Shown here: positions 1 to 64,000 of the stretch, one piece after another
Layout: each line of letters starts with the position of its first letter
Numbering within the stretch: the first letter of the stretch is position 1
Assembly: GCA_035699205.1 (NCBI GenBank)
Contig: DASSBA010000222.1
Location: forward strand, 33,988 to 97,987
Direction: 5' to 3'
Length of the DNA: 64,000 bases
Source of the DNA: Gemmatimonadales bacterium
GTDB lineage: Bacteria; Gemmatimonadota; Gemmatimonadetes; Gemmatimonadales; GWC2-71-9
Made by a program: the position numbers and the translations under genes
The notes under the pieces: generated by a model
The model's input: the letters and a program-made list of their open reading frames with translations, nothing else
The model's database searches: none
Told to the model about the DNA's origin: nothing

Positions 1-22
1 GTCACCGCCGCCCATCCCGCAT

Positions 23-697
23 GTGAGGACCACCGTGACCGAACTCGAGCGCTTCTTCCGGCGGCTCGTGGCCAACCTCGTGGCGGACGACCCGGCGCGC
101 CTGCACCAGCCGCTCCCGCTCGAGGAGATCCACGGTTCCATCGTTCCCTACCGCTCCAACCGCCGCGCGCTCGGCCTCGAGAGCAGCGAGGATTACGAGC
201 TGGTGCTGCTGCGCCTCTGCGCGGGCGAAGGCGGCTTCGTGCGCACCGAGCCCGAGGAGGCGCGCGCCGGGTTCGCCGAGGAGCTCCGGAGCCCCAACCC
301 CGATCTCGGGGTCCTGCACCGGTTCGAGCACGTCGTGCTTTCCCTGCGCCCCACGCCGCTCGCGCGGGCGCTCGCACCCGAGCCGGATCCCCATCTGCCG
401 TACGCGCCGCCGTTGCCGCCGCCGATCGCCGGCATCGCCGAGCCCGCGCTCGACCTGCCCCCGCCCGAGCCGCTCGACCAGCCTGCGGTCGGCGGCGGCG
501 CGGAGCCCGAGGGGGTAGCTTCCGGGGAGCCCCGCTGCCTCCACTGCGACGGAGTCCTGCCGGCAGACCGGCCGGCCCGGTTCTGCCCCCACTGCGGGCA
601 GCGCCAGGCGCCGCCCGAGTGCCCGCGCTGTCACAGCGCGGTGGAGGCCGGCTGGCGGCACTGCGTGAACTGCGGGACGGCGCTGGGCGCCGGGTAG
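23..697 (+). CDS. hypothetical protein with C-terminal double zinc-ribbon
   Basis: ORF track 224 aa. The C-terminus has two CxxC...CxxC pairs (CLHC..CPHC, CPRC..CVNC) after a Pro/Ala-rich linker. The frame is open to the window edge, so the true start may lie upstream. Confidence 0.5.
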   Translation: MRTTVTELERFFRRLVANLVADDPARLHQPLPLEEIHGSIVPYRSNRRALGLESSEDYELVLLRLCAGEGGFVRTEPEEARAGFAEELRSPNPDLGVLHRFEHVVLSLRPTPLARALAPEPDPHLPYAPPLPPPIAGIAEPALDLPPPEPLDQPAVGGGAEPEGVASGEPRCLHCDGVLPADRPARFCPHCGQRQAPPECPRCHSAVEAGWRHCVNCGTALGAG

Positions 698-712
698 CCG
701 GGAGGTGCATCC

Positions 713-1969
713 ATGCTCTGGGATTCCACGGTGCGGCCGCAGGACGTGCTGGCGGTCATCATGGGCGGCGGTGCGGGAACGCGGCTCTTCCCCCTGACGA
801 AGGATCGCGCCAAGCCGGCCGTCCCACTGGCCGGCAAGTACCGGCTGGTGGACATCCCCATCAGCAATTGCCTCAACGCCGATCTTCGCCGGATCTTCCT
901 GCTCACCCAGTTCAACAGCGGCTCGCTGCACCGGCACATCCAGGAGAGCTACCGGTTCGACAGCTTCTCGCCCGGGTTCGTGGAAATCCTCGCCGCCGAG
1001 CAGCGGCCCGACCGCACCGATTGGTATCAGGGCACCGCCGACGCCGTGCGGCAGAACCTGATCCACCTGAACTCCTACCAGCACCGGCTGGTGCTCATCC
1101 TCTCGGGCGACCAGCTCTTCCGGATGGACTGCCGCGCGCTGCTCCAGCAGCACGTGGCCAGTGGAGCGGAGGTGACGGTGGCCACCACGCCGGTGCATGC
1201 GGGCGTGGCGGGCGCATTCGGCATCATGGAGGTGGCGGAGGACGGCCGGATCACCCGGTTCGTGGAGAAGCCGAAGGACCCCGCCGTGCAGGCCACGCTC
1301 CGCGGCTATCCCGACGCGCTCCCCGCCTCGATGGGGATCTACGTCTTCAGCCGTGAGTCGCTGGCCGACGCGCTTTCGGGGAGCGAGGTGGACTTCGGCA
1401 AGCACGTCATCCCCCGGCTCATCGAGAGCCGGAGGGTGCACGCCTTCCGCCACGAGGGCTATTGGGAGGACATCGGTACGATCCGCGCATTCTACGAGGC
1501 CAACCTCGATCTCTGCGAGCCGCTCCCGCAGTTCAACTTCTACGACGCGAGCGCGCCGATCTTCACCCACGCGCGCTACCTGCCGGCCACCAAGATCATC
1601 AAGAGCCGGATCGAGCGCTCGGTCATCTCCGACGGCTGCATCATCAACGACGCCGTGATCGAACACTCGCTGCTCGGCATCCGGAGCCGGATCCAGGCCG
1701 GCGCCACCATCCGCGACAGCCTCATCATGGGCCAGGACTACTACGACAGCCCCGAGCGGGTGCCGGTGCCCGGGGCGCCGACGATGGGGATCGGGCACGA
1801 AAGCTGGATCGAGCGCACGATCGTGGACAAGAACGCACGGATCGGCGATGGCGTCCGCATTACCCCCGACGGCAAGCCCGCCTATTTCGACGGCCCCAAC
1901 TACTACGTCCGCGACGGGATCGTGATCATCCCGAAGAACGCGATCATCATGGGCGGCACGATGATCTGA
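713..1969 (+). CDS. glgC: glucose-1-phosphate adenylyltransferase (ADP-glucose pyrophosphorylase)
   Basis: 418 aa. N-terminal GGGAGTRLFPLT and KPAVPLAGKYRLVDIP motifs, EKP, WEDIGT, and a C-terminal beta-helix region typical of GlgC. Confidence 0.9.
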   Translation: MLWDSTVRPQDVLAVIMGGGAGTRLFPLTKDRAKPAVPLAGKYRLVDIPISNCLNADLRRIFLLTQFNSGSLHRHIQESYRFDSFSPGFVEILAAEQRPDRTDWYQGTADAVRQNLIHLNSYQHRLVLILSGDQLFRMDCRALLQQHVASGAEVTVATTPVHAGVAGAFGIMEVAEDGRITRFVEKPKDPAVQATLRGYPDALPASMGIYVFSRESLADALSGSEVDFGKHVIPRLIESRRVHAFRHEGYWEDIGTIRAFYEANLDLCEPLPQFNFYDASAPIFTHARYLPATKIIKSRIERSVISDGCIINDAVIEHSLLGIRSRIQAGATIRDSLIMGQDYYDSPERVPVPGAPTMGIGHESWIERTIVDKNARIGDGVRITPDGKPAYFDGPNYYVRDGIVIIPKNAIIMGGTMI

Positions 1970-2110
1970 CTGTCGCGTTTGCGACGCGGCCTGCCTGATT
2001 TGCGGCACATCCCTACATCGGAATACGGCCATCGGTCGGAGGGGAATGGGACTTGCCTGTGGGGCGGCGACCCCGCGCAAAGCCGAACCCCGCACCCCGC
2101 AAAGGACGCC

Positions 2111-3073
2111 ATGGCGACCCTGCGACCGGTCCTCGCGACGACCTGTCTTGCAATCCTCCTGACGGGCACCCTCGGGGCCCAGGACGCAGCGCCCGCACCG
2201 GCCGCACCGGCGCTCGATACCACCGCGGATATCCTGGTGCTGGATCGCGACTTCACCAGCGGCGCGCAGGAGTTCGCCCGGGTCTTCCTCGAGCGTGGAC
2301 AGGTCTACCGCGGTGAGCTGAACTCCGCCGACGTGACGCTCGAGATCCGCTCGCTCGGCGGCAGGATCGCGGCCCCCCGCGTGTACCCGCTGCTGGGCCC
2401 CGAGTCCTCGAGCGAGGCCTCGGTCGTCGAGCTCTATCCCGACGTGGACGGGGTCTACGAAATCCGCACGGTGACGGGAACCGGGTCGGGCGTCGGGGCC
2501 CGCCTGCGGCTCTATCGTGATGTCCGGGAGTCGCACCGCAGGATGGCGGTTCTCGCCAGGCCCGGATGGGGAATCGGATTCGAGCTCGGCACCGGATGGC
2601 ACAGCGGGTTTGCCCAGCGCGCCGGGACTCTCCCGGCGCCCACGGCCGACCCGCATGCCGGCACGGATGTGGAAGCCTGCTTCTCCGCGCGAGCCCCTCG
2701 CGGGGCCAGCCTCTGCGTCTTCGGTGTGGGCTACCAGAGCCAGGCCGCGGCCCGGAGCATTCTCTGGTTCTACACCGAACCGCGGATACGGCTGATTGGA
2801 CGCGGTGCCCCCGGGCGGTCCAACTGGGAGCTCGGCGCGCTTTTTCGGTTCGGCCTGGGGAGCATCGAACGGACCTCCACCACACCCGCGATGCTCGCGC
2901 CCGGCGCCTACATCGCGCGGCAGATCCGGTCCAACGACCACGGCGGCGGCTGGAGCATCCAGGGCTCCTATAGCCATGCTTTCTACAACGGATTTCGGAC
3001 CCCCCTGGGAAGCACGGGCGACGAGCATCCGCACAGCGACCGCCTCGCCCTCGGACTCGGCTGGTACCAATAG
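2111..3073 (+). CDS. hypothetical secreted / outer-membrane-like protein
   Basis: Start moved to the internal ATG at 2111, which gives the signal peptide MATLRPVLATTCLAILLTGTLGAQD. Gly/aromatic-rich C-terminal half ends in LGLGWYQ. No family recognised. Confidence 0.5.
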   Translation: MATLRPVLATTCLAILLTGTLGAQDAAPAPAAPALDTTADILVLDRDFTSGAQEFARVFLERGQVYRGELNSADVTLEIRSLGGRIAAPRVYPLLGPESSSEASVVELYPDVDGVYEIRTVTGTGSGVGARLRLYRDVRESHRRMAVLARPGWGIGFELGTGWHSGFAQRAGTLPAPTADPHAGTDVEACFSARAPRGASLCVFGVGYQSQAAARSILWFYTEPRIRLIGRGAPGRSNWELGALFRFGLGSIERTSTTPAMLAPGAYIARQIRSNDHGGGWSIQGSYSHAFYNGFRTPLGSTGDEHPHSDRLALGLGWYQ

Positions 3074-3127
3074 ACTCTGCCGTTTCCTTGAAGTAGGTCT
3101 CCCGCACGGGCATATTCCCCCCAGAAT

Positions 3128-4375
3128 GTGCCGCGCCCGTTCCACCCCCCGGAGCTCCGCCGCGTGATCTCGGCCGGCCGCGAGCTCGGTGTCGTATTCC
3201 TTTCCGGAGTGCGCACCGGTTTCGGCGCATTCGGCGGTGCGCTCAAGGATCTGTCCGCAACCGATCTCGGCGCCACGGCCGCGCGCGCCGCCCTCGACCG
3301 GTCGGGGCTCGAGCCCGCGGCGGTCGACCACGTCGTCTTCGGCAACGTCCTCCAGACCAGCGCCGACGCCCCGTACCTCGCCCGCCACATCGGATTGCGC
3401 GCCGGCCTGCCGGTCGAGACGCCCGCGCTCACGGTGAATCGCCTGTGCGGCTCGGGATTCGAGGCCGTCATTCAGGCGGCCGGGCAGATTCTGCTGGGCC
3501 AGTCGCGGGTGGTGCTCGCCGGCGGCACCGAGTCGATGAGCCAGGCTCCGCACGTGGTGCGCGGAGCGCGGTGGGGGCTGAGGCTGGGCCCGCCGGCGCC
3601 GCTCGAAGACACCCTCTGGGAGGCGCTTCGCGACTCGGCCTGCGGCCTCTCGATGGCCGAGACGGCCGAGAAACTCGCCGAGCAGTACCGGATCGGGCGT
3701 GAGGCGGTGGACTGCTACGCCGCCCGGAGCCAGATGTGCGCGAAGGCCGCCTGGGACGCGGGGGCCTTCGCCGACGAGGTAGTTCCGGTCACGGTCAGGG
3801 ATCGGAAGACCCGCCAGGAGGCCGCATGGGCGGCGGACGAGCACATGCGCCCGGGCACCACCGTCGCCGCGCTGGCCAAGCTGCCGCCCTATTTCCGGAA
3901 GGACGGAGTCGTCACGGCGGGGAATGCATCCGGCATCTGTGACGGCGCGGCCGCGCTCGTGGTGGCCGGCGAGGGGTACGCGCGGGAGCGCGGGCTGCGG
4001 CCGATCGGCCGGCTGGTGGCGTGGGGGGTGGCCGGCGTGGACCCGGCAATCATGGGCATCGGGCCGGTCCCCGCCTCCCGCCGCGCGCTGGCGGCCGCGG
4101 GGCTCACGCTGGACGACATGGATCTGGTCGAGATCAACGAGGCGTTCGCCGCCCAGTACCTGGCCGTCGAGCAGGAGCTCGGGCTCGACCGCGAGCGCAC
4201 CAACACCGACGGCGGCGCCGTGGCGCTCGGCCACCCGCTCGGCGCGAGCGGCGCACGCCTCACCCTGCACCTGCTCCACGCGCTCCGCCGCCGCGGCGGC
4301 CGCTACGGCCTGGGGGCCGCGTGCATCGGCGGCGGGCAGGGCGCGGCCGTCGTGGTCGAAGCCCTGCCCGCCTGA
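3128..4375 (+). CDS. acetyl-CoA C-acetyltransferase (thiolase)
   Basis: NRLCGSG (nucleophilic Cys), [12 protein letters not shown], and C-terminal [12 protein letters not shown] thiolase signatures. Start is GTG 3128 or GTG 3164. Confidence 0.9.
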
Positions 4376-4385
4376 GGAACGCATC

Positions 4386-5264
4386 ATGGACCTGCTGCTG
4401 CCACTCCTGCTCGTCGCCGTCCTCTACTCGTTCGTGAGCCTGCGTGTCATCCGGCAGTACGAGCGCGCGGTGGCCTTCTTTCTCGGACGCTACTGGGGCA
4501 CCAAGGGACCGGGGCTGATCTTCCTGCCGGCCGGTTTCGCCGCGCAGAAGCGCGTGTCGCTCCGGATCATGGCGCTGGACATCCCTCCGCAGGACGTGAT
4601 TACCCGCGACAACGTCTCGGTCAAGGTCAACGCCGTGCTCTACATGCGGGTGACGGACCCCGCGAAGGCCATCATCGAGATCGAAGATTACATGTACGCC
4701 ACCAGCCAGCTGGCGCAGACCACGCTCCGCTCGGTCCTGGGCGAGGTGGAGCTGGACGAGCTGCTGTCCGACCGCGAAAAGATCAACGCGGTGCTCAAGA
4801 AGATCATCGACGAGCGGACCGAGGCCTGGGGCATCGAGGTCTCGGCAGTCGAGGTGAAGGATGTCGACCTCCCCGACCAGATGAAGCGGGCCATGGCCCG
4901 CCAGGCCGAAGCGGAGCGCGAGCGCCGGGCCAAGGTCATCGCGGCGCAGGGCGAGCTTCAGGCGTCGGAGACACTGGCGGAGGCCGCCCGCAACCTCGCC
5001 GCCGAGCCGAGCGCCATCCAGCTCCGCTATCTCCAGACGGTCACCGAGATCGCCGCGGAGAACAATTCGACGACGATCTTCCCCATCCCGATCGAGCTGT
5101 TCCGCCCGTTCCTGCAGACGCAGGCCGCGCGCCCGGCCGCCGCGCCGGCCCCCGCGCCGGCCCTCGAGGCGGAGCCGCCCGATGCCGCGCTCCCGGCCGC
5201 CGACCTCTCGGCCCTGATGTCCTCGCTCCGCCTGAACGCGGCCCGGACTCCGCCGCAGGAATAG
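4386..5264 (+). CDS. SPFH/band-7 (stomatin-like) membrane protein
   Basis: ATG at 4386 inside the longer track ORF. N-terminal TM helix, then [10 protein letters not shown]... band-7 core and an [20 protein letters not shown] coiled-coil. Ala/Pro-rich tail. Confidence 0.85.
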
Positions 5265-5265
5265 C

Positions 5266-6093
5266 ATGACGGAGGGGACCCCGGCCCGGATCGATCGGGC
5301 GGCACTCGAGCGGATCATCCAGCGGGCGGCCGAGCTGCAGACCGCGGAGCACGGCCCCGGCGAGGAGTTGACCTCCGACCAGGTCCTGGCCCTCGGGCGC
5401 GAGGTGGGAATTCCGGGACGCTACCTCCAGCAGGCGATGCTGGAGGAGCGGACGCGTCTGGTGACGGTGCAGCCGGCGGGAGCCTGGGAACGGATCGCCG
5501 GGCCCCCGCGGGTCAGCGCCCAGCGGGCCGTACCCGGGACGGTGGCGGAAATCGAGAGCGCACTGGTCAGGTGGATGGAGGAGAAGGAGCTGCTCTGCAT
5601 CCAGCGCCGCCAGCCGGGCCGGATCACCTGGGAGCCGCTTGGCGGGATGGCGGCCGCCGTGCGCCGCGGCGCCGCGGCCCTCAACCGCGGCACCGCGGCG
5701 ATGATGCTCGCCCGGTCGGACACCGTCTCGGCCACGGTGCTCGCGCTCGAGCCGGGGCGATGTCACGTCACGCTGGTGGCCGAGGCTCGGCGCGCTCGCG
5801 CGGAATATGTCGGCGGCGGGGTGGCGCTTGCCGGGGCGGGAGTGCTGGGCGCCGGGGTGATGGCCGTGCTTGGCGCGCTCCTGCCCGTGATGCTCATCCC
5901 CGTGCCGCTGGCCCTGGGGCTCGGATACGGAGTGGCCCGCCAGTACCGGCCGGCGCTGGCCCGCATCCAGCTCGGGCTCGAGCGCGCGCTGGATCAGCTC
6001 GAGCAGGGTGGGATGCAGATCCAGCGCCAGTTGCCCCGCAGGCAGGGGCTGATCGGCATGGTGGCGGAGGAGATCCGGCGGTCGTTGCGCTAG
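5266..6093 (+). CDS. hypothetical membrane protein coupled to the SPFH gene
   Basis: ATG lies 1 nt after the SPFH stop. Soluble N-terminal half, then two Gly/Ala/Leu-rich TM segments near the C-terminus. Not NfeD-like by eye. Confidence 0.5.
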   Translation: MTEGTPARIDRAALERIIQRAAELQTAEHGPGEELTSDQVLALGREVGIPGRYLQQAMLEERTRLVTVQPAGAWERIAGPPRVSAQRAVPGTVAEIESALVRWMEEKELLCIQRRQPGRITWEPLGGMAAAVRRGAAALNRGTAAMMLARSDTVSATVLALEPGRCHVTLVAEARRARAEYVGGGVALAGAGVLGAGVMAVLGALLPVMLIPVPLALGLGYGVARQYRPALARIQLGLERALDQLEQGGMQIQRQLPRRQGLIGMVAEEIRRSLR

Positions 6094-6116
6094 CGGGGCT
6101 TCCGAAGAGGAGAACC

Positions 6117-7004
6117 ATGCCCGAGATCTCCCGCGTCGGCGTCCTGGGCTGCGGCCTGATGGGCAGCGGCATCGCCCAGACCGCCGCAACGGCGGGATTC
6201 GCGACGCTCGTCCGGGACGTCGAGGACGGACTGCTCGCCCGCGGGGAGGCCGCGATCCAGCAGTCGCTGGACAAGCTGGTCGAGAAGGGGAAGCTCGAGG
6301 CCGCGGCGCGTCAGAGCGCACTCGAGCGGCTCACCTTCACGACAGCGCTCGCCGACTTCACCGGGTGCGACCTCGTCCTGGAAGCGGTCACCGAAGAGCT
6401 CGGGCTCAAGAACGATCTCTGGCGCGCCCTCGACGGCCTCTGCCCGCCCCACACCATCTTCGCGTCCAACACGTCCAGTCTTTCCATCGGCGACATGGCG
6501 GCGGCCACCGGGCGGTCGGATCGCTTCGTCGGCCTCCATTTCTTCAATCCCGTGCCGCTCATGCCGTTGGTGGAGGTCGTGCGGGCGGTCACCACCTCGC
6601 GGGAGGTGTTCGAGCACGCCATGGCGTTCGCGCGGCGGCTGGGGAAGGAGCCGATCGCGACGCGCGACCGCTCGGGCTTCGTGGTGAACCGGCTGCTGGT
6701 GCCGTACCTGCTGGACGCGGTCCGGGCGTTGGAGCAGGGCGTGGCCTCCGCCGCCGACATCGATCGCGGGATGCGGCTCGGCTGCGGGCATCCGATGGGC
6801 CCGCTGACGCTGCTGGATTTCGTCGGACTGGACACCGTGAGCCGGATCGCGGAGATCATGTTCGACGAGTACCGGGAGGCGCGATACGCCCCGCCCCCGC
6901 TGCTGCGGCGGCTGGTGACGGCGGGTCACCATGGCCGGAAATCGGGCCGGGGGTTTTATGATTATGCGTCCGACCCCCCGATTCCCATCGATCCCGGACT
7001 CTGA
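6117..7004 (+). CDS. hbd: 3-hydroxybutyryl-CoA / 3-hydroxyacyl-CoA dehydrogenase
   Basis: ATG 6117 preceded by GAGGAG. Contains VLGCGLMGSGIA (GxGxxG), SNTSSLSI, HFFNPVPLMPLVEV, GFVVNR. Confidence 0.9.
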   Translation: MPEISRVGVLGCGLMGSGIAQTAATAGFATLVRDVEDGLLARGEAAIQQSLDKLVEKGKLEAAARQSALERLTFTTALADFTGCDLVLEAVTEELGLKNDLWRALDGLCPPHTIFASNTSSLSIGDMAAATGRSDRFVGLHFFNPVPLMPLVEVVRAVTTSREVFEHAMAFARRLGKEPIATRDRSGFVVNRLLVPYLLDAVRALEQGVASAADIDRGMRLGCGHPMGPLTLLDFVGLDTVSRIAEIMFDEYREARYAPPPLLRRLVTAGHHGRKSGRGFYDYASDPPIPIDPGL

Positions 7005-7013
7005 GGAGACTCG

Positions 7014-7631
7014 ATGCTCGGCTACGACTGGCCGCGTCTGCACGCTGCCCTGAACGACCTGCCCGCCGCCCTGCTCCTGATCGCGGTGCTGTTCGACCTG
7101 GCCGCCGCCCTCGCGCGCCGGCCCGCGCTCCGGGTCATCGGGTTTGCCGTCATGCTGGTCGGCGCGGTCGGCGGCATCCTGGCCGTGGTGTCCGGGCTGC
7201 AGGCGGAGGAGCACATCGCCCACGGCGAGGCGGTACACCGGATAATGGAAACCCACGAGACGCTCGCCCTGGTCACGCTGGGCATCTTCGGGGTGCTCGC
7301 CCTCTGGCGGGTCTTCCGGGAGCGGCGGATGGGGGCGACCGAACGCGGCGTGACGCTCGCGCTCTCGCTGGGTGGCGTGGGGGTCCTGATCGCGACGGCG
7401 GTGTTGGGCGGCCGGCTGGTGTTCGAGCACGCGGCGGGGATCCCGACGGAAGTGCTGCAGGAGGAAATGCACGAGCGGGCGGAGGGCCATCACCATCACG
7501 GAGGTGAAGCGGACGAGGCCGACCACGATCACGACGCCGACCCGACGGCTCCGAGCTCCTCGGCCGCGCCGGATTCCGCGGAGCCTGCCGGGCACACGCA
7601 CGCCCCCGGCACGCCGCCGCATCAGGACTGA
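7014..7631 (+). CDS. DUF2231-like membrane protein with His/Asp-rich tail
   Basis: Four predicted TM helices in a DUF2231-like arrangement (family recalled from memory). C-terminal tail is HHHHGGEADEADHDHDAD...GHTHAPG. Confidence 0.6.
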   Translation: MLGYDWPRLHAALNDLPAALLLIAVLFDLAAALARRPALRVIGFAVMLVGAVGGILAVVSGLQAEEHIAHGEAVHRIMETHETLALVTLGIFGVLALWRVFRERRMGATERGVTLALSLGGVGVLIATAVLGGRLVFEHAAGIPTEVLQEEMHERAEGHHHHGGEADEADHDHDADPTAPSSSAAPDSAEPAGHTHAPGTPPHQD

Positions 7632-7635
7632 TACG

Positions 7636-8253
7636 ATGCGTTTCGGGGCGGCGGTGTGGCTGATCGGAGCCGGGCTCGTGGCCTGCCAGCCCCTGACCAC
7701 CAGGCCGCCGTATCCGCCCGTGCCGGAGGCCGCGACGACCGAAGTCCGCCTGGTGCCCCGGGAGGCCACCCGCCTGCTGGCCGACGGGCTCCAGCGGGAC
7801 TCGATACCGATGTCCCGCGTCGAGCTGCGAGACGCATGGCTCGAGACCGGCTGGTTCGATACGGCGACCGGCAGGCGCACCAACCACCGCCGCGTCGGCC
7901 CCGGCGTGGTACGGGTTCACGCGTGGTCCGACCCTACCCGTCCCGGGTTCAGCAAGATCACCGTCGAGACGACCTACCGGCCGGTGGCGGACCCGTCGCT
8001 CCCCGACCGCGCGCTCGACCGTCAGGTGCCGCGGGACCATCCGGTCGCGGTAAAGATGCGGGCGGCGCTGGCTGATCTCGTGAAACAGTACGGCGGGCCG
8101 CCGGTGCCCACCGCCCAGCCGCGCGCGGCGCCGGAGGCGGGCGAGGAGGCCGGCCCACCGGCGCCGGGGGAGGTGTCGCCCGCGGACGAGGCGCCACCCG
8201 AGGACGACTTGCCCGCCGACGACGCTCCGCCGACGGAGCAGGTGACGCCATGA
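7636..8253 (+). CDS. hypothetical lipoprotein
   Basis: ATG 7636. Lipobox-like N-terminus MRFGAAVWLIGAGLVAC. Acidic Pro-rich C-terminal tail. Confidence 0.5.
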   Translation: MRFGAAVWLIGAGLVACQPLTTRPPYPPVPEAATTEVRLVPREATRLLADGLQRDSIPMSRVELRDAWLETGWFDTATGRRTNHRRVGPGVVRVHAWSDPTRPGFSKITVETTYRPVADPSLPDRALDRQVPRDHPVAVKMRAALADLVKQYGGPPVPTAQPRAAPEAGEEAGPPAPGEVSPADEAPPEDDLPADDAPPTEQVTP

Positions 8254-8272
8254 GCGGGGCCAGGCTGCCGTT

Positions 8273-8286
8273 TACCGCTTACCGCT
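8273..8286. repeat. tandem heptamer TACCGCT x2 in a convergent intergenic gap
   Basis: taccgcttaccgct lies between the stops at 8253 (+) and 8307 (-). The 13-mer accgcttaccgct recurs at 21214-21226. Confidence 0.6.
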
Positions 8287-8306
8287 GATCCCCAGCCGCG
8301 CTCCCC

Positions 8307-9101
8307 TCACACCACATACGCCCGCACCCACTCCTCGAGCTGCCCGAGGTTCAGCACCGCGTCCTTGCACGGCCCCGACGGCAGCGTCATGGTGAGGCCG
8401 AGCACCGGGATTTTCCCGGCCACGTCATGCAGTCCGCTGACCATGTCCCGCTCGCAGGCCACCGCTACCACCGCGCGCGGCCGGCGCTCCCGGATGACCC
8501 GCCGGGCAAGCTGCCCGCGCGTGGCCACGAACACCGGCACCCCGTATCTCCCGGCGATGCCGAGTACGCCGTCCAGCGTCTCCTTGGAGAGGCACCGGGG
8601 GATGAGCAGCAGCAGCTCGCCCGTCCCGACCTTCCGTCCGCGGAGCAGCGCCAGCGCGTTGTACACCTTCACCGACGCGTTCTCCACCCAGTCCCGGCGG
8701 CCGAACCGCCCGGCCACCCGGGACGTGAGCCGCATCAGCCGAAGGAACGGCCCGCGCTCGGCGAGGCGCTCGGGGAGCAATGCGCGGCCGGTGGCGTATG
8801 AGAGAAAGAGCACGCCCCACCAGATCCAGAGCACGACCGCCGCGCCGGCGAGCACCGCCCAGAGGACGCGGGGAAGCCCGGCGTGGAGGTCGGCAAGCCG
8901 GGGGCCGAAGAGATAGAGTCCGAGCGCCACGAAGCCAAGACCCGCCACCAGCGCGAGCGCGGACCAGCTGAAGAAGAGTACCGGCGAGGCGTCGTAGTTC
9001 CCGCGGTTCGGCAGCGGCCGTCCGTCCCACTCGTCCCATTCGTGGCCGAGCCGGCGGTCCACGTCGATGTGAATGAGTTGCGCGCGGGGAGTCTCCGACA
9101 T
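8307..9101 (-). CDS. DUF116 domain-containing membrane protein
   Basis: 264 aa. Two to three N-terminal TM helices. C-terminal LLLLIPRCL...VAVACERD...PCKD pattern resembles DUF116 (from memory). Confidence 0.65.
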   Translation of the reverse strand: MSETPRAQLIHIDVDRRLGHEWDEWDGRPLPNRGNYDASPVLFFSWSALALVAGLGFVALGLYLFGPRLADLHAGLPRVLWAVLAGAAVVLWIWWGVLFLSYATGRALLPERLAERGPFLRLMRLTSRVAGRFGRRDWVENASVKVYNALALLRGRKVGTGELLLLIPRCLSKETLDGVLGIAGRYGVPVFVATRGQLARRVIRERRPRAVVAVACERDMVSGLHDVAGKIPVLGLTMTLPSGPCKDAVLNLGQLEEWVRAYVV

Positions 9102-9129
9102 ACGGAGACAAGATAGTTACCTTTGGCCC

Positions 9130-10731
9130 ATGCTGCCTCCCCCGCCGATCCGGGGCCTCTTCCGAACCGACCATCGCGCGCGCGCCGCCTATGCCGAAGG
9201 CGCCGGGATCTTCCGGATCCTGCCGTCGGCGGTGGGCGTCCCCCGCGACCGCGAGGACGTCGCGTCGCTGGTCCACTGGGCGTCGGCACACCGCGTAGCG
9301 CTGGTGCCGCGCGGCGCCGGCAGCGCCATGGGCGGCGGCAACGTGGGCGACGGAGTGGTGGTGGATCTCACGACGCTCCCACGCCGCTTGGAGGTAGACG
9401 GCGGGGCACGGCGCGCGCGCGCGAGTGCGAGCGTCACCCTCGCCGAGCTGAACATCGGGGCCGATCGCGCGGGGCTACGCCTGCCGCCCGACCCCTCGAG
9501 CGGCCGGTGGGCCACACTCGGGGGGATGCTCTCGACCAACGCGGCCGGCGCGCGCAGCGTGCGCTACGGCAGCGTTCGGCGCTGGGTGGAGGCGGTCGAG
9601 CTGGTCACGGCCGACGGCCAGGTAACCGAGCTCCGCCGCGGCCGCGCCGCCGAGCCCCGCGCGCTCGCCGTCGACCGGTTCGAGGCGGAGGCCGCACCCG
9701 CGATCCGCGCGGCCGCCGAGCTCGTGCGCGCGCGGTTCCCCCACACCCGCAAGAACGCATCGGGCTACGCGCTCGACGCCTGGCTCGAGTCGGGCGACCT
9801 GGTAGACCTCGTGATCGGCGCCGAAGGAACGCTGGGCCTCGCCACCGCGGCGGAGTGGCGGCTCGATCCGCTGCCCGCGGCCCGCGCCGGACTCCGCATT
9901 GCGCTGCGCACGCTGGATGCCCTGGGCGACGCCGTGACCGCGCTGCTCGAGCACGAGCCGTCGGCCGTGGAGCTGCTGGACCGCACTTTCCTCGAGCTGG
10001 TCGGCGAACGGGGCGCCGAGGCGGTGCTGCTGGTCGAGGTGGAGCGTGGCGACGCGGCCGCCGCCCGCGCAGCGGTCCAGCACGCCGCGCGGGCGGTGGC
10101 GCCCTGGGCCCTGAGCACGGACACGGGGCTCACGCCCGCGGCGGCCGAGCGGCTCTGGGCGCTGCGCCACGCGGCGAGCCCGATCCTGGCGGGACTGCCC
10201 GAGACGCGCCGCTCGCTGCAGGTCATCGAGGACGGCTGTGTGCCGGTGCCGCGGATGGGCGAGTACATCCGGGCAATCCGAGAGGCGGCGGCGGCGCGGG
10301 GACTCGCGGTGGTGATCTTCGGCCACGCGGGCGACGGCCACATCCACGTCAACCTGCTCCCCGAAGTGGGCCGCGCCGGCTGGGAGGACGCGGTGACCGG
10401 CTTGCTCGACGCCGTCACCGACACCCTGGTCCGGCTGGGCGGCACGCCGTCCGGCGAGCATGGCGACGGCCGGCTCCGCGCCGGCCTCCTCTCGCGGATC
10501 TATGGGCCGGAGGTGGTGGGACTCTTCGAGCGGGTCAAGCGCGCCTTCGATCCGCTGGGCATCCTCAACCCCGGCGTTATTCTTCCCTCCGGCGAGCCGC
10601 CGGTGAGCCGGCTCAAGCTCGGCGCCGCCGCCCTCGCGCTCCCCGACGACATCGCGCGCGAGCTCCGGCGCATCGAGCAGCGCGGTGGCTACGCACAGAG
10701 CCGGCTGGAGCTGGCGGACGGACAGTCGTAG
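9130..10731 (+). CDS. FAD-binding oxidoreductase (GlcD / D-lactate dehydrogenase-like)
   Basis: ATG 9130. FAD_binding_4-type VPRGAGSAMGGG motif. C-terminal GEHGDG and FDPLGILNPG. Confidence 0.85.
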   Translation: MLPPPPIRGLFRTDHRARAAYAEGAGIFRILPSAVGVPRDREDVASLVHWASAHRVALVPRGAGSAMGGGNVGDGVVVDLTTLPRRLEVDGGARRARASASVTLAELNIGADRAGLRLPPDPSSGRWATLGGMLSTNAAGARSVRYGSVRRWVEAVELVTADGQVTELRRGRAAEPRALAVDRFEAEAAPAIRAAAELVRARFPHTRKNASGYALDAWLESGDLVDLVIGAEGTLGLATAAEWRLDPLPAARAGLRIALRTLDALGDAVTALLEHEPSAVELLDRTFLELVGERGAEAVLLVEVERGDAAAARAAVQHAARAVAPWALSTDTGLTPAAAERLWALRHAASPILAGLPETRRSLQVIEDGCVPVPRMGEYIRAIREAAAARGLAVVIFGHAGDGHIHVNLLPEVGRAGWEDAVTGLLDAVTDTLVRLGGTPSGEHGDGRLRAGLLSRIYGPEVVGLFERVKRAFDPLGILNPGVILPSGEPPVSRLKLGAAALALPDDIARELRRIEQRGGYAQSRLELADGQS

Positions 10732-10773
10732 GTCGAAGGTCGACCTGCGACCCACGACCCACGACCCACGACC
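10725..10773. repeat. inverted arrays of tandem heptamers (imperfect hairpin)
   Basis: Left arm gtcgtag/gtcgaag/gtcgacc. Right arm gacccac x3 (10749-10769) plus gacc. The arms are imperfect reverse complements. The element fills the gap between the oxidase stop (10729-10731) and the thyX ATG (10782). Confidence 0.7.
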
Positions 10774-10781
10774 AGACACCC

Positions 10782-11534
10782 ATGGACATCCTCCGCGAGC
10801 CCCGCGTCACCCTCATCGCCCGCCCCCAGTTCCTCGAGCCGGGTCACCTGCCGGTCCAGTGGAAGGGCGAGGCGAGCGACGGCGAACGGATCGCCGAGTT
10901 CGCCGGCCGGCTCTGCTACATGAGCCAGGGCAACCCGGCCGGCCGGACGACGGGCGAGTACCTGCGGAACATCCTCAAGCAGGGCCACGGCTCGGTGTTC
11001 GAGCACGCGACCTACGTGATGTTGATCGAGGGGATTTCGCGGAGCTGCAGCCATGAGCTGGTGCGCCACCGGGCGGGCTGGGGCTACTCGCAGCTCTCCC
11101 AGCGCTACGTGGACGAGTCCCACGCGGCCTTCGTGATGCCGCCCGCCATCCTCGGGGATTCCGAGCTCGAGGCCGAGTGGACGCGGCAGGTCGAGGCGGC
11201 CCAGTCGGCCTACGTGGCCGCGGTGGAGCACCTGATGGCGCGCTACCAGTGGGTGGAGAACAAGGTGCACCGCCGGAAAATGGCGCGCGAAGCGGCGCGA
11301 AGCGTCCTGCCCAACGCCACCGAGGTGAAGATCGTGGCCAGCGCCAACGTCCGCGCCTGGCGCACCATGCTCGAGCTTCGTCTCGGCGAAGGCGCCGAGC
11401 TGGAGATTCGCCGGATGGCCGTCGCCTGCCTCCGCGTGCTCCAGCGCGAGGCGCCGTCGCTGTTCGATGACTTCGAGATCTTCCGCTCCGCCGACGGGAG
11501 CGAGGCGGGTCGGGTGGGGTTTCACAAGGTCTAG
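10782..11534 (+). CDS. thyX: FAD-dependent thymidylate synthase
   Basis: ATG 10782. ThyX motif RHRAGWGYSQLSQRY (RHR-x8-SxR) and overall ThyX-like sequence. Confidence 0.9.
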   Translation: MDILREPRVTLIARPQFLEPGHLPVQWKGEASDGERIAEFAGRLCYMSQGNPAGRTTGEYLRNILKQGHGSVFEHATYVMLIEGISRSCSHELVRHRAGWGYSQLSQRYVDESHAAFVMPPAILGDSELEAEWTRQVEAAQSAYVAAVEHLMARYQWVENKVHRRKMAREAARSVLPNATEVKIVASANVRAWRTMLELRLGEGAELEIRRMAVACLRVLQREAPSLFDDFEIFRSADGSEAGRVGFHKV

Positions 11535-11538
11535 TCGG

Positions 11539-11570
11539 AGTCGTGAATCATGGCCGGACTCACGACTTTC
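11539..11570 (+). terminator. hairpin just downstream of thyX
   Basis: 8-bp stem agtcgtga / tcacgact (11539-11546, 11560-11567) with a 13-nt loop, followed by ttctcc. The U-tract is weak. Confidence 0.35.
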
Positions 11571-11640
11571 TCCCCAAAAACTATTGTGCTCCCGAAACCT
11601 TTTCCTTACTTTAGTTTCGTCGAAGCACCTAACTCGTCGC

Positions 11641-11668
11641 GGCTCGTCTCTCGTGGACGGCCTTTTTT
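11641..11668 (+). promoter_or_regulatory. terminator-like hairpin plus T6 inside the leader of the ATP-grasp operon (candidate attenuator)
   Basis: ggctcgtc (11641-11648) pairs with gacggcc (11656-11662): 7 bp with one bulge and a 7-nt loop, then tttttt (11663-11668). GAGGGG and the TTG start at 11683 follow within 15 nt. Confidence 0.45.
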
Positions 11669-11682
11669 GTAGAGGGGCGCTC

Positions 11683-12789
11683 TTGGCAGTTCGGATCGGA
11701 CTCGCCTTCAATCTCAAGCCCGACGCACCGGCAAACACAGCGGCCGGGGCCACGACCGACCCCTCATCTCCGGACGAGCCCGACAGTCGGGCACTCCGCG
11801 ACGACCTTCCCCAACCCGATCTCTACGCCGAGTGGGACGAGCCCGCCACCATCGATGCGGTGGAGCGCGCGCTGAGCACCGTCGGCCGGGTCTACCGCCT
11901 CGAGGCCAACGCCAGCTTCGCCGCCAGGCTCGCGCTGGTCCGGCCGGACTTCGTCTTCAACATTGCCGAAGGGCTCTACGGGCCGAACCGCGAGGGGCAC
12001 GTCCCCGCCATCTGCGAGTTCCTCGGCATCCCCTGTCACGCCTCCGACCCGCTCACCCTCGGGCTCGCGCTCGACAAGCGGCGCGCCAAGGAAGTGATGT
12101 CGTACCACGGCGTGCCCACGGCGCCATTCGTCCTCGCCCGGAGCCCCGACGACGCCCGGAAGGTGCGGCTTCCCTTTCCGCTCTTCGTCAAGCCGGCGTT
12201 CGAGGGCTCGGGCAAGGGCGTCAGCGTGCGGAGCGTCTGCAAGACCCGGAGTCAGCTCGTAAAGCAGGTCTCGAAGCTGCTCGCGACGTATGCCGAGCCG
12301 GTGCTCATCGAGACCTATCTGCCGGGACCCGAGTTTACCGTCGCGGTGCTCGGCAACGGGAGCGAGGCGCGCTGCCTGCCCATCGTCGGCATGGACTTTG
12401 AAACGCTGCCGCGGGGTGCGCCGCCGATCTACGGCTACGAAGCGAAGTGGCTGTGGGATTCGCCGAGCCATCCACTGGAGATCTTCGACTGCCCGGCCAG
12501 GATTCCCGAGGCACTGGCCGAGGATGTTCGCGCCGCCGCGCTGGCGGCGTATCACGCGCTGGACTGCCGCGACTGGTGCCGCATCGATATCCGTTGCGAC
12601 GCCGCCAATCGCCCCATGGTCGTCGAATTGAACCCGCTTCCGGGCATTTTGCCCGACCCGCGGGACAATTCCTGCTTCCCGAAGGCCGCACGGGCCGCCG
12701 GGATGAGCTACGACGAGCTGATCCGTACCGTCGCCGACATCGCCTGGCGTCGGATCAGCGGCCGTTCACTTCTGGCGGAGGTGGCGTGA
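11683..12789 (+). CDS. D-alanine--D-alanine ligase-family ATP-grasp enzyme (paralogue 1)
   Basis: TTG 11683 preceded by GAGGGG. The N-terminus RIGLAFNLK aligns with KVAILYDAG of the next gene. Contains PLFVKPAFEGSGKGV, EPVLIETYLPGPEF, MVVELNPLPG. A low-complexity insert follows the first strand. Confidence 0.8.
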   Translation: MAVRIGLAFNLKPDAPANTAAGATTDPSSPDEPDSRALRDDLPQPDLYAEWDEPATIDAVERALSTVGRVYRLEANASFAARLALVRPDFVFNIAEGLYGPNREGHVPAICEFLGIPCHASDPLTLGLALDKRRAKEVMSYHGVPTAPFVLARSPDDARKVRLPFPLFVKPAFEGSGKGVSVRSVCKTRSQLVKQVSKLLATYAEPVLIETYLPGPEFTVAVLGNGSEARCLPIVGMDFETLPRGAPPIYGYEAKWLWDSPSHPLEIFDCPARIPEALAEDVRAAALAAYHALDCRDWCRIDIRCDAANRPMVVELNPLPGILPDPRDNSCFPKAARAAGMSYDELIRTVADIAWRRISGRSLLAEVA

Positions 12790-13799
12790 TGAAAGTGGCG
12801 ATCCTGTACGATGCCGGCAGCGACGAGTGGAGCCCGCAGGACGTCGCGGCGGTCGTGGGCAACGTCCACGAGGTCCGCGACGTCCTCCGGCGGCGGGGGC
12901 ACGAGGTCGAGCTGCTCCCGGTCCGCCTGGGCGACTTCCGCTGGCTCGGCCGCGTTCGCCGGGTCGACCTCGTCTTCAATCTCTGCGAGGGGATCAACGG
13001 CCACGCCCGGTACGAGGACCTGGTCGTCGGGACGCTCGAGCTTGCCGGCGTGGCCTTCACCGGCTGCCGCACCTGGCCCACCACCATCTGCCACCGGAAG
13101 CACGTCGCCAACACGCTGCTCTCGGCGGCCGGGCTGCCGGTTCCCGCGTTCATGCTGGCGCAGGCCAACAAGACGCCGGCCGAATTTCCGCTCCCGGCCA
13201 TCGTGAAGCCGTCGGCCGAGGACGCCAGCGTCGGCATCGACAACGGCGCGGTCTGCACCTCGAAGCGGGCGCTCAAGAAGCGGGTCGCCCTCATGCTCGA
13301 GCAGTTCGAGGAGGTGCTGGTCCAGGAGTACGTGGCCGGCCGCGAGTTCAATGTCGGCTTCGTCGGCAAGCGCATGCTGCCGATCGCCGAGATCCGCTTC
13401 GACGGGATGCCCGACGGCACCTGGCCGATCGTGAGCTATGCCGCCAAGTGGATTCCCGGAAGCCCCGAGGACGAGGGTACCGTCCCCATCTGCCCCGCCG
13501 ACGTGCCGGACGAGCTGGCCAGGCGCATCGGAGAGGTGGCCCGGCAGGCCTGGCTTCACATGGCGGGCGGCGAGGGCTACGGCCGAGTGGATCTCCGGGT
13601 CAACGAGGACGGCCAGCCCTACGTGCTCGAGGTCAACCCCTGCCCCGATCTTTCGAGCAACGCCGGCCTGGCCCGGATGGGCCGCTCGTTCGGCTGGAGC
13701 TACGACGATCTCGTCATGCACATCGTGGACGAGGCGCTGATGCGCTCCCAGACCCACACCGCCGCCGCGGCCCTGGTCAGCGGGGTGTCGGCCGCGTGA
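12789..13799 (+). CDS. D-alanine--D-alanine ligase-family ATP-grasp enzyme (paralogue 2)
   Basis: ATG 12789 overlaps the upstream TGA. Contains AIVKPSAEDASVGI, EEVLVQEYVAGREF, YVLEVNPCPD. Confidence 0.85.
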   Translation: MKVAILYDAGSDEWSPQDVAAVVGNVHEVRDVLRRRGHEVELLPVRLGDFRWLGRVRRVDLVFNLCEGINGHARYEDLVVGTLELAGVAFTGCRTWPTTICHRKHVANTLLSAAGLPVPAFMLAQANKTPAEFPLPAIVKPSAEDASVGIDNGAVCTSKRALKKRVALMLEQFEEVLVQEYVAGREFNVGFVGKRMLPIAEIRFDGMPDGTWPIVSYAAKWIPGSPEDEGTVPICPADVPDELARRIGEVARQAWLHMAGGEGYGRVDLRVNEDGQPYVLEVNPCPDLSSNAGLARMGRSFGWSYDDLVMHIVDEALMRSQTHTAAAALVSGVSAA

Positions 13800-14320
13800 G
13801 CGGCACGCTCACCCTGGCATCGCTCCGGAACCTCACCGCGGCCGACCGCGGCCGCATCGAGGAGATCAGCCGTGCGGTCGGTCTCTTCCGCCCGGACGAA
13901 ATCGCGGTCGCCCTCGAGGTCCTCGAGGGAGCCGTGGCGGGCTCGCCCGACTACATCGCTCTCGGCGCGGAGCACGAGGGTCGCCTGGCGGGTTGGATCT
14001 GCTGGGGCCCCACTCCGTGCACCCTCGGTACCTTCGACCTCTACTGGATGGCGGTGGACCCGGCGCTCCACGGCACCGGGATCGGCACCGCCCTCCTCCA
14101 TGCGATGGAACGGCGGCTGGCCGGCGTCGCCCGACTCATCGTCGTGGAGACCGCAGGCCGTCCGGACTACGCGCCCACCCGCGCATTCTACGAGCGGCGG
14201 GGGTACCGGGTCGCGTCCAGAATTCCCGAGTTCTACGCCCCGGGCGATGATCAGGTCGTTTACGTGAAGTCCCTCGGCGGCGAGGCCCGGGTCCCGAAGC
14301 CGCTCCGTGAGTCACCCTGA
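13796..14320 (+). CDS. GNAT family N-acetyltransferase
   Basis: GTG 13796 in a GTGA overlap. The acetyl-CoA loop-like LHGTGIGTALL and FYERRGY are typical of GNAT. Confidence 0.8.
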   Translation: MSGTLTLASLRNLTAADRGRIEEISRAVGLFRPDEIAVALEVLEGAVAGSPDYIALGAEHEGRLAGWICWGPTPCTLGTFDLYWMAVDPALHGTGIGTALLHAMERRLAGVARLIVVETAGRPDYAPTRAFYERRGYRVASRIPEFYAPGDDQVVYVKSLGGEARVPKPLRESP

Positions 14321-14367
14321 GCGAAGCGTGGGGACATGCGATCGGGCATGGCTCCTACGCTTCCCGC
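14311..14367. repeat. degenerate REP-like palindromic element
   Basis: gtcaccctgagcgaagcgtgggga (14311-14334) faces tcctacgcttcccgc (14353-14367) around an inner palindrome catgc...gcatg (14335-14350). It resembles the GTCATCCCGAGCGGAGCGAGGGATC unit at 37889. Confidence 0.55.
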
Positions 14368-14418
14368 TGGACGGCTCTACAATGGAATCGTGCTCTAGGC
14401 AGGAGGACGGGTAGCGTC

Positions 14419-15543
14419 ATGGAAACCTGGCAAGAGGTTCTCAAGAACAACTCGATCAAGTCCCTCGACGCGCTCGCGGCCAAGTTCGGCCCCGAGCACT
14501 TTCCCGACCTCGACCGCCTGCGGCAGGCGGCCGAGAACTTCGAGTTCCGGATCTCGCCCGCCATGGTGGACCTGATCAGGTCGCCCGACGACCCGATCTG
14601 GCGGCAGTATATCCCTACGGTGGACGAGCTGGACATCGTGGACGGGATCGTGGACTCGCTCAACGAGGACGCCGACAGCCCGGTCCCCAACATCACCCAC
14701 CGCTATCCCGACCGGGCGCTTTTCCTGGTGAGCCCGGTCTGCGCCAGCTACTGCCGCTTCTGCACCCGGCGGCGCAAGGTGGGCGACCCGGAAAAGATCC
14801 CGATGTCGCAGTTCGAGAGTGCGTTCCAGTATCTCGAGCAGCACACCGAGATCCGGGACGTCATCATGTCGGGAGGCGACCCACTGCTGCTCAACGACCG
14901 GCGGCTCGAGGCCATCCTCACCCGGCTCCGGGCCATCCCGCACCTCGAGATCATCCGGGTCGGAAGCCGGGTGCCGTGCCACCTTCCCGAGCGGATCACG
15001 CCCGAGCTGTGCGCCACCCTCAAGCGGTTCCACCCGCTCTGGATCAACACCCACTTCAACCACCCCGACGAGCTCACCCCGGCCGCGGTGAAGGGCCTGG
15101 GCATGCTGGCCGACGCGGGCATCCCGCTGGGCTGCCAGACGGTGCTGCTCAAGGGCGTGAACGACGATCCCGAGGTCATGAAGCGGCTGATGCAGCGGCT
15201 GCTCGTGGCGCGGGTGCGGCCTTACTACATCTACATGGCCGACCAGGTGGCCGGTGCCGAGCACTTCCGGACCAGCGTTCAGACCGGCATCAAGATCATG
15301 GAGGCGCTCCGGGGCTGGACCAGCGGCCTGGCCAACCCACACTTCGTCATCGACGCGCCGGGCGGCGGCGGGAAGATCCCGCTCCTGCCGGAGTACGTCG
15401 TGAGCATGAGCGACGAGGAGGTCGTGCTCCGCAACTTCCGCGGCCAGCAGTACGTGTACCGCCAGCCGCGGGAGGAGCCCGGCGTGATCACTCTCAAGCA
15501 GGAACGCAAGCGCGCCGCCCGGCGGGGGCGCCGGAGCGCGTGA
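14419..15543 (+). CDS. kamA: KamA-family radical SAM aminomutase, lysine 2,3-aminomutase type
   Basis: 374 aa. CASYCRFC (CxxxCxxC), SGGDPLLL, HFNHP, VIDAPGGGGKIP (PLP lysine). Full-length resemblance to clostridial LAM. Confidence 0.9.
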   Translation: METWQEVLKNNSIKSLDALAAKFGPEHFPDLDRLRQAAENFEFRISPAMVDLIRSPDDPIWRQYIPTVDELDIVDGIVDSLNEDADSPVPNITHRYPDRALFLVSPVCASYCRFCTRRRKVGDPEKIPMSQFESAFQYLEQHTEIRDVIMSGGDPLLLNDRRLEAILTRLRAIPHLEIIRVGSRVPCHLPERITPELCATLKRFHPLWINTHFNHPDELTPAAVKGLGMLADAGIPLGCQTVLLKGVNDDPEVMKRLMQRLLVARVRPYYIYMADQVAGAEHFRTSVQTGIKIMEALRGWTSGLANPHFVIDAPGGGGKIPLLPEYVVSMSDEEVVLRNFRGQQYVYRQPREEPGVITLKQERKRAARRGRRSA

Positions 15544-15555
15544 GAGCCATTCGGG

Positions 15556-16069
15556 TTACGCGCCGGCGGCCGCCACCTTGACGGGCGCCAGGCGGTTCCT
15601 CGTAGTGCCGTCGCCGAGTTGTCCGTGGGTGTTGAGCCCCCAGCAATAGCCCACAGTGGGGTTTGCTTCCGTCCGTCCGCAGGTATGGTCCCTCCCAGCC
15701 GTAATGCGGCGATCTGCAGATCGCCAGCGATCGGCACCGGGATCAGGCTCCCCGCAGCCCCCGCGCTTCGGGGGCACAGGTGTGCTCGCCCGGGGCCGGG
15801 AACAAGTAGATGCGTGAGCCGCTCACCGGGGTCGGCAGGTACCGGTCGGCCAGGGTGCCGTCCCCGAGCTGCCCGACCTGATTCGCGCCCCAGCAGTAGG
15901 CCGCCATTCCGGTCTCGCTGTGACCGCAGCTGACGTCTCCCCCCGCGCGAGTGACCGTGACGGCTACCCCCGGACGCGGTCCGGTCCCGCCCCCGTCGCC
16001 GCACACGGCCTGGGCTACCACCGCCGCGCTGATCGCGACGGGCACTACGCACCGGCGAACGCTTCGCAT
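15556..16069 (-). pseudogene. RCC1-repeat lipoprotein gene disrupted by frameshifts
   Basis: Two overlapping track ORFs (15743-16069 and 15556-15777) in different frames both carry YCWGxNxxGQLGDGT RCC1-like motifs. The span of 514 nt is not a multiple of 3. Good SD (GGAGG) and a lipobox (AQAVC) sit at the 5' end. Confidence 0.45.
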
Positions 16070-16134
16070 GCCGCCTCCTCTGGAGAGTGGATGGGAGACG
16101 GCATGAGGAGTACCCGATCCGAATCAAGCCACGG

Positions 16135-17739
16135 TCAAGCGGTGTGGTGTGCGCCCACGAACGCTTGGTAGACGTCGTCGCGCCACCACGCCTTGGACTC
16201 GGCCATGCGCGCCAGCGCCTCGACCGGGGTCATGGCGGGACGGTAGCTCCGGGTGGTCGTCAGCGCATCGTATACGTCGACGATACAGATGATCTGCGCG
16301 TTCAGGGCGATCTCGTCCCCGCGCAGGCGGTCCGGATACCCCGTCCCGTCGTACTTCTCGTGATGCCACCGGATGATCGGCTTGATATCCCACGGAAATT
16401 CGACCGTGGCGAGCATCTCCACGCCCCACACCGGATGCATCTGGATCACCCCGAACTCCTCGTCGGTCAGCTTCCCCGGCTTGTTCAGGATCTCGTGCGG
16501 GACCTTCACCTTGCCGAGGTCGTGCAGGTACGCCCCGATGCGGATCGTGGTCTGCTGGTCTTCGTCCAGGGCCAGCGCCCGGGCCAGGCGGACCGCGTAG
16601 CCGGCCACCCGCTCGCAGTGACCGAAGGTGTAGCCGTCCGACGATTCGATCGACTGGCCCCACTCGCGCACCACCGCGAAGTACGTCTCTTCCAGCCGGT
16701 GCACCTTGGTCGAGACGTCCACCAGGTCCACCCGGGCATCGAGCCGGCCGAAGAGGCGGTGCGCGACGTTGAGCAGGCCCAGCGCCTCCTGATTCCGGCT
16801 CATCGCCTGGTAGAGCAGCGCCAGCTCGCGCGAGGCCTCGGCCTCGCTCAGCACCGAGCCGGTGCTCACCGCCAGCTCGACCGCCGACCGGAGCCGGGCC
16901 TCGGCCAGGGCGTGCCGGCCGGTCTCCCGGTAGGTCCGGCCGATGACCTTGTAGGCGTCGGCCTTGTCGAGCCTGGAGCCCAGCCGGTCGAAGATGCTCA
17001 GGGCGGCTTCGGCGTTCTGCCGCGCGAGCTCGTAGCGCTGGCGGGCGAGGTGAACCTCGGAGTGGTTGAGCAGGCCGAGTCCCTGGAGGTGAATGTCCCC
17101 GATGGATTCGGCCACATCGAGACTCCGCCGGAAGTACTCGTCGGCGTCGTCCCACAGCTCACGGTCGGCGCTCACCATGCCCAGGTTGTGATACGCGATG
17201 GCGCGCCCGCGGTCGTCACCCACCGCCTCGAAAGCGAACAGCGACTGCTGGTAGTGCGCCAACGCCTCCGCCACCGCGCCCTGCATGTTGGCCAGGATGC
17301 CGAGGTTCTGCTCGATGCGGCCGCGCAGCTCGGCGCTGCCACCGCCCAGGGCCAGCGCCTCGTAGAAGCCTTCGCGAGCCGCTTCGATGGCTCCGCTCTC
17401 GAAGTCGAAGCCGGCGAGCGCGTTGATCGCCTCCGCGGCCAGAACGGCGTGCCCGTGCCGGCCCGCGATCTCGCGGCTTCGGGCGCAGAGCCGGCGGGCC
17501 TCCGCCGGCTCGTCGCGAAGATGGTGCACCACGCCGCGCCGGCGCAGCGCCTCCGCCAGCACCGCGGTGTCGCCCGCCGCCTCGGCCGCGCCGATGGCGG
17601 CATCATAGCACTGCACGGCCTCCACGATCGCGCCGCCCCGCTCGTGGGCGCGCGCCTCCTGCAGCAAAGCGCCAGCGCGGGACGGCCCGGTGTTCTGGGC
17701 CGCCCCGCGCTGAGAGACCGAAACGGGGTCCGGGTGCAA
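16135..17739 (-). CDS. TPR-repeat protein with C-terminal HD-GYP domain (putative c-di-GMP phosphodiesterase)
   Basis: Contains HDLGK and HHEKYDGTGYP motifs, with TPR-like helical repeats upstream. The start is uncertain: I chose TTG 17739 just after the upstream stop, because the longer track ORF overlaps the neighbouring gene. Confidence 0.8.
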   Translation of the reverse strand: MHPDPVSVSQRGAAQNTGPSRAGALLQEARAHERGGAIVEAVQCYDAAIGAAEAAGDTAVLAEALRRRGVVHHLRDEPAEARRLCARSREIAGRHGHAVLAAEAINALAGFDFESGAIEAAREGFYEALALGGGSAELRGRIEQNLGILANMQGAVAEALAHYQQSLFAFEAVGDDRGRAIAYHNLGMVSADRELWDDADEYFRRSLDVAESIGDIHLQGLGLLNHSEVHLARQRYELARQNAEAALSIFDRLGSRLDKADAYKVIGRTYRETGRHALAEARLRSAVELAVSTGSVLSEAEASRELALLYQAMSRNQEALGLLNVAHRLFGRLDARVDLVDVSTKVHRLEETYFAVVREWGQSIESSDGYTFGHCERVAGYAVRLARALALDEDQQTTIRIGAYLHDLGKVKVPHEILNKPGKLTDEEFGVIQMHPVWGVEMLATVEFPWDIKPIIRWHHEKYDGTGYPDRLRGDEIALNAQIICIVDVYDALTTTRSYRPAMTPVEALARMAESKAWWRDDVYQAFVGAHHTA

Positions 17740-17744
17740 GGCCC

Positions 17745-18308
17745 TCAGTACGCCACGGCGTAGCGCGAGAAGTGATCGATCGGGCTGGTCACCGTCTTGG
17801 TGCGGGTCGCGTCCTTCGTCTGGAGAATGTTCAGGATCTTGAGCAGCTCGTTGGTATACACGATCCGCTTCGAGCCCAGGACCACCAGGCAGTTCTGGTA
17901 GCTCATCGTGAGCTGCGCCGGCTTCTCGAACCGCAGGCCTTCGGGGCTGAAGCGGACGGAGTTGACCGAGCCCCGTACCTGCTCCGCCGTGATCGTCACG
18001 CTGCTGCGGAGCGCACCGCGCGGGATCACCAGCTTGTGCTGGCCGACGACGATGGTGCCACCCTTCGGCCCGATGACACTGCTGGTCACCGCGTACGGCT
18101 GAGCCTGGCACACCAGCAGGTCCACCGTCGACGACACCAGCGTTGTTACCGGCGACAGCAGCGTGCCGATCGGGGCCAGCAACTGGGACGGCGGCTGGAC
18201 CGCCGGCGCCGCCGGGGCCAGCGGGTCCTCGCTCGAGGTACAGCTCACACCCCCGGTGAGTGCCGTGATCAGGGCGAGCGCGAAGAACCTGCGGTTCCAC
18301 TTGGACAT
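17745..18308 (-). CDS. hypothetical lipoprotein
   Basis: ATG 18308 with GGAG upstream. N-terminus MSKWNRRFFALALITALTGGVSC is a lipobox. Confidence 0.55.
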   Translation of the reverse strand: MSKWNRRFFALALITALTGGVSCTSSEDPLAPAAPAVQPPSQLLAPIGTLLSPVTTLVSSTVDLLVCQAQPYAVTSSVIGPKGGTIVVGQHKLVIPRGALRSSVTITAEQVRGSVNSVRFSPEGLRFEKPAQLTMSYQNCLVVLGSKRIVYTNELLKILNILQTKDATRTKTVTSPIDHFSRYAVAY

Positions 18309-18612
18309 TTCACGCACTCCGGCTGGGGTGGACTCCATGCGACGATACCGCGACCCGGAATCGGGTCGCCGGAGGACGCCGGAGACCGCCAGCCCGGACG
18401 GGCGGCGGATCATCTGACGTCTTCCGGTACGCGGGACACCAGAACTCGATGCGGCGAGGAGGCAATCGTCGTGCCCGCCGAGGCACGCTCTGTCAACGAG
18501 TTGGACGGTCAACTTCCATACATCGATAGCGCGCTATGCGTGCCCGGGATACGTCCGGTGCAACATTTCGTCGGACCTGAATCGGCGGCCGACTGCCAGG
18601 TTCTGCATCGGC

Positions 18613-20334
18613 TCACCGTGCCGCAATCGGGGTGTGGCCGCGCGAAATGCGCGAACTTCGGAGCCCGCTCAACCAGCTGTAGGGATCGATATCGAGGCCC
18701 TGAATCCGCCGCGACACCGCGGCAAGATTCGCCGGCGCGTAGAGGAAGAGCGCGGGCGCGTCGGCGTTCAGGGTGTCCATGGCTTCCCGGTACAGCCGGC
18801 GCGATTCCGCCACGTCGCGGCTGCGGCCGGCCCGGGCGAACAGCGAATCGAACGCCGAGTTCGCATAATGGCCGAAGTTGAGCGCGTCCCAGCCCGCTCG
18901 AGTCCACTGATCGGCAAGGCCGCGGGGGCTGGGCTCGTCCAGCCAGGCGCCGATGAACGCGTCGAATTTGCCGTGCCCGAGTCGCTCCTGGAACACCGGG
19001 AAGTCGACTGCCGTCACGGTGACCGCTGCCCCCACCGCCTGCCACATCGCCTGGAGCGCCACCGCGAGCTGCCGGCGGGTCGGGCTGGTACTCGGCACGA
19101 GGATGTCGAACGCCAATGCCCGGCCGCCCCGCTGCCGGGGCTTCCCAGGCGCGGCCCGCCTCCAGCCCGCCGCAACGAGCGCGCGGCCGGCCTCCGCGGT
19201 GTCGAACGGAATGGTGCGGATGCCCTCGTCCCAGATCCACAGCAACTGCGACATCGGCCCGGGCGGTGCCTTCGCGTCCGGCCCGAAGGCCGATCGGGCC
19301 AGCGTTGCGCGGTCCACAGCGAGCGCGAGGGCACGCCGGGTCGCCACATCGCCGAACACCGGGTGCGGCTGAGCGCGCGGCCCGCCGGAAATCCTGAAGC
19401 CCAGGAAGCCGTAGGTCGCCGAGGGATAGCGGACGAGGCGGAGCTCCGGGTCGTGTGACACGCGCTCCCCCCGATTCGCTGCTCCCACCGTCTCCAGCAG
19501 ATCGGCCTCGTGGCTCAGCACCAGGTTGAGCGCGGCATCCGGATCGCTGGTGAAGCGCCAGATCACCCGGCGCAGTGCCGGCGGCTGCCTCGCAGCGCTG
19601 TCGGCAACCAGGCGCAGAAACTCCCCGTGTTTCCAGGCCTCCACCCGATAGGGTCCGCTCCCCACGAGATCTCCGATCGCCGTGTCGGCCGCCCAGGTCT
19701 CCTTCGGCTTGCCGGACCAGATGTGCCTGGGGATGACCCGGACGTGGTACGTCGCATCGTACAGCTGTTCGGAGGACGGCTGGGCGAACCGAACCAGTAC
19801 CGTGGCCGAGTCCTCGATGCGCACGGCGACGCGGTTCGCGAGGTACGGCCGGGCGGGAGCATCGAGCTGCGAGTCGCTGAACGCTTCGAACGAGAACCGC
19901 ACATCCTCGGCGGTGACCGGGACGCCGTCCTGCCAGCGCGCGCCCGGGCGCAGGTGGAACCGCCAGGTGAGGGAATCGAGCCGCTCCCAGCGCGTGGCCA
20001 GCGCCGGCCGATACGCGGTGCTGTCGATCGGAGCAGCGCCCGGGGCCAGGTCGGCCAGGCGCTCGTAGACCTGGTCGCCGATGTCCCGCGCCACGGTCTC
20101 GACCGCAAGCGGCGGCAGCAATTGACTGGGGTCTCCGGTCGCCGCAATCACGACCGTATCGCACTTCTCGCAATTCGACGCGCCCGGCCGGCAGCCGGCC
20201 GCCATGGCGATCGCCACGCCAGCGATCGCCTGAGGCCACCGTGCGCGAAGTTGCACGGCACGGAATCGAGCTCGGCGCGCACATTGCGGCAAACCGCGGA
20301 TCGTCACGGCGGAATCCGGTACCATCGTGTGCAT
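18613..20334 (-). CDS. ABC transporter substrate-binding protein, family 5 (peptide/nickel type)
   Basis: Family-5 SBP-like core (WRFHLRPGARWQDGVPVTAEDV...). The N-terminus has RRARF (Tat-like) followed by AMAAGC. Start lies between 20256 and 20334. Confidence 0.8.
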   Translation of the reverse strand: MHTMVPDSAVTIRGLPQCARRARFRAVQLRARWPQAIAGVAIAMAAGCRPGASNCEKCDTVVIAATGDPSQLLPPLAVETVARDIGDQVYERLADLAPGAAPIDSTAYRPALATRWERLDSLTWRFHLRPGARWQDGVPVTAEDVRFSFEAFSDSQLDAPARPYLANRVAVRIEDSATVLVRFAQPSSEQLYDATYHVRVIPRHIWSGKPKETWAADTAIGDLVGSGPYRVEAWKHGEFLRLVADSAARQPPALRRVIWRFTSDPDAALNLVLSHEADLLETVGAANRGERVSHDPELRLVRYPSATYGFLGFRISGGPRAQPHPVFGDVATRRALALAVDRATLARSAFGPDAKAPPGPMSQLLWIWDEGIRTIPFDTAEAGRALVAAGWRRAAPGKPRQRGGRALAFDILVPSTSPTRRQLAVALQAMWQAVGAAVTVTAVDFPVFQERLGHGKFDAFIGAWLDEPSPRGLADQWTRAGWDALNFGHYANSAFDSLFARAGRSRDVAESRRLYREAMDTLNADAPALFLYAPANLAAVSRRIQGLDIDPYSWLSGLRSSRISRGHTPIAAR

Positions 20335-20356
20335 GATCCCCTCGAGGAGAAAACCC

Positions 20357-21157
20357 ATGAGCATCCTTCGACCCCGATACCTGCCCCTCTTCGCGTTGGT
20401 CCTCGGCCTCTCGGCCTGCGGCGATTCGAGCGGGACCGGACGGGTCACCTTTCAACTCTCGAGCCGCGCCTCCATGCCCATGAGCGCGTCAATTGCCGGA
20501 CCGCGGTTCTCCTCGGGCGCGGCAGACCAGGCCGCCATCTCGCTCGGCGGGGACCAGATCGTGATCGACCAGGTCGAGCTCGTCCTGCGGAAGATCCGGT
20601 TCGAGGGAATTGGAGCGGGCGCGTGCGAAGGCGGTGGGACCGGGGTCTCGGGGGAAGCAGAGGAGTGTGGGGAATTCCGCGCCGGCCCCGAGCTGTTCGA
20701 CCTGCCGCTCGGTGAGGGGGTCCTCCAGACCTTCACGGCCACGGTCCCCGTGGGCGCTTACCGGGAGGTCCAGTTCCAGATCCACCGCCCTACCGACGAG
20801 AACGGTGACGCAGCGTTCCTCGCCGGCCACCCGGACTTCGGGGGCGCCAGCATCCGGGTCACCGGCACCTACCAGAGGGCGGGCGATCCCACTGTCGTCC
20901 CGTTCACCTATGTCTCGGACCTCACGGAGGTGCTGAACGTGGCACTGGCGCAGCCGATCGAAGTGGCCGAGGGCCAGACACTGGCGCTCACGCTCTCCAT
21001 CGACCTGTCGGGCTGGTTCACCAACGTCGGCGGCACCGGGTTGGTCGATCCCGCCCAGGCCCTCGACGGCCAGCCGCTGGAGACCATGGTGGAGCAGAAC
21101 ATCCGGAGCTCGTTCCACGCCTTCGAGGACGACGACGGAGACGGCACGGCGGACTGA
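20357..21157 (+). CDS. hypothetical lipoprotein
   Basis: ATG 20357 with GAGGAG 7 nt upstream. Lipobox LVLGLSAC. Acidic tail DDDGDGTAD. Possibly DUF4382-like (weak recollection). Confidence 0.55.
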   Translation: MSILRPRYLPLFALVLGLSACGDSSGTGRVTFQLSSRASMPMSASIAGPRFSSGAADQAAISLGGDQIVIDQVELVLRKIRFEGIGAGACEGGGTGVSGEAEECGEFRAGPELFDLPLGEGVLQTFTATVPVGAYREVQFQIHRPTDENGDAAFLAGHPDFGGASIRVTGTYQRAGDPTVVPFTYVSDLTEVLNVALAQPIEVAEGQTLALTLSIDLSGWFTNVGGTGLVDPAQALDGQPLETMVEQNIRSSFHAFEDDDGDGTAD

Positions 21158-21163
21158 ACAGCC

Positions 21164-21233
21164 GCGAGCGGCGAGCGGCGAGCGGTGAGCGGTGGCTTCC
21201 GGAACGACCGCACACCGCTTACCGCTTCGCGCG
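21164..21233. repeat. hairpin built from tandem heptamers (GCGAGCG x3, GTGAGCG vs CACCGCT/TACCGCT)
   Basis: The left array 21164-21195 pairs with 21213-21229, giving a 16-bp stem with two G-U pairs on the + strand RNA and an 18-nt loop. It lies between convergent stops at 21157 (+) and 21235 (-). Confidence 0.7.
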
Positions 21234-21234
21234 T

Positions 21235-23277
21235 TCATGCGACCGCGTGCTCCTTTTCGTTCTCCGCCGCCACTCTGGCCGCCACTTCCGGCGGCGCCTC
21301 CGCGTACCCGTGGAACTTCTCCCGGTGGGTGCCCCGACCGTGGGTGATGGAGTGCAGCGTCGTCGAGTACCGGTAGAGCTCCGCCTCCGGCACGATGGCC
21401 CGCACCTTGGTGAGCCGGCCGTCCGGCTCGGTGCCGAGGATCTGCCCCCGCCGGGCGCTCAGGTCGCCCATCACGTCGCCGAGGAGCTCGTCGGGCGCCC
21501 AGACGGTCACTTCGATCAACGGCTCGAGCAGGACCGGGCGGGCCTTCGCGGCCACGTTCCGGAACGCCAGGATACCCGCCATCTTGAACGACATCTCGTT
21601 GGAATCCACGTCGTGGTAGGACCCGTCGAAGCACTCCACCTGGAAGTCCACCATGGGGTACCCCGCCACCACCCCCCGCTCCGCCGACTCCTGGACGCCC
21701 CGGTCCACCGCCGGAATGAACTTGTTGGGGATCACGCCGCCGACGATGCTGTCCACGAACTCGTAGCCCGCCCCGCGCGGACGGGGGGAGATCCGGATCC
21801 AGCAGTCGCCGTACTGCCCGCGGCCGCCGCTCTGTTTCTTGTGCTTGCCCTGGCCCTCGGCCTTCCCCCTGATCGTCTCGCGGTACGCCACGCGCGGACG
21901 CGCCAGCTCGGCGTGCACGCCGTACTTCCGCTCCAGCCGCTGCAGGATGGTCTCGAAGTGCCGCTCTCCCATGCCATGAATCAGCGTCTGGCCGAGCTCG
22001 GAACTGTACTCGAAATGAAAGGTGGGGTCCTCCTCGTGCAGCTTGTGGAGGCCCGCGGCCAGCTTGTCCTCCTCACCCCGCTGCTTCACCACGACGGCCG
22101 AGGTGGCCTCGGAGGCCGGCAGCGGGATCGGCGGGAGCCGGACCGGCGCGTCGCGCCGGCAGAAGGTGTCACCCGTATGGGTGTCCTTGAGCTTGGCGAC
22201 CGACCCGATGTCCCCTGCGCAGAGCTGCTCCACCTCGATTCGCTCCTTGCCCTGCTGGATCGAGAGGTGGTTCAGCTTCTCGGCCACGTCGTGCTCGGCG
22301 TTCCAGACCTCGTCCCCGTTCCGGAGCTCGCCCGTGTAGAGCCGGAACAGGCTCACATCGCCCACATGCGGCTCGGACATCGTCTTGAACACCCGACCGA
22401 CCAGCGGCGCGTCCACCGGCGGCGTGCGCTCGGCGGGTGACGGGAACAACTCCACCATCTTCCGGAGCAGTGTCCGGAGCCCATAGGTCAGCGTGGCGCT
22501 GCCGCAGAAGAGGGGGACGACCTGCCCCCCCAGCATCGCGTTCTTGACCGCACCGATGAACTGCTCGCGCGGGATCTCCTCCCCCGCGAGATAGCGCTCG
22601 ATCAGGTCGTCGTCGGTCGAGGCGACCGCCTCCGTGAGGTGCTCGCCGTATTCCCGGTAGCGCGCCTCATATTCCGCGGGGATCGGCACCACCTCGTTCT
22701 CGCCCTTGAGCGCGCCCTTCTGGTAGAGGTGGCAGTGACCGGAGAAGAGGTTGATGATCCCGTGGAAGTCGGGGCCGTCGCCGACCGGAATCTCCACCGG
22801 CACGACCCTGGACGTCAGATGCGCCCTCACGTGGGCGAAAACCCGCTCGAAGTCCGCGTGCTCCTTATCCATGAGCGAGACGAACAGGGCGCGGGGCAGA
22901 TGCAGCCGGTCGAGGACCTCCCAGGCCTTTTCGGTGCCCACCTCGACCCCGCTGGTGCCGCTCACCACGACCACGGCGGCGTCGGCGGCATGCAGGCCGG
23001 TGACGACTTCACCGAAGTAATCGAGGTAGCCCGGGGTGTCGATGAGGTTGAGCTTGGTGTCCATCCACTCGGCGAAGCCCAGGGCCAGATTGATGGAATG
23101 CTGTCGGGCGATTTCGTCGGGGGAGTAATCGGTGAGGGTGGTACCGTCCTTGATGCCGCCATGGCGGCGGCTGCTGCCGGATACCCAGGCGAGGGCGTCC
23201 ACGAGCGACGTCTTGCCGCTGCCTCCATGACCGACGAACGCCACGTTGCGGATGGCGCTGGAGCCATAGACCTTCAT
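21235..23277 (-). CDS. elongation factor G family GTPase (stand-alone paralogue)
   Basis: ATG 23277 about 9 nt after AAGGAGG. Contains G1 GHGGSGKT, G3 DTPG, and EF-G domains II-V. It is not in an rpsL-rpsG-fusA-tuf context. Confidence 0.9.
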   Translation of the reverse strand: MKVYGSSAIRNVAFVGHGGSGKTSLVDALAWVSGSSRRHGGIKDGTTLTDYSPDEIARQHSINLALGFAEWMDTKLNLIDTPGYLDYFGEVVTGLHAADAAVVVVSGTSGVEVGTEKAWEVLDRLHLPRALFVSLMDKEHADFERVFAHVRAHLTSRVVPVEIPVGDGPDFHGIINLFSGHCHLYQKGALKGENEVVPIPAEYEARYREYGEHLTEAVASTDDDLIERYLAGEEIPREQFIGAVKNAMLGGQVVPLFCGSATLTYGLRTLLRKMVELFPSPAERTPPVDAPLVGRVFKTMSEPHVGDVSLFRLYTGELRNGDEVWNAEHDVAEKLNHLSIQQGKERIEVEQLCAGDIGSVAKLKDTHTGDTFCRRDAPVRLPPIPLPASEATSAVVVKQRGEEDKLAAGLHKLHEEDPTFHFEYSSELGQTLIHGMGERHFETILQRLERKYGVHAELARPRVAYRETIRGKAEGQGKHKKQSGGRGQYGDCWIRISPRPRGAGYEFVDSIVGGVIPNKFIPAVDRGVQESAERGVVAGYPMVDFQVECFDGSYHDVDSNEMSFKMAGILAFRNVAAKARPVLLEPLIEVTVWAPDELLGDVMGDLSARRGQILGTEPDGRLTKVRAIVPEAELYRYSTTLHSITHGRGTHREKFHGYAEAPPEVAARVAAENEKEHAVA

Positions 23278-23415
23278 GGCCTCCACCTCCTTCGGAGAGT
23301 TGGATTTTCAAGGTGGAGAGGGGGGAAGAAGTTGTCAAATCAGGCTGGCGCGGCCGGCGCCCGGGCTGTAGCATAGTGCCGCATGCCGGTCCTCCCCCCA
23401 CACTCAGGAGCCCTC

Positions 23416-23898
23416 ATGTCACGCCCGTCGTGCTTCCGCCTGGCTGCTCCGCTGGTGTTGGCAGTGACCCTCGTCGGCACCGCGGCCGCTCAGGGAGTCG
23501 AGACCCCTCACATTCCCCTCCGCACGGTGATCGACCAGCTCAACTCCACGCGAGCCTCGTACGAAGAGGCGTTCAACGCCAAGAACGCGGCCGCGGTCGC
23601 CGCCATGTACCTGGACGAGGCCATCGTGATCCGGCCGGACGGCAGCCAGCTCGTGGGGGCCAAGGCCATCGGTGAGGCGTTGAAGGCGGATGCGCCCACC
23701 TGGCCGCACATGGTGCTCACGTCGGATACCGTCCGGGTGTACGGCGGTACCGCGCTGGACTTCGGCACCGTGACGACGCACCCGAAGGATGGAGGCGAAA
23801 ACGTGAGCCACTACCTGGCCGTCCTGCGGCGGGGCCTGCGGGGCTGGAAGATCGCGGCGGTCTCGCAGGTACCCGTCACGGAGAAGAAGGGGGACTGA
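23416..23898 (+). CDS. SnoaL-like / DUF4440 (NTF2-fold) secreted protein
   Basis: ATG 23416 after CAGGAG. Signal peptide, then an NTF2-like pattern (YEEAFNAKNAAAVAAMY...HYLAVLRR..GWKI). Confidence 0.6.
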   Translation: MSRPSCFRLAAPLVLAVTLVGTAAAQGVETPHIPLRTVIDQLNSTRASYEEAFNAKNAAAVAAMYLDEAIVIRPDGSQLVGAKAIGEALKADAPTWPHMVLTSDTVRVYGGTALDFGTVTTHPKDGGENVSHYLAVLRRGLRGWKIAAVSQVPVTEKKGD

Positions 23899-24050
23899 GC
23901 AGGCGAGCGCCGCGGCGCTTGCGGCGCTGCATGGCCATCGGGCTTCGAAGAAACGGCCCCAGCCGCTCCAGCCGGCCGAAGGGCGTGAGCCATGCGTCCG
24001 GCCGGCGGAGCGCGGACTTGATCCCTTCGGCCGGCATGGTGGGCCGGCCG
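23876..24050 (-). pseudogene. orphan copy of the C-terminal tail of the 24689-25558 gene
   Basis: The minus-strand frame reads PTMPAEGIKSALRRPDAWLTPFGRLERLGPFLRSPMAMQRRKRRG. The true tail reads LTAPAEGLKSALRSPDVRLTPFGELERLGPFIRNQIAMQRRKRQRRKG. No SD is present, and the frame is bounded upstream by a stop. Confidence 0.55.
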
Positions 24051-24068
24051 CGGGGCCGGACCGAGACG

Positions 24069-24587
24069 CTATCTCACCCGCCCGAGCTGCACCGACAGCG
24101 TGACTCCCGCGAATGACCGTGTCCGGTTGAAGTCGGCGAAGCCGTATAAGCCGAAGCCGAGAAACGTCGCGGGTAGCCAGGCGAGTTGCGCCTCCAGCGG
24201 GAGGCCGACGACCGTACGCTGATTCTGGCAACTGCTGAAGACCGAGCCTCCCACGCAACCGTCGACAGCCGCGAGGCCGATGGCGGCCCCGGCGCGGTAC
24301 CGGTCCCTCGCGGTCCGCGTTGCGCGTCCGTACAGAACGGCGATGTCGCTGAACCCGTCCTCGAACAACCCGGCGCTCGCGGCCGCGCGCAGGGAGAACA
24401 GGTGTACGCCGTGCTGGTATGAGACCCCGGCGGCCCCGGCGAAGTCCTCGGTTCCGGCCCCGAGCCCGGCGGCAACCCAGAAGACGTCCCGGGGCGCGGC
24501 GGGCGTGTACTGCGCCAGCGCACACGCGAGGTGCGTCGGGACGACGCCTGCCAGGATCAGGAGGGTGCGGACGATCTGTCTCGACAC
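24069..24587 (-). CDS. hypothetical secreted, small beta-barrel-like protein
   Basis: GTG 24587 lies 7 nt after GGAGGG. Signal peptide MSRQIVRTLLILAGVVPTHLACALAQ. Gly/Ala/aromatic alternating sequence. No family recognised. Confidence 0.45.
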   Translation of the reverse strand: MSRQIVRTLLILAGVVPTHLACALAQYTPAAPRDVFWVAAGLGAGTEDFAGAAGVSYQHGVHLFSLRAAASAGLFEDGFSDIAVLYGRATRTARDRYRAGAAIGLAAVDGCVGGSVFSSCQNQRTVVGLPLEAQLAWLPATFLGFGLYGFADFNRTRSFAGVTLSVQLGRVR

Positions 24588-24688
24588 GCTTGATCCCTCC
24601 GGAAGGCGGGGCGGCAGATCGAAGAGAGCGAGCTTGCGACAGAAGATCGAACTTGGAGGCCGCGGAATGAGCCGTCAAGTCGTCGCGT

Positions 24689-25558
24689 TCATCGACCGAC
24701 GCCCCCGCCCTTGCGACGCTGCCGCTTGCGACGCTGCATGGCGATCTGGTTCCGGATGAACGGTCCGAGCCGCTCCAGCTCGCCGAAAGGCGTGAGGCGC
24801 ACGTCAGGGCTACGCAGCGCGGACTTGAGCCCCTCGGCCGGCGCGGTGAGATCGCCGGGCGCCTCCAGACGGAACCCATAGCTTCCCGGCCGCGTCACTT
24901 CACGCGGGAACGGCAGCGGGTCCGTGCCGGGCAGCACCCGGATGCCGTGCCTTGCCGCGTCGGCGAAGTGCCGAGGCGCCGTCCAGAAGGAGGGCCGCCC
25001 CGCGGCATCCCCCAGGAAGAATCCGTCGCCCGGCCTAGCCGCCTCAACGAGCTCGCTCAGCAGCCGACCTCGGCCGAAGAGCCATTTGCCCGCGCCCCAG
25101 GGGATCACCCGCAGGGCCCCGAGCCGCTCACCTTCCGCCAGGACCTCGCGAATGGGGAGGCGGTCGGGAACGGTGGCTCGGGTGGCCAGGAGCAGGACCT
25201 CGAGTCCCTCCCGGGTCACCACCTGCCGGCCCGACACCAGCAGCAGCCGCTCCGCCCCTCGGTGCGCCAGCAGCGCGCTCGGGTCCGGAGTGGCGGCCAG
25301 CGCCCACGAACCCAGCGGCAGGTCGCTCGCGCCCGCGGCCACCGCGGCAAGACGGCCGAACCAGTCCACCCCCGCCGACTCCGAGAGCAGGAGCACGCCG
25401 GGCGCTTGCTCCCACCCGTGCTCCCGGGCCACTCGCTCGAAATTGCCCGCGGCATGTTCCAGGAACCGCTGCGGCGCGTAGCAATCGTGCAGGTGCACGT
25501 GGGCATCGATCAGCAGCGCCGGAGGCGGCTCGAGCTCCAGGGCCAGGGCAGGCTCCAT
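24689..25558 (-). CDS. putative metal-dependent hydrolase (PHP/amidohydrolase-like) with basic C-terminal tail
   Basis: The N-terminal LIDAHVHLHD metal-binding-type motif is the only motif evidence. The family is not firmly recognised. Confidence 0.55.
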   Translation of the reverse strand: MEPALALELEPPPALLIDAHVHLHDCYAPQRFLEHAAGNFERVAREHGWEQAPGVLLLSESAGVDWFGRLAAVAAGASDLPLGSWALAATPDPSALLAHRGAERLLLVSGRQVVTREGLEVLLLATRATVPDRLPIREVLAEGERLGALRVIPWGAGKWLFGRGRLLSELVEAARPGDGFFLGDAAGRPSFWTAPRHFADAARHGIRVLPGTDPLPFPREVTRPGSYGFRLEAPGDLTAPAEGLKSALRSPDVRLTPFGELERLGPFIRNQIAMQRRKRQRRKGGGVGR

Positions 25559-25617
25559 ATGTCGGAAGCGGATCGAATCGGGTCGAATCGGGAGGGTACG
25601 TTACCGCAGGCGCCGGC

Positions 25618-27513
25618 TCAGCGGTACCCCGCGGCCTGCAACTGGAACAGCTCGGCATAGAGGCCCCCCTGCAGCACCAGGGCCTCGTGGGTTCCCTGCT
25701 CCACCAGCTCGCCGCCCTGGAGCACCAGGATGCGGTCGGCCATGCGCACCGTGCTGAATCGATGCGAGATTAGCACCGCCATACGCCCGGCCGTCAGCTC
25801 CGAGAATCGAAGAAACACCTCATACTCCGCCCGTGCGTCGAGCGCCGCCGTCGGCTCGTCGAGGATGAGGAGCTGCGCGTCCCGCATGTACGCGCGGGCC
25901 AGCGCCACTTTCTGCCACTCCCCGCCGGACAGGTCGACCCCGTTCTCGAACCGGCGGCCGAGCATCTGGTCGTACCGCCCGGTCAGCCGGGCCGCGACCG
26001 TGTCGGCCAGGCTCCGCTGCGCGGCGGTCTCGATCCGCGCCGCGTCCTCCCGCGCGGCGATATTGCCCACCGCGATATTCTCCCGGAGCACGAAATCGTA
26101 GCGCACGAAGTCCTGGAAGATGACGCCGACGTTCCGCCGGACGCTGTCGACGTCGTACTCGCGGAGGTCCACCCCGTCGAGCAGAATGCGGCCTTCACTC
26201 GGGTCGTAGAGGCGGGCCAGCAGCTTCACCAGCGTGGTCTTTCCCGCACCGTTCTCCCCGACCAGCGCGATCCGCTCGCCCGGGGCGAGCGAGAAGTCGA
26301 GGCCCCGCACCGCCCAGCGCTCGGAACCGGGATATCGGAAGCCGACGTTCTCGAACACGAAGCCGGTGTGGATCGGCACCGGCACTTGGCGGGCGCCGGG
26401 ATTCCGCCGGATCCTGGGCTCGACCGCGAGGAAGCTGAACAGGTCGTCGAGGTAGAGGCTCTGCTCGAACACCTGCGAGAGCGACAGCAGCACCCGCTGG
26501 ATGAGGTCGCGGCTCTGGCGGAACGAGCCCGCAAGGAAAGTCAGCACGCCGATGGTGAACAGACCGGCCGGTGAGCGGTAGCCCGTCACCGTCAGGTAGA
26601 TGATCACGGCGTACGCCCCGTAATACCCCAGGGTGCCGACGGCCGCGAGCAGCGTGGAGACGAAGCTCCGCCGGATGGCCAGGCGCTTGTTGGCTTCGTA
26701 GAAGTCGTTGCTCAGCCGGTCGTAGCGGTCGACCAGGAAGTCGGACAGCCCGAAGAGCTTGAGCTCTTTGGCGGAGACATCGCTCGCGCCGATGTAGCGC
26801 AGGTAGTCGAGCTGGCGGCGCTCGGGCGTCCAGGAGTAGAGCAGCGAGTAGCCCAGCGAGGCGAAGTGGGTCTCGCCTAGGAGCGAGGGCAGCACCGCCA
26901 TCAGGAGCAGCACCAGGAGCCACGGCACGTACACCGCGAGCGCCGCCGCCAGGGTCGCGAGAGTGATCGCGTCCTGCACCGACGAGAGCAGCATGGTGAA
27001 GAGCCCGATCCGGCCCACGGTCTGCCGCCGCGCGCGCTCCAGCTTGTCGTAGAGCTCCGCGTCCTCGAACTGTTCCAGGTCGAGCGTGGCCGCATGCCGC
27101 ATCAGCTCGACGCTCGTCTCGTTGGCGAAGAGATCACCGAGCAGGCTCTCGAGCAGGGCCGACAGCCGGGCCAGCCCCTCGCCGGAGAGCGCGATCGTCA
27201 GTTCGATGGCCACGAGCTCGCCCAACCGGGCCCAGTCGACGCCCGCGCCGCTCCCCGCCACACCCATCGCCACGACCACCTCGTCGACGATGAGCTTTCC
27301 GATCCACAGCACCGCCAGGGGCACCAGCGACCGCACGACGCGCAGCACCAGGATGCCCACCACGTAGCGCGGCTCGGTCTGCCAGACCAGCCCGAGCAGG
27401 CGGGGCACGTGCCGCAGCGCCTCCAGCCGCTCGCGCCAGCCCGGCGGCGGCTCGACGGGCTTACGAGACCCCCGGTTGGGCCGTACAATCGGGTGCTGCA
27501 GCGGAAGCGTCAT
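25618..27513 (-). CDS. ABC transporter ATP-binding/permease fusion (MsbA-like exporter)
   Basis: 631 aa. Six-TM N-terminal domain, Walker A GENGAGKTT, signature LSGGEWQ, Walker B LLILDEPT. Confidence 0.9.
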   Translation of the reverse strand: MTLPLQHPIVRPNRGSRKPVEPPPGWRERLEALRHVPRLLGLVWQTEPRYVVGILVLRVVRSLVPLAVLWIGKLIVDEVVVAMGVAGSGAGVDWARLGELVAIELTIALSGEGLARLSALLESLLGDLFANETSVELMRHAATLDLEQFEDAELYDKLERARRQTVGRIGLFTMLLSSVQDAITLATLAAALAVYVPWLLVLLLMAVLPSLLGETHFASLGYSLLYSWTPERRQLDYLRYIGASDVSAKELKLFGLSDFLVDRYDRLSNDFYEANKRLAIRRSFVSTLLAAVGTLGYYGAYAVIIYLTVTGYRSPAGLFTIGVLTFLAGSFRQSRDLIQRVLLSLSQVFEQSLYLDDLFSFLAVEPRIRRNPGARQVPVPIHTGFVFENVGFRYPGSERWAVRGLDFSLAPGERIALVGENGAGKTTLVKLLARLYDPSEGRILLDGVDLREYDVDSVRRNVGVIFQDFVRYDFVLRENIAVGNIAAREDAARIETAAQRSLADTVAARLTGRYDQMLGRRFENGVDLSGGEWQKVALARAYMRDAQLLILDEPTAALDARAEYEVFLRFSELTAGRMAVLISHRFSTVRMADRILVLQGGELVEQGTHEALVLQGGLYAELFQLQAAGYR

Positions 27514-27545
27514 TCCCCGAAAGCTAATCGCCGGAGAGCGAGCCC

Positions 27546-28154
27546 ATGCCCCAGGTCGACTGGCCCGCGCTGTGGGCCAACCTCATCCACTTCGGCGTGC
27601 TGGACAGCGCCACCCATCCCGTCTCGCTGCTCGAGAAGGTGGTGCGGCCGGTCGTCGTCTACCTGCTTCTCGTCCTGGGGCTCCGGGCCCTGGGCAAGCG
27701 CCTGCTGGCGCAGCTCAACCCGTTCGACTTCGTCGTGCTGCTGACCGTGTCCAATACGGTGCAGAACGCCATCATCGGCAATGACACCTCGCTGACCGGC
27801 GGGATCGTCGGCGCCGCCGCGCTGCTGGGCATCAACGCGCTGCTGGTCCGGTTGTTCTACCGCGGACCCTCGAGGGAGCTGCTCTTCGACACCGACCGCG
27901 ACACCTGCCTCGTCGCCGGGGGCAGAGTGGACGAGACGGAGATGCGCCGGCTCCGCATCAACGCGGCGGAGCTCACGGCCAAGGCGCACGAGCGAGGATT
28001 CGACTCGCTGGAAGAGGTCGAGAGCGCCACGCTGTACCCGAATGGCACCATCTACTTTCGCGGCCGGCCGGCCGAGACCGACGCCGCCCGGCACGCCGAG
28101 CTGCTCCGGCGTCTCGACGCGCTCGGCGCCGAGGTGGCCGCGCTGCGGCGGTAG
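27546..28154 (+). CDS. DUF421 (YetF-like) membrane protein
   Basis: LNPFDFVVLLTVSNTVQNAIIG and a C-terminal soluble domain are typical of DUF421 (from memory). Confidence 0.7.
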   Translation: MPQVDWPALWANLIHFGVLDSATHPVSLLEKVVRPVVVYLLLVLGLRALGKRLLAQLNPFDFVVLLTVSNTVQNAIIGNDTSLTGGIVGAAALLGINALLVRLFYRGPSRELLFDTDRDTCLVAGGRVDETEMRRLRINAAELTAKAHERGFDSLEEVESATLYPNGTIYFRGRPAETDAARHAELLRRLDALGAEVAALRR

Positions 28155-28174
28155 CGCTCCGTTAGATTGCCCAC

Positions 28175-28885
28175 ATGCCCGACACGACCACGGCGCTCGT
28201 CACCGGCGCCACGCAGGGAATCGGCCGCGCCACCGCGTTCGCCCTCGGACGCGCGGGATTCCGGGTGGCCGTCTGCGCGCGCACCGCGGCCAAGGTCGAG
28301 AGGCTCGTGGCGGAACTCGAGGCGGAAGGGATCGAGGCCGCCGGTGCCGCCGCCGACGTGGGCGACGTCGGCCAGGTGTCCCGGGCGGTGGAGCAGCTCA
28401 CCGGGGCGCTCGGGGAAGTGGGCCTGCTCGTGAACAACGCCGGTGTCATGATCGCGCGTCCCTTCGAGAAGCTGACCCTCGAGGACTGGGATACGACCAT
28501 GTCGACCAACCTCCGGAGCCTCTTCGTCGTCACCCGGGCCATCATCCCGGGCATGCGGCGCCGGCGCGGCGGGACCATCGTGAACGTGGCGAGCCTCGCC
28601 GGGCGGAACGGCTTCGTCGGCGGCGCCGCGTACTGCGCGTCCAAGCACGCGGTGCTCGGCTTCAGCCGCGCGCTGATGCTCGAGTTCCGGAAGGAGGGGA
28701 TCCGCGTGATCGCCATCTGCCCGGGGTCGGTGGACACCGATATGCTTCGTGACCAGCCGATGCTCAAGTCGAACCCCGAGCGCATCCTCCAATCCGAAGA
28801 CGTGGCCGACGCCATCCTGCACGCCGTCCGGCTCCCGGGGCGCGCCCTGGTCAGCGAGCTCGACATCCGCCCCACCAACCCCTAG
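28175..28885 (+). CDS. SDR family oxidoreductase
   Basis: Contains TGATQGIGRA (TGxxxGxG), NNAG, and YCASK (YxxxK). Confidence 0.9.
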   Translation: MPDTTTALVTGATQGIGRATAFALGRAGFRVAVCARTAAKVERLVAELEAEGIEAAGAAADVGDVGQVSRAVEQLTGALGEVGLLVNNAGVMIARPFEKLTLEDWDTTMSTNLRSLFVVTRAIIPGMRRRRGGTIVNVASLAGRNGFVGGAAYCASKHAVLGFSRALMLEFRKEGIRVIAICPGSVDTDMLRDQPMLKSNPERILQSEDVADAILHAVRLPGRALVSELDIRPTNP

Positions 28886-28887
28886 CC

Positions 28888-29103
28888 ATGGCCGGCGTCC
28901 AGGTGTCCATGTGCGTCTGCCGGCGCACGCCGTTCGCGCGCCTGCTGCCGCTGGCCCGTGCGGCCGGCTGGCACCTCGAGGGCCTGATTCGCGAGACCGG
29001 CTGCGGCGGCCAGTGCGGGCTCTGCCGTCCCTACCTGAGCCGCATGCTCGCCACCGGCGAGACCGAGTTCCACGAGTTGCTTCGGGACGAGGCCGCGCAA
29101 TAA
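28888..29103 (+). CDS. BFD-like (2Fe-2S)-binding small protein
   Basis: 71 aa with CVC...CGGQCGLC cysteine pattern, like bacterioferritin-associated ferredoxin domains. Confidence 0.6.
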   Translation: MAGVQVSMCVCRRTPFARLLPLARAAGWHLEGLIRETGCGGQCGLCRPYLSRMLATGETEFHELLRDEAAQ

Positions 29104-29143
29104 GGGTTTGCCTTGGCGGGGCGATCCGCTAACGTTCAGGGCG

Positions 29144-29482
29144 ATGCGATCCGTCCGCTCTCCCGGACCATTCTTCCTGGCTCTCCTGCTGGTGCTGGGC
29201 CTGGCCGGAGGCGTGGATCGCCATCCGCTCCCCATCGCTCCCACGATCTCCACCATCAGCGCGCCGCGGGAATCGCTTCCGCAGCCGGTGCATGACGAGG
29301 CCACCTGCGCCTTCTGCCAGGCCGCCATCTTCCCGCCCTGCGCGCCACAGCCCGCCGGGATCTCGCTCGGCGAGCAGGGTCTGGAACGGTTCGAGCAGTC
29401 GGTCCCCGACGCGCACCTTCCGAACTTCACGTCCCACCGCCCCGCCAGTTCCCGGGCCCCACCAGCGCTCCGATCGGTCTGA
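29144..29482 (+). CDS. hypothetical secreted Cys-containing protein
   Basis: ATG 29144. Signal-like FFLALLLVLGLAGG and a CAFCQA motif. No family recognised. Confidence 0.4.
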   Translation: MRSVRSPGPFFLALLLVLGLAGGVDRHPLPIAPTISTISAPRESLPQPVHDEATCAFCQAAIFPPCAPQPAGISLGEQGLERFEQSVPDAHLPNFTSHRPASSRAPPALRSV

Positions 29483-29533
29483 TCGACCGCGCACCCGCCG
29501 TGGGTGCGTGATCCTCACACATCGGAGACCCTC

Positions 29534-30946
29534 ATGCACGTCCGTGTCCGGACGGCCTCCGCCCTCGCCCTCTGGTGGCTGGGCGCGGCAACCGTCGCCT
29601 GGGCCCAGGTCCCTCAAGCCGCGGCCGACTCCGTCGGCCGGGCCCTGGGGGCGCTGACCGCCCGCCTCGACTCGCTCGAGGCGGGTACTTGCCCCGCGGG
29701 ACCCGCCGTCGCCGCTCCGGCGCCCACCGGCGAAGCCCGCACCGACAGCCTCATCGTCAACGTCGAGACGCTCAGCCGGCGGCTCGAGACGCTCCGCGCG
29801 AGCCGCTGCGCACCCGGCGCCGCCGGTGTCCCCGCCGCCCCTGCGGCCGCCGACACCACCGATGACCTCGCCGCGCTGCGCGCCGCGGCGGCGGAGGCGG
29901 CCGGCGGCGGCGCGCCCGGGGCGCCCGCAGCGCCGAGCCCGGCCGACACCGCCGCGCCTCCACGCACCGAATTCATCGGCCGGCAGCGGAACGCGTCGGC
30001 CCTGAACCCCGAGATCAGCGCCACCGGCGACATCCGGCTGGTGGCCCGCGAGGGGCGCCAGCGCGACAATGCCGTCGCCCGCGAATTCGAGGTCGCGCTC
30101 CAGTCGGCGCTGGACCCCTACTCCAGTACCAAGATCTTCCTCACCTTCGAGAACGAGGAGGTAGGGGTCGAGGAGGGATACATCTACTGGACCGGCCTTC
30201 CGGGGCGGCTGCGCGTGGACGTGGGCAAGTTCCGCCAGCAGATCGGCGACCTCAACCGCTGGCACCTCCACGCGCTGCCCGAGACCGAGTACCCGCTGGT
30301 CTACCAGCGGTTCCTCGGCGCCGAGGGGCTCACCGGCGTGGGCCTCAGCCTGTATACGGCGCTGCCGGTCTCGCTGGCCGGCGGCACCCACGAGGTCTGG
30401 CTCCAGGGCACCACCGCCGAGAGCGATCCGCTCTACGCGGGCGGGCGGCAGCCCACGCTGCTCGTCCGGCTGCAGAACTTCTGGCAACTGAGCCGCAGCA
30501 CCTACGCCCAGCTGGGCTTTACCGGTACGGGCGGCAACAACGACGGCGCCGGGCTCCGGAGCCGGCTGGGCGGGCTCGACTTCCGGCTCACCTACCGCCC
30601 GCCCCAGGCCGGGACCCGCCGCGAAATCACGCTTCGCGCCGAGGGATACCGGCTGCACGCCACCGAGCTCGGGACCACCACCAACCGGTACGGCACATTC
30701 GTGGATCTGAACGCGAAGCTCACCCGCCGCTGGGTGCTCGGCACCCGCTACGACTGGGTGGAGGCGCCCCGCGGGCCCAGCGACACGGAATGGCGCCTGA
30801 CGCCGTCGGTCACCTGGTGGCAGAGCGAGTTCGTCTATCTCCGGCTCGAGGGCGAGCACCGCCACACCGACGTCGATGGCTCGCACAACATGCTCTCGCT
30901 TCAGGCCGTCTGGGCCATGGGCCCGCACAAGCACGAGACCTACTGA
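29534..30946 (+). CDS. putative outer-membrane porin with Ala/Pro-rich coiled N-terminal region
   Basis: ATG 29534. Signal peptide ending AWAQ. The C-terminal ~300 aa show an alternating beta-strand pattern (NPEISATGDIRL..., ...LSLQAVWAMGPH). It sits next to the metal ABC genes. Confidence 0.55.
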   Translation: MHVRVRTASALALWWLGAATVAWAQVPQAAADSVGRALGALTARLDSLEAGTCPAGPAVAAPAPTGEARTDSLIVNVETLSRRLETLRASRCAPGAAGVPAAPAAADTTDDLAALRAAAAEAAGGGAPGAPAAPSPADTAAPPRTEFIGRQRNASALNPEISATGDIRLVAREGRQRDNAVAREFEVALQSALDPYSSTKIFLTFENEEVGVEEGYIYWTGLPGRLRVDVGKFRQQIGDLNRWHLHALPETEYPLVYQRFLGAEGLTGVGLSLYTALPVSLAGGTHEVWLQGTTAESDPLYAGGRQPTLLVRLQNFWQLSRSTYAQLGFTGTGGNNDGAGLRSRLGGLDFRLTYRPPQAGTRREITLRAEGYRLHATELGTTTNRYGTFVDLNAKLTRRWVLGTRYDWVEAPRGPSDTEWRLTPSVTWWQSEFVYLRLEGEHRHTDVDGSHNMLSLQAVWAMGPHKHETY

Positions 30947-30961
30947 CAGGGAAGGATACCG

Positions 30962-31990
30962 ATGATCACCGCACTGCTGGTCTCGGCCGCGCTGTTCGCG
31001 CCGCCGCACGAGGCGGCCCCGCTCAAGGTCGTCACCAGCCTGACCACCTACGGCGCCATCGCCCGCGAGGTGCTGGGCGACAAGGGCACCGTGACCTCGA
31101 TCGCCCAGGGCGACGAGGACCCGCACTTCGTGCAGCCGAAGCCGAGCTTCGTGGCCGTGCTGCGCGACGCGGACCTGTTCGTCACCACCGGCCTCGACCT
31201 CGAACTCTGGGTGCCGCCGCTGCTCGACCGGGCCGGTAACCGCAAGGTCTCGGAGGGCGGTCCGGGCTACGTCACCGCGTACACGGGCATCCAGCTCCTC
31301 GAGGTACCGACCTCGCTCAGCCGCTCCGAGGGCGACATCCACGCCGACGGCAACCCGCATATCCACACCGATCCGGTGAACGGCATCATCATCGCCCGGA
31401 ACATCCTCACGGGTCTCAAGCGGGTGTCGCCCGACAACGCCGCCTACTTCACGCAGCGGGAGCAGGATTTCGAGCGCCGGGTGCTCGAGGCGACCATCGG
31501 CGCCGATCTGGTCAACCTGCTCACCGCGCCGGTGGCCTATGACCTCCTGAAGACCGACAAGCTCTACGGCTTCCTGGGCCAGAAGCAGTACCAGGGCAAG
31601 CCGCTGCTCGACCGGATGGGCGGGTGGATGAAGGAGAGCGAGGTGTTCCGGGGCAAGGAGATCGCCTGCTACCACAAGGAATGGGCGTACTTCAGCAACC
31701 GCTACAAGGTCAACTGCGTGGAATACATCGAGGCCAAGCCGGGCATTCCGCCGACGCCGGGACACGTGCAGCAGGTGATCGCGCTCATGAAGGAGCGGAA
31801 GATCCCGGTGCTGTTCGCGTCGAATTACTTCGACCGCAACCAGATCCGCCAGGTGGCCCAGCGAACCGGCGCGCAGGCGGTGATCGTCCCGGAGAACACC
31901 AACGGCGCGCCGGGCGTCAATACCTACTTCGACCTGATGAACACCTGGGTGAACGGGCTGGCGTCGGCCTTCAAGGGAGGAGCCTCCTGA
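30962..31990 (+). CDS. metal (Zn/Mn-type) ABC transporter substrate-binding protein, ZnuA-like
   Basis: Cluster A-I SBP features: LKVVTSLTTYG, GDEDPHFV, DIHADGNPHIHTDP, YHKEWAYF. Confidence 0.85.
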   Translation: MITALLVSAALFAPPHEAAPLKVVTSLTTYGAIAREVLGDKGTVTSIAQGDEDPHFVQPKPSFVAVLRDADLFVTTGLDLELWVPPLLDRAGNRKVSEGGPGYVTAYTGIQLLEVPTSLSRSEGDIHADGNPHIHTDPVNGIIIARNILTGLKRVSPDNAAYFTQREQDFERRVLEATIGADLVNLLTAPVAYDLLKTDKLYGFLGQKQYQGKPLLDRMGGWMKESEVFRGKEIACYHKEWAYFSNRYKVNCVEYIEAKPGIPPTPGHVQQVIALMKERKIPVLFASNYFDRNQIRQVAQRTGAQAVIVPENTNGAPGVNTYFDLMNTWVNGLASAFKGGAS

Positions 31991-32850
31991 TGGATCTCAG
32001 CCTGTTCCTGCCGCCGCTGGTGGCCTGCCTGGTCATCGTGGCCATCCATTCGTACCTCGGGCTGCACGTCATCGCGCGGGAGGTCATCTTCGTGGACCTC
32101 TCGCTCGCGCAGATGGCGGCGCTCGGCTCGGCGGTGGCGGTGCTGGCGGGACGTCAGCCCGACTCCACGGCCGCCTTTCTCTACGCGCTCGGCTTCACCA
32201 GCCTGGGCGCCGTGCTCTTCGCCCTCACGCGAACGGAGGAGCGGGGCCGCGTCCCGCAGGAGGCGTTCATCGGCATCGTCTACGTGGTGGCGTCGGCGGC
32301 GGCCATCCTGGTGGCCGACCGCACCCCCCGCGGCGGCGAAGCGATCAAGGACATCCTGGTGGGAAGCCTGCTCTGGGTCACCTGGCCCACCATCGCCAGG
32401 CTGGCGGCCATCTACGCGGCGATCGGCGTATTCCACTGGTTCCTGCGGCGCCGGTTCCTCACGATCTCGTTTCAGCCGGAGACCGCGCTCGCGAACGGCT
32501 GGAGCATTCGCTGGTGGGATTTCCTGTTCTACCTGTCGTTCGGGATCGTGATCACCTTCTCGGTGCCGATCGCCGGTGTCCTGCTGGTGTTCTCGTTCCT
32601 GGTGGTGCCGGCGGCAATCGCCTTTCAGTACAGCCGGCGGCAGGGCGTACTCGCCGTCATCTCGTGGGTCGCGGGTGCGGTCGCGTCCGCGGCCGGGCTC
32701 TTCGTTTCGTTCAGGTACGACCTGCCGACCGGGCCGGTCGTGGTGTGCATGTTCGGGCTGGTGCTCCTCGTGGCGTTCGCGGTCCGGCGCCTCAGGGGGA
32801 CCACCGTGGCAGTCGCGGAGCGCGAGTTGCCGGAGCAGTTCATCACCTGA
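31990..32850 (+). CDS. metal ABC transporter permease, ZnuB-like
   Basis: ATG 31990 overlaps the upstream TGA by 1 nt. A multi-TM ABC-3 type sequence. Confidence 0.85.
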   Translation: MDLSLFLPPLVACLVIVAIHSYLGLHVIAREVIFVDLSLAQMAALGSAVAVLAGRQPDSTAAFLYALGFTSLGAVLFALTRTEERGRVPQEAFIGIVYVVASAAAILVADRTPRGGEAIKDILVGSLLWVTWPTIARLAAIYAAIGVFHWFLRRRFLTISFQPETALANGWSIRWWDFLFYLSFGIVITFSVPIAGVLLVFSFLVVPAAIAFQYSRRQGVLAVISWVAGAVASAAGLFVSFRYDLPTGPVVVCMFGLVLLVAFAVRRLRGTTVAVAERELPEQFIT

Positions 32851-34378
32851 CCTTCTTCCACCCGGGCAGGTAGGGCGGCGGGAGGAGCGCCGTCCGGCGC
32901 AGCAGCTCGAGGTGGGCGGCAATGATGTCCGCGAGCTGCTGCGCCGGACGCACGTGCACTTCGCGGAGGATCGCGGGGTGCTGTGCCGTGAGGACCAGGG
33001 CGCCGTGCACCCGTCCCGCCACCCGAAGCGGGACGATGAGGCGCGCCTCGCCGTGCACCAGCAGGAATGAATGCGGGAGCTCGCCCTGCAGCACCGCGGC
33101 GAGGGTCGTGCCGCCCACCGGCACCAGGGGCAGATCGGGAAGCGCCCGCCGCTCGCCGGGCTCCAGCAGCACGACGCGGTCCCCCTCACTCAGGCGGAGG
33201 GCGAAGTGCATCGCGTCGAACGGCAGGAACCGCGCGGCCAGGTCGGCCACCCGGAGGGTGGTTTCCGCGAACTCGGCGCCGGTGGCGAGCAGCTCGGCGG
33301 CGTCGAGCGCGTTGGGCGGCTCGGGTGCGGCCGGTGGTGGCGGGGCCGGCGCCGGCGGGGCCGACGACACCAGCACCGATACCTGGGCCGCGATGAGCCC
33401 GGCCACCCGAGCCAGCAGGGCCGCGTCCTCCTCGTCGTACAGGTCCGCGCTCACGCTGCCCGCGAGCAGGTAGGCGGTGAGCCCCCGCGGACCGCGCACC
33501 CGCGCCCCCACCACCGCCCGCAACTCCACCCCCGCGGGCTCCTGCGCCGTGAAGTAGCCGCGCGGCCAGCGCGACTCCTGGTACGTATCGGGGATGAGCG
33601 TCCTGTCGTCCTCCCCGAACAGCGCCTCGAGGTCGAGGTACTCCCGGCCGATCTCGATCGACGGGTCCGTCCAGAGGGGGCCGCCGGCGTGCTCACCCAG
33701 GCGGTACACCCGCGTACCCTCCGCGTCGGACAGGAGCAGCTCGAGCCCGTCGTGCGGCAGGAGCGGCTCGAGCGCCCGCCCCAGCTCGGCGACGTAGAGC
33801 TGCGGCGTACCCGCCTGCGTCCCGGCGAAGGCCACCGCGTCCACCAGCGCCGCGATGCGCGCCACCCGCGGCTCCGCGCCGCCGTTCGTGCTCCATTGGC
33901 GCGCCAGGCGTCCGAGCATCGGCGCCAGGCGCTGCGCCACCAGCTCGAGCGTCATGAGCTCGGCGTCGCCGTAGCGCGACGGTTCGAGATCGGCCGCGAG
34001 CAGCAGGCCGACATCGCGCCGGCCCGAGCGGATCGGAACGCCGGCTACCGAGCGGTAACCGGCCCGGCGGATGGTGGCTTCGAGTATCGCCAGTTGTCCG
34101 GGCTGTACTTGCGGGGTGGGGAGCGGCACCACCAGGCTGTCCTGCGCCAGCGCCTCGGGACCGAGCAGAACCGCCCCGCCATCCATCGGATAAAGCCACA
34201 GTCCCAGCAGGTCGATCGGGATATCGGCCGCGAGCGCGTTCGAGAGTGCCGCGTGCCAGGTGGCGAGGGCCTCCGGGTCGCTCAACGCCTGCTCGACCCG
34301 CAGCAGCGGGACGAGCGGCTCCCCGCGTGAAGCGGGGTCGCCTTCCTCAGGGGGATGGGAAGGATCGCCGGACGACAT
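32843..34378 (-). CDS. multi-GAF-domain protein without recognisable output domain
   Basis: 511 aa. About three repeats of a GAF-like pattern (...VPLxxxGRxxGxLxL...). No kinase, HTH or cyclase motif was seen. Confidence 0.65.
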   Translation of the reverse strand: MSSGDPSHPPEEGDPASRGEPLVPLLRVEQALSDPEALATWHAALSNALAADIPIDLLGLWLYPMDGGAVLLGPEALAQDSLVVPLPTPQVQPGQLAILEATIRRAGYRSVAGVPIRSGRRDVGLLLAADLEPSRYGDAELMTLELVAQRLAPMLGRLARQWSTNGGAEPRVARIAALVDAVAFAGTQAGTPQLYVAELGRALEPLLPHDGLELLLSDAEGTRVYRLGEHAGGPLWTDPSIEIGREYLDLEALFGEDDRTLIPDTYQESRWPRGYFTAQEPAGVELRAVVGARVRGPRGLTAYLLAGSVSADLYDEEDAALLARVAGLIAAQVSVLVSSAPPAPAPPPPAAPEPPNALDAAELLATGAEFAETTLRVADLAARFLPFDAMHFALRLSEGDRVVLLEPGERRALPDLPLVPVGGTTLAAVLQGELPHSFLLVHGEARLIVPLRVAGRVHGALVLTAQHPAILREVHVRPAQQLADIIAAHLELLRRTALLPPPYLPGWKKVR

Positions 34379-34530
34379 GCCGACGCTCGAGGGCAGGAGG
34401 TATGCCGCCCCCGGGTGACGACCATCTCGTTCGTGTTCAGCGGCTTAGCTGCCGCGTCCGGCCACTGTGGCACGCACGCGCACCTCGCTCGTGGCGTCCT
34501 GCCCGGCGGAAGTGCAGAATTCGGCCACTC

Positions 34531-34560
34531 TTGACATACCCCCACCCCCTATGCTACATC
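34531..34560 (+). promoter_or_regulatory. candidate copper-operon promoter and C-tract operator
   Basis: Perfect TTGACA at 34531-34536. The overlapping element CATACCCCCACCCCCTATG (34535-34553) has inverted CATA/TATG ends. The -10 is ambiguous (TATGCT at 13-nt spacing or TACATC at 18-nt spacing). It lies about 35 nt upstream of the copZ SD. Confidence 0.4.
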
Positions 34561-34592
34561 CCCTGCTGTCACCGCGCCGATGGAGGCAAATC

Positions 34593-34802
34593 ATGCGGGA
34601 TCTCACGTTGCATATCGAAGGGATGAGCTGCAGCCACTGCCTGGACGCGGTGAGCCGCGCGCTCGTCGATCTCCCGGGAGTCGAGATCGAGTCGCTGAGG
34701 ATCGGCCGTGCGGACCTCCGGTACGACGAGCGCGCCCTCGAGCCGTCGAGCATCGAGGCCGCGGTCACCGGTGCCGGGTACCCGGCCAGAGCCGCACCAT
34801 GA
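34593..34802 (+). CDS. copZ: heavy-metal-associated (HMA) copper chaperone
   Basis: ATG 34593 after GGAGG. 69 aa with GMSCSHC (MxCxxC). Confidence 0.8.
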   Translation: MRDLTLHIEGMSCSHCLDAVSRALVDLPGVEIESLRIGRADLRYDERALEPSSIEAAVTGAGYPARAAP

Positions 34803-35185
34803 CAGCCGCACAGGTGATCGTGACCGTGCTCGGTCTCGCCGCCGTGGCCTGGGTGAACTGGTACTTCTTCCTCGCGGGCCGCGGCGCCGCCGCGGTGGCG
34901 GCGAGCGATGGGTCGGGTCCGCAGCGGGTGCGTGTCGAGGTGAAGGGCGGCTATTCGCCCGCGGTCGTGCGGGTTCAGGCCGACCGGCCGGTGCGGCTGG
35001 AATTCCATCGCGACGAGACCGGCAGCTGCACCGAGGAGGTCGTGCTGCCGGACTTCGGCATCCGCGCTTTTCTGCCGGCGCACCGCACTACGCCGGTCAG
35101 CTTCACGCCCGCGGAGGGTAGCTACGAATTCACCTGCGGGATGGGGATGGTGCGCGGGAAGATCATCGCGGAGAGGGCCCGGTGA
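34799..35185 (+). CDS. membrane-anchored cupredoxin-like domain protein
   Basis: ATG 34799 in an ATGA overlap. N-terminal TM helix, then a ~100 aa beta domain ending FTCGMGM, as seen in proteins encoded beside copA. Confidence 0.65.
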
Positions 35186-37437
35186 CCGACTCGTGCACCA
35201 TCCCCGTGACGGGCATGACCTGCGCCGCCTGCAGCGGGCGGGTCCAGCGGACGCTGGAGAAGACGCCGGGCGTGGCTGAGGCCAGCGTGAACCTGATGAC
35301 GGGGGCGGCCACCGTGGCCTACGATCCGGTCGTCACGACGCCCGAGCGGCTGGTGGACTCGATCCGCTCCACCGGCTACGGCGCCGAGCTGCCGCTCCCC
35401 GGGGAATCGGGCGAGGAGCTGCTGGACGCGCGTGATGCCGCGCGCGCCGAAGAAGTGCGGGAGCTCCGGCGCAAGTTCGCCGTCAGCGCCGCTTCGGCGG
35501 TCATCTCGATGCTGTTCGGCACGCTGCACCAGACCATGTCCTCGGGCGCCAGATATCTGCTGCTCGCGCTGACGCTCCCCGTGGTCGGGTGGGCCGGTCG
35601 CCACTTCTATACCCGGGCGTGGGCGGCGTTCCGTCACCACGGCGCCGACATGAACACGCTGATCGCGGTCGGCACGGGCGCCGCGTTCCTCTTCAGCGCG
35701 GCGGTCACGCTGTTCGACCGGTGGTTCATGGCACACGGCGTGGAGCCGCACGTCTACTACGAGGCGGTGATCTGGATCATCGCCCTGGTGCTGCTCGGGA
35801 ACCTGCTGGAAGCCCGCGCCAAGGGTCACACGTCCGGCGCCCTTCGCCGGCTGATCGGACTCCGTCCCGCCACCGCGCGGGTGCTGCGCCAGGGACGCGA
35901 GGAGGACGTCCCGCTCGCGGCGCTCCGCCCTGGCGACGAGGTGGTCGTCCGGCCGGGTGAGACGGTCCCCGCGGACGGCACCATCCTCGACGGCGCCAGC
36001 AACGTGGACGAATCGATGCTCACCGGCGAGCCGATTCCGGTTGCCAAGCGCGCGGGGGACCCGGTCATCGGTGCCACCCTCAACCGAAACGGCGCCTTCC
36101 GCTTCCGCGTGGAGCGGGTAGGGCGCGACACGGTGCTCTCGCGCATCATCCGCCTGGTGCAGCAGGCGCAGGGCACGCGCGCGCCCATCCAGCGGCTCGC
36201 CGACCGGATCTCGGCGGTGTTCGTGCCGGTCGTGCTCTCGATCGCCATCCTCACCTTCGTCGTCTGGTTCGACCTGGGCCCGGCCCCGGCCTACCTCCAC
36301 GCGCTCGTCTCGGCGGTGACGGTGCTGATCATCGCCTGCCCCTGCGCCATGGGGCTCGCGGTGCCGACGGCGGTCATGGTGTCGACCGGCCGCGGAGCCG
36401 AGCTGGGCGTGCTCATCAAGGGAGGTGAGGCGCTGGAGCGGAGCCAGGCGATCGACACCATCGTGTTCGACAAGACCGGCACGATCACCGAGGGCCGTCC
36501 CACGGTGCGGTCGGTGCAGCTCGCGCCCGATCCCGACGTCGCGGCGCTTTTCGATGACGAGCGGCTGCTGGCGCTGGCCGCCGCCGTCGAGCGCCTCAGC
36601 GAGCACCCGTTGGCCGAGGCCATCGTCGCCGAGGCCGAGCGGCGTGGCGCGGCTGTCCCGCGCGCCACCGGATTCGAGAGCCGGACCGGCCGCGGCGTCG
36701 TGGGACGGGTGGATGGGCGCGAAGTCGCGGTGGGGAACGCCGCGCTGCTTCGCGAGCTCGGTGTGGACCCGGCGCCGCTGGCCGGGCAGGCCGATGCGCT
36801 GGCGTCGCAGGGGCGCACGCCGATGCATGTGGCCGTCGCGGGCCGTCTGGCGGGACTCATCGCCGTCGCCGATCCGGTCAAGCCCGCCAGCCGCGCGGCC
36901 GTCGGCGAGCTCGGGCGCCTCGGGCTGGAGACGGTCATGCTGACGGGCGATAACCCGCGCACGGCCGCGAGCGTGGCCCGGGCGGTCGGTATCGGCCGCG
37001 TCGTGGCCGGAATCCCGCCCGAACGAAAGCTCGAGGAAATCCGGGCACTGCAGGCCGAGGGCAGGGTCGTGGCCATGGTGGGTGACGGCCTGAACGACGC
37101 CCCGGCGCTCGCGCAGGCGGACGTGGGGATCGCCATGGGCACCGGGACCGACGTGGCCATGGAAGCGGGGGCGATCACGCTCATGCGCGGCGACCCGCTC
37201 GGCGTCGTGACCGCGATCCGGCTTGCCCGGCGGACCATGCGGATCATCCGGCAGAACCTGTTCTGGGCCTTCGTGTACAACGTCATCGGGATCCCGATTG
37301 CCGCGGGCGTGCTCTACCCGGCGTTCGGCCTCCGGCTCACCCCGGCGATGGCGGCCGCCGCCATGGCCGTGAGCTCGGTGAGCGTCGTCTCCAACAGCCT
37401 GCGGCTCCGCCGCTTCACGCCGGAAGGACAGCCATGA
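35182..37437 (+). CDS. copA: copper-translocating P-type ATPase
   Basis: Contains [10 protein letters not shown] (HMA), the CPC motif ([10 protein letters not shown]), DKTGTIT, and GDGLNDAP. Confidence 0.95.
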
Positions 37438-37775
37438 GCGAGCCCGTCGTCTCCTGCGCCTGCGGCGCCCGTCCAGGCGACGGCACCCACGCCGTGGCCG
37501 TCGACCCCGAGATCAAGCACGCCGTCCTCACCCGGCTTCGCCGGATCGAGGGTCAGATGCGCGGCCTGCAGAAGATGGTGGATGAGGAGCGCTACTGCGC
37601 CGACGTGCTGGCGCAGGTGTCGTCGGTGCAGGAAGCGCTCCGCGGCGTGAGCCGCTCGCTGCTGCATAATCATCTGAAACACTGCGCCAGCGAGGCCATC
37701 CGGTCGGCGGACCCGGAGCGCTCGGAGGCGATGTACCAGGAGTTGCTGGAGCTGGTGTTTCGGGCGAGCAGATGA
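37434..37775 (+). CDS. csoR: CsoR/RcnR-family metal-sensing repressor
   Basis: ATGA overlap with copA. Contains [22 protein letters not shown], and HLKHC (Cys-His-Cys ligand pattern). Confidence 0.85.
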
Positions 37776-37776
37776 C

Positions 37777-38016
37777 GGAAGGGCAGAAAGGCGGAAGGAC
37801 GGAAAGGCGGAAGGACGGAAAGGCGGAAAGGCGGAAAGGCGGAAAGGTAGACAAGTAGACAGACAGAACGTCGCATGGTGCCGAGACGGTCATCCCGAGC
37901 GGAGCGAGGGATCTGGCCGGGCCGAGCTCGGACTCGGGAGAGTAGATCCCTCGCTCCGCTCGGGATGACAGACTGGCTCGGCACGTCCTTCCGCCTTTCC
38001 GTCTTTCCGCCCTTCC
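37777..38016. repeat. composite palindromic element (MITE/BIME-like)
   Basis: Left octamer/16-mer array GGAAAGGC(GGAAGGAC) at 37777-37848. Perfect 26-bp inverted repeat gtcatcccgagcggagcgagggatct (37889-37914 / 37944-37969) around a ccgagctcgg palindrome. Right inverted array gtccttccgcctttccgtctttccgcccttcc at 37985-38016. It fills the csoR/MFS convergent gap exactly. Confidence 0.8.
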
Positions 38017-39516
38017 CTATCTCTCCACCAGCTCCCGATGCATGTCCCTCCCCAGCGTCCGCATCGCCCCCAGCACGACGGCCCCCCCGATGATCACCAC
38101 TACCGGCAGCAGCAGGATGGCGCGGTCGAGCCCGAACCGGTCGCTCAGGCTGCCCACCAGCGGCAACGCGATCGCATCCCCGGCGAGGTGAATGAACAGC
38201 AGATAGGCGCCCGCCACCGTGGCGCTGATGCGCGGGGGCACGACGTCGAAGATCACGGCCGTCATCGGTCCGGTGTACCACGAGAGGCAGAAGAAGGCCA
38301 CCGCGAATACCGCCTGGAAGAGCGCGGGATCGCGGATGGTGAGAAGCCAGAGCGCCAGCGGCCCACCGAGCAGCAGCCCGAGCGCCACCACGATCACGCG
38401 CGCCGTTTCCCACCGCCGCCGGAGCCAGTCGGCGAGCACGCCGCCGAAGAGTGTGCCCGCGGTTCCCGAGATGAGCCCCCACTTGCCCAGCAGCCCCGCC
38501 GCTTCGGCGGAGCTCAGGTCGAGCTCGCGGGAGACGAACGTGGGCCCCCAGCCCACGATGCCGTTCAGGCCGAAGGAGATCATCGCCCCGGCGAGGAAGA
38601 CGTACACCAGCGTCGGCGTGTGCAGCACCGTGCGCCCCGCGCGGACGATTTCGTCGAACGCCCCGCTGATCCCGCTGCCGAACGAGGTATCCGCCGCCAC
38701 GTCCGCGGGCGTGCGCCGCACCCAGCGGAAGATCGTGAGCGCGAGCCCGAGTCCCAGGGCTCCGCTGAAGACCGCGAGATCCACGGTGGAACCGGCGCCG
38801 TACTGGCGGTCCAGCCAGTAGGCCGCCGTGCCGCCGAGGGCCATTGCCACGAGCAGCGGCCACAGGTTCCGCACCAGCGGCATGACGCCGATGCCGAAGT
38901 CGCGCAGGAACGACCGGACCGTGAGGCGCGCGGGGGTCCGCGTCGGGTCGATCAGCCGGGAGACGAGCACCGCGAGGATGAAGCCGGGTACGCCCACCGT
39001 CATGAACGCCACCCGCCATCCGTACACGCCCTCGAGGTGCCCGCCGAGCAGGAGTCCGAGCACGCCGCCGAGCGCGATGCCGGAGGAGAGGATCCCCATC
39101 GCCACCGCGCGGCCGCGGGCCGGGAAGTAGTCGGCCACGAGCGACGCCGCCGCGGGCCCGTAGGCTGCCTCGCCCACGCCGACAGCCGCGCGGCAGGTGA
39201 AGAGCTGCCCGAAGGAGTTCACGAGCCCGCTCAGGAACGTGAACGCGCTCCACACCGTCACCCCGCCCGCGATGACCGCGCGGCGCGAGCGCAGGTCGCT
39301 CAGCACGCCGAAGGGCAGCGCGGAGACCGAGAAAACGAAGATGTAGGCGGAACCCAGCCAGCCGAGCTGCGAGTCGGTCAGCGCGAGGTCGCGCTTGATC
39401 GGCTCGAACAGGGCGTAGATGACGTTCCGGTCGACGTAGTTGAGGAGGTTGATGAGGGCGAGCAGTCCGAGCGCATACCAGCTGTACGCCCGGCCAGGCG
39501 GTGCCGGTGGGGTCAC
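38017..39516 (-). CDS. MFS transporter
   Basis: 499 aa with about 12-14 TM helices. N-terminal [15 protein letters not shown] is typical of MFS. GTG start in a GTGA overlap with the upstream gene. Confidence 0.85.
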
Positions 39517-40688
39517 CGGCGCGCCGCCGTCTCGGTTCCCCCGGCGCCCGGGTGCATGTGGGCCAGCGACTCCTCCGCGCGCTCGTCGCGGAAGGCGAGG
39601 GCCGCCTTGTACTCCTGCACCAGCCGGTCCATCATCGCCTGGCGCTTCCCATATAGGCGCTTGAGCGGGCGCGCAGCGTGCCGCTCCATGGCGTACGCCG
39701 TGAGCAGCGGCAGCGCGATCGAGTTGTCGGTGTACACGACCACCGTGCCCGGGAGCTGGTCGGGATCGATCTTGCCCCAGCTCACCGCCTCCGCGGGCGT
39801 GGCGCCGCTGAGGCCGCCCGTGTCGGGGCGTGCGTCGGTCATCTGGAGGAAGTAGTCGTGGCCGCGTTCGTCGATCCCCAGCACCTCCTGGATCTGGGGC
39901 TCGGTTTGCAGCATGAAGTTCTTGGGGCTCCCTCCGCCCACGATCAGCACCCCGCTCTTCCCGCCGGTACGCTTGGCCTCGAGTACGATGCTCGCCGTCT
40001 CGTTCACGTCGGCGCTGACGTCGAACCGGAGCTTGCTGCCGGCCAGCGCCTGCTCGGCCACGTTCATCCCGATCGAGCTGTCGCCCGGAGAGCTGGTGTA
40101 GAGCGGCACCTCGAGCTCGTGCGCCGCCGCCAGGACCGAGCGGCGCGAAAGGCCGAGGGCCCGCTCGCGCTCGCGTACGTAGCCGCCGAGGAGGTGATGG
40201 TACTCGGCCGAGCTCATGGGGCGCTGGAACTCGGGCCGGGCGGAGACTTCCCGGATGAACGCGTCGGTCGAGAGCAGCACGCTGTAGTCGAAGAAGATGT
40301 CGTAGATGCGGACCACACCTTTGTCGCGGAGCTCCACGTCGTCTGCGGTCGGTGTGCCGCGATGCATCGCCAGCCCGAGAGCGAAGTGCGCGTCGTGGTA
40401 GAGATTGGCCCCCGTCGAGATGACCCAGTCCACGAATCCCGCCTCCATGAGCGGGATGAGGCAGCTCATGCCCAGCCCGGCGGGTGTCATCGCGCCGGTG
40501 AGGGTCATTCCCACCGTGGTGTCCGGCTCGAGCATCCGCCGGGTGAAGAGCTGACAGCCTTCGCGGAGCCGGCCGGCGTTATAGGCCAGGAACGCGTCGT
40601 CGATCAGCGCGGCCGCCGTTTCGCCGCCCGCGATGGGCCTGGGCTCGATGCGCTGGCCGCGCAGAAACTGGTCCGAGGGTCTGGTCAT
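39513..40688 (-). CDS. deoxyhypusine synthase-family protein (bacterial DHS-like)
   Basis: 391 aa. Full-length DHS-like pattern ([47 protein letters not shown]...EAVSWGK). Confidence 0.85.
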
Positions 40689-40692
40689 CTGG

Positions 40693-41448
40693 TCATCCCA
40701 TGATGCGGGCGGCCGCGTCTTCGGGCTTCGCCGCGCGCGCCTCGATGACGATCCGTGCCGCCTCGGCCGGATCGTCGGTGACGCGGAACAGCAGCAGGTC
40801 CGTCGGGTTGATCTTGCGCTCCTCGGCCACCGTGCGGGTGAGCCACTCCACCAGCCCGGCCCAGTATGCGCTGCCGAATAATATCACCGGGAAATGCTTC
40901 ACCTTGCCGGTCTGGATCAGCGTGAGCGCCTCGAACAGTTCGTCGAGCGTGCCGTAACCGCCGGGGAAGACGATGAACGCGGTGGCGTACTTCACGAACA
41001 TCGTCTTCCGCACGAAGAAGAACTTGAAGTTGAGGCTGCGGCTGAGGTACGCGTTGGACCCCTGCTCGAACGGCAGCTCGATGTTGCATCCGATCGAGAG
41101 CCCGCCGCCTTCCTTCGCACCTCGGTTGGCCGCCTCCATGATGCCGGGCCCGCCGCCGGTGATGACCGGAATGCCGGCCTGCGCCAGGAGCATCGTCGTC
41201 TGCACGGCCTTCACGTACAACGGGTCCATCGGCGTGGTGCGGGCGGAGCCGAACACCGTCACCCCTTCGTACACGTCGGCCAGGTGATCGAATCCCCAGA
41301 CGAATTCGCCCATGATGCGGAGTACCCGCCACGAATCCGACTTCTGAAACAGCTGCTCCGGGCGCTGCGGCGACGGGCTCTCCAGCAGCTGCTCGTCCTC
41401 GGTGGGGAGCTTGTTATCGTCGAGCCGGCGGTAGGGGCTATTGGTCAC
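40693..41448 (-). CDS. LOG / TIGR00730 family Rossmann-fold protein (formerly annotated lysine decarboxylase-like)
   Basis: Contains GGGPGIMEA and PGGYGTLDE motifs. GTG 41448 overlaps the upstream gene by 11 nt. Confidence 0.85.
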
Positions 41449-42586
41449 GGGTGAGTCGCTCGATGGCCGCCCGGTGGTCGTCCGGGACATTGTAGAAGTA
41501 AGGGGAGATCCGCACGTGGCCGGGTCGGCTGTCGGCCACGATGCCGGCGGCGGCCAGGCGGCGGACGGCCGCCGCCGGATCGGCATTCGGCAGCATGACG
41601 ATGCCGGTGCGGCGATCGGGCTCCGCGGCGACCCGGGGCCGGAGGCCCGCCGCACGGGCCTGCTCGATCAGGTCCTCGGCCAGCGCCATGGTCCGGCGGC
41701 GGAGTTCCAGGTCACCCAGTTCTTCGAGCAGTTCGAGCCCGCCGAGCTGGGCGTAAACCGGCATGAGCGGTGGGGTGCCGGCTTCGAGCCGGCGCGCGTC
41801 GTCGTGGAGCTGGAGCGACCGGGGGTCGAAGCGGAACTGGTCCCGGTGCGCAAACCAGCCGCTCGCCCTCGGCGCGAGGGTGGGCAGCAGCTCGGGGCGC
41901 GCGTACATGAACGCCACCCCGGCGCCGCCGAGCAGCCACTTGAGGCCGCCGCTGCAGTAGAAGTCCACATCGAGCGCCCGTACGTCCACCGGGAGCTGGC
42001 CGGCGGCCTGGTAGCCGTCCACGAGGAGCAGCGCGCCGCGCCGGTGTGCCGCCTCGGCCACAGCGTGCACGTCCTGGATGGCCCCGGTGGCGTACCAGAC
42101 GTGACTGGTGGCGACGAGGGCGGTCCGGTCGTCCACCGCGCGGGTAATCGCCTCGACGGGCAGCGAGATCCCGTCGGGACTCTCCACCATCACCAGCTCG
42201 ATCCCCTCGCCCGCCCGCGCCAGCCACTGGTACGCGACAGTGGGAAAATCGAGGCTCGTCACGACCACCTTGGGCCGGCGGCGATAGTCGAGCGATTCGG
42301 CCACCGCCGCGAGGGCCGACGAAATGCTGGAATGCAGCGCGACCGAGCCCTCCGGTGCCCCGATCCAGCGCGCGTAGCGCGACCGCAGTTCGGCCAGCGC
42401 CGCCCACCATACGTCATACCACGCCGCGGCCCCGCGGGTCTCCCAGGCATCGAGGTACTGGTTGACCCGGGCGCGCGAGCGCGACGACAGCGGCCCGAGG
42501 GAGCAGCTGTTGAGATAGATGGCCTGGCGGAAAATCGGGAATTCCGCCCGATAGTCCCGGGGCGGCGCCGGGGCGGCGACGGGCAT
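41438..42586 (-). CDS. aminotransferase class V-fold PLP-dependent enzyme
   Basis: ATG 42586. Contains YLNSCSLGP and CSGGLKWLLGG (putative PLP lysine). Cysteine-desulfurase/kynureninase-like fold; subfamily not resolved. Confidence 0.8.
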   Translation of the reverse strand: MPVAAPAPPRDYRAEFPIFRQAIYLNSCSLGPLSSRSRARVNQYLDAWETRGAAAWYDVWWAALAELRSRYARWIGAPEGSVALHSSISSALAAVAESLDYRRRPKVVVTSLDFPTVAYQWLARAGEGIELVMVESPDGISLPVEAITRAVDDRTALVATSHVWYATGAIQDVHAVAEAAHRRGALLLVDGYQAAGQLPVDVRALDVDFYCSGGLKWLLGGAGVAFMYARPELLPTLAPRASGWFAHRDQFRFDPRSLQLHDDARRLEAGTPPLMPVYAQLGGLELLEELGDLELRRRTMALAEDLIEQARAAGLRPRVAAEPDRRTGIVMLPNADPAAAVRRLAAAGIVADSRPGHVRISPYFYNVPDDHRAAIERLTRDQ

Positions 42587-42654
42587 GGTGGACAATATAG
42601 GTGGGCCGCGGGCCGCGCTACGCTCGGGATGAGGGTGTGCATATACTTCGGCCC

Positions 42655-42909
42655 ATGTCATGGCCCTCCCTCGCGCTCCGGCTGTTCGGCCGCGGTCTCG
42701 TCAACCCGCGCCTGGGAATGGATCTGCTCAGGACCGCCTGGGCGTTCCGCCGCCGCGCCTGGTGGTCCCGCCGGCCGTTCCTGCCGCTCCCCGATCGGGA
42801 GTACCTGCGGTGGCGGATGTACACGGCCTACGCCGACGAATCCGCCGTGCCGCCGGCCGGTGATGTCATCCGCTTCGCGCGGTGGCGCCGAGAGACGATG
42901 GGGCTCTGA
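42655..42909 (+). CDS. hypothetical small Arg/Trp-rich protein
   Basis: ATG 42655, 84 aa. Its stop lies 2 nt before the ndh ATG. No family recognised. Confidence 0.4.
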   Translation: MSWPSLALRLFGRGLVNPRLGMDLLRTAWAFRRRAWWSRRPFLPLPDREYLRWRMYTAYADESAVPPAGDVIRFARWRRETMGL

Positions 42910-42911
42910 CG

Positions 42912-44207
42912 ATGAGCGCACCCCATGTGCTCATCCTCGGCGGCGGGTTCGCGGGAATCTACGCGGCCAAGGCGCTCAGGAACGTGCCTGTCCGGGTCAC
43001 GGTCATCGACCGGCGCAACCATCACCTCTTCCAGCCGATGCTCTACCAGGTGGCGACCGCCGGGCTCAACCCGAGCGACATCGCCTCGCCGATCCGGTCG
43101 ATCCTCCGCGGCTCCGCCAATACCGAGGTGCTGCTCGCCGAGGCCGACGCGATCGATGTCGAGCGGCGGGAGGTGCGGCTCGGTGATGGCACGGCCATGT
43201 CCTATGATTATCTGATCGTCGGCACCGGCGCGCGGCACTCGTATTTCGGGCACGACGAGTGGGAGCCGCTCGCCCCGGGGCTCAAGAGCCTCGAGGACGC
43301 GCTCGACATCCGCCGGCGCGTGCTGCTCGCCTTCGAGCGCGCCGAACGGGAGAAGGACGCGGTCCGCCGCCACGCGTTTCTCACGTTCGTCATCGTGGGA
43401 GGCGGACCGACCGGCGTCGAGATGGCCGGCGCCGTCGCCGAGATCCGGCGCTACGCGCTCCGCCGCGACTTCCGGCACATCGACCCCGCGGAGGCCACGG
43501 TCATGCTGCTGGAGGGCGGCCCCCGCCTCCTGCCCTCCTACCCCGAGAGCCTGAGCACCGAGGCCAAGCACGAACTCCGGCGGCTCGGGGTCGAGGTACG
43601 GACGGAAACCCTCGTGACCGACATCCGGCCGGGCTGGGTGTGCGCCGCGGGCTGGACCATCCCCACCCAGACGGTCGTGTGGGCGGCCGGCAACACGGCA
43701 AGCCCGTTGCTCCGGAGCCTGGGCACCCCGCTCGATCGAATGGGCCGTGCCATCGTCGAGCCCGACTGCACCATCCCGGGCCATCCCGAGGTCTTCGTCC
43801 TGGGCGATGCCGCTCATTTCGACCGGCCGGGCGGTGAGCCGCTCCCGGGGATCTCGCCCGTCGCGATCCAGATGGGCGAGTACGCGGCGCGGACCATCGA
43901 GGGCGACCTGGCCGGCCGGCCGCGCCGCGCGTTCAGCTACTGGGACAAGGGGCAGCTCGCGGTCATCGGCCGGGGTCGGGCGGTGGCGGACATCTGGAAG
44001 CTCCACTTCGGCGGCTTTCTCGCCTGGATCGTCTGGATCTTCGTGCACGTCTTCTTTCTCATCGGCTTCCGCAACCGGGTGCTGGTGCTGCTGCAGTGGG
44101 CCTGGTCCTACGTCACCTACCGCCGGGGAGCGCGGCTGATCACGGCGGAGGTCCAGCCGCCGGTCACCTCCCCGACACCGGCCGGCGCCCGCGCCGCGTC
44201 GCCGTGA
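42912..44207 (+). CDS. ndh: type II NADH dehydrogenase (NDH-2)-like FAD oxidoreductase
   Basis: Two dinucleotide folds, ILGGGFAGIY and VIVGGGPTGVEMAG. C-terminal membrane-associated helices. Confidence 0.85.
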   Translation: MSAPHVLILGGGFAGIYAAKALRNVPVRVTVIDRRNHHLFQPMLYQVATAGLNPSDIASPIRSILRGSANTEVLLAEADAIDVERREVRLGDGTAMSYDYLIVGTGARHSYFGHDEWEPLAPGLKSLEDALDIRRRVLLAFERAEREKDAVRRHAFLTFVIVGGGPTGVEMAGAVAEIRRYALRRDFRHIDPAEATVMLLEGGPRLLPSYPESLSTEAKHELRRLGVEVRTETLVTDIRPGWVCAAGWTIPTQTVVWAAGNTASPLLRSLGTPLDRMGRAIVEPDCTIPGHPEVFVLGDAAHFDRPGGEPLPGISPVAIQMGEYAARTIEGDLAGRPRRAFSYWDKGQLAVIGRGRAVADIWKLHFGGFLAWIVWIFVHVFFLIGFRNRVLVLLQWAWSYVTYRRGARLITAEVQPPVTSPTPAGARAASP

Positions 44208-45145
44208 GCCTCGCGGAGGACATCAAGGCGCGGGCCGCGGCGCTCGGTTTCCTGGCCTGCGGCATCACGGACCCGGGGCCGCCGCCGCACGCCGACCGGC
44301 TGGATGCATGGCTGGCCAAGGGCTACGGCGGCACCATGCGGTATCTGCACCGCCAGGCCAGGCGCCGGAAGGACCCACGCCTCACCGTCCCCGAATCGCT
44401 CGCCGTCGTGGTCCTGCTCGAGAATTACTATTGCCCCGAGGTCGAGGCCGACCTCGACGCCCCGCGCATCGCCAAGTACGCGCGCGGAGCGGATTACCAC
44501 CACGTCACCATGCGGCGACTGGAGACGCTGGCCGCGTTTCTGATGGAGCACGGCGCCCGCGTGGCGCGCCCCTACGTCGATGCCGGGCCGATCCCCGAGC
44601 GCGAGCTGGCGCAGCGCGCCGGGCTGGGCTGGATCGGCAAGAACACCATGCTCATTCGTCCCGGCGCCGGCTCATTCTTCTTCATCGGTTCGATCTTCAC
44701 CGACCTCCCGCTGCCGTCCGATCCGCCGTTCACGGCCGACCGCTGCGGCACCTGTACCCGCTGCCTCGATGCCTGTCCCACCGCCGCGTTCGTCGAGCCG
44801 CACGTGCTCGACGCCACCCGCTGCATCTCCTATCTCACGATCGAGCAGCGCGGGCCCATTCCGGAGCCGTTCGCCGAGCGGATGGAGGGGTTCGCCTTCG
44901 GCTGCGACATCTGCAACGACGTCTGCCCCTGGAACCAGCGGTTCGCCGAGGCGACAATCGTGCCCGGGCTGCAACCGCAACACTCGCTGGCTGGGATAGA
45001 CGAGGCGTACTTCGAGGCGATGGACGACGAGGAGTTCCGGCGGCGCTACGGCGGCACCGCGTTCGAGCGGGCCGGTCTCGCCGGCATGCGGCGGAACGTG
45101 CGGGCGGCGCTCGCGTCGGTCCACCCGCAGGAGCGTGAGCCATGA
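44204..45145 (+). CDS. queG: epoxyqueuosine reductase
   Basis: GTG 44204 in a GTGA overlap. Contains CGTCTRCLDACP, CISYLTIE, and CDICNDVCPWN. Confidence 0.9.
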   Translation: MSLAEDIKARAAALGFLACGITDPGPPPHADRLDAWLAKGYGGTMRYLHRQARRRKDPRLTVPESLAVVVLLENYYCPEVEADLDAPRIAKYARGADYHHVTMRRLETLAAFLMEHGARVARPYVDAGPIPERELAQRAGLGWIGKNTMLIRPGAGSFFFIGSIFTDLPLPSDPPFTADRCGTCTRCLDACPTAAFVEPHVLDATRCISYLTIEQRGPIPEPFAERMEGFAFGCDICNDVCPWNQRFAEATIVPGLQPQHSLAGIDEAYFEAMDDEEFRRRYGGTAFERAGLAGMRRNVRAALASVHPQEREP

Positions 45146-45612
45146 GCGCGGAGCTCCGCCGGTTTCGCCGGCTGTTCGAGCACGACGGCTGGGCCAACGC
45201 CGCGGTGGTGGTGTCGCTCCGGGAGGGGCCCGCGCCGGACACGGCGCGGAAGTGGATGGCGCACATCGTCGCGTCGGAGCGGCTCTGGCTGGCCCGGCTG
45301 CGGCAGGAGCCCTCGTCCCTGCCGGTCTGGCCGGACCTCGACCTCGACGCCTGCGCGGCGGAGCTCACCGAGCTCCAGGACGAGTGGATGAGCTGCCTCG
45401 AGTCGCTGGGTGACGAGGATCTCGAGGATGGCGTAGCCTACCGCAACAGCTTGGGCGAGTTCTGGACCAGTACCGTGGGCGACATCCTCACCCACGTCGT
45501 ACTCCACTCCGCCTACCATCGCGGGCAGATCGCCTCTGCCGTGCGCGAGGCGGGGGGCGCGCCGGCGTACACCGACTTCATCCACGCGGTGCGGTCGGGA
45601 TTGATCGAATGA
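45142..45612 (+). CDS. DinB family protein
   Basis: ATGA overlap. Four-helix DinB pattern with HSAYHRGQI. Confidence 0.75.
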   Translation: MSAELRRFRRLFEHDGWANAAVVVSLREGPAPDTARKWMAHIVASERLWLARLRQEPSSLPVWPDLDLDACAAELTELQDEWMSCLESLGDEDLEDGVAYRNSLGEFWTSTVGDILTHVVLHSAYHRGQIASAVREAGGAPAYTDFIHAVRSGLIE

Positions 45613-45833
45613 GCCCGCAGGGTGGGTCCGGGCCGCTGCTGGTGGGGGTGGGCGTGGTGTGCGTCCTGGTGGGCCTCCTGGTCTGGTCGGGCGCACTCGC
45701 CTGGTTGGGCCGGCTGCCGGGCGATATCCGGATCGAGCGGGAGTCGGCGCGGGTGTACTTCCCCATCGTGAGCATGCTGGTGGTGTCGGCGGTGCTGAGC
45801 CTGGTGCTGTATCTGGTGCGGCGGTTGTTCTAA
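45609..45833 (+). CDS. DUF2905 small membrane protein
   Basis: 74 aa with two TM helices flanking LPGDIRIERE...YFPI. Confidence 0.7.
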   Translation: MSPQGGSGPLLVGVGVVCVLVGLLVWSGALAWLGRLPGDIRIERESARVYFPIVSMLVVSAVLSLVLYLVRRLF

Positions 45834-45844
45834 CTTTCACCGCC

Positions 45845-46366
45845 ATGGACGCACTCCCGACCTCTCCCGCGATGGCCCCCGAGGTGGGCACCATCGACCA
45901 GCGGCGGCTCGACCACCTCCACCGCGTCGGTTACCTGCTCGACAACTCCATCGGCATCCCGGGCACCCGCTTCCGGCTCGGCCTCGAGAGCCTGATCGGA
46001 CTGGTGCCGGGCATCGGCGACGCCGTCGCCGGCCTGCTCTCGCTCTACATCATCGTCGAGGCGCACCGGCTGGGCGTGCCGCGCGCGCTGCTGGCGCGCA
46101 TGGGCTGGAACGTCGCGATCGACACCCTGGTGGGCGAGGTGCCCATCCTGGGCGACCTGTTCGACATCGGCTTCAAGGCCAACCTGCGGAACCTGGCGCT
46201 GCTCGACGGCTTCGCGCAGCGTCCGGTCGCGGTGCGGCGGTCGAGCCGGCTCCTCCTGGCGCTCATCATCCTGGGCGTAGTGCTGGTCACGGCCGGCGCA
46301 ATCGCCCTCGCCGTCCTGCTCGTGCAGTTGATGTCGGCGCAGCTCCGGTCGGGGCTCTTCCAGTGA
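45845..46366 (+). CDS. DUF4112 membrane protein
   Basis: ATG 45845. GLVPGIGDAVAGLLSLYII and PILGDLFD are typical of DUF4112 (from memory). Confidence 0.7.
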   Translation: MDALPTSPAMAPEVGTIDQRRLDHLHRVGYLLDNSIGIPGTRFRLGLESLIGLVPGIGDAVAGLLSLYIIVEAHRLGVPRALLARMGWNVAIDTLVGEVPILGDLFDIGFKANLRNLALLDGFAQRPVAVRRSSRLLLALIILGVVLVTAGAIALAVLLVQLMSAQLRSGLFQ

Positions 46367-46776
46367 CCGCGCCCGCCCCGGCGGTGTACAGCATCGCCAT
46401 CTTCGTGAACGACATGGGCCGGGCGCTCGAGTTCTACCGCGACAAGCTGGCGTTGCCGCTGGCCAAGCAGGGGTCGTTCGGCGCGGAGTTCTTCGGGGAG
46501 GGGACCCGCCTCGGCGTGCACCCTGCGGTCCACCGGGACGCGCGCGCGCTCGTCGGCAGACACACCGGAATCACCCTGTTCGTGCCCGATCTGCTGCACT
46601 ATTGCGGTGAGCTCCACCAGCGCGGCGTCCGCTTCGTCACCGAGCCCACGCAACAGGCGTGGGGGATCATGGCGCTGGTGGCGGACCCCGACGGGAACGT
46701 GCTCGCGCTGTGGGAGGACCGGCTGCCCGAGACCGCGGAGCACGCACCCCTGGACCAGGCTGACGGCGCGGCCTGA
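46363..46776 (+). CDS. VOC (glyoxalase/bleomycin-resistance fold) family protein
   Basis: GTGA overlap. Paired beta-alpha-beta-beta-beta modules, ending DPDGNVLALWE. Confidence 0.8.
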   Translation: MTAPAPAVYSIAIFVNDMGRALEFYRDKLALPLAKQGSFGAEFFGEGTRLGVHPAVHRDARALVGRHTGITLFVPDLLHYCGELHQRGVRFVTEPTQQAWGIMALVADPDGNVLALWEDRLPETAEHAPLDQADGAA

Positions 46777-46783
46777 CGGCGGG

Positions 46784-47257
46784 TCAGGCCAGATCTCGCG
46801 GCGGCCGGTACGGTGAGACCGCGAGCGCGGCCGGGTCGCCGCGATACGAGTCTTCCACGATCTGGCCCTGCTGCTCCATTCCGTAGGATTCGAACGACTT
46901 CCCCAGCTCCAGCCGATAGCGGTACGGACTCGGGCCGATGCCGAACGAACGGTGCAGCAGATCGCGGAGCTGCGCGGCGGCGCCGCGGCTGAAATACCGC
47001 CACCGGCCCCACGCCTGGTACTGTCCGCAGTGGGTGAGCTCATGCGCCAGGATCGCGAGGTCTCCGGCGCAGCGGTCGGGCAGGAAGACGTGGTTGCCGA
47101 GCGCGACGGCGCGGCCTCGGCTGACCCACAGGACCATCCGGCGGAGCGCGCCCGCGGCACCGGGCCGCGGCACGCGATGCAGCCGCACGCGGCCGCAGTC
47201 CACCCGCGCAGCCAGGCTGCCCAGCCGGGCGCACTCATCGACGGTCAGCCGGTCCAC
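46784..47257 (-). CDS. DUF4157-like protein with HExxH motif
   Basis: 157 aa. ILAHELTHCGQ (HExxH). Family assignment from memory. Confidence 0.55.
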   Translation of the reverse strand: MDRLTVDECARLGSLAARVDCGRVRLHRVPRPGAAGALRRMVLWVSRGRAVALGNHVFLPDRCAGDLAILAHELTHCGQYQAWGRWRYFSRGAAAQLRDLLHRSFGIGPSPYRYRLELGKSFESYGMEQQGQIVEDSYRGDPAALAVSPYRPPRDLA

Positions 47258-47273
47258 CGTTCCGCCGTAGCGC

Positions 47274-48449
47274 TCACTTGCCGAGAAACTCCCCGATCGG
47301 GGCCAGCGACTCGATGTGGTCGCAGAAAATCTTGAGCGTGGCGAGCAGCGGCACCGCGATGAACGCCCCGCCCACGCCCCAGAGCCACCACCAGAAGACG
47401 AGGCCCACCAGGATCGCCACGGGATTGAGCGTGAGCCGCCGGCCCAGCACCATCGGCGAGATGAAGTTGGCCTGAATCAGGTTCACCGCAAGATAGGCCC
47501 CGGGCACCAGCAAGGCGTGCCCCATGGTCGGGAAGTTCACGATGCCGGCCATCGTCAGCAGCGCGATCATGACCGTAGCGCCGACATACGGGACGAACTC
47601 CGCCAACGCGGCCAGCGACCCCCACAGCACCGCGTTGGGCATTCCGATCAGCGTCATCACCAGCGTCACCACGAGGCCCAGACCGATGTTGACGAAGGTG
47701 AGAGTGAACAGATACGTCGAGATGGACGCCTCGGTCTCCCGCGCGATCGCCACCGCCTTCTTCTTGTCCCGGAGCAGCGGCAGCACCTTGATCAGCTTCT
47801 GAAGGAAGAGGTCGCCGGCGGCGAGCAGGAAATAGAGCAGGATGACCGTCTCCATCGCGCCCGTGAGCAGGCTCTGGGTGGTGCCGAAGAGCCGCTCGCT
47901 GAGCCTGGGCCCCCGCACGACCACCTCCTGGGGGCCGCTCTTCTCGACTTCCGTCGCCGCCTCCACCCGCTCCGCCGTCCGGGTCACCTGCTCCACCGGA
48001 CGTTGCAGCGCCTCGAGCCGCGACTGCACCCTGGCGATGCTCTCCGGCGCTCGCGCCATCCAGTCTCGCGCCGGCTCGGCCAGGCTGTAGACGCCCGCGC
48101 CCAGCGCGCCCAGCAGCACCAGGATGACCAGCGCGGCGCCGGCGGGCTCCGGGATCCGGATGCGCTTGAGCAGCCGGATGATCGGGCTGAGCAGGAAATC
48201 GAGCAGGACGGCCAGGACGATGGGCAGGAGAAATGCGCGCGCGAAGTAGAGCGTGTACAGCACCGCCAGCACGAGCAGCCCGGTGATGGCGATCGACCGG
48301 ACCTCGATGCGGTCGCGGAGCGCCTCCCCCAGCTTGCGGAGGTCCGGCTGCTCGACCGCGCCGCCTTCCTCCGCGGGTCCGGCGGGCGCCGGCACCTCGG
48401 GCCGGAACGCCTCGCCCGGCGCCGAGTCTTCGGTGCTGCGAGTGTCCAT
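47274..48449 (-). CDS. AI-2E family transporter (PerM-like)
   Basis: 391 aa with about 8 TM helices. Contains EFVPYVG and FWWWLWGVGGAFIAVP. Confidence 0.85.
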   Translation of the reverse strand: MDTRSTEDSAPGEAFRPEVPAPAGPAEEGGAVEQPDLRKLGEALRDRIEVRSIAITGLLVLAVLYTLYFARAFLLPIVLAVLLDFLLSPIIRLLKRIRIPEPAGAALVILVLLGALGAGVYSLAEPARDWMARAPESIARVQSRLEALQRPVEQVTRTAERVEAATEVEKSGPQEVVVRGPRLSERLFGTTQSLLTGAMETVILLYFLLAAGDLFLQKLIKVLPLLRDKKKAVAIARETEASISTYLFTLTFVNIGLGLVVTLVMTLIGMPNAVLWGSLAALAEFVPYVGATVMIALLTMAGIVNFPTMGHALLVPGAYLAVNLIQANFISPMVLGRRLTLNPVAILVGLVFWWWLWGVGGAFIAVPLLATLKIFCDHIESLAPIGEFLGK

Positions 48450-48570
48450 GCGCTGACTCGAATCGAGGGAACCGCCCTTGTCCGCCCATCCCGGCAGGCG
48501 CTAAGGTTACGCGGCGCACGCCCGCGCGGCTGTGCGCCCCAGCACACCGGGCCCTCGGGACGGGAGACCC

Positions 48571-49335
48571 ATGTCGCGCGTCTGGCAAACCATCGTGTCG
48601 GTCTGGGCCTGGCTCGTGCTCATCCTGTGCACGCTGCTCTGGCTGCCGCTCATGGCGCTGCTCCGCCTGGCCACGGCGCCGTTCGACCGGGGCCGCTACG
48701 CGGTCGGGTACCTCTTCCGCCAGATCCCCGTCATCGTGGCGGCGGCCAATCCGCTCTGGCGATTCCGTTGTACCGGCACCATGCCGGCCGACCCGCGGCA
48801 CCCGTACGTGGTGGTCTCCAATCACGAGTCGTTCGTCGACATCCTGCTCATCAGCCACCTGCCCTGGGAGATGAAGTGGCTCTCCAAGGCCGAGCTGTTC
48901 CGGATCCCGGTCCTCGGCTGGCTGATGCGCCTCGCGGGCGACATCCCGATCAAGCGCGGCTTCGGACCGAGCGCCGTCGAGGCGATGTCCCAGTGCCGCG
49001 ACGCCCTGGCCAATCGGGTCTCGGTGATGATTTTTCCGGAGGGGACGCGATCCACGACGGCCGACCTGCTTCCGTTCAAGGATGGAGCCTTCCGCCTGGC
49101 CATCGACGCGGGCGTTCCGATTCTCCCACTGGTCGTGCACGGTACGTCCACGGCGCTCCCGAAGCACGACTGGCGGTTCGCGCGCTCCGACGCCGAGGTG
49201 CGCGTGCTCGAGCCGGTCGCGACCAGCGGCCTCACACCGGCGGACGTCGCGGCGCTCAAGGAACGGGTGCGGCGGGTGATCATCGAGGCGCGGGGCGAGC
49301 TCGCGAGTGCACCTGGAGATCGGACGCTGGGGTGA
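48571..49335 (+). CDS. plsC: 1-acyl-sn-glycerol-3-phosphate acyltransferase
   Basis: ATG 48571 after GGGAG. Contains NHESFVD (HX4D) and FPEGTRS. Confidence 0.85.
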   Translation: MSRVWQTIVSVWAWLVLILCTLLWLPLMALLRLATAPFDRGRYAVGYLFRQIPVIVAAANPLWRFRCTGTMPADPRHPYVVVSNHESFVDILLISHLPWEMKWLSKAELFRIPVLGWLMRLAGDIPIKRGFGPSAVEAMSQCRDALANRVSVMIFPEGTRSTTADLLPFKDGAFRLAIDAGVPILPLVVHGTSTALPKHDWRFARSDAEVRVLEPVATSGLTPADVAALKERVRRVIIEARGELASAPGDRTLG

Positions 49336-49355
49336 CTCGGCGCAGGGGCGGAGCC

Positions 49356-49380
49356 GTCATCCCGAAGAGAGGGAGGGATC
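49356..49380. repeat. half copy of the GTCATCCCGA...GGGATC REP-like unit
   Basis: gtcatcccgaagagagggagggatc in the convergent gap between plsC (stop at 49335) and the ABC permease (stop at 49475). The inverted partner is only degenerate (…ccatgac…). Confidence 0.5.
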
Positions 49381-49474
49381 CGGGCCGGCCATGACCCGGG
49401 CGCCGCAGGGAAGATCGCTCGTCCGCGTGGCCGTCGATCCGCCTGGCACCGGCCGCGCCCGCCTCACCCGCCCG

Positions 49475-50386
49475 CTACGCCCTGCCCAGATCCCCCGGCG
49501 CCCGTACCCGTCCCACCGCGCCGACCAGGGCGAGCAGCGTCAGCGCGTACGGCAGCATCAGAAAGAGCTGGTACGGCACCGCCAATCCGAGCGACTGGAA
49601 CACGTACTGCAGGGCCGTGGCGCCGCCGAAGAGGAGCGAAGCCACCAGGATGCCCGCCGGATGCCAGCGCCCGAGCACCACGATCGCGATCGCCACATAG
49701 CCGCGACCCGCCGTCATCCCCTCGGCAAAGGTACCCACCTGCGCCAGCACCAGCGTCGCGCCCGCGAGCCCGCCGAAGCCGCCGCCCACGAGGATGGCCC
49801 CTGCCCTCATGAGTCGCGTGCGCACGCCGGCCGCGCGCGCCATCGCGGCGGCTTCGCCGGTGGCCCGGAGCGCGAGCCCGAGCCGCGTGCGGAAGAGCAC
49901 CCACCAGACGAGCGGCAGCGCGAGGAAGGCGAGGTACGTCGGTGCCGGCTGTTCGAAGAGCGCGGGCCCGAGGAGCGGCACGCGCGCGAGCCCCGGGACC
50001 GGGAGCGCGGCGAGCGTCGGAAGCGCCAGGCCCGCGCCGCCCGTCCCGAACGCCTGGCGGTAGATCGTCCCGGTGAGACCGACGGCGCCGAGCGAGATCG
50101 CGGTGCCGGCGATGATCTGGTCCGCCCCTGCGCCGATCGCGACGGCCGCGAAGACCACGGCGAGTGCCATCCCCGCCAGCACGCCGGCCGCGACGCCGGT
50201 CCACGGCCCGACCGCGCTGGCCCCGAGCGTCGCCGCGAGCGCGCCGGCCAGCATCATCCCCTCGAGCCCCAGGTTGATCACACCGGCCCGCTCGGTCACC
50301 GTCTCGCCCGTGGCGGCCAGCAGGAGCGGCGTCGCCACCCGCACCGCCGCCGCGAGAAAGCCGCCGACGACGGCGGTCTCGATCAC
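49475..50386 (-). CDS. ABC transporter permease (BMP/nucleoside-sugar type, second)
   Basis: GTG 50386 in a GTGA overlap. Contains TERAGVINLGLEGMM and multiple TM helices. Confidence 0.85.
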   Translation of the reverse strand: MIETAVVGGFLAAAVRVATPLLLAATGETVTERAGVINLGLEGMMLAGALAATLGASAVGPWTGVAAGVLAGMALAVVFAAVAIGAGADQIIAGTAISLGAVGLTGTIYRQAFGTGGAGLALPTLAALPVPGLARVPLLGPALFEQPAPTYLAFLALPLVWWVLFRTRLGLALRATGEAAAMARAAGVRTRLMRAGAILVGGGFGGLAGATLVLAQVGTFAEGMTAGRGYVAIAIVVLGRWHPAGILVASLLFGGATALQYVFQSLGLAVPYQLFLMLPYALTLLALVGAVGRVRAPGDLGRA

Positions 50387-51405
50387 GACGACGCGCGCTC
50401 CGCCGGCGTCCGGCGCGCCGCCGCCTCGGCCAGCAGCACGACGATGAGCACCACCGCCTCGACCACGTAAACCGCCACCGCCGGCACGCCGGCGTCGCGT
50501 TGCATGGCACCGGCACCTGCTTCGAGGGCGCCGAACAGAAGCCCGCTGGCGAGCACTCCCAAGGGATGGAGCCGTGCCAGCAGCGCGACCGCGATTGCCG
50601 TGAAGCCGTACCCGGGCGACAGATTCTGAAACAGCGCGTAGGAGACCCCGCTGACCTCCACGCCGCCCGCGAGTCCGGCCAGCGCCCCGGATCCGAGCAG
50701 CGCGCCCGCGGCCACGCGGCCCGCGTCGATCCGGCCGCTGAGCTCCGCGGCGCGGGGACCCGCGCCTACGGCCTTGAGCCGGAACCCCCAGAGCGTACGG
50801 CGGAAGAGATACCAGAGCGCCACGGCGGCCACGAGCGCGAGCAGGAGCCCCGCGTGCAGCCGAGTGCCCGGCAGCAGCGGCAGCCGCGCGGCCGCCGCGA
50901 TGGGGTCGCTCTGGGGATAGATGTGCTGCGCCTCCTGCAGCGGGCCCTGCACCATCAGGCTGACCAGCGACTCGGCGACGAAGCTGAGGAGAAGTGTGCT
51001 GATCACCTCCATTACGTCGAACCGCAGCTTGAGCCAGACCGGCACCACGACCCAGGCCGCGCCGGCCAGCGTTGCCGTGGCGAGCACCAGGGCGACGGCC
51101 GGCACGGGGGGCCACCCCGCGACGTGCAGGCCGACCCATGTCGCGGCGATGGCGCCGGCGTAGAACTGGCCTTCCGCCCCGATGTTGAATGCACCGGCCC
51201 GGAACCCGAGCGCGACACCCAGCCCGATGATGATGAGCGGGATGGCCCGGACGAGGGTGGCGGAGGTGAACGCGTACCAGGAGCCGGCCGCGCCGCGCCA
51301 CAAGGCCGCGAGTGCCGCCCCCGCGTCGTACCCGGCCGCCTGAAGGCCCCCCGCGAGAACGGCGAGACCGAGCGCGAGCGCGAGCGCCGCGGTTCTAGTG
51401 CCCAC
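50383..51405 (-). CDS. ABC transporter permease (BMP/nucleoside-sugar type, first)
   Basis: 340 aa. Contains FNIGAEGQFYAG. GTG start overlaps the ATPase gene by 11 nt. Confidence 0.85.
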   Translation of the reverse strand: MGTRTAALALALGLAVLAGGLQAAGYDAGAALAALWRGAAGSWYAFTSATLVRAIPLIIIGLGVALGFRAGAFNIGAEGQFYAGAIAATWVGLHVAGWPPVPAVALVLATATLAGAAWVVVPVWLKLRFDVMEVISTLLLSFVAESLVSLMVQGPLQEAQHIYPQSDPIAAAARLPLLPGTRLHAGLLLALVAAVALWYLFRRTLWGFRLKAVGAGPRAAELSGRIDAGRVAAGALLGSGALAGLAGGVEVSGVSYALFQNLSPGYGFTAIAVALLARLHPLGVLASGLLFGALEAGAGAMQRDAGVPAVAVYVVEAVVLIVVLLAEAAARRTPAERASS

Positions 51406-52885
51406 CGGTCACCATCAACTCACCCACGTATGCTCGCCCGGCTCCCGTCGGCACCTCGATCAGGATCCCGCGGGCGGCCACGAGCACCCGGTCCGCCAGG
51501 GCGAGCACCTCGTCCAGGTCGCTCGAGTACACCAGCACGGCACCGCCGGCAGCCGCCGCGCCGCGGAGGCGGGCGTGGATGCCCGCCGCCGCACGGATGT
51601 CCAGCCCCCGCGTCGGATTCTCCGCCACCACCACGCGCGGCACGCGGGCGAGTTCGCGCGCCACGAGCAGCCTCTGCTGGTTGCCGCCGCTCAGCGCCGC
51701 CACCCGCGTGTCCGGACCCGGGGCCACGATCCCGAACTCCCGGAGCAGCGTCGCCGTGCACGCCCGGGCCGTACGCCAGTCGATGCGGCCGCGCCGGATC
51801 CATGGTTCATTCGCGCGCGAGCCGAGCACGACGTTCTCCGTGAGCGTGAGCTCGGGAATGAGCCCTTCGGTCGAGCGGTCCTCCGGCACGAATCCGACGG
51901 GCTCCGCGACCGCGCGCCGGCCGCGGAGCAGTCCGATGCGGCCGGCCACCGCGCGGAGCAGCTCCCGCTGCCCGTTCCCTTCCACCCCGGCCACCCCCAC
52001 GATCTCGCCGGCGCGGACGCTCAGTGAAGCCCGCCGCACGGCGATGCCGCGGCCGGCTTCGCGCGGGATCACCGCGTCGTCGAGCCGCACCAGAGCAGGG
52101 CCGGTCGTCGAAGCGTCACCGCGATCGCCGGCAGGACGGCCCGCCGGAGGGCTCGCCGAGGAGTCCACGCCCCCGCCGCCGATCATCGCCGCCGCCAGCG
52201 TGGCCGCGGTCTGCCCCTCCACCGGTCCCGCGAACACCACCTCTCCCTGCCGCAACACGGTCACCCGGTCCGCCGCCGTGAGCGCCTCGTCGAGCTTGTG
52301 GGTGATGAGCACCGCCGACCCGCCGCGCGCGGTGAACGCGCGGATCACACCGAGCAGGTCGTCCGCTTCGCCCGGCGCCAGCACCGCCGTGGGCTCGTCG
52401 AGGAGCAGGATGCGCGCGTCGGAGGCCAGTGCCTTCACGATCTCGAGCCGTTGCTTGAGCGAAACGCTCAGATCGCCGGCCCGGGTGTCCGGATCGAGCG
52501 GCAGGCCCGCCCCCTCGGCCAGCGCACGCACTCGCTCGCGCAGCCGGCGGGGGTGCGCGCTCCAGCCCGACGCGAGCGCCACGTTCTCCGCCACGGTCAG
52601 CGCCGGGACCGAAGTGGAGTGCTGGTGCACCATGCCGATCCCGAGCGCGCGCGCAGCACGCGGCGAGGCGATCGCGCGCGGCGTTCCGTTCACTTCGATC
52701 TGCCCGGCGTCCGGCCGCAGCAGACCGTACGCCATCTGCATGAGCGTCGTCTTGCCCGCGCCGTTCTCGCCGAGCAGCGCGTGCAGCTCGCCGGACATCA
52801 GCGTGAAATCGGCTCCGTGCAGTGCCTGCACGGAGCCGAAACGCTTGCCGATGCCGCGCAGTACGAGCGCGGGCGGAGCGGTCAC
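51395..52885 (-). CDS. ABC transporter ATP-binding protein with duplicated ATPase domains
   Basis: GTG 52885 in a GTGA overlap. Domain 1 has GENGAGKTT and LLLDEPT. Domain 2 has GVEGNGQ and LSGGNQQ. Confidence 0.9.
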   Translation of the reverse strand: MTAPPALVLRGIGKRFGSVQALHGADFTLMSGELHALLGENGAGKTTLMQMAYGLLRPDAGQIEVNGTPRAIASPRAARALGIGMVHQHSTSVPALTVAENVALASGWSAHPRRLRERVRALAEGAGLPLDPDTRAGDLSVSLKQRLEIVKALASDARILLLDEPTAVLAPGEADDLLGVIRAFTARGGSAVLITHKLDEALTAADRVTVLRQGEVVFAGPVEGQTAATLAAAMIGGGGVDSSASPPAGRPAGDRGDASTTGPALVRLDDAVIPREAGRGIAVRRASLSVRAGEIVGVAGVEGNGQRELLRAVAGRIGLLRGRRAVAEPVGFVPEDRSTEGLIPELTLTENVVLGSRANEPWIRRGRIDWRTARACTATLLREFGIVAPGPDTRVAALSGGNQQRLLVARELARVPRVVVAENPTRGLDIRAAAGIHARLRGAAAAGGAVLVYSSDLDEVLALADRVLVAARGILIEVPTGAGRAYVGELMVTGGH

Positions 52886-53679
52886 AACCCGGTGGGATGG
52901 TCGTGGAACTCCCAGTCGAGGCCGAATCGCTCGGCGACATGGGAGGCGAGCGCCTGGACGCCCAGCGTCTCGGTGGCGTAGTGCCCGGCGAAGATGACGT
53001 TGAGGCCCCACTCCATCGCGTCGAAGTAGGTGTAGTGCGCGCCCTCGCCCGTGATGAAGGTGTCGAGGCCCGCATCGCGCGCGGCGCCGATCATGCCGCC
53101 CGCTCCGCCGGTGATGATACCGATGCGCGCCACACGTTCGGGGCCGCCTTCGATCAGCCGGGCGCCCGGCTGGAGGGTACCGAGCGCGTGGTTCACATCG
53201 GCCAGCAGCACGTCCCGCGGCACCAGGCGCGCGGGTGCGTGGCCCCACACACCGATCGGTACGCCCTTGTAGTCGCCGAACCAACCCTCGACCGCGAGCC
53301 CCAGCCGCTCCGCGAGCACGACATTGTTGCCGACGGCCGGGTGCAGATCGAGCGGGATGTGCGCGGAGTAGAGCGCGATGTCGTGCTCCAGCAGCGCCGC
53401 CACTCGCCGGTACCGGCGGCCCGTGAGAGGGACGTTGCCGTCCCAGAACAGACCGTGATGCACGAGCACGAGCGGCGGAGCGTCGTCCTCGCCGGAACGA
53501 TTCGCGAGGACGCCGTCGATGGTCGCCTGCGATGCGTCCACCGCCGCGACGATCCCGCCGATCAGGCCCCGGTTCTCCACCTGCAGGCCGTTGACCGCAT
53601 TGCGCTCGTCGGGGATCTCGCGCACGCGCAGGTAGCCGTCCAGGTACTCGACGATCTCGGACAGCGGAACGGCGGTCAC
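52882..53679 (-). CDS. Nif3-like dinuclear metal centre protein (YbgI/YqfO family)
   Basis: NGLQVEN, LVLVHHGLFW, and a C-terminal GHYATE are typical of NIF3. GTG 53679 is preferred (GGGAGGG upstream); GTG 53706 is the alternative. Confidence 0.8.
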   Translation of the reverse strand: MTAVPLSEIVEYLDGYLRVREIPDERNAVNGLQVENRGLIGGIVAAVDASQATIDGVLANRSGEDDAPPLVLVHHGLFWDGNVPLTGRRYRRVAALLEHDIALYSAHIPLDLHPAVGNNVVLAERLGLAVEGWFGDYKGVPIGVWGHAPARLVPRDVLLADVNHALGTLQPGARLIEGGPERVARIGIITGGAGGMIGAARDAGLDTFITGEGAHYTYFDAMEWGLNVIFAGHYATETLGVQALASHVAERFGLDWEFHDHPTGL

Positions 53680-53699
53680 GTTGGTGCCACCCTCCCGCT

Positions 53700-54800
53700 T
53701 CACCACGGAGGCACGGCGGGCGCGGCGAACGCAACGGATTTCCGGTTGTCTCCGTGTACCTCCGTGCCTCCGTGCCTCCGTGGTGAAGCGGACCCCGGCG
53801 AATTCCCCGATGCCTGCATGGACGCGGGTCGCGGCGCCGCGACCAGCGTCCCCGCCGCGATCGAGTCCGACGCGGCCCGCACCCGCGCCGCGAGCGCGCC
53901 CGGCACCAGCCTTCCGAGCCCCGGGTTGGGCTCGTAGCGGACGACACCGCTCGAGAGCCCGAATGCTTCTACTTTCGGCGTGAACGTGCCCTGTTTCACC
54001 TCCTGCGCCACGAGCAGGAATGCCCGCGGCAGGTCGATGACCGCGTTTCCGAGGACGTGGTCCGGCGCCAGCGACGACTGGTCCGCGTTGGCGCCGAACA
54101 CATACACCCCTGGCGACTCCTTGGCTGCCTGGAAGACGCCGAGCGCGGCGGCATCGGCGTTGTGATGGAGCATGTCGGCGCCGATCCGGATCAGGGCCAG
54201 CGCCGCCTCGCGGCCGGCCGCGGCATCGTCGAAGCTGTTGAGATAGATCTTCCGGCTCTCGACTCGGGGATTCACCGCCTTGGCGCCGTTCACCCAGCCT
54301 TCGTACGCAGCCTCGATCGGCGGCAGCTCGATCCCGCCCACGAAGCCCAGCACGTTGCTGCGCGTGAGCCCTCCCGCCACCATGCCGGCCAGGTAACTCG
54401 CTTCCTCCAACCGGAAAATCAGGGGCGCCACGTTGCCGTGCGCCCGCGAGCCGGACGTGACGATGAACACCGTCCCTGGGTATTCCGCCGAGACCCGCTC
54501 CGCGGCGCCCTGGAATTCGAACCCATGGGCGAAGACCAGCTCATAGCCCTGCGCTGCGTAGGTCCGGAGCGCCTCATCCTGCTCGGCCGGCGTGCGTGCT
54601 TCGACGTGGCTGATGGCAAGGCCGAGCGAGTCGTGAATCCGTTGGAGTCCGGCGAACGCACCCGAGTTCCAGGCCGCATCGGCGACGCTCCCGGGCGTGA
54701 TGAGGCCAACGCGAATTCCTGCCACGGCGGCAGGCTTCGCGCACCCGACGAGCAACACCATGGCGACAGCATGGAGCCAGCTAGCAGGCAACGCGCTCAT
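53700..54800 (-). CDS. BMP-family (PnrA/Med-like) ABC substrate-binding lipoprotein
   Basis: ATG 54800. Lipobox LLVGC. Contains GLITPGSVADAAWN, FGANADQ. The last ~45 codons run through the repeat element at 53701-53785. Confidence 0.85.
   Translation of the reverse strand: MSALPASWLHAVAMVLLVGCAKPAAVAGIRVGLITPGSVADAAWNSGAFAGLQRIHDSLGLAISHVEARTPAEQDEALRTYAAQGYELVFAHGFEFQGAAERVSAEYPGTVFIVTSGSRAHGNVAPLIFRLEEASYLAGMVAGGLTRSNVLGFVGGIELPPIEAAYEGWVNGAKAVNPRVESRKIYLNSFDDAAAGREAALALIRIGADMLHHNADAAALGVFQAAKESPGVYVFGANADQSSLAPDHVLGNAVIDLPRAFLLVAQEVKQGTFTPKVEAFGLSSGVVRYEPNPGLGRLVPGALAARVRAASDSIAAGTLVAAPRPASMQASGNSPGSASPRRHGGTEVHGDNRKSVAFAAPAVPPW
53701..53785. repeat. hairpin with perfect 16-bp stem and CTCCGTGC octamer array
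   Basis: caccacggaggcacgg (53701-53716) is the exact reverse complement of ccgtgcctccgtggtg (53770-53785). The right arm is part of about four tandem ctccgtgN units (53748-53783). Confidence 0.8.
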
Positions 54801-54823
54801 TTTCCACAACTTAGGCTGGCTTA

Positions 54824-55243
54824 TCAACTCTTGTGGGAATCCTCTGCCGCCGTTCCGGCACCGGGGTCCATTTTCACTTCCCCGCTCACCTTGGCACCCT
54901 CGACCACGGCGATGCGGGGCGTGTGAATGTCCCCCGCCACGACGGCCGTCGCTTGGAGCTCGACCCGCTCGCGGGCGATGATGGCACCGCTCACCTGGCC
55001 GGCGACCACCGCCTCCTGGGTGTGCAGATCGCCCTCGATCACGGCGCCGGCCGCGACCAGGACCTGGCCGCCGACGCGCACCGTCCCGCGGACGCGACCC
55101 TCGACCCGGACCACGCCCTCGGTCTCCAGATCTCCGATCACGGTCATGTCGGCCGCGATGATCGAAAAGGGGATCTGGTCGGTGCGTCGGCGGCGGAGCT
55201 CGTTCCCCTCTTCGTCCCGCGCCGGGTTGGTGAAGAACCCCAT
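54824..55243 (-). CDS. bactofilin family cytoskeletal protein
   Basis: 139 aa. A repetitive beta-helix pattern (VIGDLETEGVVRVEGRVRGTVRVGG...) with AAGGAG upstream. Confidence 0.85.
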   Translation of the reverse strand: MGFFTNPARDEEGNELRRRRTDQIPFSIIAADMTVIGDLETEGVVRVEGRVRGTVRVGGQVLVAAGAVIEGDLHTQEAVVAGQVSGAIIARERVELQATAVVAGDIHTPRIAVVEGAKVSGEVKMDPGAGTAAEDSHKS

Positions 55244-56037
55244 CAGTTACTCTCCTTGATCATGGTTCGCGGATCGACCGAGACCCCCTTCTGCCGGATC
55301 TCGAAGTGCAGGTGCGGCGCGGTCGAGCGCCCGGTGTTGCCGCTGAGGCCGATCACCTGGCCGGGCGCGACCGATGCGCCCGGCGCCACCAGAATGCGGG
55401 AGAGATGGCCGTACATCGTCTGGTAATTGTCCGGGTGGTCGAGCAGCACGAACGAGCCGTACTCGGGATCCTCGCCGAGCTGGCGGACGGTCCCACCGCC
55501 GGACGCGCGGACGATGCTTCCGACCGCGACCGCGATATCGAGCCCCGGATGTGCCTCGTCGCTGGTTCCGGTCCCGACCTGCCCGCGGGTGATGTACCCT
55601 GGCTCGTCGAGCGGCCAGCGACGCGGGATCGAGAGCCCTACCGAGGGGCCGCGAGGCGCGTCCGCCACTCGGGCCTGGACCGAGGGAGCGACCGGCAGCG
55701 CTTCCCCGAGCGTCAGCGGGTCGCGCACGATATCCCCACCGATCATTTGACGCACCTGTGCATACCGTGACTCGACGCTGTCGAGAGCCGCGCTGAGCTG
55801 GCGCACCTTCGCATTGTCCGCCTCCAGCCGGGCGACGTCGTGCTCCAGTCCGGGCACCCGCGCCGCGGCGCGAACCAGTGGCGCATACAGCGCCGCGGAT
55901 ACCACGACCCCGACGACGGCAGTCCCCATGAAGCCGACCGCGGCCCGGAGCATCCAGTGCGGCACCCGGTATGTCTGCGACCGGGTGGCGCCGTCCGGCT
56001 GGACGACGATCGTCACCGCGCGGGCCGCGCGCTTCAT
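55243..56037 (-). CDS. M23 (LytM) family metallopeptidase
   Basis: N-terminal TM helix plus coiled coil. Contains HPGLDIA and HLHFEI metal-ligand motifs. ATGA overlap with parB. Confidence 0.85.
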   Translation of the reverse strand: MKRAARAVTIVVQPDGATRSQTYRVPHWMLRAAVGFMGTAVVGVVVSAALYAPLVRAAARVPGLEHDVARLEADNAKVRQLSAALDSVESRYAQVRQMIGGDIVRDPLTLGEALPVAPSVQARVADAPRGPSVGLSIPRRWPLDEPGYITRGQVGTGTSDEAHPGLDIAVAVGSIVRASGGGTVRQLGEDPEYGSFVLLDHPDNYQTMYGHLSRILVAPGASVAPGQVIGLSGNTGRSTAPHLHFEIRQKGVSVDPRTMIKESN

Positions 56038-56933
56038 CCCTGAAAGGGCCGGCCGAGGATCAGCTCGAGAAGGCGGGCGAGATCGTCGTTGGAGTAGTAG
56101 CTGACGGTGAGAAAGCCGCGCCCGCGACGCCGGGTCGTGAGCCGCACATCGGTGCCGAAGTGCTTGCGGAGTGCGTCCTCGACGCGGCGCGCGTCGGCGG
56201 CAACGGCGCGCTGGGCAGGCCGGGCGCGCTTCGGGGCGGGTGCGCCTTCGGGGGATCCGCCGGCAGGGCCATCCCCCCGGACGCGCGCCTCGATCTCCCG
56301 CACCGACCAGCCCTCGTCCACCGCTTGGCGGGCCAGGCTGATCATCGCCTCCGACTCGGCGAGCGCGAGCAGCGCACGCGCGTGGCCTTCGGAAAGCTTG
56401 CGCTCGTGCACCAGCGCCTGCACCTCCGGTGGGAGTTGCAGCAGGCGGAGCAGATTCGCGACCGTGCTCCGGTTCCGGCCGACCAGGCGCGCGATCTCCG
56501 CCTGAGGCAACTGGAACTCCGTGCCGAGTCGCTGGTAGCCTCCGGCCTCGTCGATCGGCGAAAGGTTGTCGCGCTGGAGATTCTCGATGAGCGCCAGGGT
56601 GAGAAGCGTCGGGTCATCGACGTCCTTCACGACGGCGGGGATCCTGGTCCAGCCGAGCTTGGTGGCCGCGCGCCAGCGGCGCTCGCCAGCGATGAGCTCG
56701 TAGCCGCCGTTCCGCGGGCGGACGATCACCGGCTGCAGGAGTCCGGAGGCCCGGATCGATGCCACCAGTTCGTCGAGCGGCCCCTCGTCCATCCGCGTGC
56801 GTGGCTGAAACGGATTGGGCTTGATGCTCGACATGGCAAGTTCGCGCAGGGCGCCCGACGCCTCGGCCTGCTCGCGCGACACCGGACCGAGCAGCGCCTC
56901 GAGTCCACGCCCCAGCCGCTTCGTCTCGCTCAC
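56034..56933 (-). CDS. parB: chromosome partitioning protein ParB
   Basis: GTG 56933 in a GTGA overlap. Contains KRLGRGLEALL, GERRWRAA, and the HTH segment EIARLVGRNRSTVANLLRLL. Confidence 0.9.
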   Translation of the reverse strand: MSETKRLGRGLEALLGPVSREQAEASGALRELAMSSIKPNPFQPRTRMDEGPLDELVASIRASGLLQPVIVRPRNGGYELIAGERRWRAATKLGWTRIPAVVKDVDDPTLLTLALIENLQRDNLSPIDEAGGYQRLGTEFQLPQAEIARLVGRNRSTVANLLRLLQLPPEVQALVHERKLSEGHARALLALAESEAMISLARQAVDEGWSVREIEARVRGDGPAGGSPEGAPAPKRARPAQRAVAADARRVEDALRKHFGTDVRLTTRRRGRGFLTVSYYSNDDLARLLELILGRPFQG

Positions 56934-57745
56934 GTGGCCACCTCTGGCAGCGGCTCGGGGGTCTCGGAGACGGTGGCGCCCTCCAGCCGACGCATCAGCT
57001 CCTGCGCCACGGAGAGATAGCTCTTGGCGCCCACCGACTGGACGTCGTAGAGGAGGATCGGTTTGCCGAAGCTCGGCGCCTCGGCGAGGCGCACGTTCCG
57101 TGGGATCGGCGTGACGAACATCTTGCCGCCGAAGTACTCCTTGGCGTCCTCCGCCACCTGACGGCACAGGTTGAGGCGCGAGTCGTACATGGTGAGGAGC
57201 ACGCCGCTGATCGCGAGTCCGGGATTGAAGTTCTGCTGGACGAGGCGGACGGTGTTGAGCAGCTGCGAGATCCCCTCGAGTCCGTAGTACTCGCACTGAA
57301 TGGGGATGAGCACCGTGTTGGCGGCGGCGAGCACGTTGAGGGTGAGCAGGCCGAGTGAGGGTGGGCAGTCCACTACCATATAGTCGTAGTCGTCGTGCAG
57401 GGTGTCGAGCACGCTGCGGAGTGCCGACTCGCGGTTGTCGCGCTCGACCAGCTGCAGCTCGGCGCCCACCAGGTCCTGAGTCGCGGGGAGCACCGAGAGG
57501 TGGGGGAGCGCCGAGACGGGAAGGATCACCTCTCGCGGTGGCCGCCCTTCGACGATGGAGTCGTAGAGCGTGAGCTCCAGCTCGTGCTTGACGATACCAA
57601 GACCGCTCGTGGCGTTCCCCTGGGGGTCCGCGTCCACCAGCAGCGTACGTCGCTCGGCGATGGCCAGCGAGGCGGCGAGGTTGACTGCGGTCGTCGTCTT
57701 CCCGACGCCGCCCTTCTGGTTGGCGATGGCTACAATATGGGCCAT
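56930..57745 (-). CDS. parA: chromosome partitioning ATPase ParA/Soj
   Basis: 271 aa. Deviant Walker A NQKGGVGKTTT. Confidence 0.9.
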   Translation of the reverse strand: MAHIVAIANQKGGVGKTTTAVNLAASLAIAERRTLLVDADPQGNATSGLGIVKHELELTLYDSIVEGRPPREVILPVSALPHLSVLPATQDLVGAELQLVERDNRESALRSVLDTLHDDYDYMVVDCPPSLGLLTLNVLAAANTVLIPIQCEYYGLEGISQLLNTVRLVQQNFNPGLAISGVLLTMYDSRLNLCRQVAEDAKEYFGGKMFVTPIPRNVRLAEAPSFGKPILLYDVQSVGAKSYLSVAQELMRRLEGATVSETPEPLPEVAT

Positions 57746-57876
57746 GAATCCAGCCGAGCTGTAAGTTGTTTTGCGACAACGGCTTACAGTGATTCAAGCC
57801 GATTTGTCAGGCGGGCGGCGCGGGACTGCGATTGGGTCAATATAGAAGGTGAGACGTGGGGCGCCAACTGGCGAAC

Positions 57877-57892
57877 CGTTTCGCGTGAAACG
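57877..57892. promoter_or_regulatory. parS-like site (one core mismatch)
   Basis: CGTTTCGCGTGAAACG compared with the consensus TGTTNCACGTGAAACA. Confidence 0.6.
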
Positions 57893-57944
57893 GCGGCACG
57901 CTGGGGATGGAAGGCCGGCATGATCTTCGGCCAGGCTCGTTCAA

Positions 57945-57960
57945 GGTTTCACGTGAAACA
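57945..57960. promoter_or_regulatory. parS site
   Basis: GGTTTCACGTGAAACA matches 15 of 16 positions of the consensus TGTTTCACGTGAAACA. It lies 5 nt from the mnmG stop and about 200 nt upstream of parA. Confidence 0.8.
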
Positions 57961-57964
57961 CCCG

Positions 57965-59896
57965 TCAGGATGGATGTCGAAGCTTCACGACCTCCATGAC
58001 CAGGCTCTGAAGATCGCTGGGTGAGACGCCGGGCACCCGACCGGCCTGACCCAGCGATGCAGGCCGGAGTGCCGAGAGCTTTTCACGGGCCTCGAACGAC
58101 AGAGTGGCGAGGCGGCGGTAGTCCAGGTCCGGGGGGAGCACGAACGCCTCCATCTGCGAGAGGCGCGACGCCGCCGCACGCTCACGCGCGAGGTAGCCCG
58201 AATACTTCAGCTCGATGTTCGCCCACGTGGCGGTTCCCTGATCCACACACTCGCCCCCGGCCGCCAGCAGGGCACACAGCGAGGTGCCGGGACGCTTTGC
58301 CAGCTCCGCGGCCCGCTGACGCTGCCCCACCACGGAAGAACCAGCCGATTCCAGGATCACATTCGCCACCGCCGGATCGATCCAGGTGGCTTCGGCCAAT
58401 TCCAGGACTCTCTCTTCGTCTCCCAGACGCCGTTCGGCACTCCGCAGCTCGTCGTCGCTCAGCAACCCCAGCCGCTCGGCGAGCGGGAACAATCGCCGGA
58501 GTGCGTTGTCTTGCCGAAGCAGAAGTCGAAATTCGGACCGGGAGGTGAACAGCCGGTACGGCTCGTCCACGCCCCGAGTCACCAGATCGTCCACCAGCAC
58601 GCCGATCAACGCGATGTCACGCGGGAGCACCACCGATTCGCGCTCGAGCGCGCGCGCCGCCGCATTGAGCCCAGCCAGCGCGCCTTGTCCGGCCGCCTCC
58701 TCGTAACCCGTAGTGCCGTTGACCTGTCCCGCCAGGAACAGGCCCGGCGCCCCGCGGACTTCGAGCGTCGGGAGTAGCTGCGTCGGAGGGAAGTAGTCGT
58801 ACTCTATGGCATACCCTGGGCGGGTCATTCGCACCTGCTCGAGTCCGGGGACGGCACGGAGAAATTCGAGCTGAACCGCCGGAGGCAGCGACGTCGACAG
58901 ACCGTTCACGTACATCTCGGTCGTGTCGAGCCCCTCAGGTTCCAGGAATACCTGGTGCCCATCGACCTCCGGAAATTTTACGATCTTGTCTTCGATCGAC
59001 GGGCAGTACCGCGGCCCCCGCCCGCTGATCGCACCGCCATACAACGCTGACTCGTGGAGATGCCGCTGGATGATGTCACGCAGCCGGGCGTCTGACCGCG
59101 TGAGATAGCAGGGCCGCTGTTCGGGATGCTGGACCTGCGCGTGGAAGGAGAACCAGAACGGTACCTGATCCCCGTCCTGCCGCTCCAATCGCCCGACGTC
59201 CACCGAGCGGCCGTCAACTCGCGGTGGCGTACCCGTCTTGAAGCGAGCAACCGTAAGTCCAATGTATTCAAGAGCTTGCGCTATTTCTACGGCTGGGCTT
59301 TCGCCCGCCCGCCCCGCGGCGAGTTGAGTATCCAGTCCGAGGTGAATCCGGCCGCGGAGGAAGGTCCCCGCCGTCACCACCAGCGCGGACGCCTGGAATC
59401 GCCGACCGTCAACGGTTCCAATCCCGCATACGCGACCCCCCTCCATGATGAGAGTCGCGGCGGTGCCTTGGGCAAATTCGAGCGCCGAGATTCGTTCCAA
59501 CGATGAACGCACCGCACGCCGGTACAGCCCGCGATCGCACTGCGCTCTCGGGGACCACACCGCCGGCCCCTTGGACCGATTGAGCATCCGGAACTGGATT
59601 CGCGCCAGATCCGTCGCGCGGCCCATGATGCCGCCCAGCGCATCCACCTCGCGAACCACGGTGCCCTTGGCGATCCCTCCGATCGCCGGGTTGCACGACA
59701 TCTGCCCGATCGTCTCGAGGTTCTGGGTCAGCAGCAGCGTACGCGCGCCGGAGCGCGCGGCCAGGGCAGCGGCCTCGGTGCCCGCATGCCCGCCGCCGAT
59801 GACGATGACGTCGTAGTGGTTGTGCTTGCGAGGAAATGTAGGGAGAAACGCGTCGAGCGAGGGACGGCGGATGTCCGGCCCCCGGCGCCGAGGCAC
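57965..59896 (-). CDS. mnmG: tRNA uridine 5-carboxymethylaminomethyl modification enzyme MnmG (GidA)
   Basis: 643 aa. Contains YDVIVIGGGHAGTEAA and is GidA-like over its full length. Confidence 0.95.
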   Translation of the reverse strand: MPRRRGPDIRRPSLDAFLPTFPRKHNHYDVIVIGGGHAGTEAAALAARSGARTLLLTQNLETIGQMSCNPAIGGIAKGTVVREVDALGGIMGRATDLARIQFRMLNRSKGPAVWSPRAQCDRGLYRRAVRSSLERISALEFAQGTAATLIMEGGRVCGIGTVDGRRFQASALVVTAGTFLRGRIHLGLDTQLAAGRAGESPAVEIAQALEYIGLTVARFKTGTPPRVDGRSVDVGRLERQDGDQVPFWFSFHAQVQHPEQRPCYLTRSDARLRDIIQRHLHESALYGGAISGRGPRYCPSIEDKIVKFPEVDGHQVFLEPEGLDTTEMYVNGLSTSLPPAVQLEFLRAVPGLEQVRMTRPGYAIEYDYFPPTQLLPTLEVRGAPGLFLAGQVNGTTGYEEAAGQGALAGLNAAARALERESVVLPRDIALIGVLVDDLVTRGVDEPYRLFTSRSEFRLLLRQDNALRRLFPLAERLGLLSDDELRSAERRLGDEERVLELAEATWIDPAVANVILESAGSSVVGQRQRAAELAKRPGTSLCALLAAGGECVDQGTATWANIELKYSGYLARERAAASRLSQMEAFVLPPDLDYRRLATLSFEAREKLSALRPASLGQAGRVPGVSPSDLQSLVMEVVKLRHPS

Positions 59897-59945
59897 GGCT
59901 CGGCGCCACGGGCCGGATTTGAAGATCAGATGTGGACCCGACGGC

Positions 59946-60242
59946 CTACCGGACCGCGTCCACCAACCGGCTGATGCTTGTCACTTCGCTCGTCGGAACC
60001 AGCAGGTCACGGAGTTCCGCGCGGATGCCGAACCGGTCGCAGCGCCGCAGGAACTCCTGCTTCGACGTGCCCTCGGCCGACGTCTCGTGCACGCCCACGT
60101 CGTGGAGGTGCACGCCTTCCTCGTCCTGGCTGTGGAACCGGCCGACGTAGGTTCGCGAACCGCGCGTCTCCACCACCACCGTGACGCCGTGCAGTTCCTG
60201 ATGTCCTGGGTGGAAGACGTGGCCCGTCACGGGCGCGTCCAC
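59946..60242 (-). CDS. hypothetical small protein
   Basis: 98 aa. GTG start 1 nt after the bacilliredoxin stop. No family recognised; a beta-rich core (VTVVVETRGSRTYVGRF) loosely suggests an Sm-like fold. Confidence 0.4.
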   Translation of the reverse strand: MDAPVTGHVFHPGHQELHGVTVVVETRGSRTYVGRFHSQDEEGVHLHDVGVHETSAEGTSKQEFLRRCDRFGIRAELRDLLVPTSEVTSISRLVDAVR

Positions 60243-60243
60243 C

Positions 60244-60672
60244 TCAGACCGTCACCGCGAAGTGGCGGTCGAAGGCGGCCGCGAGGTCCGCCGCCACGTC
60301 CTGCGGCGGGCGGCCTTCGATCTGATGCCGGTGGACGAAGTGCACGACCTCGCCGTCACGCAGCAGGGCGATCGACGGGCTGCTCGGCTGGTAATCCGCG
60401 AAATACTGCCGCGCGCGCGCCGTGGCATCGACGTCCTGCCCCGCGAACACCGTCACGACCTGCTGCGGGCGCACCCCATGCTGCAGCGCGAAGCGCAGCG
60501 CCGGCCGGGCGTTCCCGGCGGCACAGCCGCACACCGAGTTCACGAAGACGAGCATCGTGCCCTTCTGGTCGCCGAGCGCGGCATCGACCTCCGCCACGGT
60601 GGCGAGCTCACGGGCACCCATGCTGATCATCTCTTCCCGCATGGGAGCGACTAGGGCGGGCGGATACGGCAT
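60244..60672 (-). CDS. BrxA/BrxB-family bacilliredoxin (YphP/YqiW, DUF1094)
   Basis: 142 aa. VFVNSVCGCAAGNARPA with the CGC redox motif. Confidence 0.8.
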   Translation of the reverse strand: MPYPPALVAPMREEMISMGARELATVAEVDAALGDQKGTMLVFVNSVCGCAAGNARPALRFALQHGVRPQQVVTVFAGQDVDATARARQYFADYQPSSPSIALLRDGEVVHFVHRHQIEGRPPQDVAADLAAAFDRHFAVTV

Positions 60673-60686
60673 TTCGGATTACTCCT

Positions 60687-61133
60687 TCAAATGGTTGGCT
60701 GGGCGGTACCGCGATCGAGCGCGGCCTTCAACGTATGCCACGACAGGCTGGCGCACTTTACCCGAATCGGAAACTCCGATACTCCCGAGAACACTGCGAG
60801 CTTGCCCAGGGTTTCCGCGTCTCCGGGCGCGAGCGCGCCGGTCACGAGCCGGTGGAATCGGTCGAACAGCAGCGCGGCCTCCTGGCGAGTCTTTCCCTTG
60901 ACCGCACTCGTCATGAGGGAGGCGGACGCCCGGGAGATGGCGCAACCGGAGCCCTGGAAGCTCACGTCCTCGATGACGTCGCCCTTCGTCCGAATCCAGA
61001 CCGTGAGCTGGTCGCCACACAGGGGGTTGTGGCCCTCGGCGTGCCGGTCGGCGTCGGCCATGGGCCGGTAGTTCCTCGGCGACCGGTTGTGCTCGAGGAT
61101 GACGTTCTGGTACAGCTCGCTGAGGCTCGACAT
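60687..61133 (-). CDS. sufU: SUF-system zinc-dependent sulfurtransferase / scaffold SufU
   Basis: Contains NPLCGD, GSGCAIS, and RVKCASL (three conserved Cys). Confidence 0.9.
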   Translation of the reverse strand: MSSLSELYQNVILEHNRSPRNYRPMADADRHAEGHNPLCGDQLTVWIRTKGDVIEDVSFQGSGCAISRASASLMTSAVKGKTRQEAALLFDRFHRLVTGALAPGDAETLGKLAVFSGVSEFPIRVKCASLSWHTLKAALDRGTAQPTI

Positions 61134-62371
61134 CAGGCGAACAGCGTCCGCACCCGGCGCAGCCCGCGCGCGAGCGCGTCGATCTCCTCACGGGTGTTGT
61201 AGAACGCGAACGAGGCGCGGACGGTGGCCGGCACACCGAACCGGCGCATGACCGGCTGGGCACAGTGGTGTCCGGCGCGAACCGCGATCCCCTCGTCGTC
61301 GAGCACGGCGCTCACGTCGTGGGGGTGCACGCCGTCGACGACGAACGAGAGCACGCCGGCCTTCCGCCGCGCGGTGCCGACGAGCCGGAGGCCGTCCAGG
61401 TCGCCGACCTGCTCGGTTGCGTACGCCAGCAATTCGTCCTCCCGCGCGCCGATCGGGCCGAATCCGAGTGAGCCCACGTAGTCGAGCGCGGCACCGAGCC
61501 CGATGACCGCGGCGATCATCGGCGTGCCGGCCTCGAACCGCGCCGGCGGCCGGGCGAATGTGCTCCCCTCCAGCGTGACGGTTTCAATCATGTCGCCGCC
61601 GCCCTGCCACGGCGGCATCCGCTCAAGCAGCGCCTCCCGCCCGTACAGCACGCCGACCCCGGTCGGCCCGAACACCTTGTGCCCCGAGAAGGCCAGGAAG
61701 TCGCAGCCGAGCGCCTGGACGTCCACCGGCAGGTGCGGGGCGGCCTGGGCGCCGTCCACCAGCGTCACCACGCCATGCTCGCGCGCCCGCGCCACCAGCT
61801 CGCGAACCGGATTGATGGTGCCGAGCGCGTTGGAAATGTAAGTCAGCGCCAGCAGCCTGGTGCGGTCGGTGAGCAGCCGGTCGAAGGCGTCGAGATCGAG
61901 CTCGCCGGAATCGGTGATGGGGACGGCGCGCACCGAGGCTCCCGTCTGGCTGGCGAGCAGCTGCCACGGGACCAGATTCGAGTGGTGCTCCATCCCGGTG
62001 ACGAGAATCTCGTCCCCGGGCTGGACCGTACTGCGTCCCCAGCTCTGGGCGACGAGGTTGATCGCCTCGGTGGTCCCCCGGGTAAAGACGATCTCGCCGG
62101 GAGATGACGCGTTGAGGAACCGGGCGATCCGCCCCCGCACCGCCTCGTACGCTCCGGTGGCGCGTTCGCTCAGGAAGTGTACCCCGCGGTGAATATTCGC
62201 GTTCTCGGCCGAGTAGAACCGGCCGACCGCATCGATGACGCTCCGCGGCTTCTGGCTGGTGGCGGCATTGTCGAGGTAGACGAGGGGCTTGCCGCGCACC
62301 CGCTGCGAGAGGATCGGGAAATCCTTGCGCAGCTGCTCGACGTCGAGTCCCGCGGTTGCGGTGGCCGTCAT
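61133..62371 (-). CDS. sufS: cysteine desulfurase SufS
   Basis: Contains FSGHKVFGPTG (PLP lysine) and RAGHHCAQP (catalytic Cys). Confidence 0.9.
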   Translation of the reverse strand: MTATATAGLDVEQLRKDFPILSQRVRGKPLVYLDNAATSQKPRSVIDAVGRFYSAENANIHRGVHFLSERATGAYEAVRGRIARFLNASSPGEIVFTRGTTEAINLVAQSWGRSTVQPGDEILVTGMEHHSNLVPWQLLASQTGASVRAVPITDSGELDLDAFDRLLTDRTRLLALTYISNALGTINPVRELVARAREHGVVTLVDGAQAAPHLPVDVQALGCDFLAFSGHKVFGPTGVGVLYGREALLERMPPWQGGGDMIETVTLEGSTFARPPARFEAGTPMIAAVIGLGAALDYVGSLGFGPIGAREDELLAYATEQVGDLDGLRLVGTARRKAGVLSFVVDGVHPHDVSAVLDDEGIAVRAGHHCAQPVMRRFGVPATVRASFAFYNTREEIDALARGLRRVRTLFA

Positions 62372-62377
62372 GCCGGA

Positions 62378-63685
62378 TCAGAGGGTGCCCAGCCGCTCGA
62401 ACACCAGCCGGTCGAGCTCCTCCCGGACCGGCAGGAGCGCCACCTCGTCCACCACTTCCGCCGCGAAGGCGTAGGTGAGCAGGCGCTCCGCGGCGGCAGC
62501 CGGGAGGCCTCGGCTTCGGGCGTAGAAGCGTGCCAGATCGTCAAGCCGGCCGACCGTGGCGCCGTGAGTGCATTTCACGTCGTCGGCGAAGATCTCGAGC
62601 TGGGGCTTGGTGTCTACTCGGGCACCCTCGCTCAGGAGCAGGTTACGGTTGGTCTGCTTGGCGTCGGTCTTCTGCGCTTCGGGCTTGACGAACACCTTGC
62701 CATTGAACACGGCCCGCGAGCGCCCGTCCAGGATGCCCTTGTAGACCTCCCAGCTCCGGCAGTTCGGCCGGTCGTGGTAGATGGCGGTGTGATTGTCTGC
62801 CACCTGGTCGCCGCGGGTGAGGTAGAGCCCGTACATGAGAGACTCGATGTTCTCGTCGTTCAGCCGGACGTGCAGATTGTGCCGGGCGAGCGCCGCCCCC
62901 ATGTCGAACGCGAACGAGCGATAATGGCTGTCACGCTCCTGATCCACGTGGGTGAGTCCGATGTGGAACGCGCCCTCGCTCTCCCGCTGGATCCGGGTGT
63001 GTTCCACCCACGCGCCCGCGGCCACCGCCACCTCGGTCACCGGGTTGGTCCAGTAATTCTGGCCCGGTGCAACGGTCACGTAGCTCTCGATGATCGACGC
63101 CCGGGCGCCGCGGTCCACCACGATCAGGTTCCGCGGATGGGCGACCGTGCCGGCCGCGTCCGCGGTAGTGACATAGAGCAGGTGTACCGGCATTTCGAGG
63201 TCCACGCCGGCACCGATGTGCACGACACCACCGTCACGCAGGAAGGCGGTGTTGACCGCGGTGAACGGGCTCCCGTCCGCCGGCGCGTGGCGGGTGAGAT
63301 GGCGCTCGAGCAGGGCGCCGTCCGACCGCAGCGTCTCGGCCAGGCCGGCCACCCGCACGCCGGCCGGCAGCGGCCCCACCGAGCTCAGCGCCTCATGATG
63401 GACGCCGTTCACGTAGACGAGCGTGGTCCAGTCGGGGTGGCCGAAGAGGAACGGGGCCAGCTGCTCGCGATGCAGTCCCCCGGCGCCACCTGTGGCCGGA
63501 CGCCAACTGCCCTGGGCGATCGGGCCGATCGGGGTGAAGCGCCACTCTTCGTCCCGCGCGCCCGGAAAGCCGGTACGCGCGAAGCGCTCCATGGCGGAGC
63601 GGCGAATCGGCTCGAGCCACTCGGGCCCGTCCGCGGTGGCCGTCCCGGCCCGCGCCTCGAACTCCTGCACGAACGTCTCGGTCAT
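62378..63685 (-). CDS. sufD: Fe-S cluster assembly protein SufD
   Basis: ATG 63685 in an ATGA overlap with sufC. The C-terminal beta-helix region ([19 protein letters not shown]) is typical of SufD. Confidence 0.85.
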
Positions 63686-64000
63686 GACGCCGCTCCCACC
63701 GCCTCCTCGAGCCATTCGTAACCCCGGGCCTCGAGCTCCAGCGCCAACTCCTTCCCGCCCGATTTGACGATCCGGCCGTTCGACAGCACGTGCACGTAGT
63801 CGGGCACGATGTAGTTGAGCAGGCGCTGATAGTGCGTCACCACGATGGCCGCGTTGTCCGGGCGGCGCAGCTTGTTCACGCCCGCCGCCACGATCCGCAG
63901 GGCGTCGATGTCGAGTCCCGAATCGGTCTCGTCGAGGATGGCGAGTTTCGGCTCGAGCACCGCCATCTGGAGAATCTCGTTGCGCTTCTTCTCGCCCCCG
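63682..64000 (-). CDS. sufC: Fe-S cluster assembly ATPase SufC (3' part; gene runs off the window end)
   Basis: [34 protein letters not shown]: the ABC signature/Walker B/D-loop region, and the characteristic SufC C-terminus. Confidence 0.9.

Follow-up and report, generated by a model that had tools for sequence, protein, structure and literature searches.

What do four tightly packed genes of a Gemmatimonadales bacterium do together? The genes occupy positions 38017-42586 on the minus strand of the window, the 64-kb stretch of DNA analyzed here, and encode a PLP enzyme, a LOG protein, a homologue of deoxyhypusine synthase (DHS) and an MFS transporter. An initial annotation proposed that the four proteins form one dedicated pathway for a new small molecule derived from polyamines or nucleotides, which is either made and exported or imported and modified, rather than for homospermidine. 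The reading that we favor, and consider somewhat probable, is instead a single polycistronic operon with a LOG-SpeY core, in which SpeY serves the agmatine route to homospermidine and the PLP enzyme and transporter are accessory. The main outcome is a correction: the apparent orphan "bacterial deoxyhypusine synthase" belongs to the SpeY family, the chemistry of which was settled in 2024-2026, and the operon should not be taken for a new biosynthetic pathway. Gemmatimonadota is an abundant but little-cultured soil phylum, and the agmatine-dependent homospermidine route is predicted to extend to it, with SpeY there away from its usual partner enzymes.

Organization and inferred transcription of the operon

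Direct reading of the sequence confirmed the ORF coordinates and junctions of the initial annotation, and searches with Pfam and NCBI models upheld its four family assignments (Table 1). The PLP gene stop (TAG, 41438-41440) and the LOG start (GTG, 41448) give an 11-nt overlap, 4 nt separate the LOG stop (TGA, 40693-40695) from the SpeY ATG at 40688, and the stop of SpeY and the start of the MFS gene overlap within GTGA (39513-39516). The 11-nt overlap is counted from the GTG at 41448, and the longest LOG ORF begins at 41655. The GTG start is backed by an ATG at the homologous codon in two relatives (L007 and L008) and by PLP/LOG overlaps of 8 and 4 nt in independent gene calls from relatives. 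Stop and start codons that overlap or abut in this way would link the translation of all four genes. Moreover, all four genes recur in the same order, mostly with short gaps or overlaps, at 16 of the 48 Gemmatimonadota loci that could be tested in full, and thus the operon goes beyond chance. We infer that the four genes form one polycistronic operon, as their tight coupling had already been taken to mean, and conserved or strong signals at both ends strengthen that interpretation.

Table 1. Features of the operon (positions in the window)
Feature	Position	Strand	Role
Class-V-fold PLP enzyme, 382 aa (Aminotran_5)	41438..42586	-	First gene of the operon, facultative
Type-II LOG, 251 aa (TIGR00730; Lysine_decarbox/LOG)	40693..41448	-	Conserved partner of SpeY
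SpeY, DHS homologue, 391 aa (Pfam DS)	39513..40688	-	Predicted bis(guanidino)homospermidine (diagmatine) synthase, homospermidine pathway
Spinster-like MFS transporter, 499 aa (MFS_1)	38017..39516	-	Last gene of the operon, facultative
TATATT -10-like box	42594..42599	-	Inferred promoter, leaderless operon mRNA
Nested inverted repeat / hairpin	37776..38016	.	Probable bidirectional terminator, 3' end of the operon

At the 5' end, a TATATT box, one of only two in the whole 64 kb, lies 7 nt upstream of the first ATG. The arrangement TATATT-N5-9-ATG is found at the first gene in 24 of 24 PLP-first loci (23 PLP-bearing loci and the window) and precedes LOG in five loci that lack the PLP gene. A scan for the sigma-70 consensus gave no hit. 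Because the conserved box is so close to the start codon, it suggests a leaderless mRNA, with transcription probably starting at or beside the ATG of the first gene. At the other end, a hairpin of about 240 nt lies directly 3' of the MFS stop and fills the gap between convergent stop codons. It contains inverted repeats I1-I8 and has an RNA fold of -143.4 kcal/mol (z-score of -12.15 versus shuffled sequences). The hairpin is a probable bidirectional terminator and would mark the end of the transcript. The operon is flanked on the divergent side by a small ORF and NDH-2 (42655-44207) and on the convergent side by a cupredoxin-CopA-CsoR set (34580-37775), both on the plus strand.

SpeY and its probable agmatine route to homospermidine

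By profile and alignment, the DHS-like gene falls within the SpeY family. Its product scored 549.7 bits against NF001980, the NCBI equivalog model named "homospermidine biosynthesis protein" (cut-off of 450), over profile positions 1-349 of 350, and it fell below the cut-off of every true-DHS model (173.3 versus 304.25 for TIGR00321, 226.4 versus 434 for NF002006, and 204 versus 364 for NF002630). The Thermus-type model NF002699 was not passed either (164.1 versus a cut-off of 500), and we predict the same chemistry as for proteins of that type but place the window protein in a different SpeY subfamily. P0271, a SpeY of a different lineage that likewise exceeds the NF001980 cut-off, is 63% identical to it, and a Longimicrobiaceae orthologue carries the NCBI name "homospermidine biosynthesis protein."

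The active site points the same way. Window SpeY has in common with eukaryotic and archaeal DHS the Pfam DS domain, the NAD-binding GGGxxK motif and the catalytic lysine in SWGK. When aligned to human DHS, that lysine, K306, corresponds to the imine-forming K329 (K299 in CdmS, the Thermus homologue TTHA1570) and is nearly invariant across 21 diverse homologues, and E300, the glutamate proposed for guanidino binding, corresponds to E323. Unlike in human DHS, however, hydrophobic residues replace Asp243 (M208) and Asp316 (L293), and His288 is replaced by Asn. CdmS likewise has F204 and L286 at the Asp243 and Asp316 positions, and its E293 is present (PMC10981699).

Homospermidine in Anabaena requires SpeY, and CdmS and all diverse SpeYs tested convert two agmatines to G44G, or N1,N9-bis(guanidino)homospermidine, a precursor that is then hydrolyzed to homospermidine (2024 and 2026 papers; PMC10981699; PMC13625781). 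The earlier view of bacterial DHS-like proteins as mostly uncharacterized is out of date, as SpeY/CdmS chemistry has been demonstrated in those papers. Because window SpeY passes the SpeY equivalog, carries CdmS-type residues, and belongs with proteins that all make G44G when tested, its function is likely ordinary homospermidine synthesis. The same model pass and residues run counter to the initial annotation, which had considered simple homospermidine formation less likely. SpeY would act as an NAD-dependent DHS homologue in the agmatine-dependent pathway, in which an imine on Lys306 couples two agmatines, the presumed substrate in this organism, and the resulting G44G would be converted to homospermidine by a ureohydrolase or iminohydrolase encoded elsewhere.

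Described speY clusters include arginine decarboxylase and either agmatinase/DUH or AIH/NCPAH (PMC13625781), whereas window speY is coupled to a type-II LOG gene. Motif scans of the whole 64-kb window, and of the DNA up to about 8 kb from SpeY at 87 loci, found no gene for arginine decarboxylase or the arginase family (agmatinase/DUH). This counts against the favored reading, under which the remaining pathway genes are assumed to lie elsewhere in the genome. Bacterial HSS, a putrescine-dependent enzyme related to carboxyspermidine dehydrogenase, has the same expected end product, but its fold is not homologous to that of SpeY, and it uses putrescine and makes no G44G (PMC13625781). A Pfam domain search found no HSS-type domain in the four operon proteins.

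The LOG protein and its pairing with SpeY

The LOG gene is predicted to encode a type-II (hexameric-type) nucleoside-5'-monophosphate phosphoribohydrolase. The protein scored 141.9 against TIGR00730 (cut-off of 96.35), and by published criteria (PMC5379747), its PGGYGTLDE motif fits PGGxGTxxE with the type-II Asp before the catalytic Glu, and the roughly 60 residues N-terminal to the LOG domain constitute the type-II extension. Its best solved relatives are all type II, namely, 5zi9 (250 bits), Corynebacterium Cg1261 (5wq3; 234 bits) and Thermus Tt1465 (1wek; 219 bits), and both the extension and PGGxGTLDE are shared with them. The cytokinin riboside 5'-monophosphate phosphoribohydrolase equivalog NF058542 was not passed (44.6 versus a cut-off of 300). 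LOG would hydrolyze nucleoside 5'-monophosphates, its likely substrates, to a free base and ribose 5-phosphate. Type-II LOGs showed no lysine decarboxylase activity, and their physiological role is open outside plant-associated bacteria (PMC5379747). The genomic partners reported for them are dapE, folP, gpgS and a methyltransferase gene (PMC5379747), whereas the partner in the window is speY.

The LOG-SpeY pair is nearly constant across Gemmatimonadota while every other flank varies. We counted LOG and MFS genes at 58 SpeY loci of the phylum, PLP genes at 50, and gene combinations at the 48 that were fully testable. A type-II LOG lies immediately upstream of SpeY at 54 of the 58, in Gemmatimonadales, Gemmatimonadaceae and Longimicrobiaceae, and in the last of these LOG adjoins SpeY amid different flanks. 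An apparent gap between the two genes in Gemmatimonadaceae is an N-terminal extension of SpeY, which is basic and has a Lys-rich motif, and the two genes are in fact spaced by -41 to +93 nt at 22 of 24 loci examined, with outliers of 510 nt (L063) and 312 nt (L073). Outside the phylum, LOG was found near SpeY at 1 of 15 genome loci, probably on a misbinned contig, and at 0 of 74 other metagenome loci. No description of LOG-SpeY coupling was found in the literature searched. Phylum-wide retention and tight spacing argue that LOG and SpeY are not unrelated passengers.

The favored operon explanation does not account for this link, which counts against it and is the only intriguing remainder of the locus. 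Perhaps LOG and SpeY work together in Gemmatimonadota and the pair is the true functional unit, in which LOG acts on, supplies or regulates something in the agmatine/homospermidine route, for example by controlling the NAD/adenylate pool or through an intermediate linked to a nucleotide. The position of LOG directly 5' of SpeY amid changing flanks, its absence beside SpeY in other lineages and the open physiology of type-II LOGs are all consistent with such coupling. Known LOG chemistry, however, never touches polyamines, and the neighbors of SpeY elsewhere are genes of the arginine decarboxylase and agmatinase types (PMC13625781), with arginase-motif ORFs found beside SpeY at 12 loci of other lineages. 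Moreover, with the link limited to a single phylum, the pair could reflect co-expression of two housekeeping genes that was simply inherited. We find functional coupling possible but doubtful. Just as tentatively, we speculate that LOG-SpeY is an ancient selected unit, that LOG participates in or controls agmatine-dependent polyamine synthesis, and that in Gemmatimonadales this unit, with the PLP enzyme and transporter, might make or export a modified guanidino-polyamine instead of plain homospermidine. If so, this would be the first physiological role for type-II LOGs beyond cytokinin activation. The phylum-wide, tightly spaced pair offers a concrete, testable handle on what type-II LOG proteins do in the cell.

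The accessory PLP enzyme and MFS transporter

The remaining two genes are facultative: the PLP gene is present at 23 of 50 Gemmatimonadota loci and the MFS gene at 27 of 58. Among the 48 fully testable loci, 20 have LOG alone, 6 have LOG and the PLP gene, and 4 have LOG and the MFS gene. Relatives with a SpeY 88-90% identical to that of the window show a clean deletion of the PLP gene, and a 9-codon relic ORF takes the place of this gene in four close relatives (L005, L007, L008 and L009), two of which (L007 and L008) retain at the LOG start the 11-nt overlap arrangement seen in the window. The conserved core thus appears to be LOG-SpeY, and the PLP and MFS genes appear to have been gained or lost repeatedly and independently in this order among close relatives. 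Neither product seems to be an obligate step of one four-enzyme pathway.

The case for a single dedicated pathway of all four proteins, as first proposed, is therefore weakened, and we judge such a pathway unlikely. Translational coupling behind a single conserved promoter box and recurrence of the gene order would fit such a pathway, as would the addition of an ATP-grasp ligase and a Peptidase_Mx gene to the four-gene order in one subclade and a PLP enzyme that falls in no curated family. Against it, the PLP and MFS genes are absent independently of each other in close relatives that retain LOG-SpeY, and window SpeY is an ordinary equivalog-level SpeY. The initial annotation had offered to abandon its proposal if the DHS-like protein grouped with homospermidine synthases of proven function and its neighbors were not conserved with it; this is what we find for the PLP and MFS genes, but LOG is co-conserved phylum-wide.

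Bacteria are not expected to have an eIF5A substrate. A true deoxyhypusine-type enzyme, which would transfer an aminobutyl group from spermidine to a lysine in EF-P or another bacterial protein, is most improbable: the homologous fold, the conserved catalytic lysine and the basic, Lys-rich extension of Gemmatimonadaceae SpeY would suit it, but every DHS equivalog model is far under its cut-off, Met and Leu stand in for the two Asp residues with which human DHS binds the amines of spermidine, and SpeYs form no deoxyhypusine (PMC9992855).

The MFS transporter scored 163.6 bits against MFS_1, and its best solved relatives are the bacterial Spinster homologue HnSpns (6e8j) and then human SPNS2. 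It resembles the Spinster family in domain and in 12-helix-type length, but significant alignment is confined to its N-terminal half. To our knowledge, no link between the Spinster family and polyamines is established. The transporter may carry a polyamine or guanidino-polyamine.

The PLP enzyme scored 128.8 bits against Pfam Aminotran_5 and appears kynureninase-like but outside every curated family. It shares the class-V fold with kynureninase and SufS-type enzymes, and in alignment with its best solved relative, Pseudomonas kynureninase (1qz9), it keeps the PLP lysine (Lys227, K216) and the pyridine-binding Asp (Asp201, D190). The protein does not qualify as a kynureninase, as TIGR01814 was not passed (93.9 versus a cut-off of 246.4) and the Tyr before the PLP lysine (Tyr226) is L215. 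Nor does it qualify as a cysteine desulfurase, as the SufS model, used as the SufS/CsdA/NifS test, was not passed (102.8 versus a cut-off of 475.1) and no catalytic Cys was found in a C-terminal loop; the protein has just two cysteines, C28 and C211, and its last 100 residues contain none. The substrate is probably an alpha-amino acid. We note that a genuine SufS is encoded elsewhere in the window, at 61133-62371.

Identity of the deoxyhypusine synthase-like protein

By sequence, the deoxyhypusine synthase (DHS)-like protein of the cluster is a new member of a known enzyme family, SpeY. It matches NCBIfam model NF001980, "homospermidine biosynthesis protein," over the full profile at 549.7 bits (equivalog cutoff, 450), scores well under the cutoffs of all genuine DHS models, and aligns only distantly with solved DHS structures (38 to 69 bits). 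A Longimicrobiaceae ortholog likewise carries the NCBI name "homospermidine biosynthesis protein." Moreover, P0271, a SpeY from a different lineage with a Por_Secre_tail gene at its locus, is 63% identical to the window protein and also passes NF001980. When aligned to human DHS, Asp243, Asp316, and His288 are replaced by Met208, Leu293, and Asn257, and Glu323 and Lys329 are kept as Glu300 and Lys306; Met208 and Leu293 are invariant in the seven aligned homologs (42 to 65% identity to the window protein). The pattern at the two Asp positions and at the Lys and Glu positions is that of CdmS, the Thermus SpeY/DHS homolog, in which Asp243 and Asp316 become Phe204 and Leu286 and the catalytic Lys and guanidino-binding Glu are kept (PMC10981699). 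We file the protein as a SpeY because of its NF001980 score, its CdmS-type residues, and its likeness to P0271, and we infer its chemistry in this organism.

The initial annotation held that bacterial DHS-like proteins are mostly uncharacterized, a view that is now outdated, as SpeY/CdmS chemistry has been published (PMC10981699, PMC13625781). In Anabaena, homospermidine depends on SpeY (as cited in PMC10407285 and PMC9992855), and CdmS joins two agmatines into a bis-guanidino precursor of homospermidine (PMC10981699). In a 2026 study, all SpeYs tested, from several phyla, produced N1,N9-bis(guanidino)homospermidine (G44G), and this is converted to homospermidine by an agmatinase-type ureohydrolase or an iminohydrolase; no G44G is made by eukaryotic DHS or bacterial HSS (PMC13625781). 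We propose that the window SpeY would oxidize agmatine via bound NAD to give a guanidinobutyl-imine on Lys306, and that the imine would be moved to a second agmatine and then reduced to yield G44G. A hydrolase encoded elsewhere would convert G44G to homospermidine. Described speY clusters carry genes for arginine decarboxylase and the G44G hydrolase, whereas the window cluster lacks these and has LOG, a TIGR00730 protein, instead. Motif searches, which are weak tests, detected neither an arginase-family ORF nor the signature of an alanine-racemase-fold decarboxylase, either in the window or across 87 SpeY loci. An arginase-family ORF does lie within the ~6-kb SpeY flank in 12 of the distant metagenome loci, directly downstream in 5 of them, which matches the speY-speB/duh clusters (PMC13625781).

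For SpeY search patterns, a 21-sequence alignment was too divergent and a 7-sequence alignment worked. The search of phage records gave no match, and the DHS-like genes in plasmid records were all just 26 to 32% identical to SpeY; neither set served to position the window protein relative to assayed enzymes. Two SpeY homologs, P0122 (645 amino acids) and P0137 (725 amino acids), are split by inteins with Intein_splicing, Hint, and HNH domains. The intein site is just after the equivalent of window residue 296, within the invariant GGLSGATP motif.

Layout and transcript boundaries

Features of the window at and around the cluster
Feature	Coordinates	Strand	Remarks
PLP5, class-V-fold PLP enzyme	41438-42586	-	ORF, translation, family models
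LOG/TIGR00730 protein	40693-41448	-	ORF, translation, family models
SpeY, deoxyhypusine-synthase-family protein	39513-40688	-	ORF, translation, family models
MFS transporter	38017-39516	-	ORF, translation, family models
Divergent small ORF, then NDH-2	42655-44207	+	One edge of cluster
Copper set: cupredoxin-like protein, CopA P-type ATPase, CsoR-type repressor	34580-37775	+	Convergent, other edge
Nested inverted repeat	37776-38016		CsoR stop to MFS stop, entire 240-nt gap; repeat analysis
Second window TATATT	57839-57844	-	~95 nt upstream of ParA/MinD-like ATPase gene (56930-57745)
SufS-family cysteine desulfurase, genuine	61133-62371	-	TIGR01979, 594.6 vs 475

The window is about 70% G+C, and its proteins have their nearest homologs in metagenome-assembled genomes of Gemmatimonadales. 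Direct reading bore out the three junctions of the operon as annotated: an 11-nt overlap between the PLP5 stop (TAG, 41438 to 41440) and the LOG start (GTG, 41448), a 4-base gap between the LOG stop (40693 to 40695) and the SpeY ATG (40688), and a GTGA (39513 to 39516) joining the SpeY stop and the MFS start. Two observations favor 41448 as the LOG start: two relatives, L007 and L008, have ATG at the homologous codon, and independent gene calls in relatives also overlap PLP5 with LOG, by 8 and 4 nt. Together with the conserved arrangement in relatives, the junctions support a four-gene operon.

Transcription probably yields one leaderless, translationally coupled mRNA. A TATATT box (42594 to 42599) lies 7 nt 5' of the PLP5 ATG at 42586, and the hexamer occurs only twice in the 64-kb window. 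In an upstream-region alignment, TATATT-N5-9-ATG stands at the cluster's first gene in 23/23 PLP5-bearing loci, as in the window, and it precedes LOG in five loci without PLP5; in many loci, the cluster TATATT is the sole one in 17 kb. The box fits a -10 element for a leaderless transcript.

At the other end, the nested repeat folds with -143 kcal/mol (z-score of -12 against shuffles) and therefore is probably a bidirectional terminator. Its outer arms are tandem units of the GGAAAGGCGGAAGG type, and inside them lies a perfect 24-nt hairpin arm, CATCCCGAGCGGAGCGAGGGATCT, of which no second copy was found in the window or the 87 SpeY loci. A single transcript would thus begin at 42586 and continue to the hairpin at 38016. 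These boundaries were derived from comparative alignment and folding and not from promoter or terminator scans: a sigma-70 scan returned no promoter in the cluster, and an intrinsic-terminator scan returned none inside it and none of relevance. Rfam gave no family match anywhere in the window.

The divergent small ORF (42655 to 42909, plus strand) encodes a conserved 84-amino-acid protein with no Pfam match. A -10-like TATACT (in the 42642 to 42657 region, plus strand) lies 7 nt before its ATG, and the equivalent position in one relative, L003, carries TATAAT-N6-ATG. Both divergent units look leaderless, as each has a -10-like box 7 nt before its ATG, and they appear to have a 68-nt control region in common.

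The LOG, PLP5, and MFS proteins

By sequence, the window LOG is an ordinary type-II LOG. It scores 141.9 against TIGR00730 (cutoff, 96.35), and its best solved relatives are the type-II LOGs 5zi9 (250 bits), Cg1261/5wq3 (234 bits), and Tt1465/1wek (219 bits). It has an N-terminal extension of ~60 residues and a PGGYGTLDE motif, the Asp of which is the type-II signature (PMC5379747). Type-II LOGs showed phosphoribohydrolase activity but did not act as lysine decarboxylases (PMC5379747), and the window LOG would cleave nucleoside 5'-monophosphates.

PLP5 falls outside every curated family (kynureninase, 93.9 versus 246.4; SufS, 102.8 versus 475), and sources disagree on its name, which is given as either kynureninase or cysteine desulfurase. 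Among solved structures, it comes closest to Pseudomonas kynureninase (117 bits), with which the PLP lysine K216 and the Asp D190 align and in which Tyr226 corresponds to Leu; when that alignment is extended, R359 probably matches the carboxylate-binding Arg375. PLP5 has no cysteine beyond residue 211 and therefore lacks a desulfurase-type catalytic Cys. The AlphaFold model is of unusably low quality (mean pLDDT of 58), built on a shallow alignment of 81 to 88% identical sequences. PLP5 would be accessory and would probably act on an amino acid. The genuine SufS elsewhere in the window also scores high (672 versus 800) against the family-2A encapsulin cargo desulfurase model, matching the C-terminal catalytic part only.

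The best solved relatives of the MFS protein are the bacterial Spinster homolog 6e8j and human SPNS2. It too would be accessory, with polyamine as a possible cargo. A common NAD theme, joining a kynureninase-like enzyme, LOG, NAD-dependent SpeY, and NDH-2, had no evidence and was rejected: PLP5 does not pass as a kynureninase, and NDH-2 adjoins the cluster only in the closest relatives.

Conservation of the cluster and the LOG-SpeY pair

We collected 82 SpeY loci, 80 from species-representative genomes and 2 more, and located the four proteins by tblastn; the following counts cover Gemmatimonadota loci with enough flank. LOG lies directly upstream of SpeY on the same strand in 54/58, PLP5 lies upstream of LOG in 23/50, and MFS lies downstream of SpeY in 27/58. 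All four genes occur together in 16 of 48 loci, LOG alone accompanies SpeY in 20, LOG and PLP5 do so in 6, and LOG and MFS in 4. PLP5 is absent even where SpeY is 88 to 90% identical to that of the window. In four such loci (L005, L007, L008, and L009), the TATATT-ATG start, upstream of LOG, opens a 9-codon mini-ORF, and in L007 and L008 the end of this mini-ORF shares 11 nt with the LOG start, in the geometry of the PLP5-LOG overlap in the window. The mini-ORF is a relic of an in-frame internal PLP5 deletion that retained the promoter and the LOG coupling.

The conservation data argue against the four proteins being obligate steps of one pathway. The initial annotation had proposed that the genes make and export, or import and modify, a new polyamine- or nucleotide-derived molecule; the operon is supported and LOG is kept with SpeY, but PLP5 and MFS are not co-conserved. 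Since both are often absent and SpeY passes the homospermidine equivalog, the new product is unsupported.

The LOG-SpeY pair persists while its flanks vary, and its arrangement across the phylum could stem from selection for joint expression of two housekeeping genes. Outside Gemmatimonadota, LOG is beside SpeY in 1/15 genome loci, the sole exception being on a contig that was assigned to a Rhodanobacteraceae bin and seems to resemble Gemmatimonadota. A profile search for distant SpeYs returned mostly Gemmatimonadota and two other-lineage contexts, in which LOG was beside SpeY in 0/2. Wider sampling by a metagenome scan with the distant-SpeY alignment found LOG beside SpeY in 0/74 loci that are not Gemmatimonadota-like; in all six metagenome loci with LOG, SpeY is 69 to 76% identical to that of the window. 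Usual type-II LOG neighbors are dapE, folP, gpgS, and a methyltransferase, with no DHS homolog (PMC5379747), whereas the window LOG adjoins SpeY. The papers that we located or read make no mention of the association, and no mention of LOG was found in PMC13625781. A real functional link between LOG and SpeY seems unlikely, and if true, would give type-II LOGs a new role.

In Gemmatimonadaceae, the apparent LOG-SpeY gap of 150 to 260 nt encodes, in frame, a conserved and basic extension of the SpeY N terminus, and the two genes are actually spaced by -41 to +93 nt in 22 of 24 loci examined. An intergenic element or riboswitch was therefore dropped, as the sequence is coding. The extension (~40 to 70 amino acids in L036 to L080) has the motif ...RERGGFKASRHG...KASAAGPKAEQKRAAEERERAG..HTSHE and is probably disordered; speculatively, its GGFKASRHG faintly resembles the eIF5A hypusine loop. 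The window SpeY has a C-terminal tail and no such extension.

The flanks differ by group. NDH-2 and copper genes flank the LOG-SpeY pair in the closest relatives, the copper set being syntenic only there. Gemmatimonadaceae have a divergent nucleotide pyrophosphatase/phosphodiesterase upstream; on the downstream side come GreA and a metallo-beta-lactamase-fold gene. In another group of Gemmatimonadales (L022 to L035), MFS is followed by a D-Ala-D-Ala-ligase-like ATP-grasp gene and a zinc-ribbon/Peptidase_Mx gene, and in Longimicrobiaceae (L087, 8034 to 9197), a Peptidase_M20 gene starts 3 nt after SpeY. The ATP-grasp, Peptidase_Mx, and Peptidase_M20 neighbors are possible amide-forming or amide-hydrolyzing partners. 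Elsewhere in the window (11467 to 15543, plus strand), two Ddl-like ATP-grasp genes in tandem, of which one shares 33% identity with the post-MFS ATP-grasp gene of other loci, precede a KamA-family radical-SAM aminomutase that is nearest lysine 2,3-aminomutase (441.8 versus 525) and is not EpmB. These genes may form a beta-amino-acid ligation cluster.

Follow-up and report, generated by a model that had tools for sequence, protein, structure and literature searches.

A parA-parB-M23 peptidase-bactofilin gene block conserved in three orders of Gemmatimonadota

The pairing of an M23 peptidase gene with a bactofilin gene has been reported in 226 species, and for one such peptidase, LmdC, the architecture, the binding of BacA through the tail and DD-endopeptidase activity have been published (PMC10945521). 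In the LmdC-BacA systems of Hyphomonas neptunium and Rhodospirillum rubrum the M23 gene is followed by the bactofilin gene in tight packing, as in the locus analysed here. M23 genes also adjoin the gene of a wall-shaping bactofilin in the Csd1/Csd2-CcmA system of Helicobacter pylori (PMC9507126). However, of the two M23 paralogues in Helicobacter one is inactive, there is no linkage to parAB, and the connection between Csd1/Csd2 and CcmA has been described as possibly indirect, via Csd1 stability (PMC13393453).

The parAB-bactofilin half of the arrangement has a precedent in Myxococcus xanthus, in which parA, parB, bacM and MXAN_7474 are co-transcribed and the bactofilin gene lies directly downstream of chromosomal parAB (PMC3899335, PMC5703909). 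In this operon, however, parB and bacM have no reported M23 gene between them, and MXAN_7474, the fourth gene, codes for a lipoprotein of unknown function. BacM has a role in cell shape but none in segregation, its deletion having no significant effect on the localisation of ParA or ParB (PMC5703909, PMC3899335). In Bdellovibrio bacteriovorus, the legend to Fig. 1B of PMC10547168 places parA (bd3906), parB (bd3905) and a bactofilin homologue (bd3904) next to one another, so that the bactofilin gene again comes after parB and close to parS; the legend mentions no M23 gene and gives no characterisation of the bactofilin. The one established case of bactofilins positioning ParA and ParB-parS is the BacNOP scaffold of Myxococcus with its adaptor PadC, encoded away from parAB (PMC5703909). 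This system requires the ParB-like PadC and three co-polymerising paralogues, features that the present locus lacks, and it has no peptidase partner.

Composition of the locus

The host is a soil bacterium of the Gemmatimonadales, and the analysis covered a 64 kb stretch of its DNA, referred to here as the window. The four genes, and the operon that they appear to form, are on the minus strand. The first, parA (56930-57745), encodes a Soj-type partition ATPase of 271 aa (Pfam AAA_31/CbiA, 2e-61). It is followed by parB (56034-56933), with a GTG start, whose product of 299 aa is a chromosomal ParB/Spo0J with ParB_N, HTH_ParB and ParB_C domains and a score of 183 bits against TIGR00180 (cut-off 58). 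Both proteins consist of the standard Pfam domains with no extra ones. A Soj-type ParA, a ParB of three domains (N-terminal CTPase, HTH and C-terminal dimerisation) and a parS site nearby together mark this as a chromosomal ParABS system. In the 64 kb window dnaA and yidC gave no tblastn match, and the origin itself must therefore lie outside it.

The third gene (55243-56037) encodes a predicted LmdC-like bitopic M23 metallo-endopeptidase of 264 aa, with Peptidase_M23 (2e-31) at residues 162-256. There is one hydrophobic segment, at about residues 29-52, preceded by an N-terminal tail of net charge +4. In the AlphaFold model a hairpin (strands 7-12 and 21-26) is followed by one helix that spans residues 27-99 and by a domain of M23 fold (163-256). 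Confidence in the hairpin is moderate, with a pLDDT of 64-82 there and 66 for the whole model, the underlying alignment being shallow (67-92% identity). The predicted layout is thus a cytoplasmic beta-hairpin tail (1-28), a transmembrane helix (about 29-52), a coiled coil to about residue 99, a linker and the peptidase domain (162-256). Across three orders the tail keeps the motif VT.V.[QH].DG..S..YRVP.W.LR. The zinc and catalytic residues, arranged as H163-x3-D167, H211 and H242-x-H244, are invariant in 44 close and seven distant sequences, and the closest solved M23 domains are those of ShyA and Csd1 (5j1l_A). Against NCBIfam the protein falls under every enzyme equivalog cut-off.

The fourth gene (54824-55243) encodes a bactofilin of 139 aa (Pfam Bactofilin, 4e-24), which scores 85.1 bits against PF04519 (DUF583; cut-off 27.9) over profile positions 1-97 of 98. 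Its structural matches are BacA (2n3d, 2e-11) and the Thermus bactofilin (6ria), and it comprises a beta-helix core (27-123) and a C-terminal tail of about 15 residues.

Compared with the published description of LmdC, the modelled M23 protein has the same architecture: it is bitopic, with a tail hairpin, a transmembrane helix, a coiled coil and a complete zinc site, and a bactofilin gene lies next to its own. The partner, too, resembles BacA in being a small bactofilin with a beta-helix core and short tails. The M23 protein differs in being shorter; three coiled-coil regions are predicted in LmdC, against a single modelled helix here. Unlike LmdC-BacA, moreover, the pair sits in a parAB operon beside parS, with the M23 gene apparently coupled to parB.

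Conservation of the junctions and of the block

The original prediction had described a GTGA overlap between the parA stop and the parB start, an ATGA overlap between the parB stop and the M23 start codon, and a 1-nt overlap between the M23 and bactofilin genes with a strong AAGGAG; all of these junctions, the last of which reads TGATG, and the gene coordinates proved correct. The short gap that it placed between the bactofilin stop and the gene of a Bmp/PnrA lipoprotein (Pfam Bmp, 2e-49) also exists, but measures 23 nt to the ATG and not 24 nt. An alternative in-frame TTG at 54827 would give the Bmp gene a TTGA overlap with the bactofilin gene.

The junction statistics come from about 78 related loci. 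The spacing of parA and parB is -4 or -8 nt in 69 of 72, that of parB and the M23 gene -4 nt in 73 of 77, and that of the M23 and bactofilin genes -1 nt in all but one of 78. The edges of the block are always genuine intergenic gaps in these loci, of 219-1086 nt upstream of parA and 14-98 nt between the bactofilin gene and the gene downstream. Such conservation over so many loci makes the four-gene order more than a product of chance. Overlaps of this kind also join the Bmp, NIF3, ABC-ATPase and permease genes downstream; being common in these genomes, they are of little value on their own as evidence of function. An early idea that the overlaps reflect generic gene packing is nevertheless partly rejected on these comparisons: packing of a purely generic kind is at odds with four genes that form an overlap block of their own, bounded by real gaps and promoter-like elements.

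The block, with near-identical junctions, was found in about 78 Gemmatimonadales species genomes, and in a genome scan the order mnmG-parA-parB-M23-bactofilin held in all 80 Gemmatimonadales loci with enough flanking sequence. The scan of the genome collection returned Gemmatimonadales alone, and profile searches with diverse bactofilins matched mostly Gemmatimonadota; in a plasmid collection the bactofilin had no match at E <= 1e-6. The one candidate from outside the phylum, the M23-bactofilin pair of Halothermothrix orenii, presumably lies near the chromosome end, the usual place of soj-spo0J in Firmicutes; its position in the published list is 2,565,508-2,566,934 (PMC10945521). Seven more distant loci (L084, L088, L090, L091, L092, L094 and L095) also carry the block, with different flanking genes. 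In the first five of these the bactofilin shares only some 50-63% identity and the flanks are others, yet the block is kept. L094 was assigned to Palauibacterales through named relatives of a linked gene, and L095 is a Longimicrobiales MAG in which the block adjoins dnaA-rpmH-rnpA-yidC. The block has thus been retained in Gemmatimonadales, Palauibacterales and Longimicrobiales while both flanks turned over, so that conservation beyond the source genome, on which the original prediction had been made to depend, extends over three orders. Junctions are non-overlapping in Longimicrobiales (+15 and +39 nt) and in the L088 lineage (+26 and +1 nt), with the block intact in both. In this sample all seven distant bactofilins linked to an M23 gene are also linked to parAB, and three stand-alone bactofilin paralogues adjoin neither.

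The combination had been put forward as not known to be characterised in this kind of organism. This needs qualification, since the parAB-bactofilin and M23-bactofilin pairings have each been published, but the three-way fusion is unreported in searchable papers. In a text search, 'Gemmatimon' had no match in the published list of 226 species (PMC10945521). What is new, within the literature searched, is the fusion of parAB, M23 and bactofilin genes and its occurrence in Gemmatimonadota.

Signals for transcription and translation

A parS site, GGTTTCACGTGAAACA, with one mismatch to the consensus, lies at 57945-57960, and the parS scan gave two matches in the 64 kb window where 0.07 would be expected by chance. 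In related loci one or two parS sites stand just upstream of parA; a site is present within 1.2 kb upstream of it in 68 of 68, and nowhere else in those loci. A degenerate parS-like site, CGTTTCGCGTGAAACG (57877-57892, three mismatches), aligns with the promoter-proximal parS of relatives. The scan also placed a promoter-like element of the operon at 57839-57867 on the minus strand (TTGGCG, 17 nt, TATATT). Its -10-like box, CTATATT, is invariant in an alignment of 20 loci, distant ones included, and 74 of 80 loci have TATATT at a distance of 100-200 nt from parA on its upstream side; elsewhere in the block it is practically absent. No comparable box was seen inside the four-gene block of related loci, and scanning found no terminator-like site within it. 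The conserved arrangement of parS and promoter suggests ParB-dependent control. With conserved overlaps inside the block and a single promoter-like box with parS upstream of parA, the view of the four genes as one translationally coupled unit is supported.

The parA leader contains an AT-rich inverted repeat (CTGTAAG..N17..CTTACAG; 57759-57789, minus strand) that is conserved in the aligned relatives. A structured RNA in this leader was considered and rejected, its fold being no better than that of shuffled sequences (z = -0.73), and no Rfam family matched in the window. The long mnmG-parA spacers of relatives contain arbitrary ORFs only, and the idea of a hidden gene there was likewise discarded. 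At the other end a second promoter-like element (54799-54827, minus strand; TTGATA, 17 nt, GAAAAT) extends over the stop codon of the bactofilin gene. This element is the probable promoter of the Bmp-NIF3-ABC transporter genes further downstream and the probable 3' limit of the four-gene unit; relatives keep TTGATAAgCCnGCCTAAGTTGTGGAAAAT even when the reading frame there is closed.

Signals for translation differ from gene to gene. The Shine-Dalgarno of parB is GAGGTGG, and one of at least 5 nt is present in 74 of 75 loci. The M23 gene has none in 58 of 64 loci, and its translation is for this reason probably coupled to, and dependent on, that of parB. The bactofilin gene has the Shine-Dalgarno AAGGAGAG (55250-55257, minus strand), 8 nt before its ATG; in 62 of 85 loci the gene has one that measures 6 nt or more. 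AAGGAGAG falls on the near-invariant codons for K261 and E262 in the last part of the M23 gene, and both residues, which lie outside the M23 domain, are conserved.

Possible meaning of the linkage

We regard it as fairly probable, though well short of assured, that a known M23-bactofilin wall-shaping module has been captured by a centromere-proximal parAB operon, and that the link is one of co-expression and not of a physical machine. The acquisition, of a complete LmdC-BacA-like module, would probably date from an early ancestor of the Gemmatimonadota orders sampled. Transcription would start at the conserved parS-adjacent promoter and cover all four genes from parA to the bactofilin gene, although an internal promoter within parB or the M23 gene is conceivable. 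Translation would be graded in a way suited to an abundant scaffold and a scarce hydrolase: parB would be read from its own Shine-Dalgarno, the M23 protein, having none, would be made by termination-reinitiation at the ATGA junction, and bactofilin output would be raised by the strong AAGGAG within the last M23 codons. By homology, the bactofilin may polymerise beneath the inner membrane and bind the conserved cytoplasmic beta-hairpin tail of the M23 protein. The predicted endopeptidase would thereby be concentrated at defined periplasmic places, loosening the wall locally and shaping or remodelling the cell. Linkage to parAB would then most likely mean shared, origin-proximal and possibly ParB-modulated expression, and is unlikely to reflect a physical machine connecting segregation to the wall. 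Retention of the block in three orders despite flank turnover is, however, more linkage than co-expression needs, and such persistence is no less consistent with a direct functional tie.

The original prediction went further, proposing that the bactofilin polymer is a shared scaffold which binds ParA and/or ParB-parS as well as the M23 endopeptidase. This we find doubtful, and the associated proposal that the position of the segregating origin dictates the site of wall remodelling, or the reverse, is open to the same degree of doubt. The four genes do stay fused while the neighbours on both sides change, M23 translation appears coupled to parB, and the genes lie 1-3 kb from parS, where ParB spreading is plausible. 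In Myxococcus, bactofilins are able to organise ParABS (PMC5703909), both Myxococcus and Bdellovibrio have a bactofilin gene adjacent to parAB (PMC3899335, PMC10547168), and Gemmatimonadota apparently lack the systems Min, MipZ, PomZ, MapZ and SsgAB, which position the division site (PMC11271474). However, BacM, the only parAB-linked bactofilin tested, could be deleted without significant effect on ParA or ParB (PMC5703909), and the Myxococcus scaffold depends on PadC and on the long tail at the C-terminus of BacP. In the present bactofilin the tail is short, and no second ParB-like (PadC-like) gene was seen in the block of the window or in Pfam-annotated relatives. ParA and ParB carry no domains beyond the usual ones, and junctions that overlap are frequent in these genomes, downstream genes included. 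Thus the coupled four-gene unit of the original prediction is supported, whereas its coupling of segregation to the wall is not, given that BacM is dispensable for positioning ParABS and that no PadC-like adaptor was seen. A version in which the bactofilin-M23 pair is a working part of the Gemmatimonadota segregation apparatus, the filament tethering or reading ParB-parS or ParA and placing the hydrolase accordingly, we consider unlikely.

It is equally unlikely, in our judgement, that the adjacency is meaningless, the pair having landed by parAB once and been frozen by the overlaps, with unrelated processes encoded and no benefit from shared expression. Overlaps would make any breakpoint within the block deleterious, and stand-alone bactofilin paralogues exist in the same genomes; in the portion of the published list drawn on here, the coordinates put most M23-bactofilin pairs mid-chromosome, which suggests that such pairs do not usually lie beside parAB. 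Against freezing, the block is intact in the Longimicrobiales and L088 lineages with their non-overlapping junctions, the Shine-Dalgarno layout looks tuned, and each M23-linked bactofilin of the sample is parAB-linked as well. A non-catalytic role for the M23 protein, as a regulator in the manner of EnvC, NlpD or Csd2 that activates amidases or stabilises a partner, is highly improbable. Its place below the NCBIfam enzyme cut-offs would allow this, as would the loss of activity in many M23 family members (PMC10945521), but its five zinc and catalytic residues are invariant and its best solved matches, ShyA and Csd1, are active endopeptidases. An explanation through budding, by analogy with Hyphomonas, is weakened because time-lapse work shows Gemmatimonadota to divide by binary fission (PMC11271474).

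Gemmatimonadota are an abundant soil phylum with, to our knowledge, almost no cell biology. If the linkage is functional, this would be the first case of partitioning machinery and a bactofilin-guided wall hydrolase built as one unit, and would offer a testable handle on division-site placement and polar appendages in the phylum. Its members divide at 1/2, 1/3 or 1/4 positions and bear enigmatic polar spherical DNA-containing appendages, formerly taken for buds (PMC11271474). Were the bactofilin-M23 pair part of the segregation apparatus, origin position would set the site of wall remodelling, which could provide a phylum apparently without Min, MipZ and PomZ with the positional cue that it is missing, and could underlie the appendages. 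The BacM precedent is a warning that operon sharing need not mean function sharing. Even as co-expression only, the locus would extend the M23-bactofilin module to a phylum not found in the text search of the survey list, and would provide an example of graded translation in which the Shine-Dalgarno of the scaffold lies in the last codons of the enzyme and the enzyme is coupled to ParB.

One feature of the bactofilin itself, its N-terminus, agrees with the published pattern only in part and to that extent speaks against the captured-module reading. The membrane-targeting consensus of bactofilins is MFSKKKK, combining hydrophobic residues with lysines (PMC12448750), whereas the N-terminus here, MGFFTNPA, belongs to a protein with no lysine in its first 10 residues and with arginines at positions 9 and 17-20. 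The N-terminal pattern M-G-[IFL]-F-[SNT], including its hydrophobic dipeptide, is conserved.

Organisation and conservation of the block

Direct reading of the sequence places every gene of this region of the window on the minus strand. Next to mnmG/gidA (57965..59896), and separated from it by a 219-nt spacer, is parA (56930..57745, 271 aa), followed by parB (56034..56933, 299 aa), which has a GTG start and overlaps parA at GTGA. An M23 peptidase gene (55243..56037, 264 aa) overlaps parB at ATGA, and a bactofilin gene (54824..55243, 139 aa) shares one nucleotide with the M23 gene at TGATG. All of the gene identities in the block are well over the Pfam threshold, and ParB also exceeds the TIGR00180 cut-off of NCBIfam. 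The coordinates and junctions of the original prediction proved accurate when the region was read directly and compared with Pfam, with the trivial exception that the spacer between the bactofilin stop and the start of the Bmp/PnrA lipoprotein gene is 23 nt and not 24. NIF3 and an ABC transporter come next.

Conservation beyond this genome, on which the original prediction depended, was found to extend far, to about 80 Gemmatimonadales and to distant loci. The closest homologues bear Gemmatimonadales names. One scan of species-representative genomes gave 80 Gemmatimonadales loci with bactofilin identities of 78-93%, and in a phmmer screen the order and strand of mnmG-parA-parB-M23-bactofilin-(Bmp)-NIF3 were identical in every locus with sufficient flank. 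parA and parB overlap by 4 or 8 nt in 69 of 72 loci, parB and the M23 gene by 4 nt in 73 of 77 and the M23 and bactofilin genes by 1 nt in 77 of 78, and the edges of the block are true spacers (219-1086 nt 5' of parA and 14-98 nt 3' of the bactofilin gene).

Because close relatives have the whole neighbourhood in common, deeper loci were also examined. The order parA-parB-M23-bactofilin is kept even at loci where bactofilin identity to the window protein falls to about 50-63%, and here the flanks differ. L084 has an ABC exporter upstream and, downstream, Bmp and then unrelated genes; in L087/L088 the bactofilin gene is followed directly by NIF3, as is the block in L090, which is on a 3.86 Mb contig; AhpC is upstream in L091, and L092/L093 have the gene order of the window. 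L094, attributed to the Palauibacterales via named relatives of a linked gene, has a block that is followed by a Na/Ca exchanger gene and a toxin-antitoxin pair. In L095, a Longimicrobiales MAG, the block comes after dnaA and rpmH-rnpA-yidC, and its junctions of +15 and +39 nt do not overlap. All seven distant bactofilins with an M23 neighbour have parAB upstream, while the stand-alone paralogues L086, L089 and L096 have neither an M23 nor a parAB neighbour. Since L089 and L090 are on one 3.86 Mb contig, these genomes have at least two bactofilins.

Several further observations were made at these loci. In L095 (1-7465) the block lies directly after the divergent dnaA and rpmH-rnpA-yidC, at the presumed origin, and upstream mnmG is absent. 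In at least one Gemmatimonadota genome a single contig bears two bactofilin paralogues, and among the sampled loci the M23-neighboured copy is the parAB-linked copy; an M-x-hydrophobic-F N-terminal motif is retained in the stand-alone copies. NIF3/DUF34 (window 52882-53706; also L087, L090 and L095) is a persistent neighbour downstream of the block. Several of the distant lineages have it immediately behind the bactofilin gene, and Gemmatimonadales have it behind Bmp; of the seven distant lineages, only L084 and L094 lack it in the part that was sequenced. The usual position of rsmG/gidB is between mnmG and parA. It is missing there in the window (57746-57964), in L001 (5313-6274) and in L003 (5388-6298). 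The mnmG-parA spacer, 219 nt in the window, reaches about 1.1 kb in relatives, and its long forms contain an additional parS some 920-990 nt upstream and no convincing ORF.

Putative signals for transcription and translation

Two parS-like sites, against 0.07 expected by chance, lie between mnmG and parA, at 57945..57960 (one mismatch) and 57877..57892 (three mismatches). All 68 relatives with enough upstream sequence have a parS with at most two mismatches no more than 1.2 kb upstream of parA, and none elsewhere in the locus. As read from gene order and junctions, the four-gene block beside parS is both conserved and tightly coupled. A CTATATT box resembling a -10 element stands without variation some 100-150 nt 5' of the parA ATG, distant lineages included, and TATATT, present at this place in 74 of 80 loci, is practically missing from the remainder of the block. 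The same site was returned by a consensus scan as the promoter-like TTGGCG-17-TATATT (57867..57839). When relatives are aligned, a parS precedes the box by some tens of nucleotides, and it stands directly 5' of it in every relative examined (window 57839-57960 with L001-L092 aligned). The proximal parS in the window ends 9 nt upstream of the putative -35. With this spacing, ParB on parS may well control its own operon and, hence, regulate the whole block, including the M23 and bactofilin genes.

No terminator-like site was found within the block in a scan of the window. At the 3' end of the block lies a further promoter-like element, TTGATA-17-GAAAAT (54827..54799), whose -35 hexamer contains the bactofilin stop codon. 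Relatives conserve this element in sequence, including those in which the reading frame is closed. The Bmp-NIF3-ABC genes probably have a promoter of their own. Bmp, NIF3, an ABC-ATPase and two permease genes (49475-53706) form a second same-strand overlapping run, and as no terminator separates this run from the bactofilin gene, transcription begun at the parA promoter could continue across as many as nine genes. The start of the lipoprotein gene is ambiguous: an ATG at 54800 would fall within the putative -10, whereas a TTG at 54827 would give a fourth overlap (TTGA) and a more canonical lysine-bearing lipoprotein signal peptide.

The parA leader also contains an AT-rich inverted repeat, CTGTAAG-N17-CTTACAG (57759-57789; GTAAGT...ACTTAC in relatives), conserved in a genome of 70% G+C, a value also found for the window. 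As a structured RNA it gave no significant fold and no Rfam family match, and it may be a protein-binding site.

Shine-Dalgarno sequences are unevenly distributed within the block. One of at least 5 nt precedes parB in 74 of 75 loci and one of at least 6 nt the bactofilin gene in 62 of 85, and the M23 gene is without one in 58 of 64. In the window AAGGAGAG (55250..55257) is the Shine-Dalgarno 8 nt upstream of the bactofilin ATG, and it is encoded by M23 codons K261-E262 (listed at 55246-55251). These two residues are nearly invariant though they lie outside the M23 domain, at the extreme C-terminus, and are probably conserved for the AAGGAG of the next gene, a constraint on nucleotides and not on protein. 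This pattern suggests that M23 is translated by reinitiation after ParB and that bactofilin is produced in excess over M23, as would suit a scaffold whose partner is a hydrolase that could do harm. The layout as a whole points to a single transcript with graded translation, from a promoter possibly influenced by ParB.

The M23 protein and the bactofilin

The N-terminal 28 residues of the M23 protein carry a positive charge (5 K/R, 1 D/E), and its only hydrophobic segment is at about 29-52. An AlphaFold2 model, of moderate confidence (mean pLDDT 66, shallow alignment), predicts a beta-hairpin with strands at 7-12 and 21-26, then a single long helix (27-99), which a disordered linker connects to an M23 fold (163-256). 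H163, D167, H211, H242 and H244 are invariant among 44 close and 7 distant homologues, and the tail motif VT.V.[QH].DG..S..YRVP.W.LR is for the most part invariant as well. Among solved M23 domains the nearest are those of ShyA and Csd1, both active endopeptidases; among NCBIfam profiles none reached equivalog level.

LmdC is a bitopic M23 DD-endopeptidase whose cytoplasmic beta-hairpin tail binds the bactofilin BacA (Pöhl et al., PMC10945521); its gene adjoins the bactofilin gene, and the pair is reported from 226 species of many phyla (PMC10945521), a list in which a text search for 'Gemmatimon' had no match. The M23 protein of the window resembles LmdC in every architectural feature tested. 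Sequence and model together show it to have the predicted architecture of LmdC with an intact active site. The bactofilin matches C. crescentus BacA and a Thermus bactofilin, and its conserved N-terminus, M-G-[IFL]-F, has the hydrophobic dipeptide, but not the lysines, of the published membrane-targeting consensus MFSKKKK (PMC12448750). By homology, the bactofilin would polymerise at the membrane and recruit the M23 protein via its tail, and the M23 protein would then cleave peptidoglycan locally.

Chromosome segregation and the cell wall

The original prediction saw in this block a coupled unit whose scaffold links segregation to peptidoglycan remodelling. The coupled, conserved unit holds, as the block is found in all three sampled orders; the bridging scaffold is not supported. 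The persistence of the block in all three orders, even in lineages where the genes do not overlap, exceeds what passive co-expression would need, and this speaks for a physical link from ParABS to the wall enzyme. However, the best precedent argues against it. In Myxococcus xanthus parA, parB, bacM and MXAN_7474 are co-transcribed (PMC3899335), yet deletion of bacM does not significantly affect where ParA and ParB localise, and the role of BacM is described as confined to cell shape (PMC5703909). ParABS is instead positioned there by BacNOP together with PadC, an adaptor resembling ParB; their genes lie elsewhere (PMC5703909). No gene for such an adaptor was seen in the block of the window or in the Pfam-annotated relatives. 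We therefore regard a physical bridge as unlikely.

In B. bacteriovorus, too, parB is followed by a bactofilin homologue, bd3904 (PMC10547168). Each component of the block is an unremarkable representative of a known family, and every pairwise linkage among them is already published; what is new in the literature searched is the three-way, centromere-adjacent operon, present in all three sampled orders. We found no description of bactofilins in Gemmatimonadota in the literature, and the one detailed study of the cell biology of this phylum does not mention them (PMC11271474). According to that study Min, MipZ, PomZ, MapZ and SsgAB are apparently absent from this phylum, which divides by binary fission at 1/2, 1/3 or 1/4 positions and bears enigmatic polar spherical appendages (PMC11271474).
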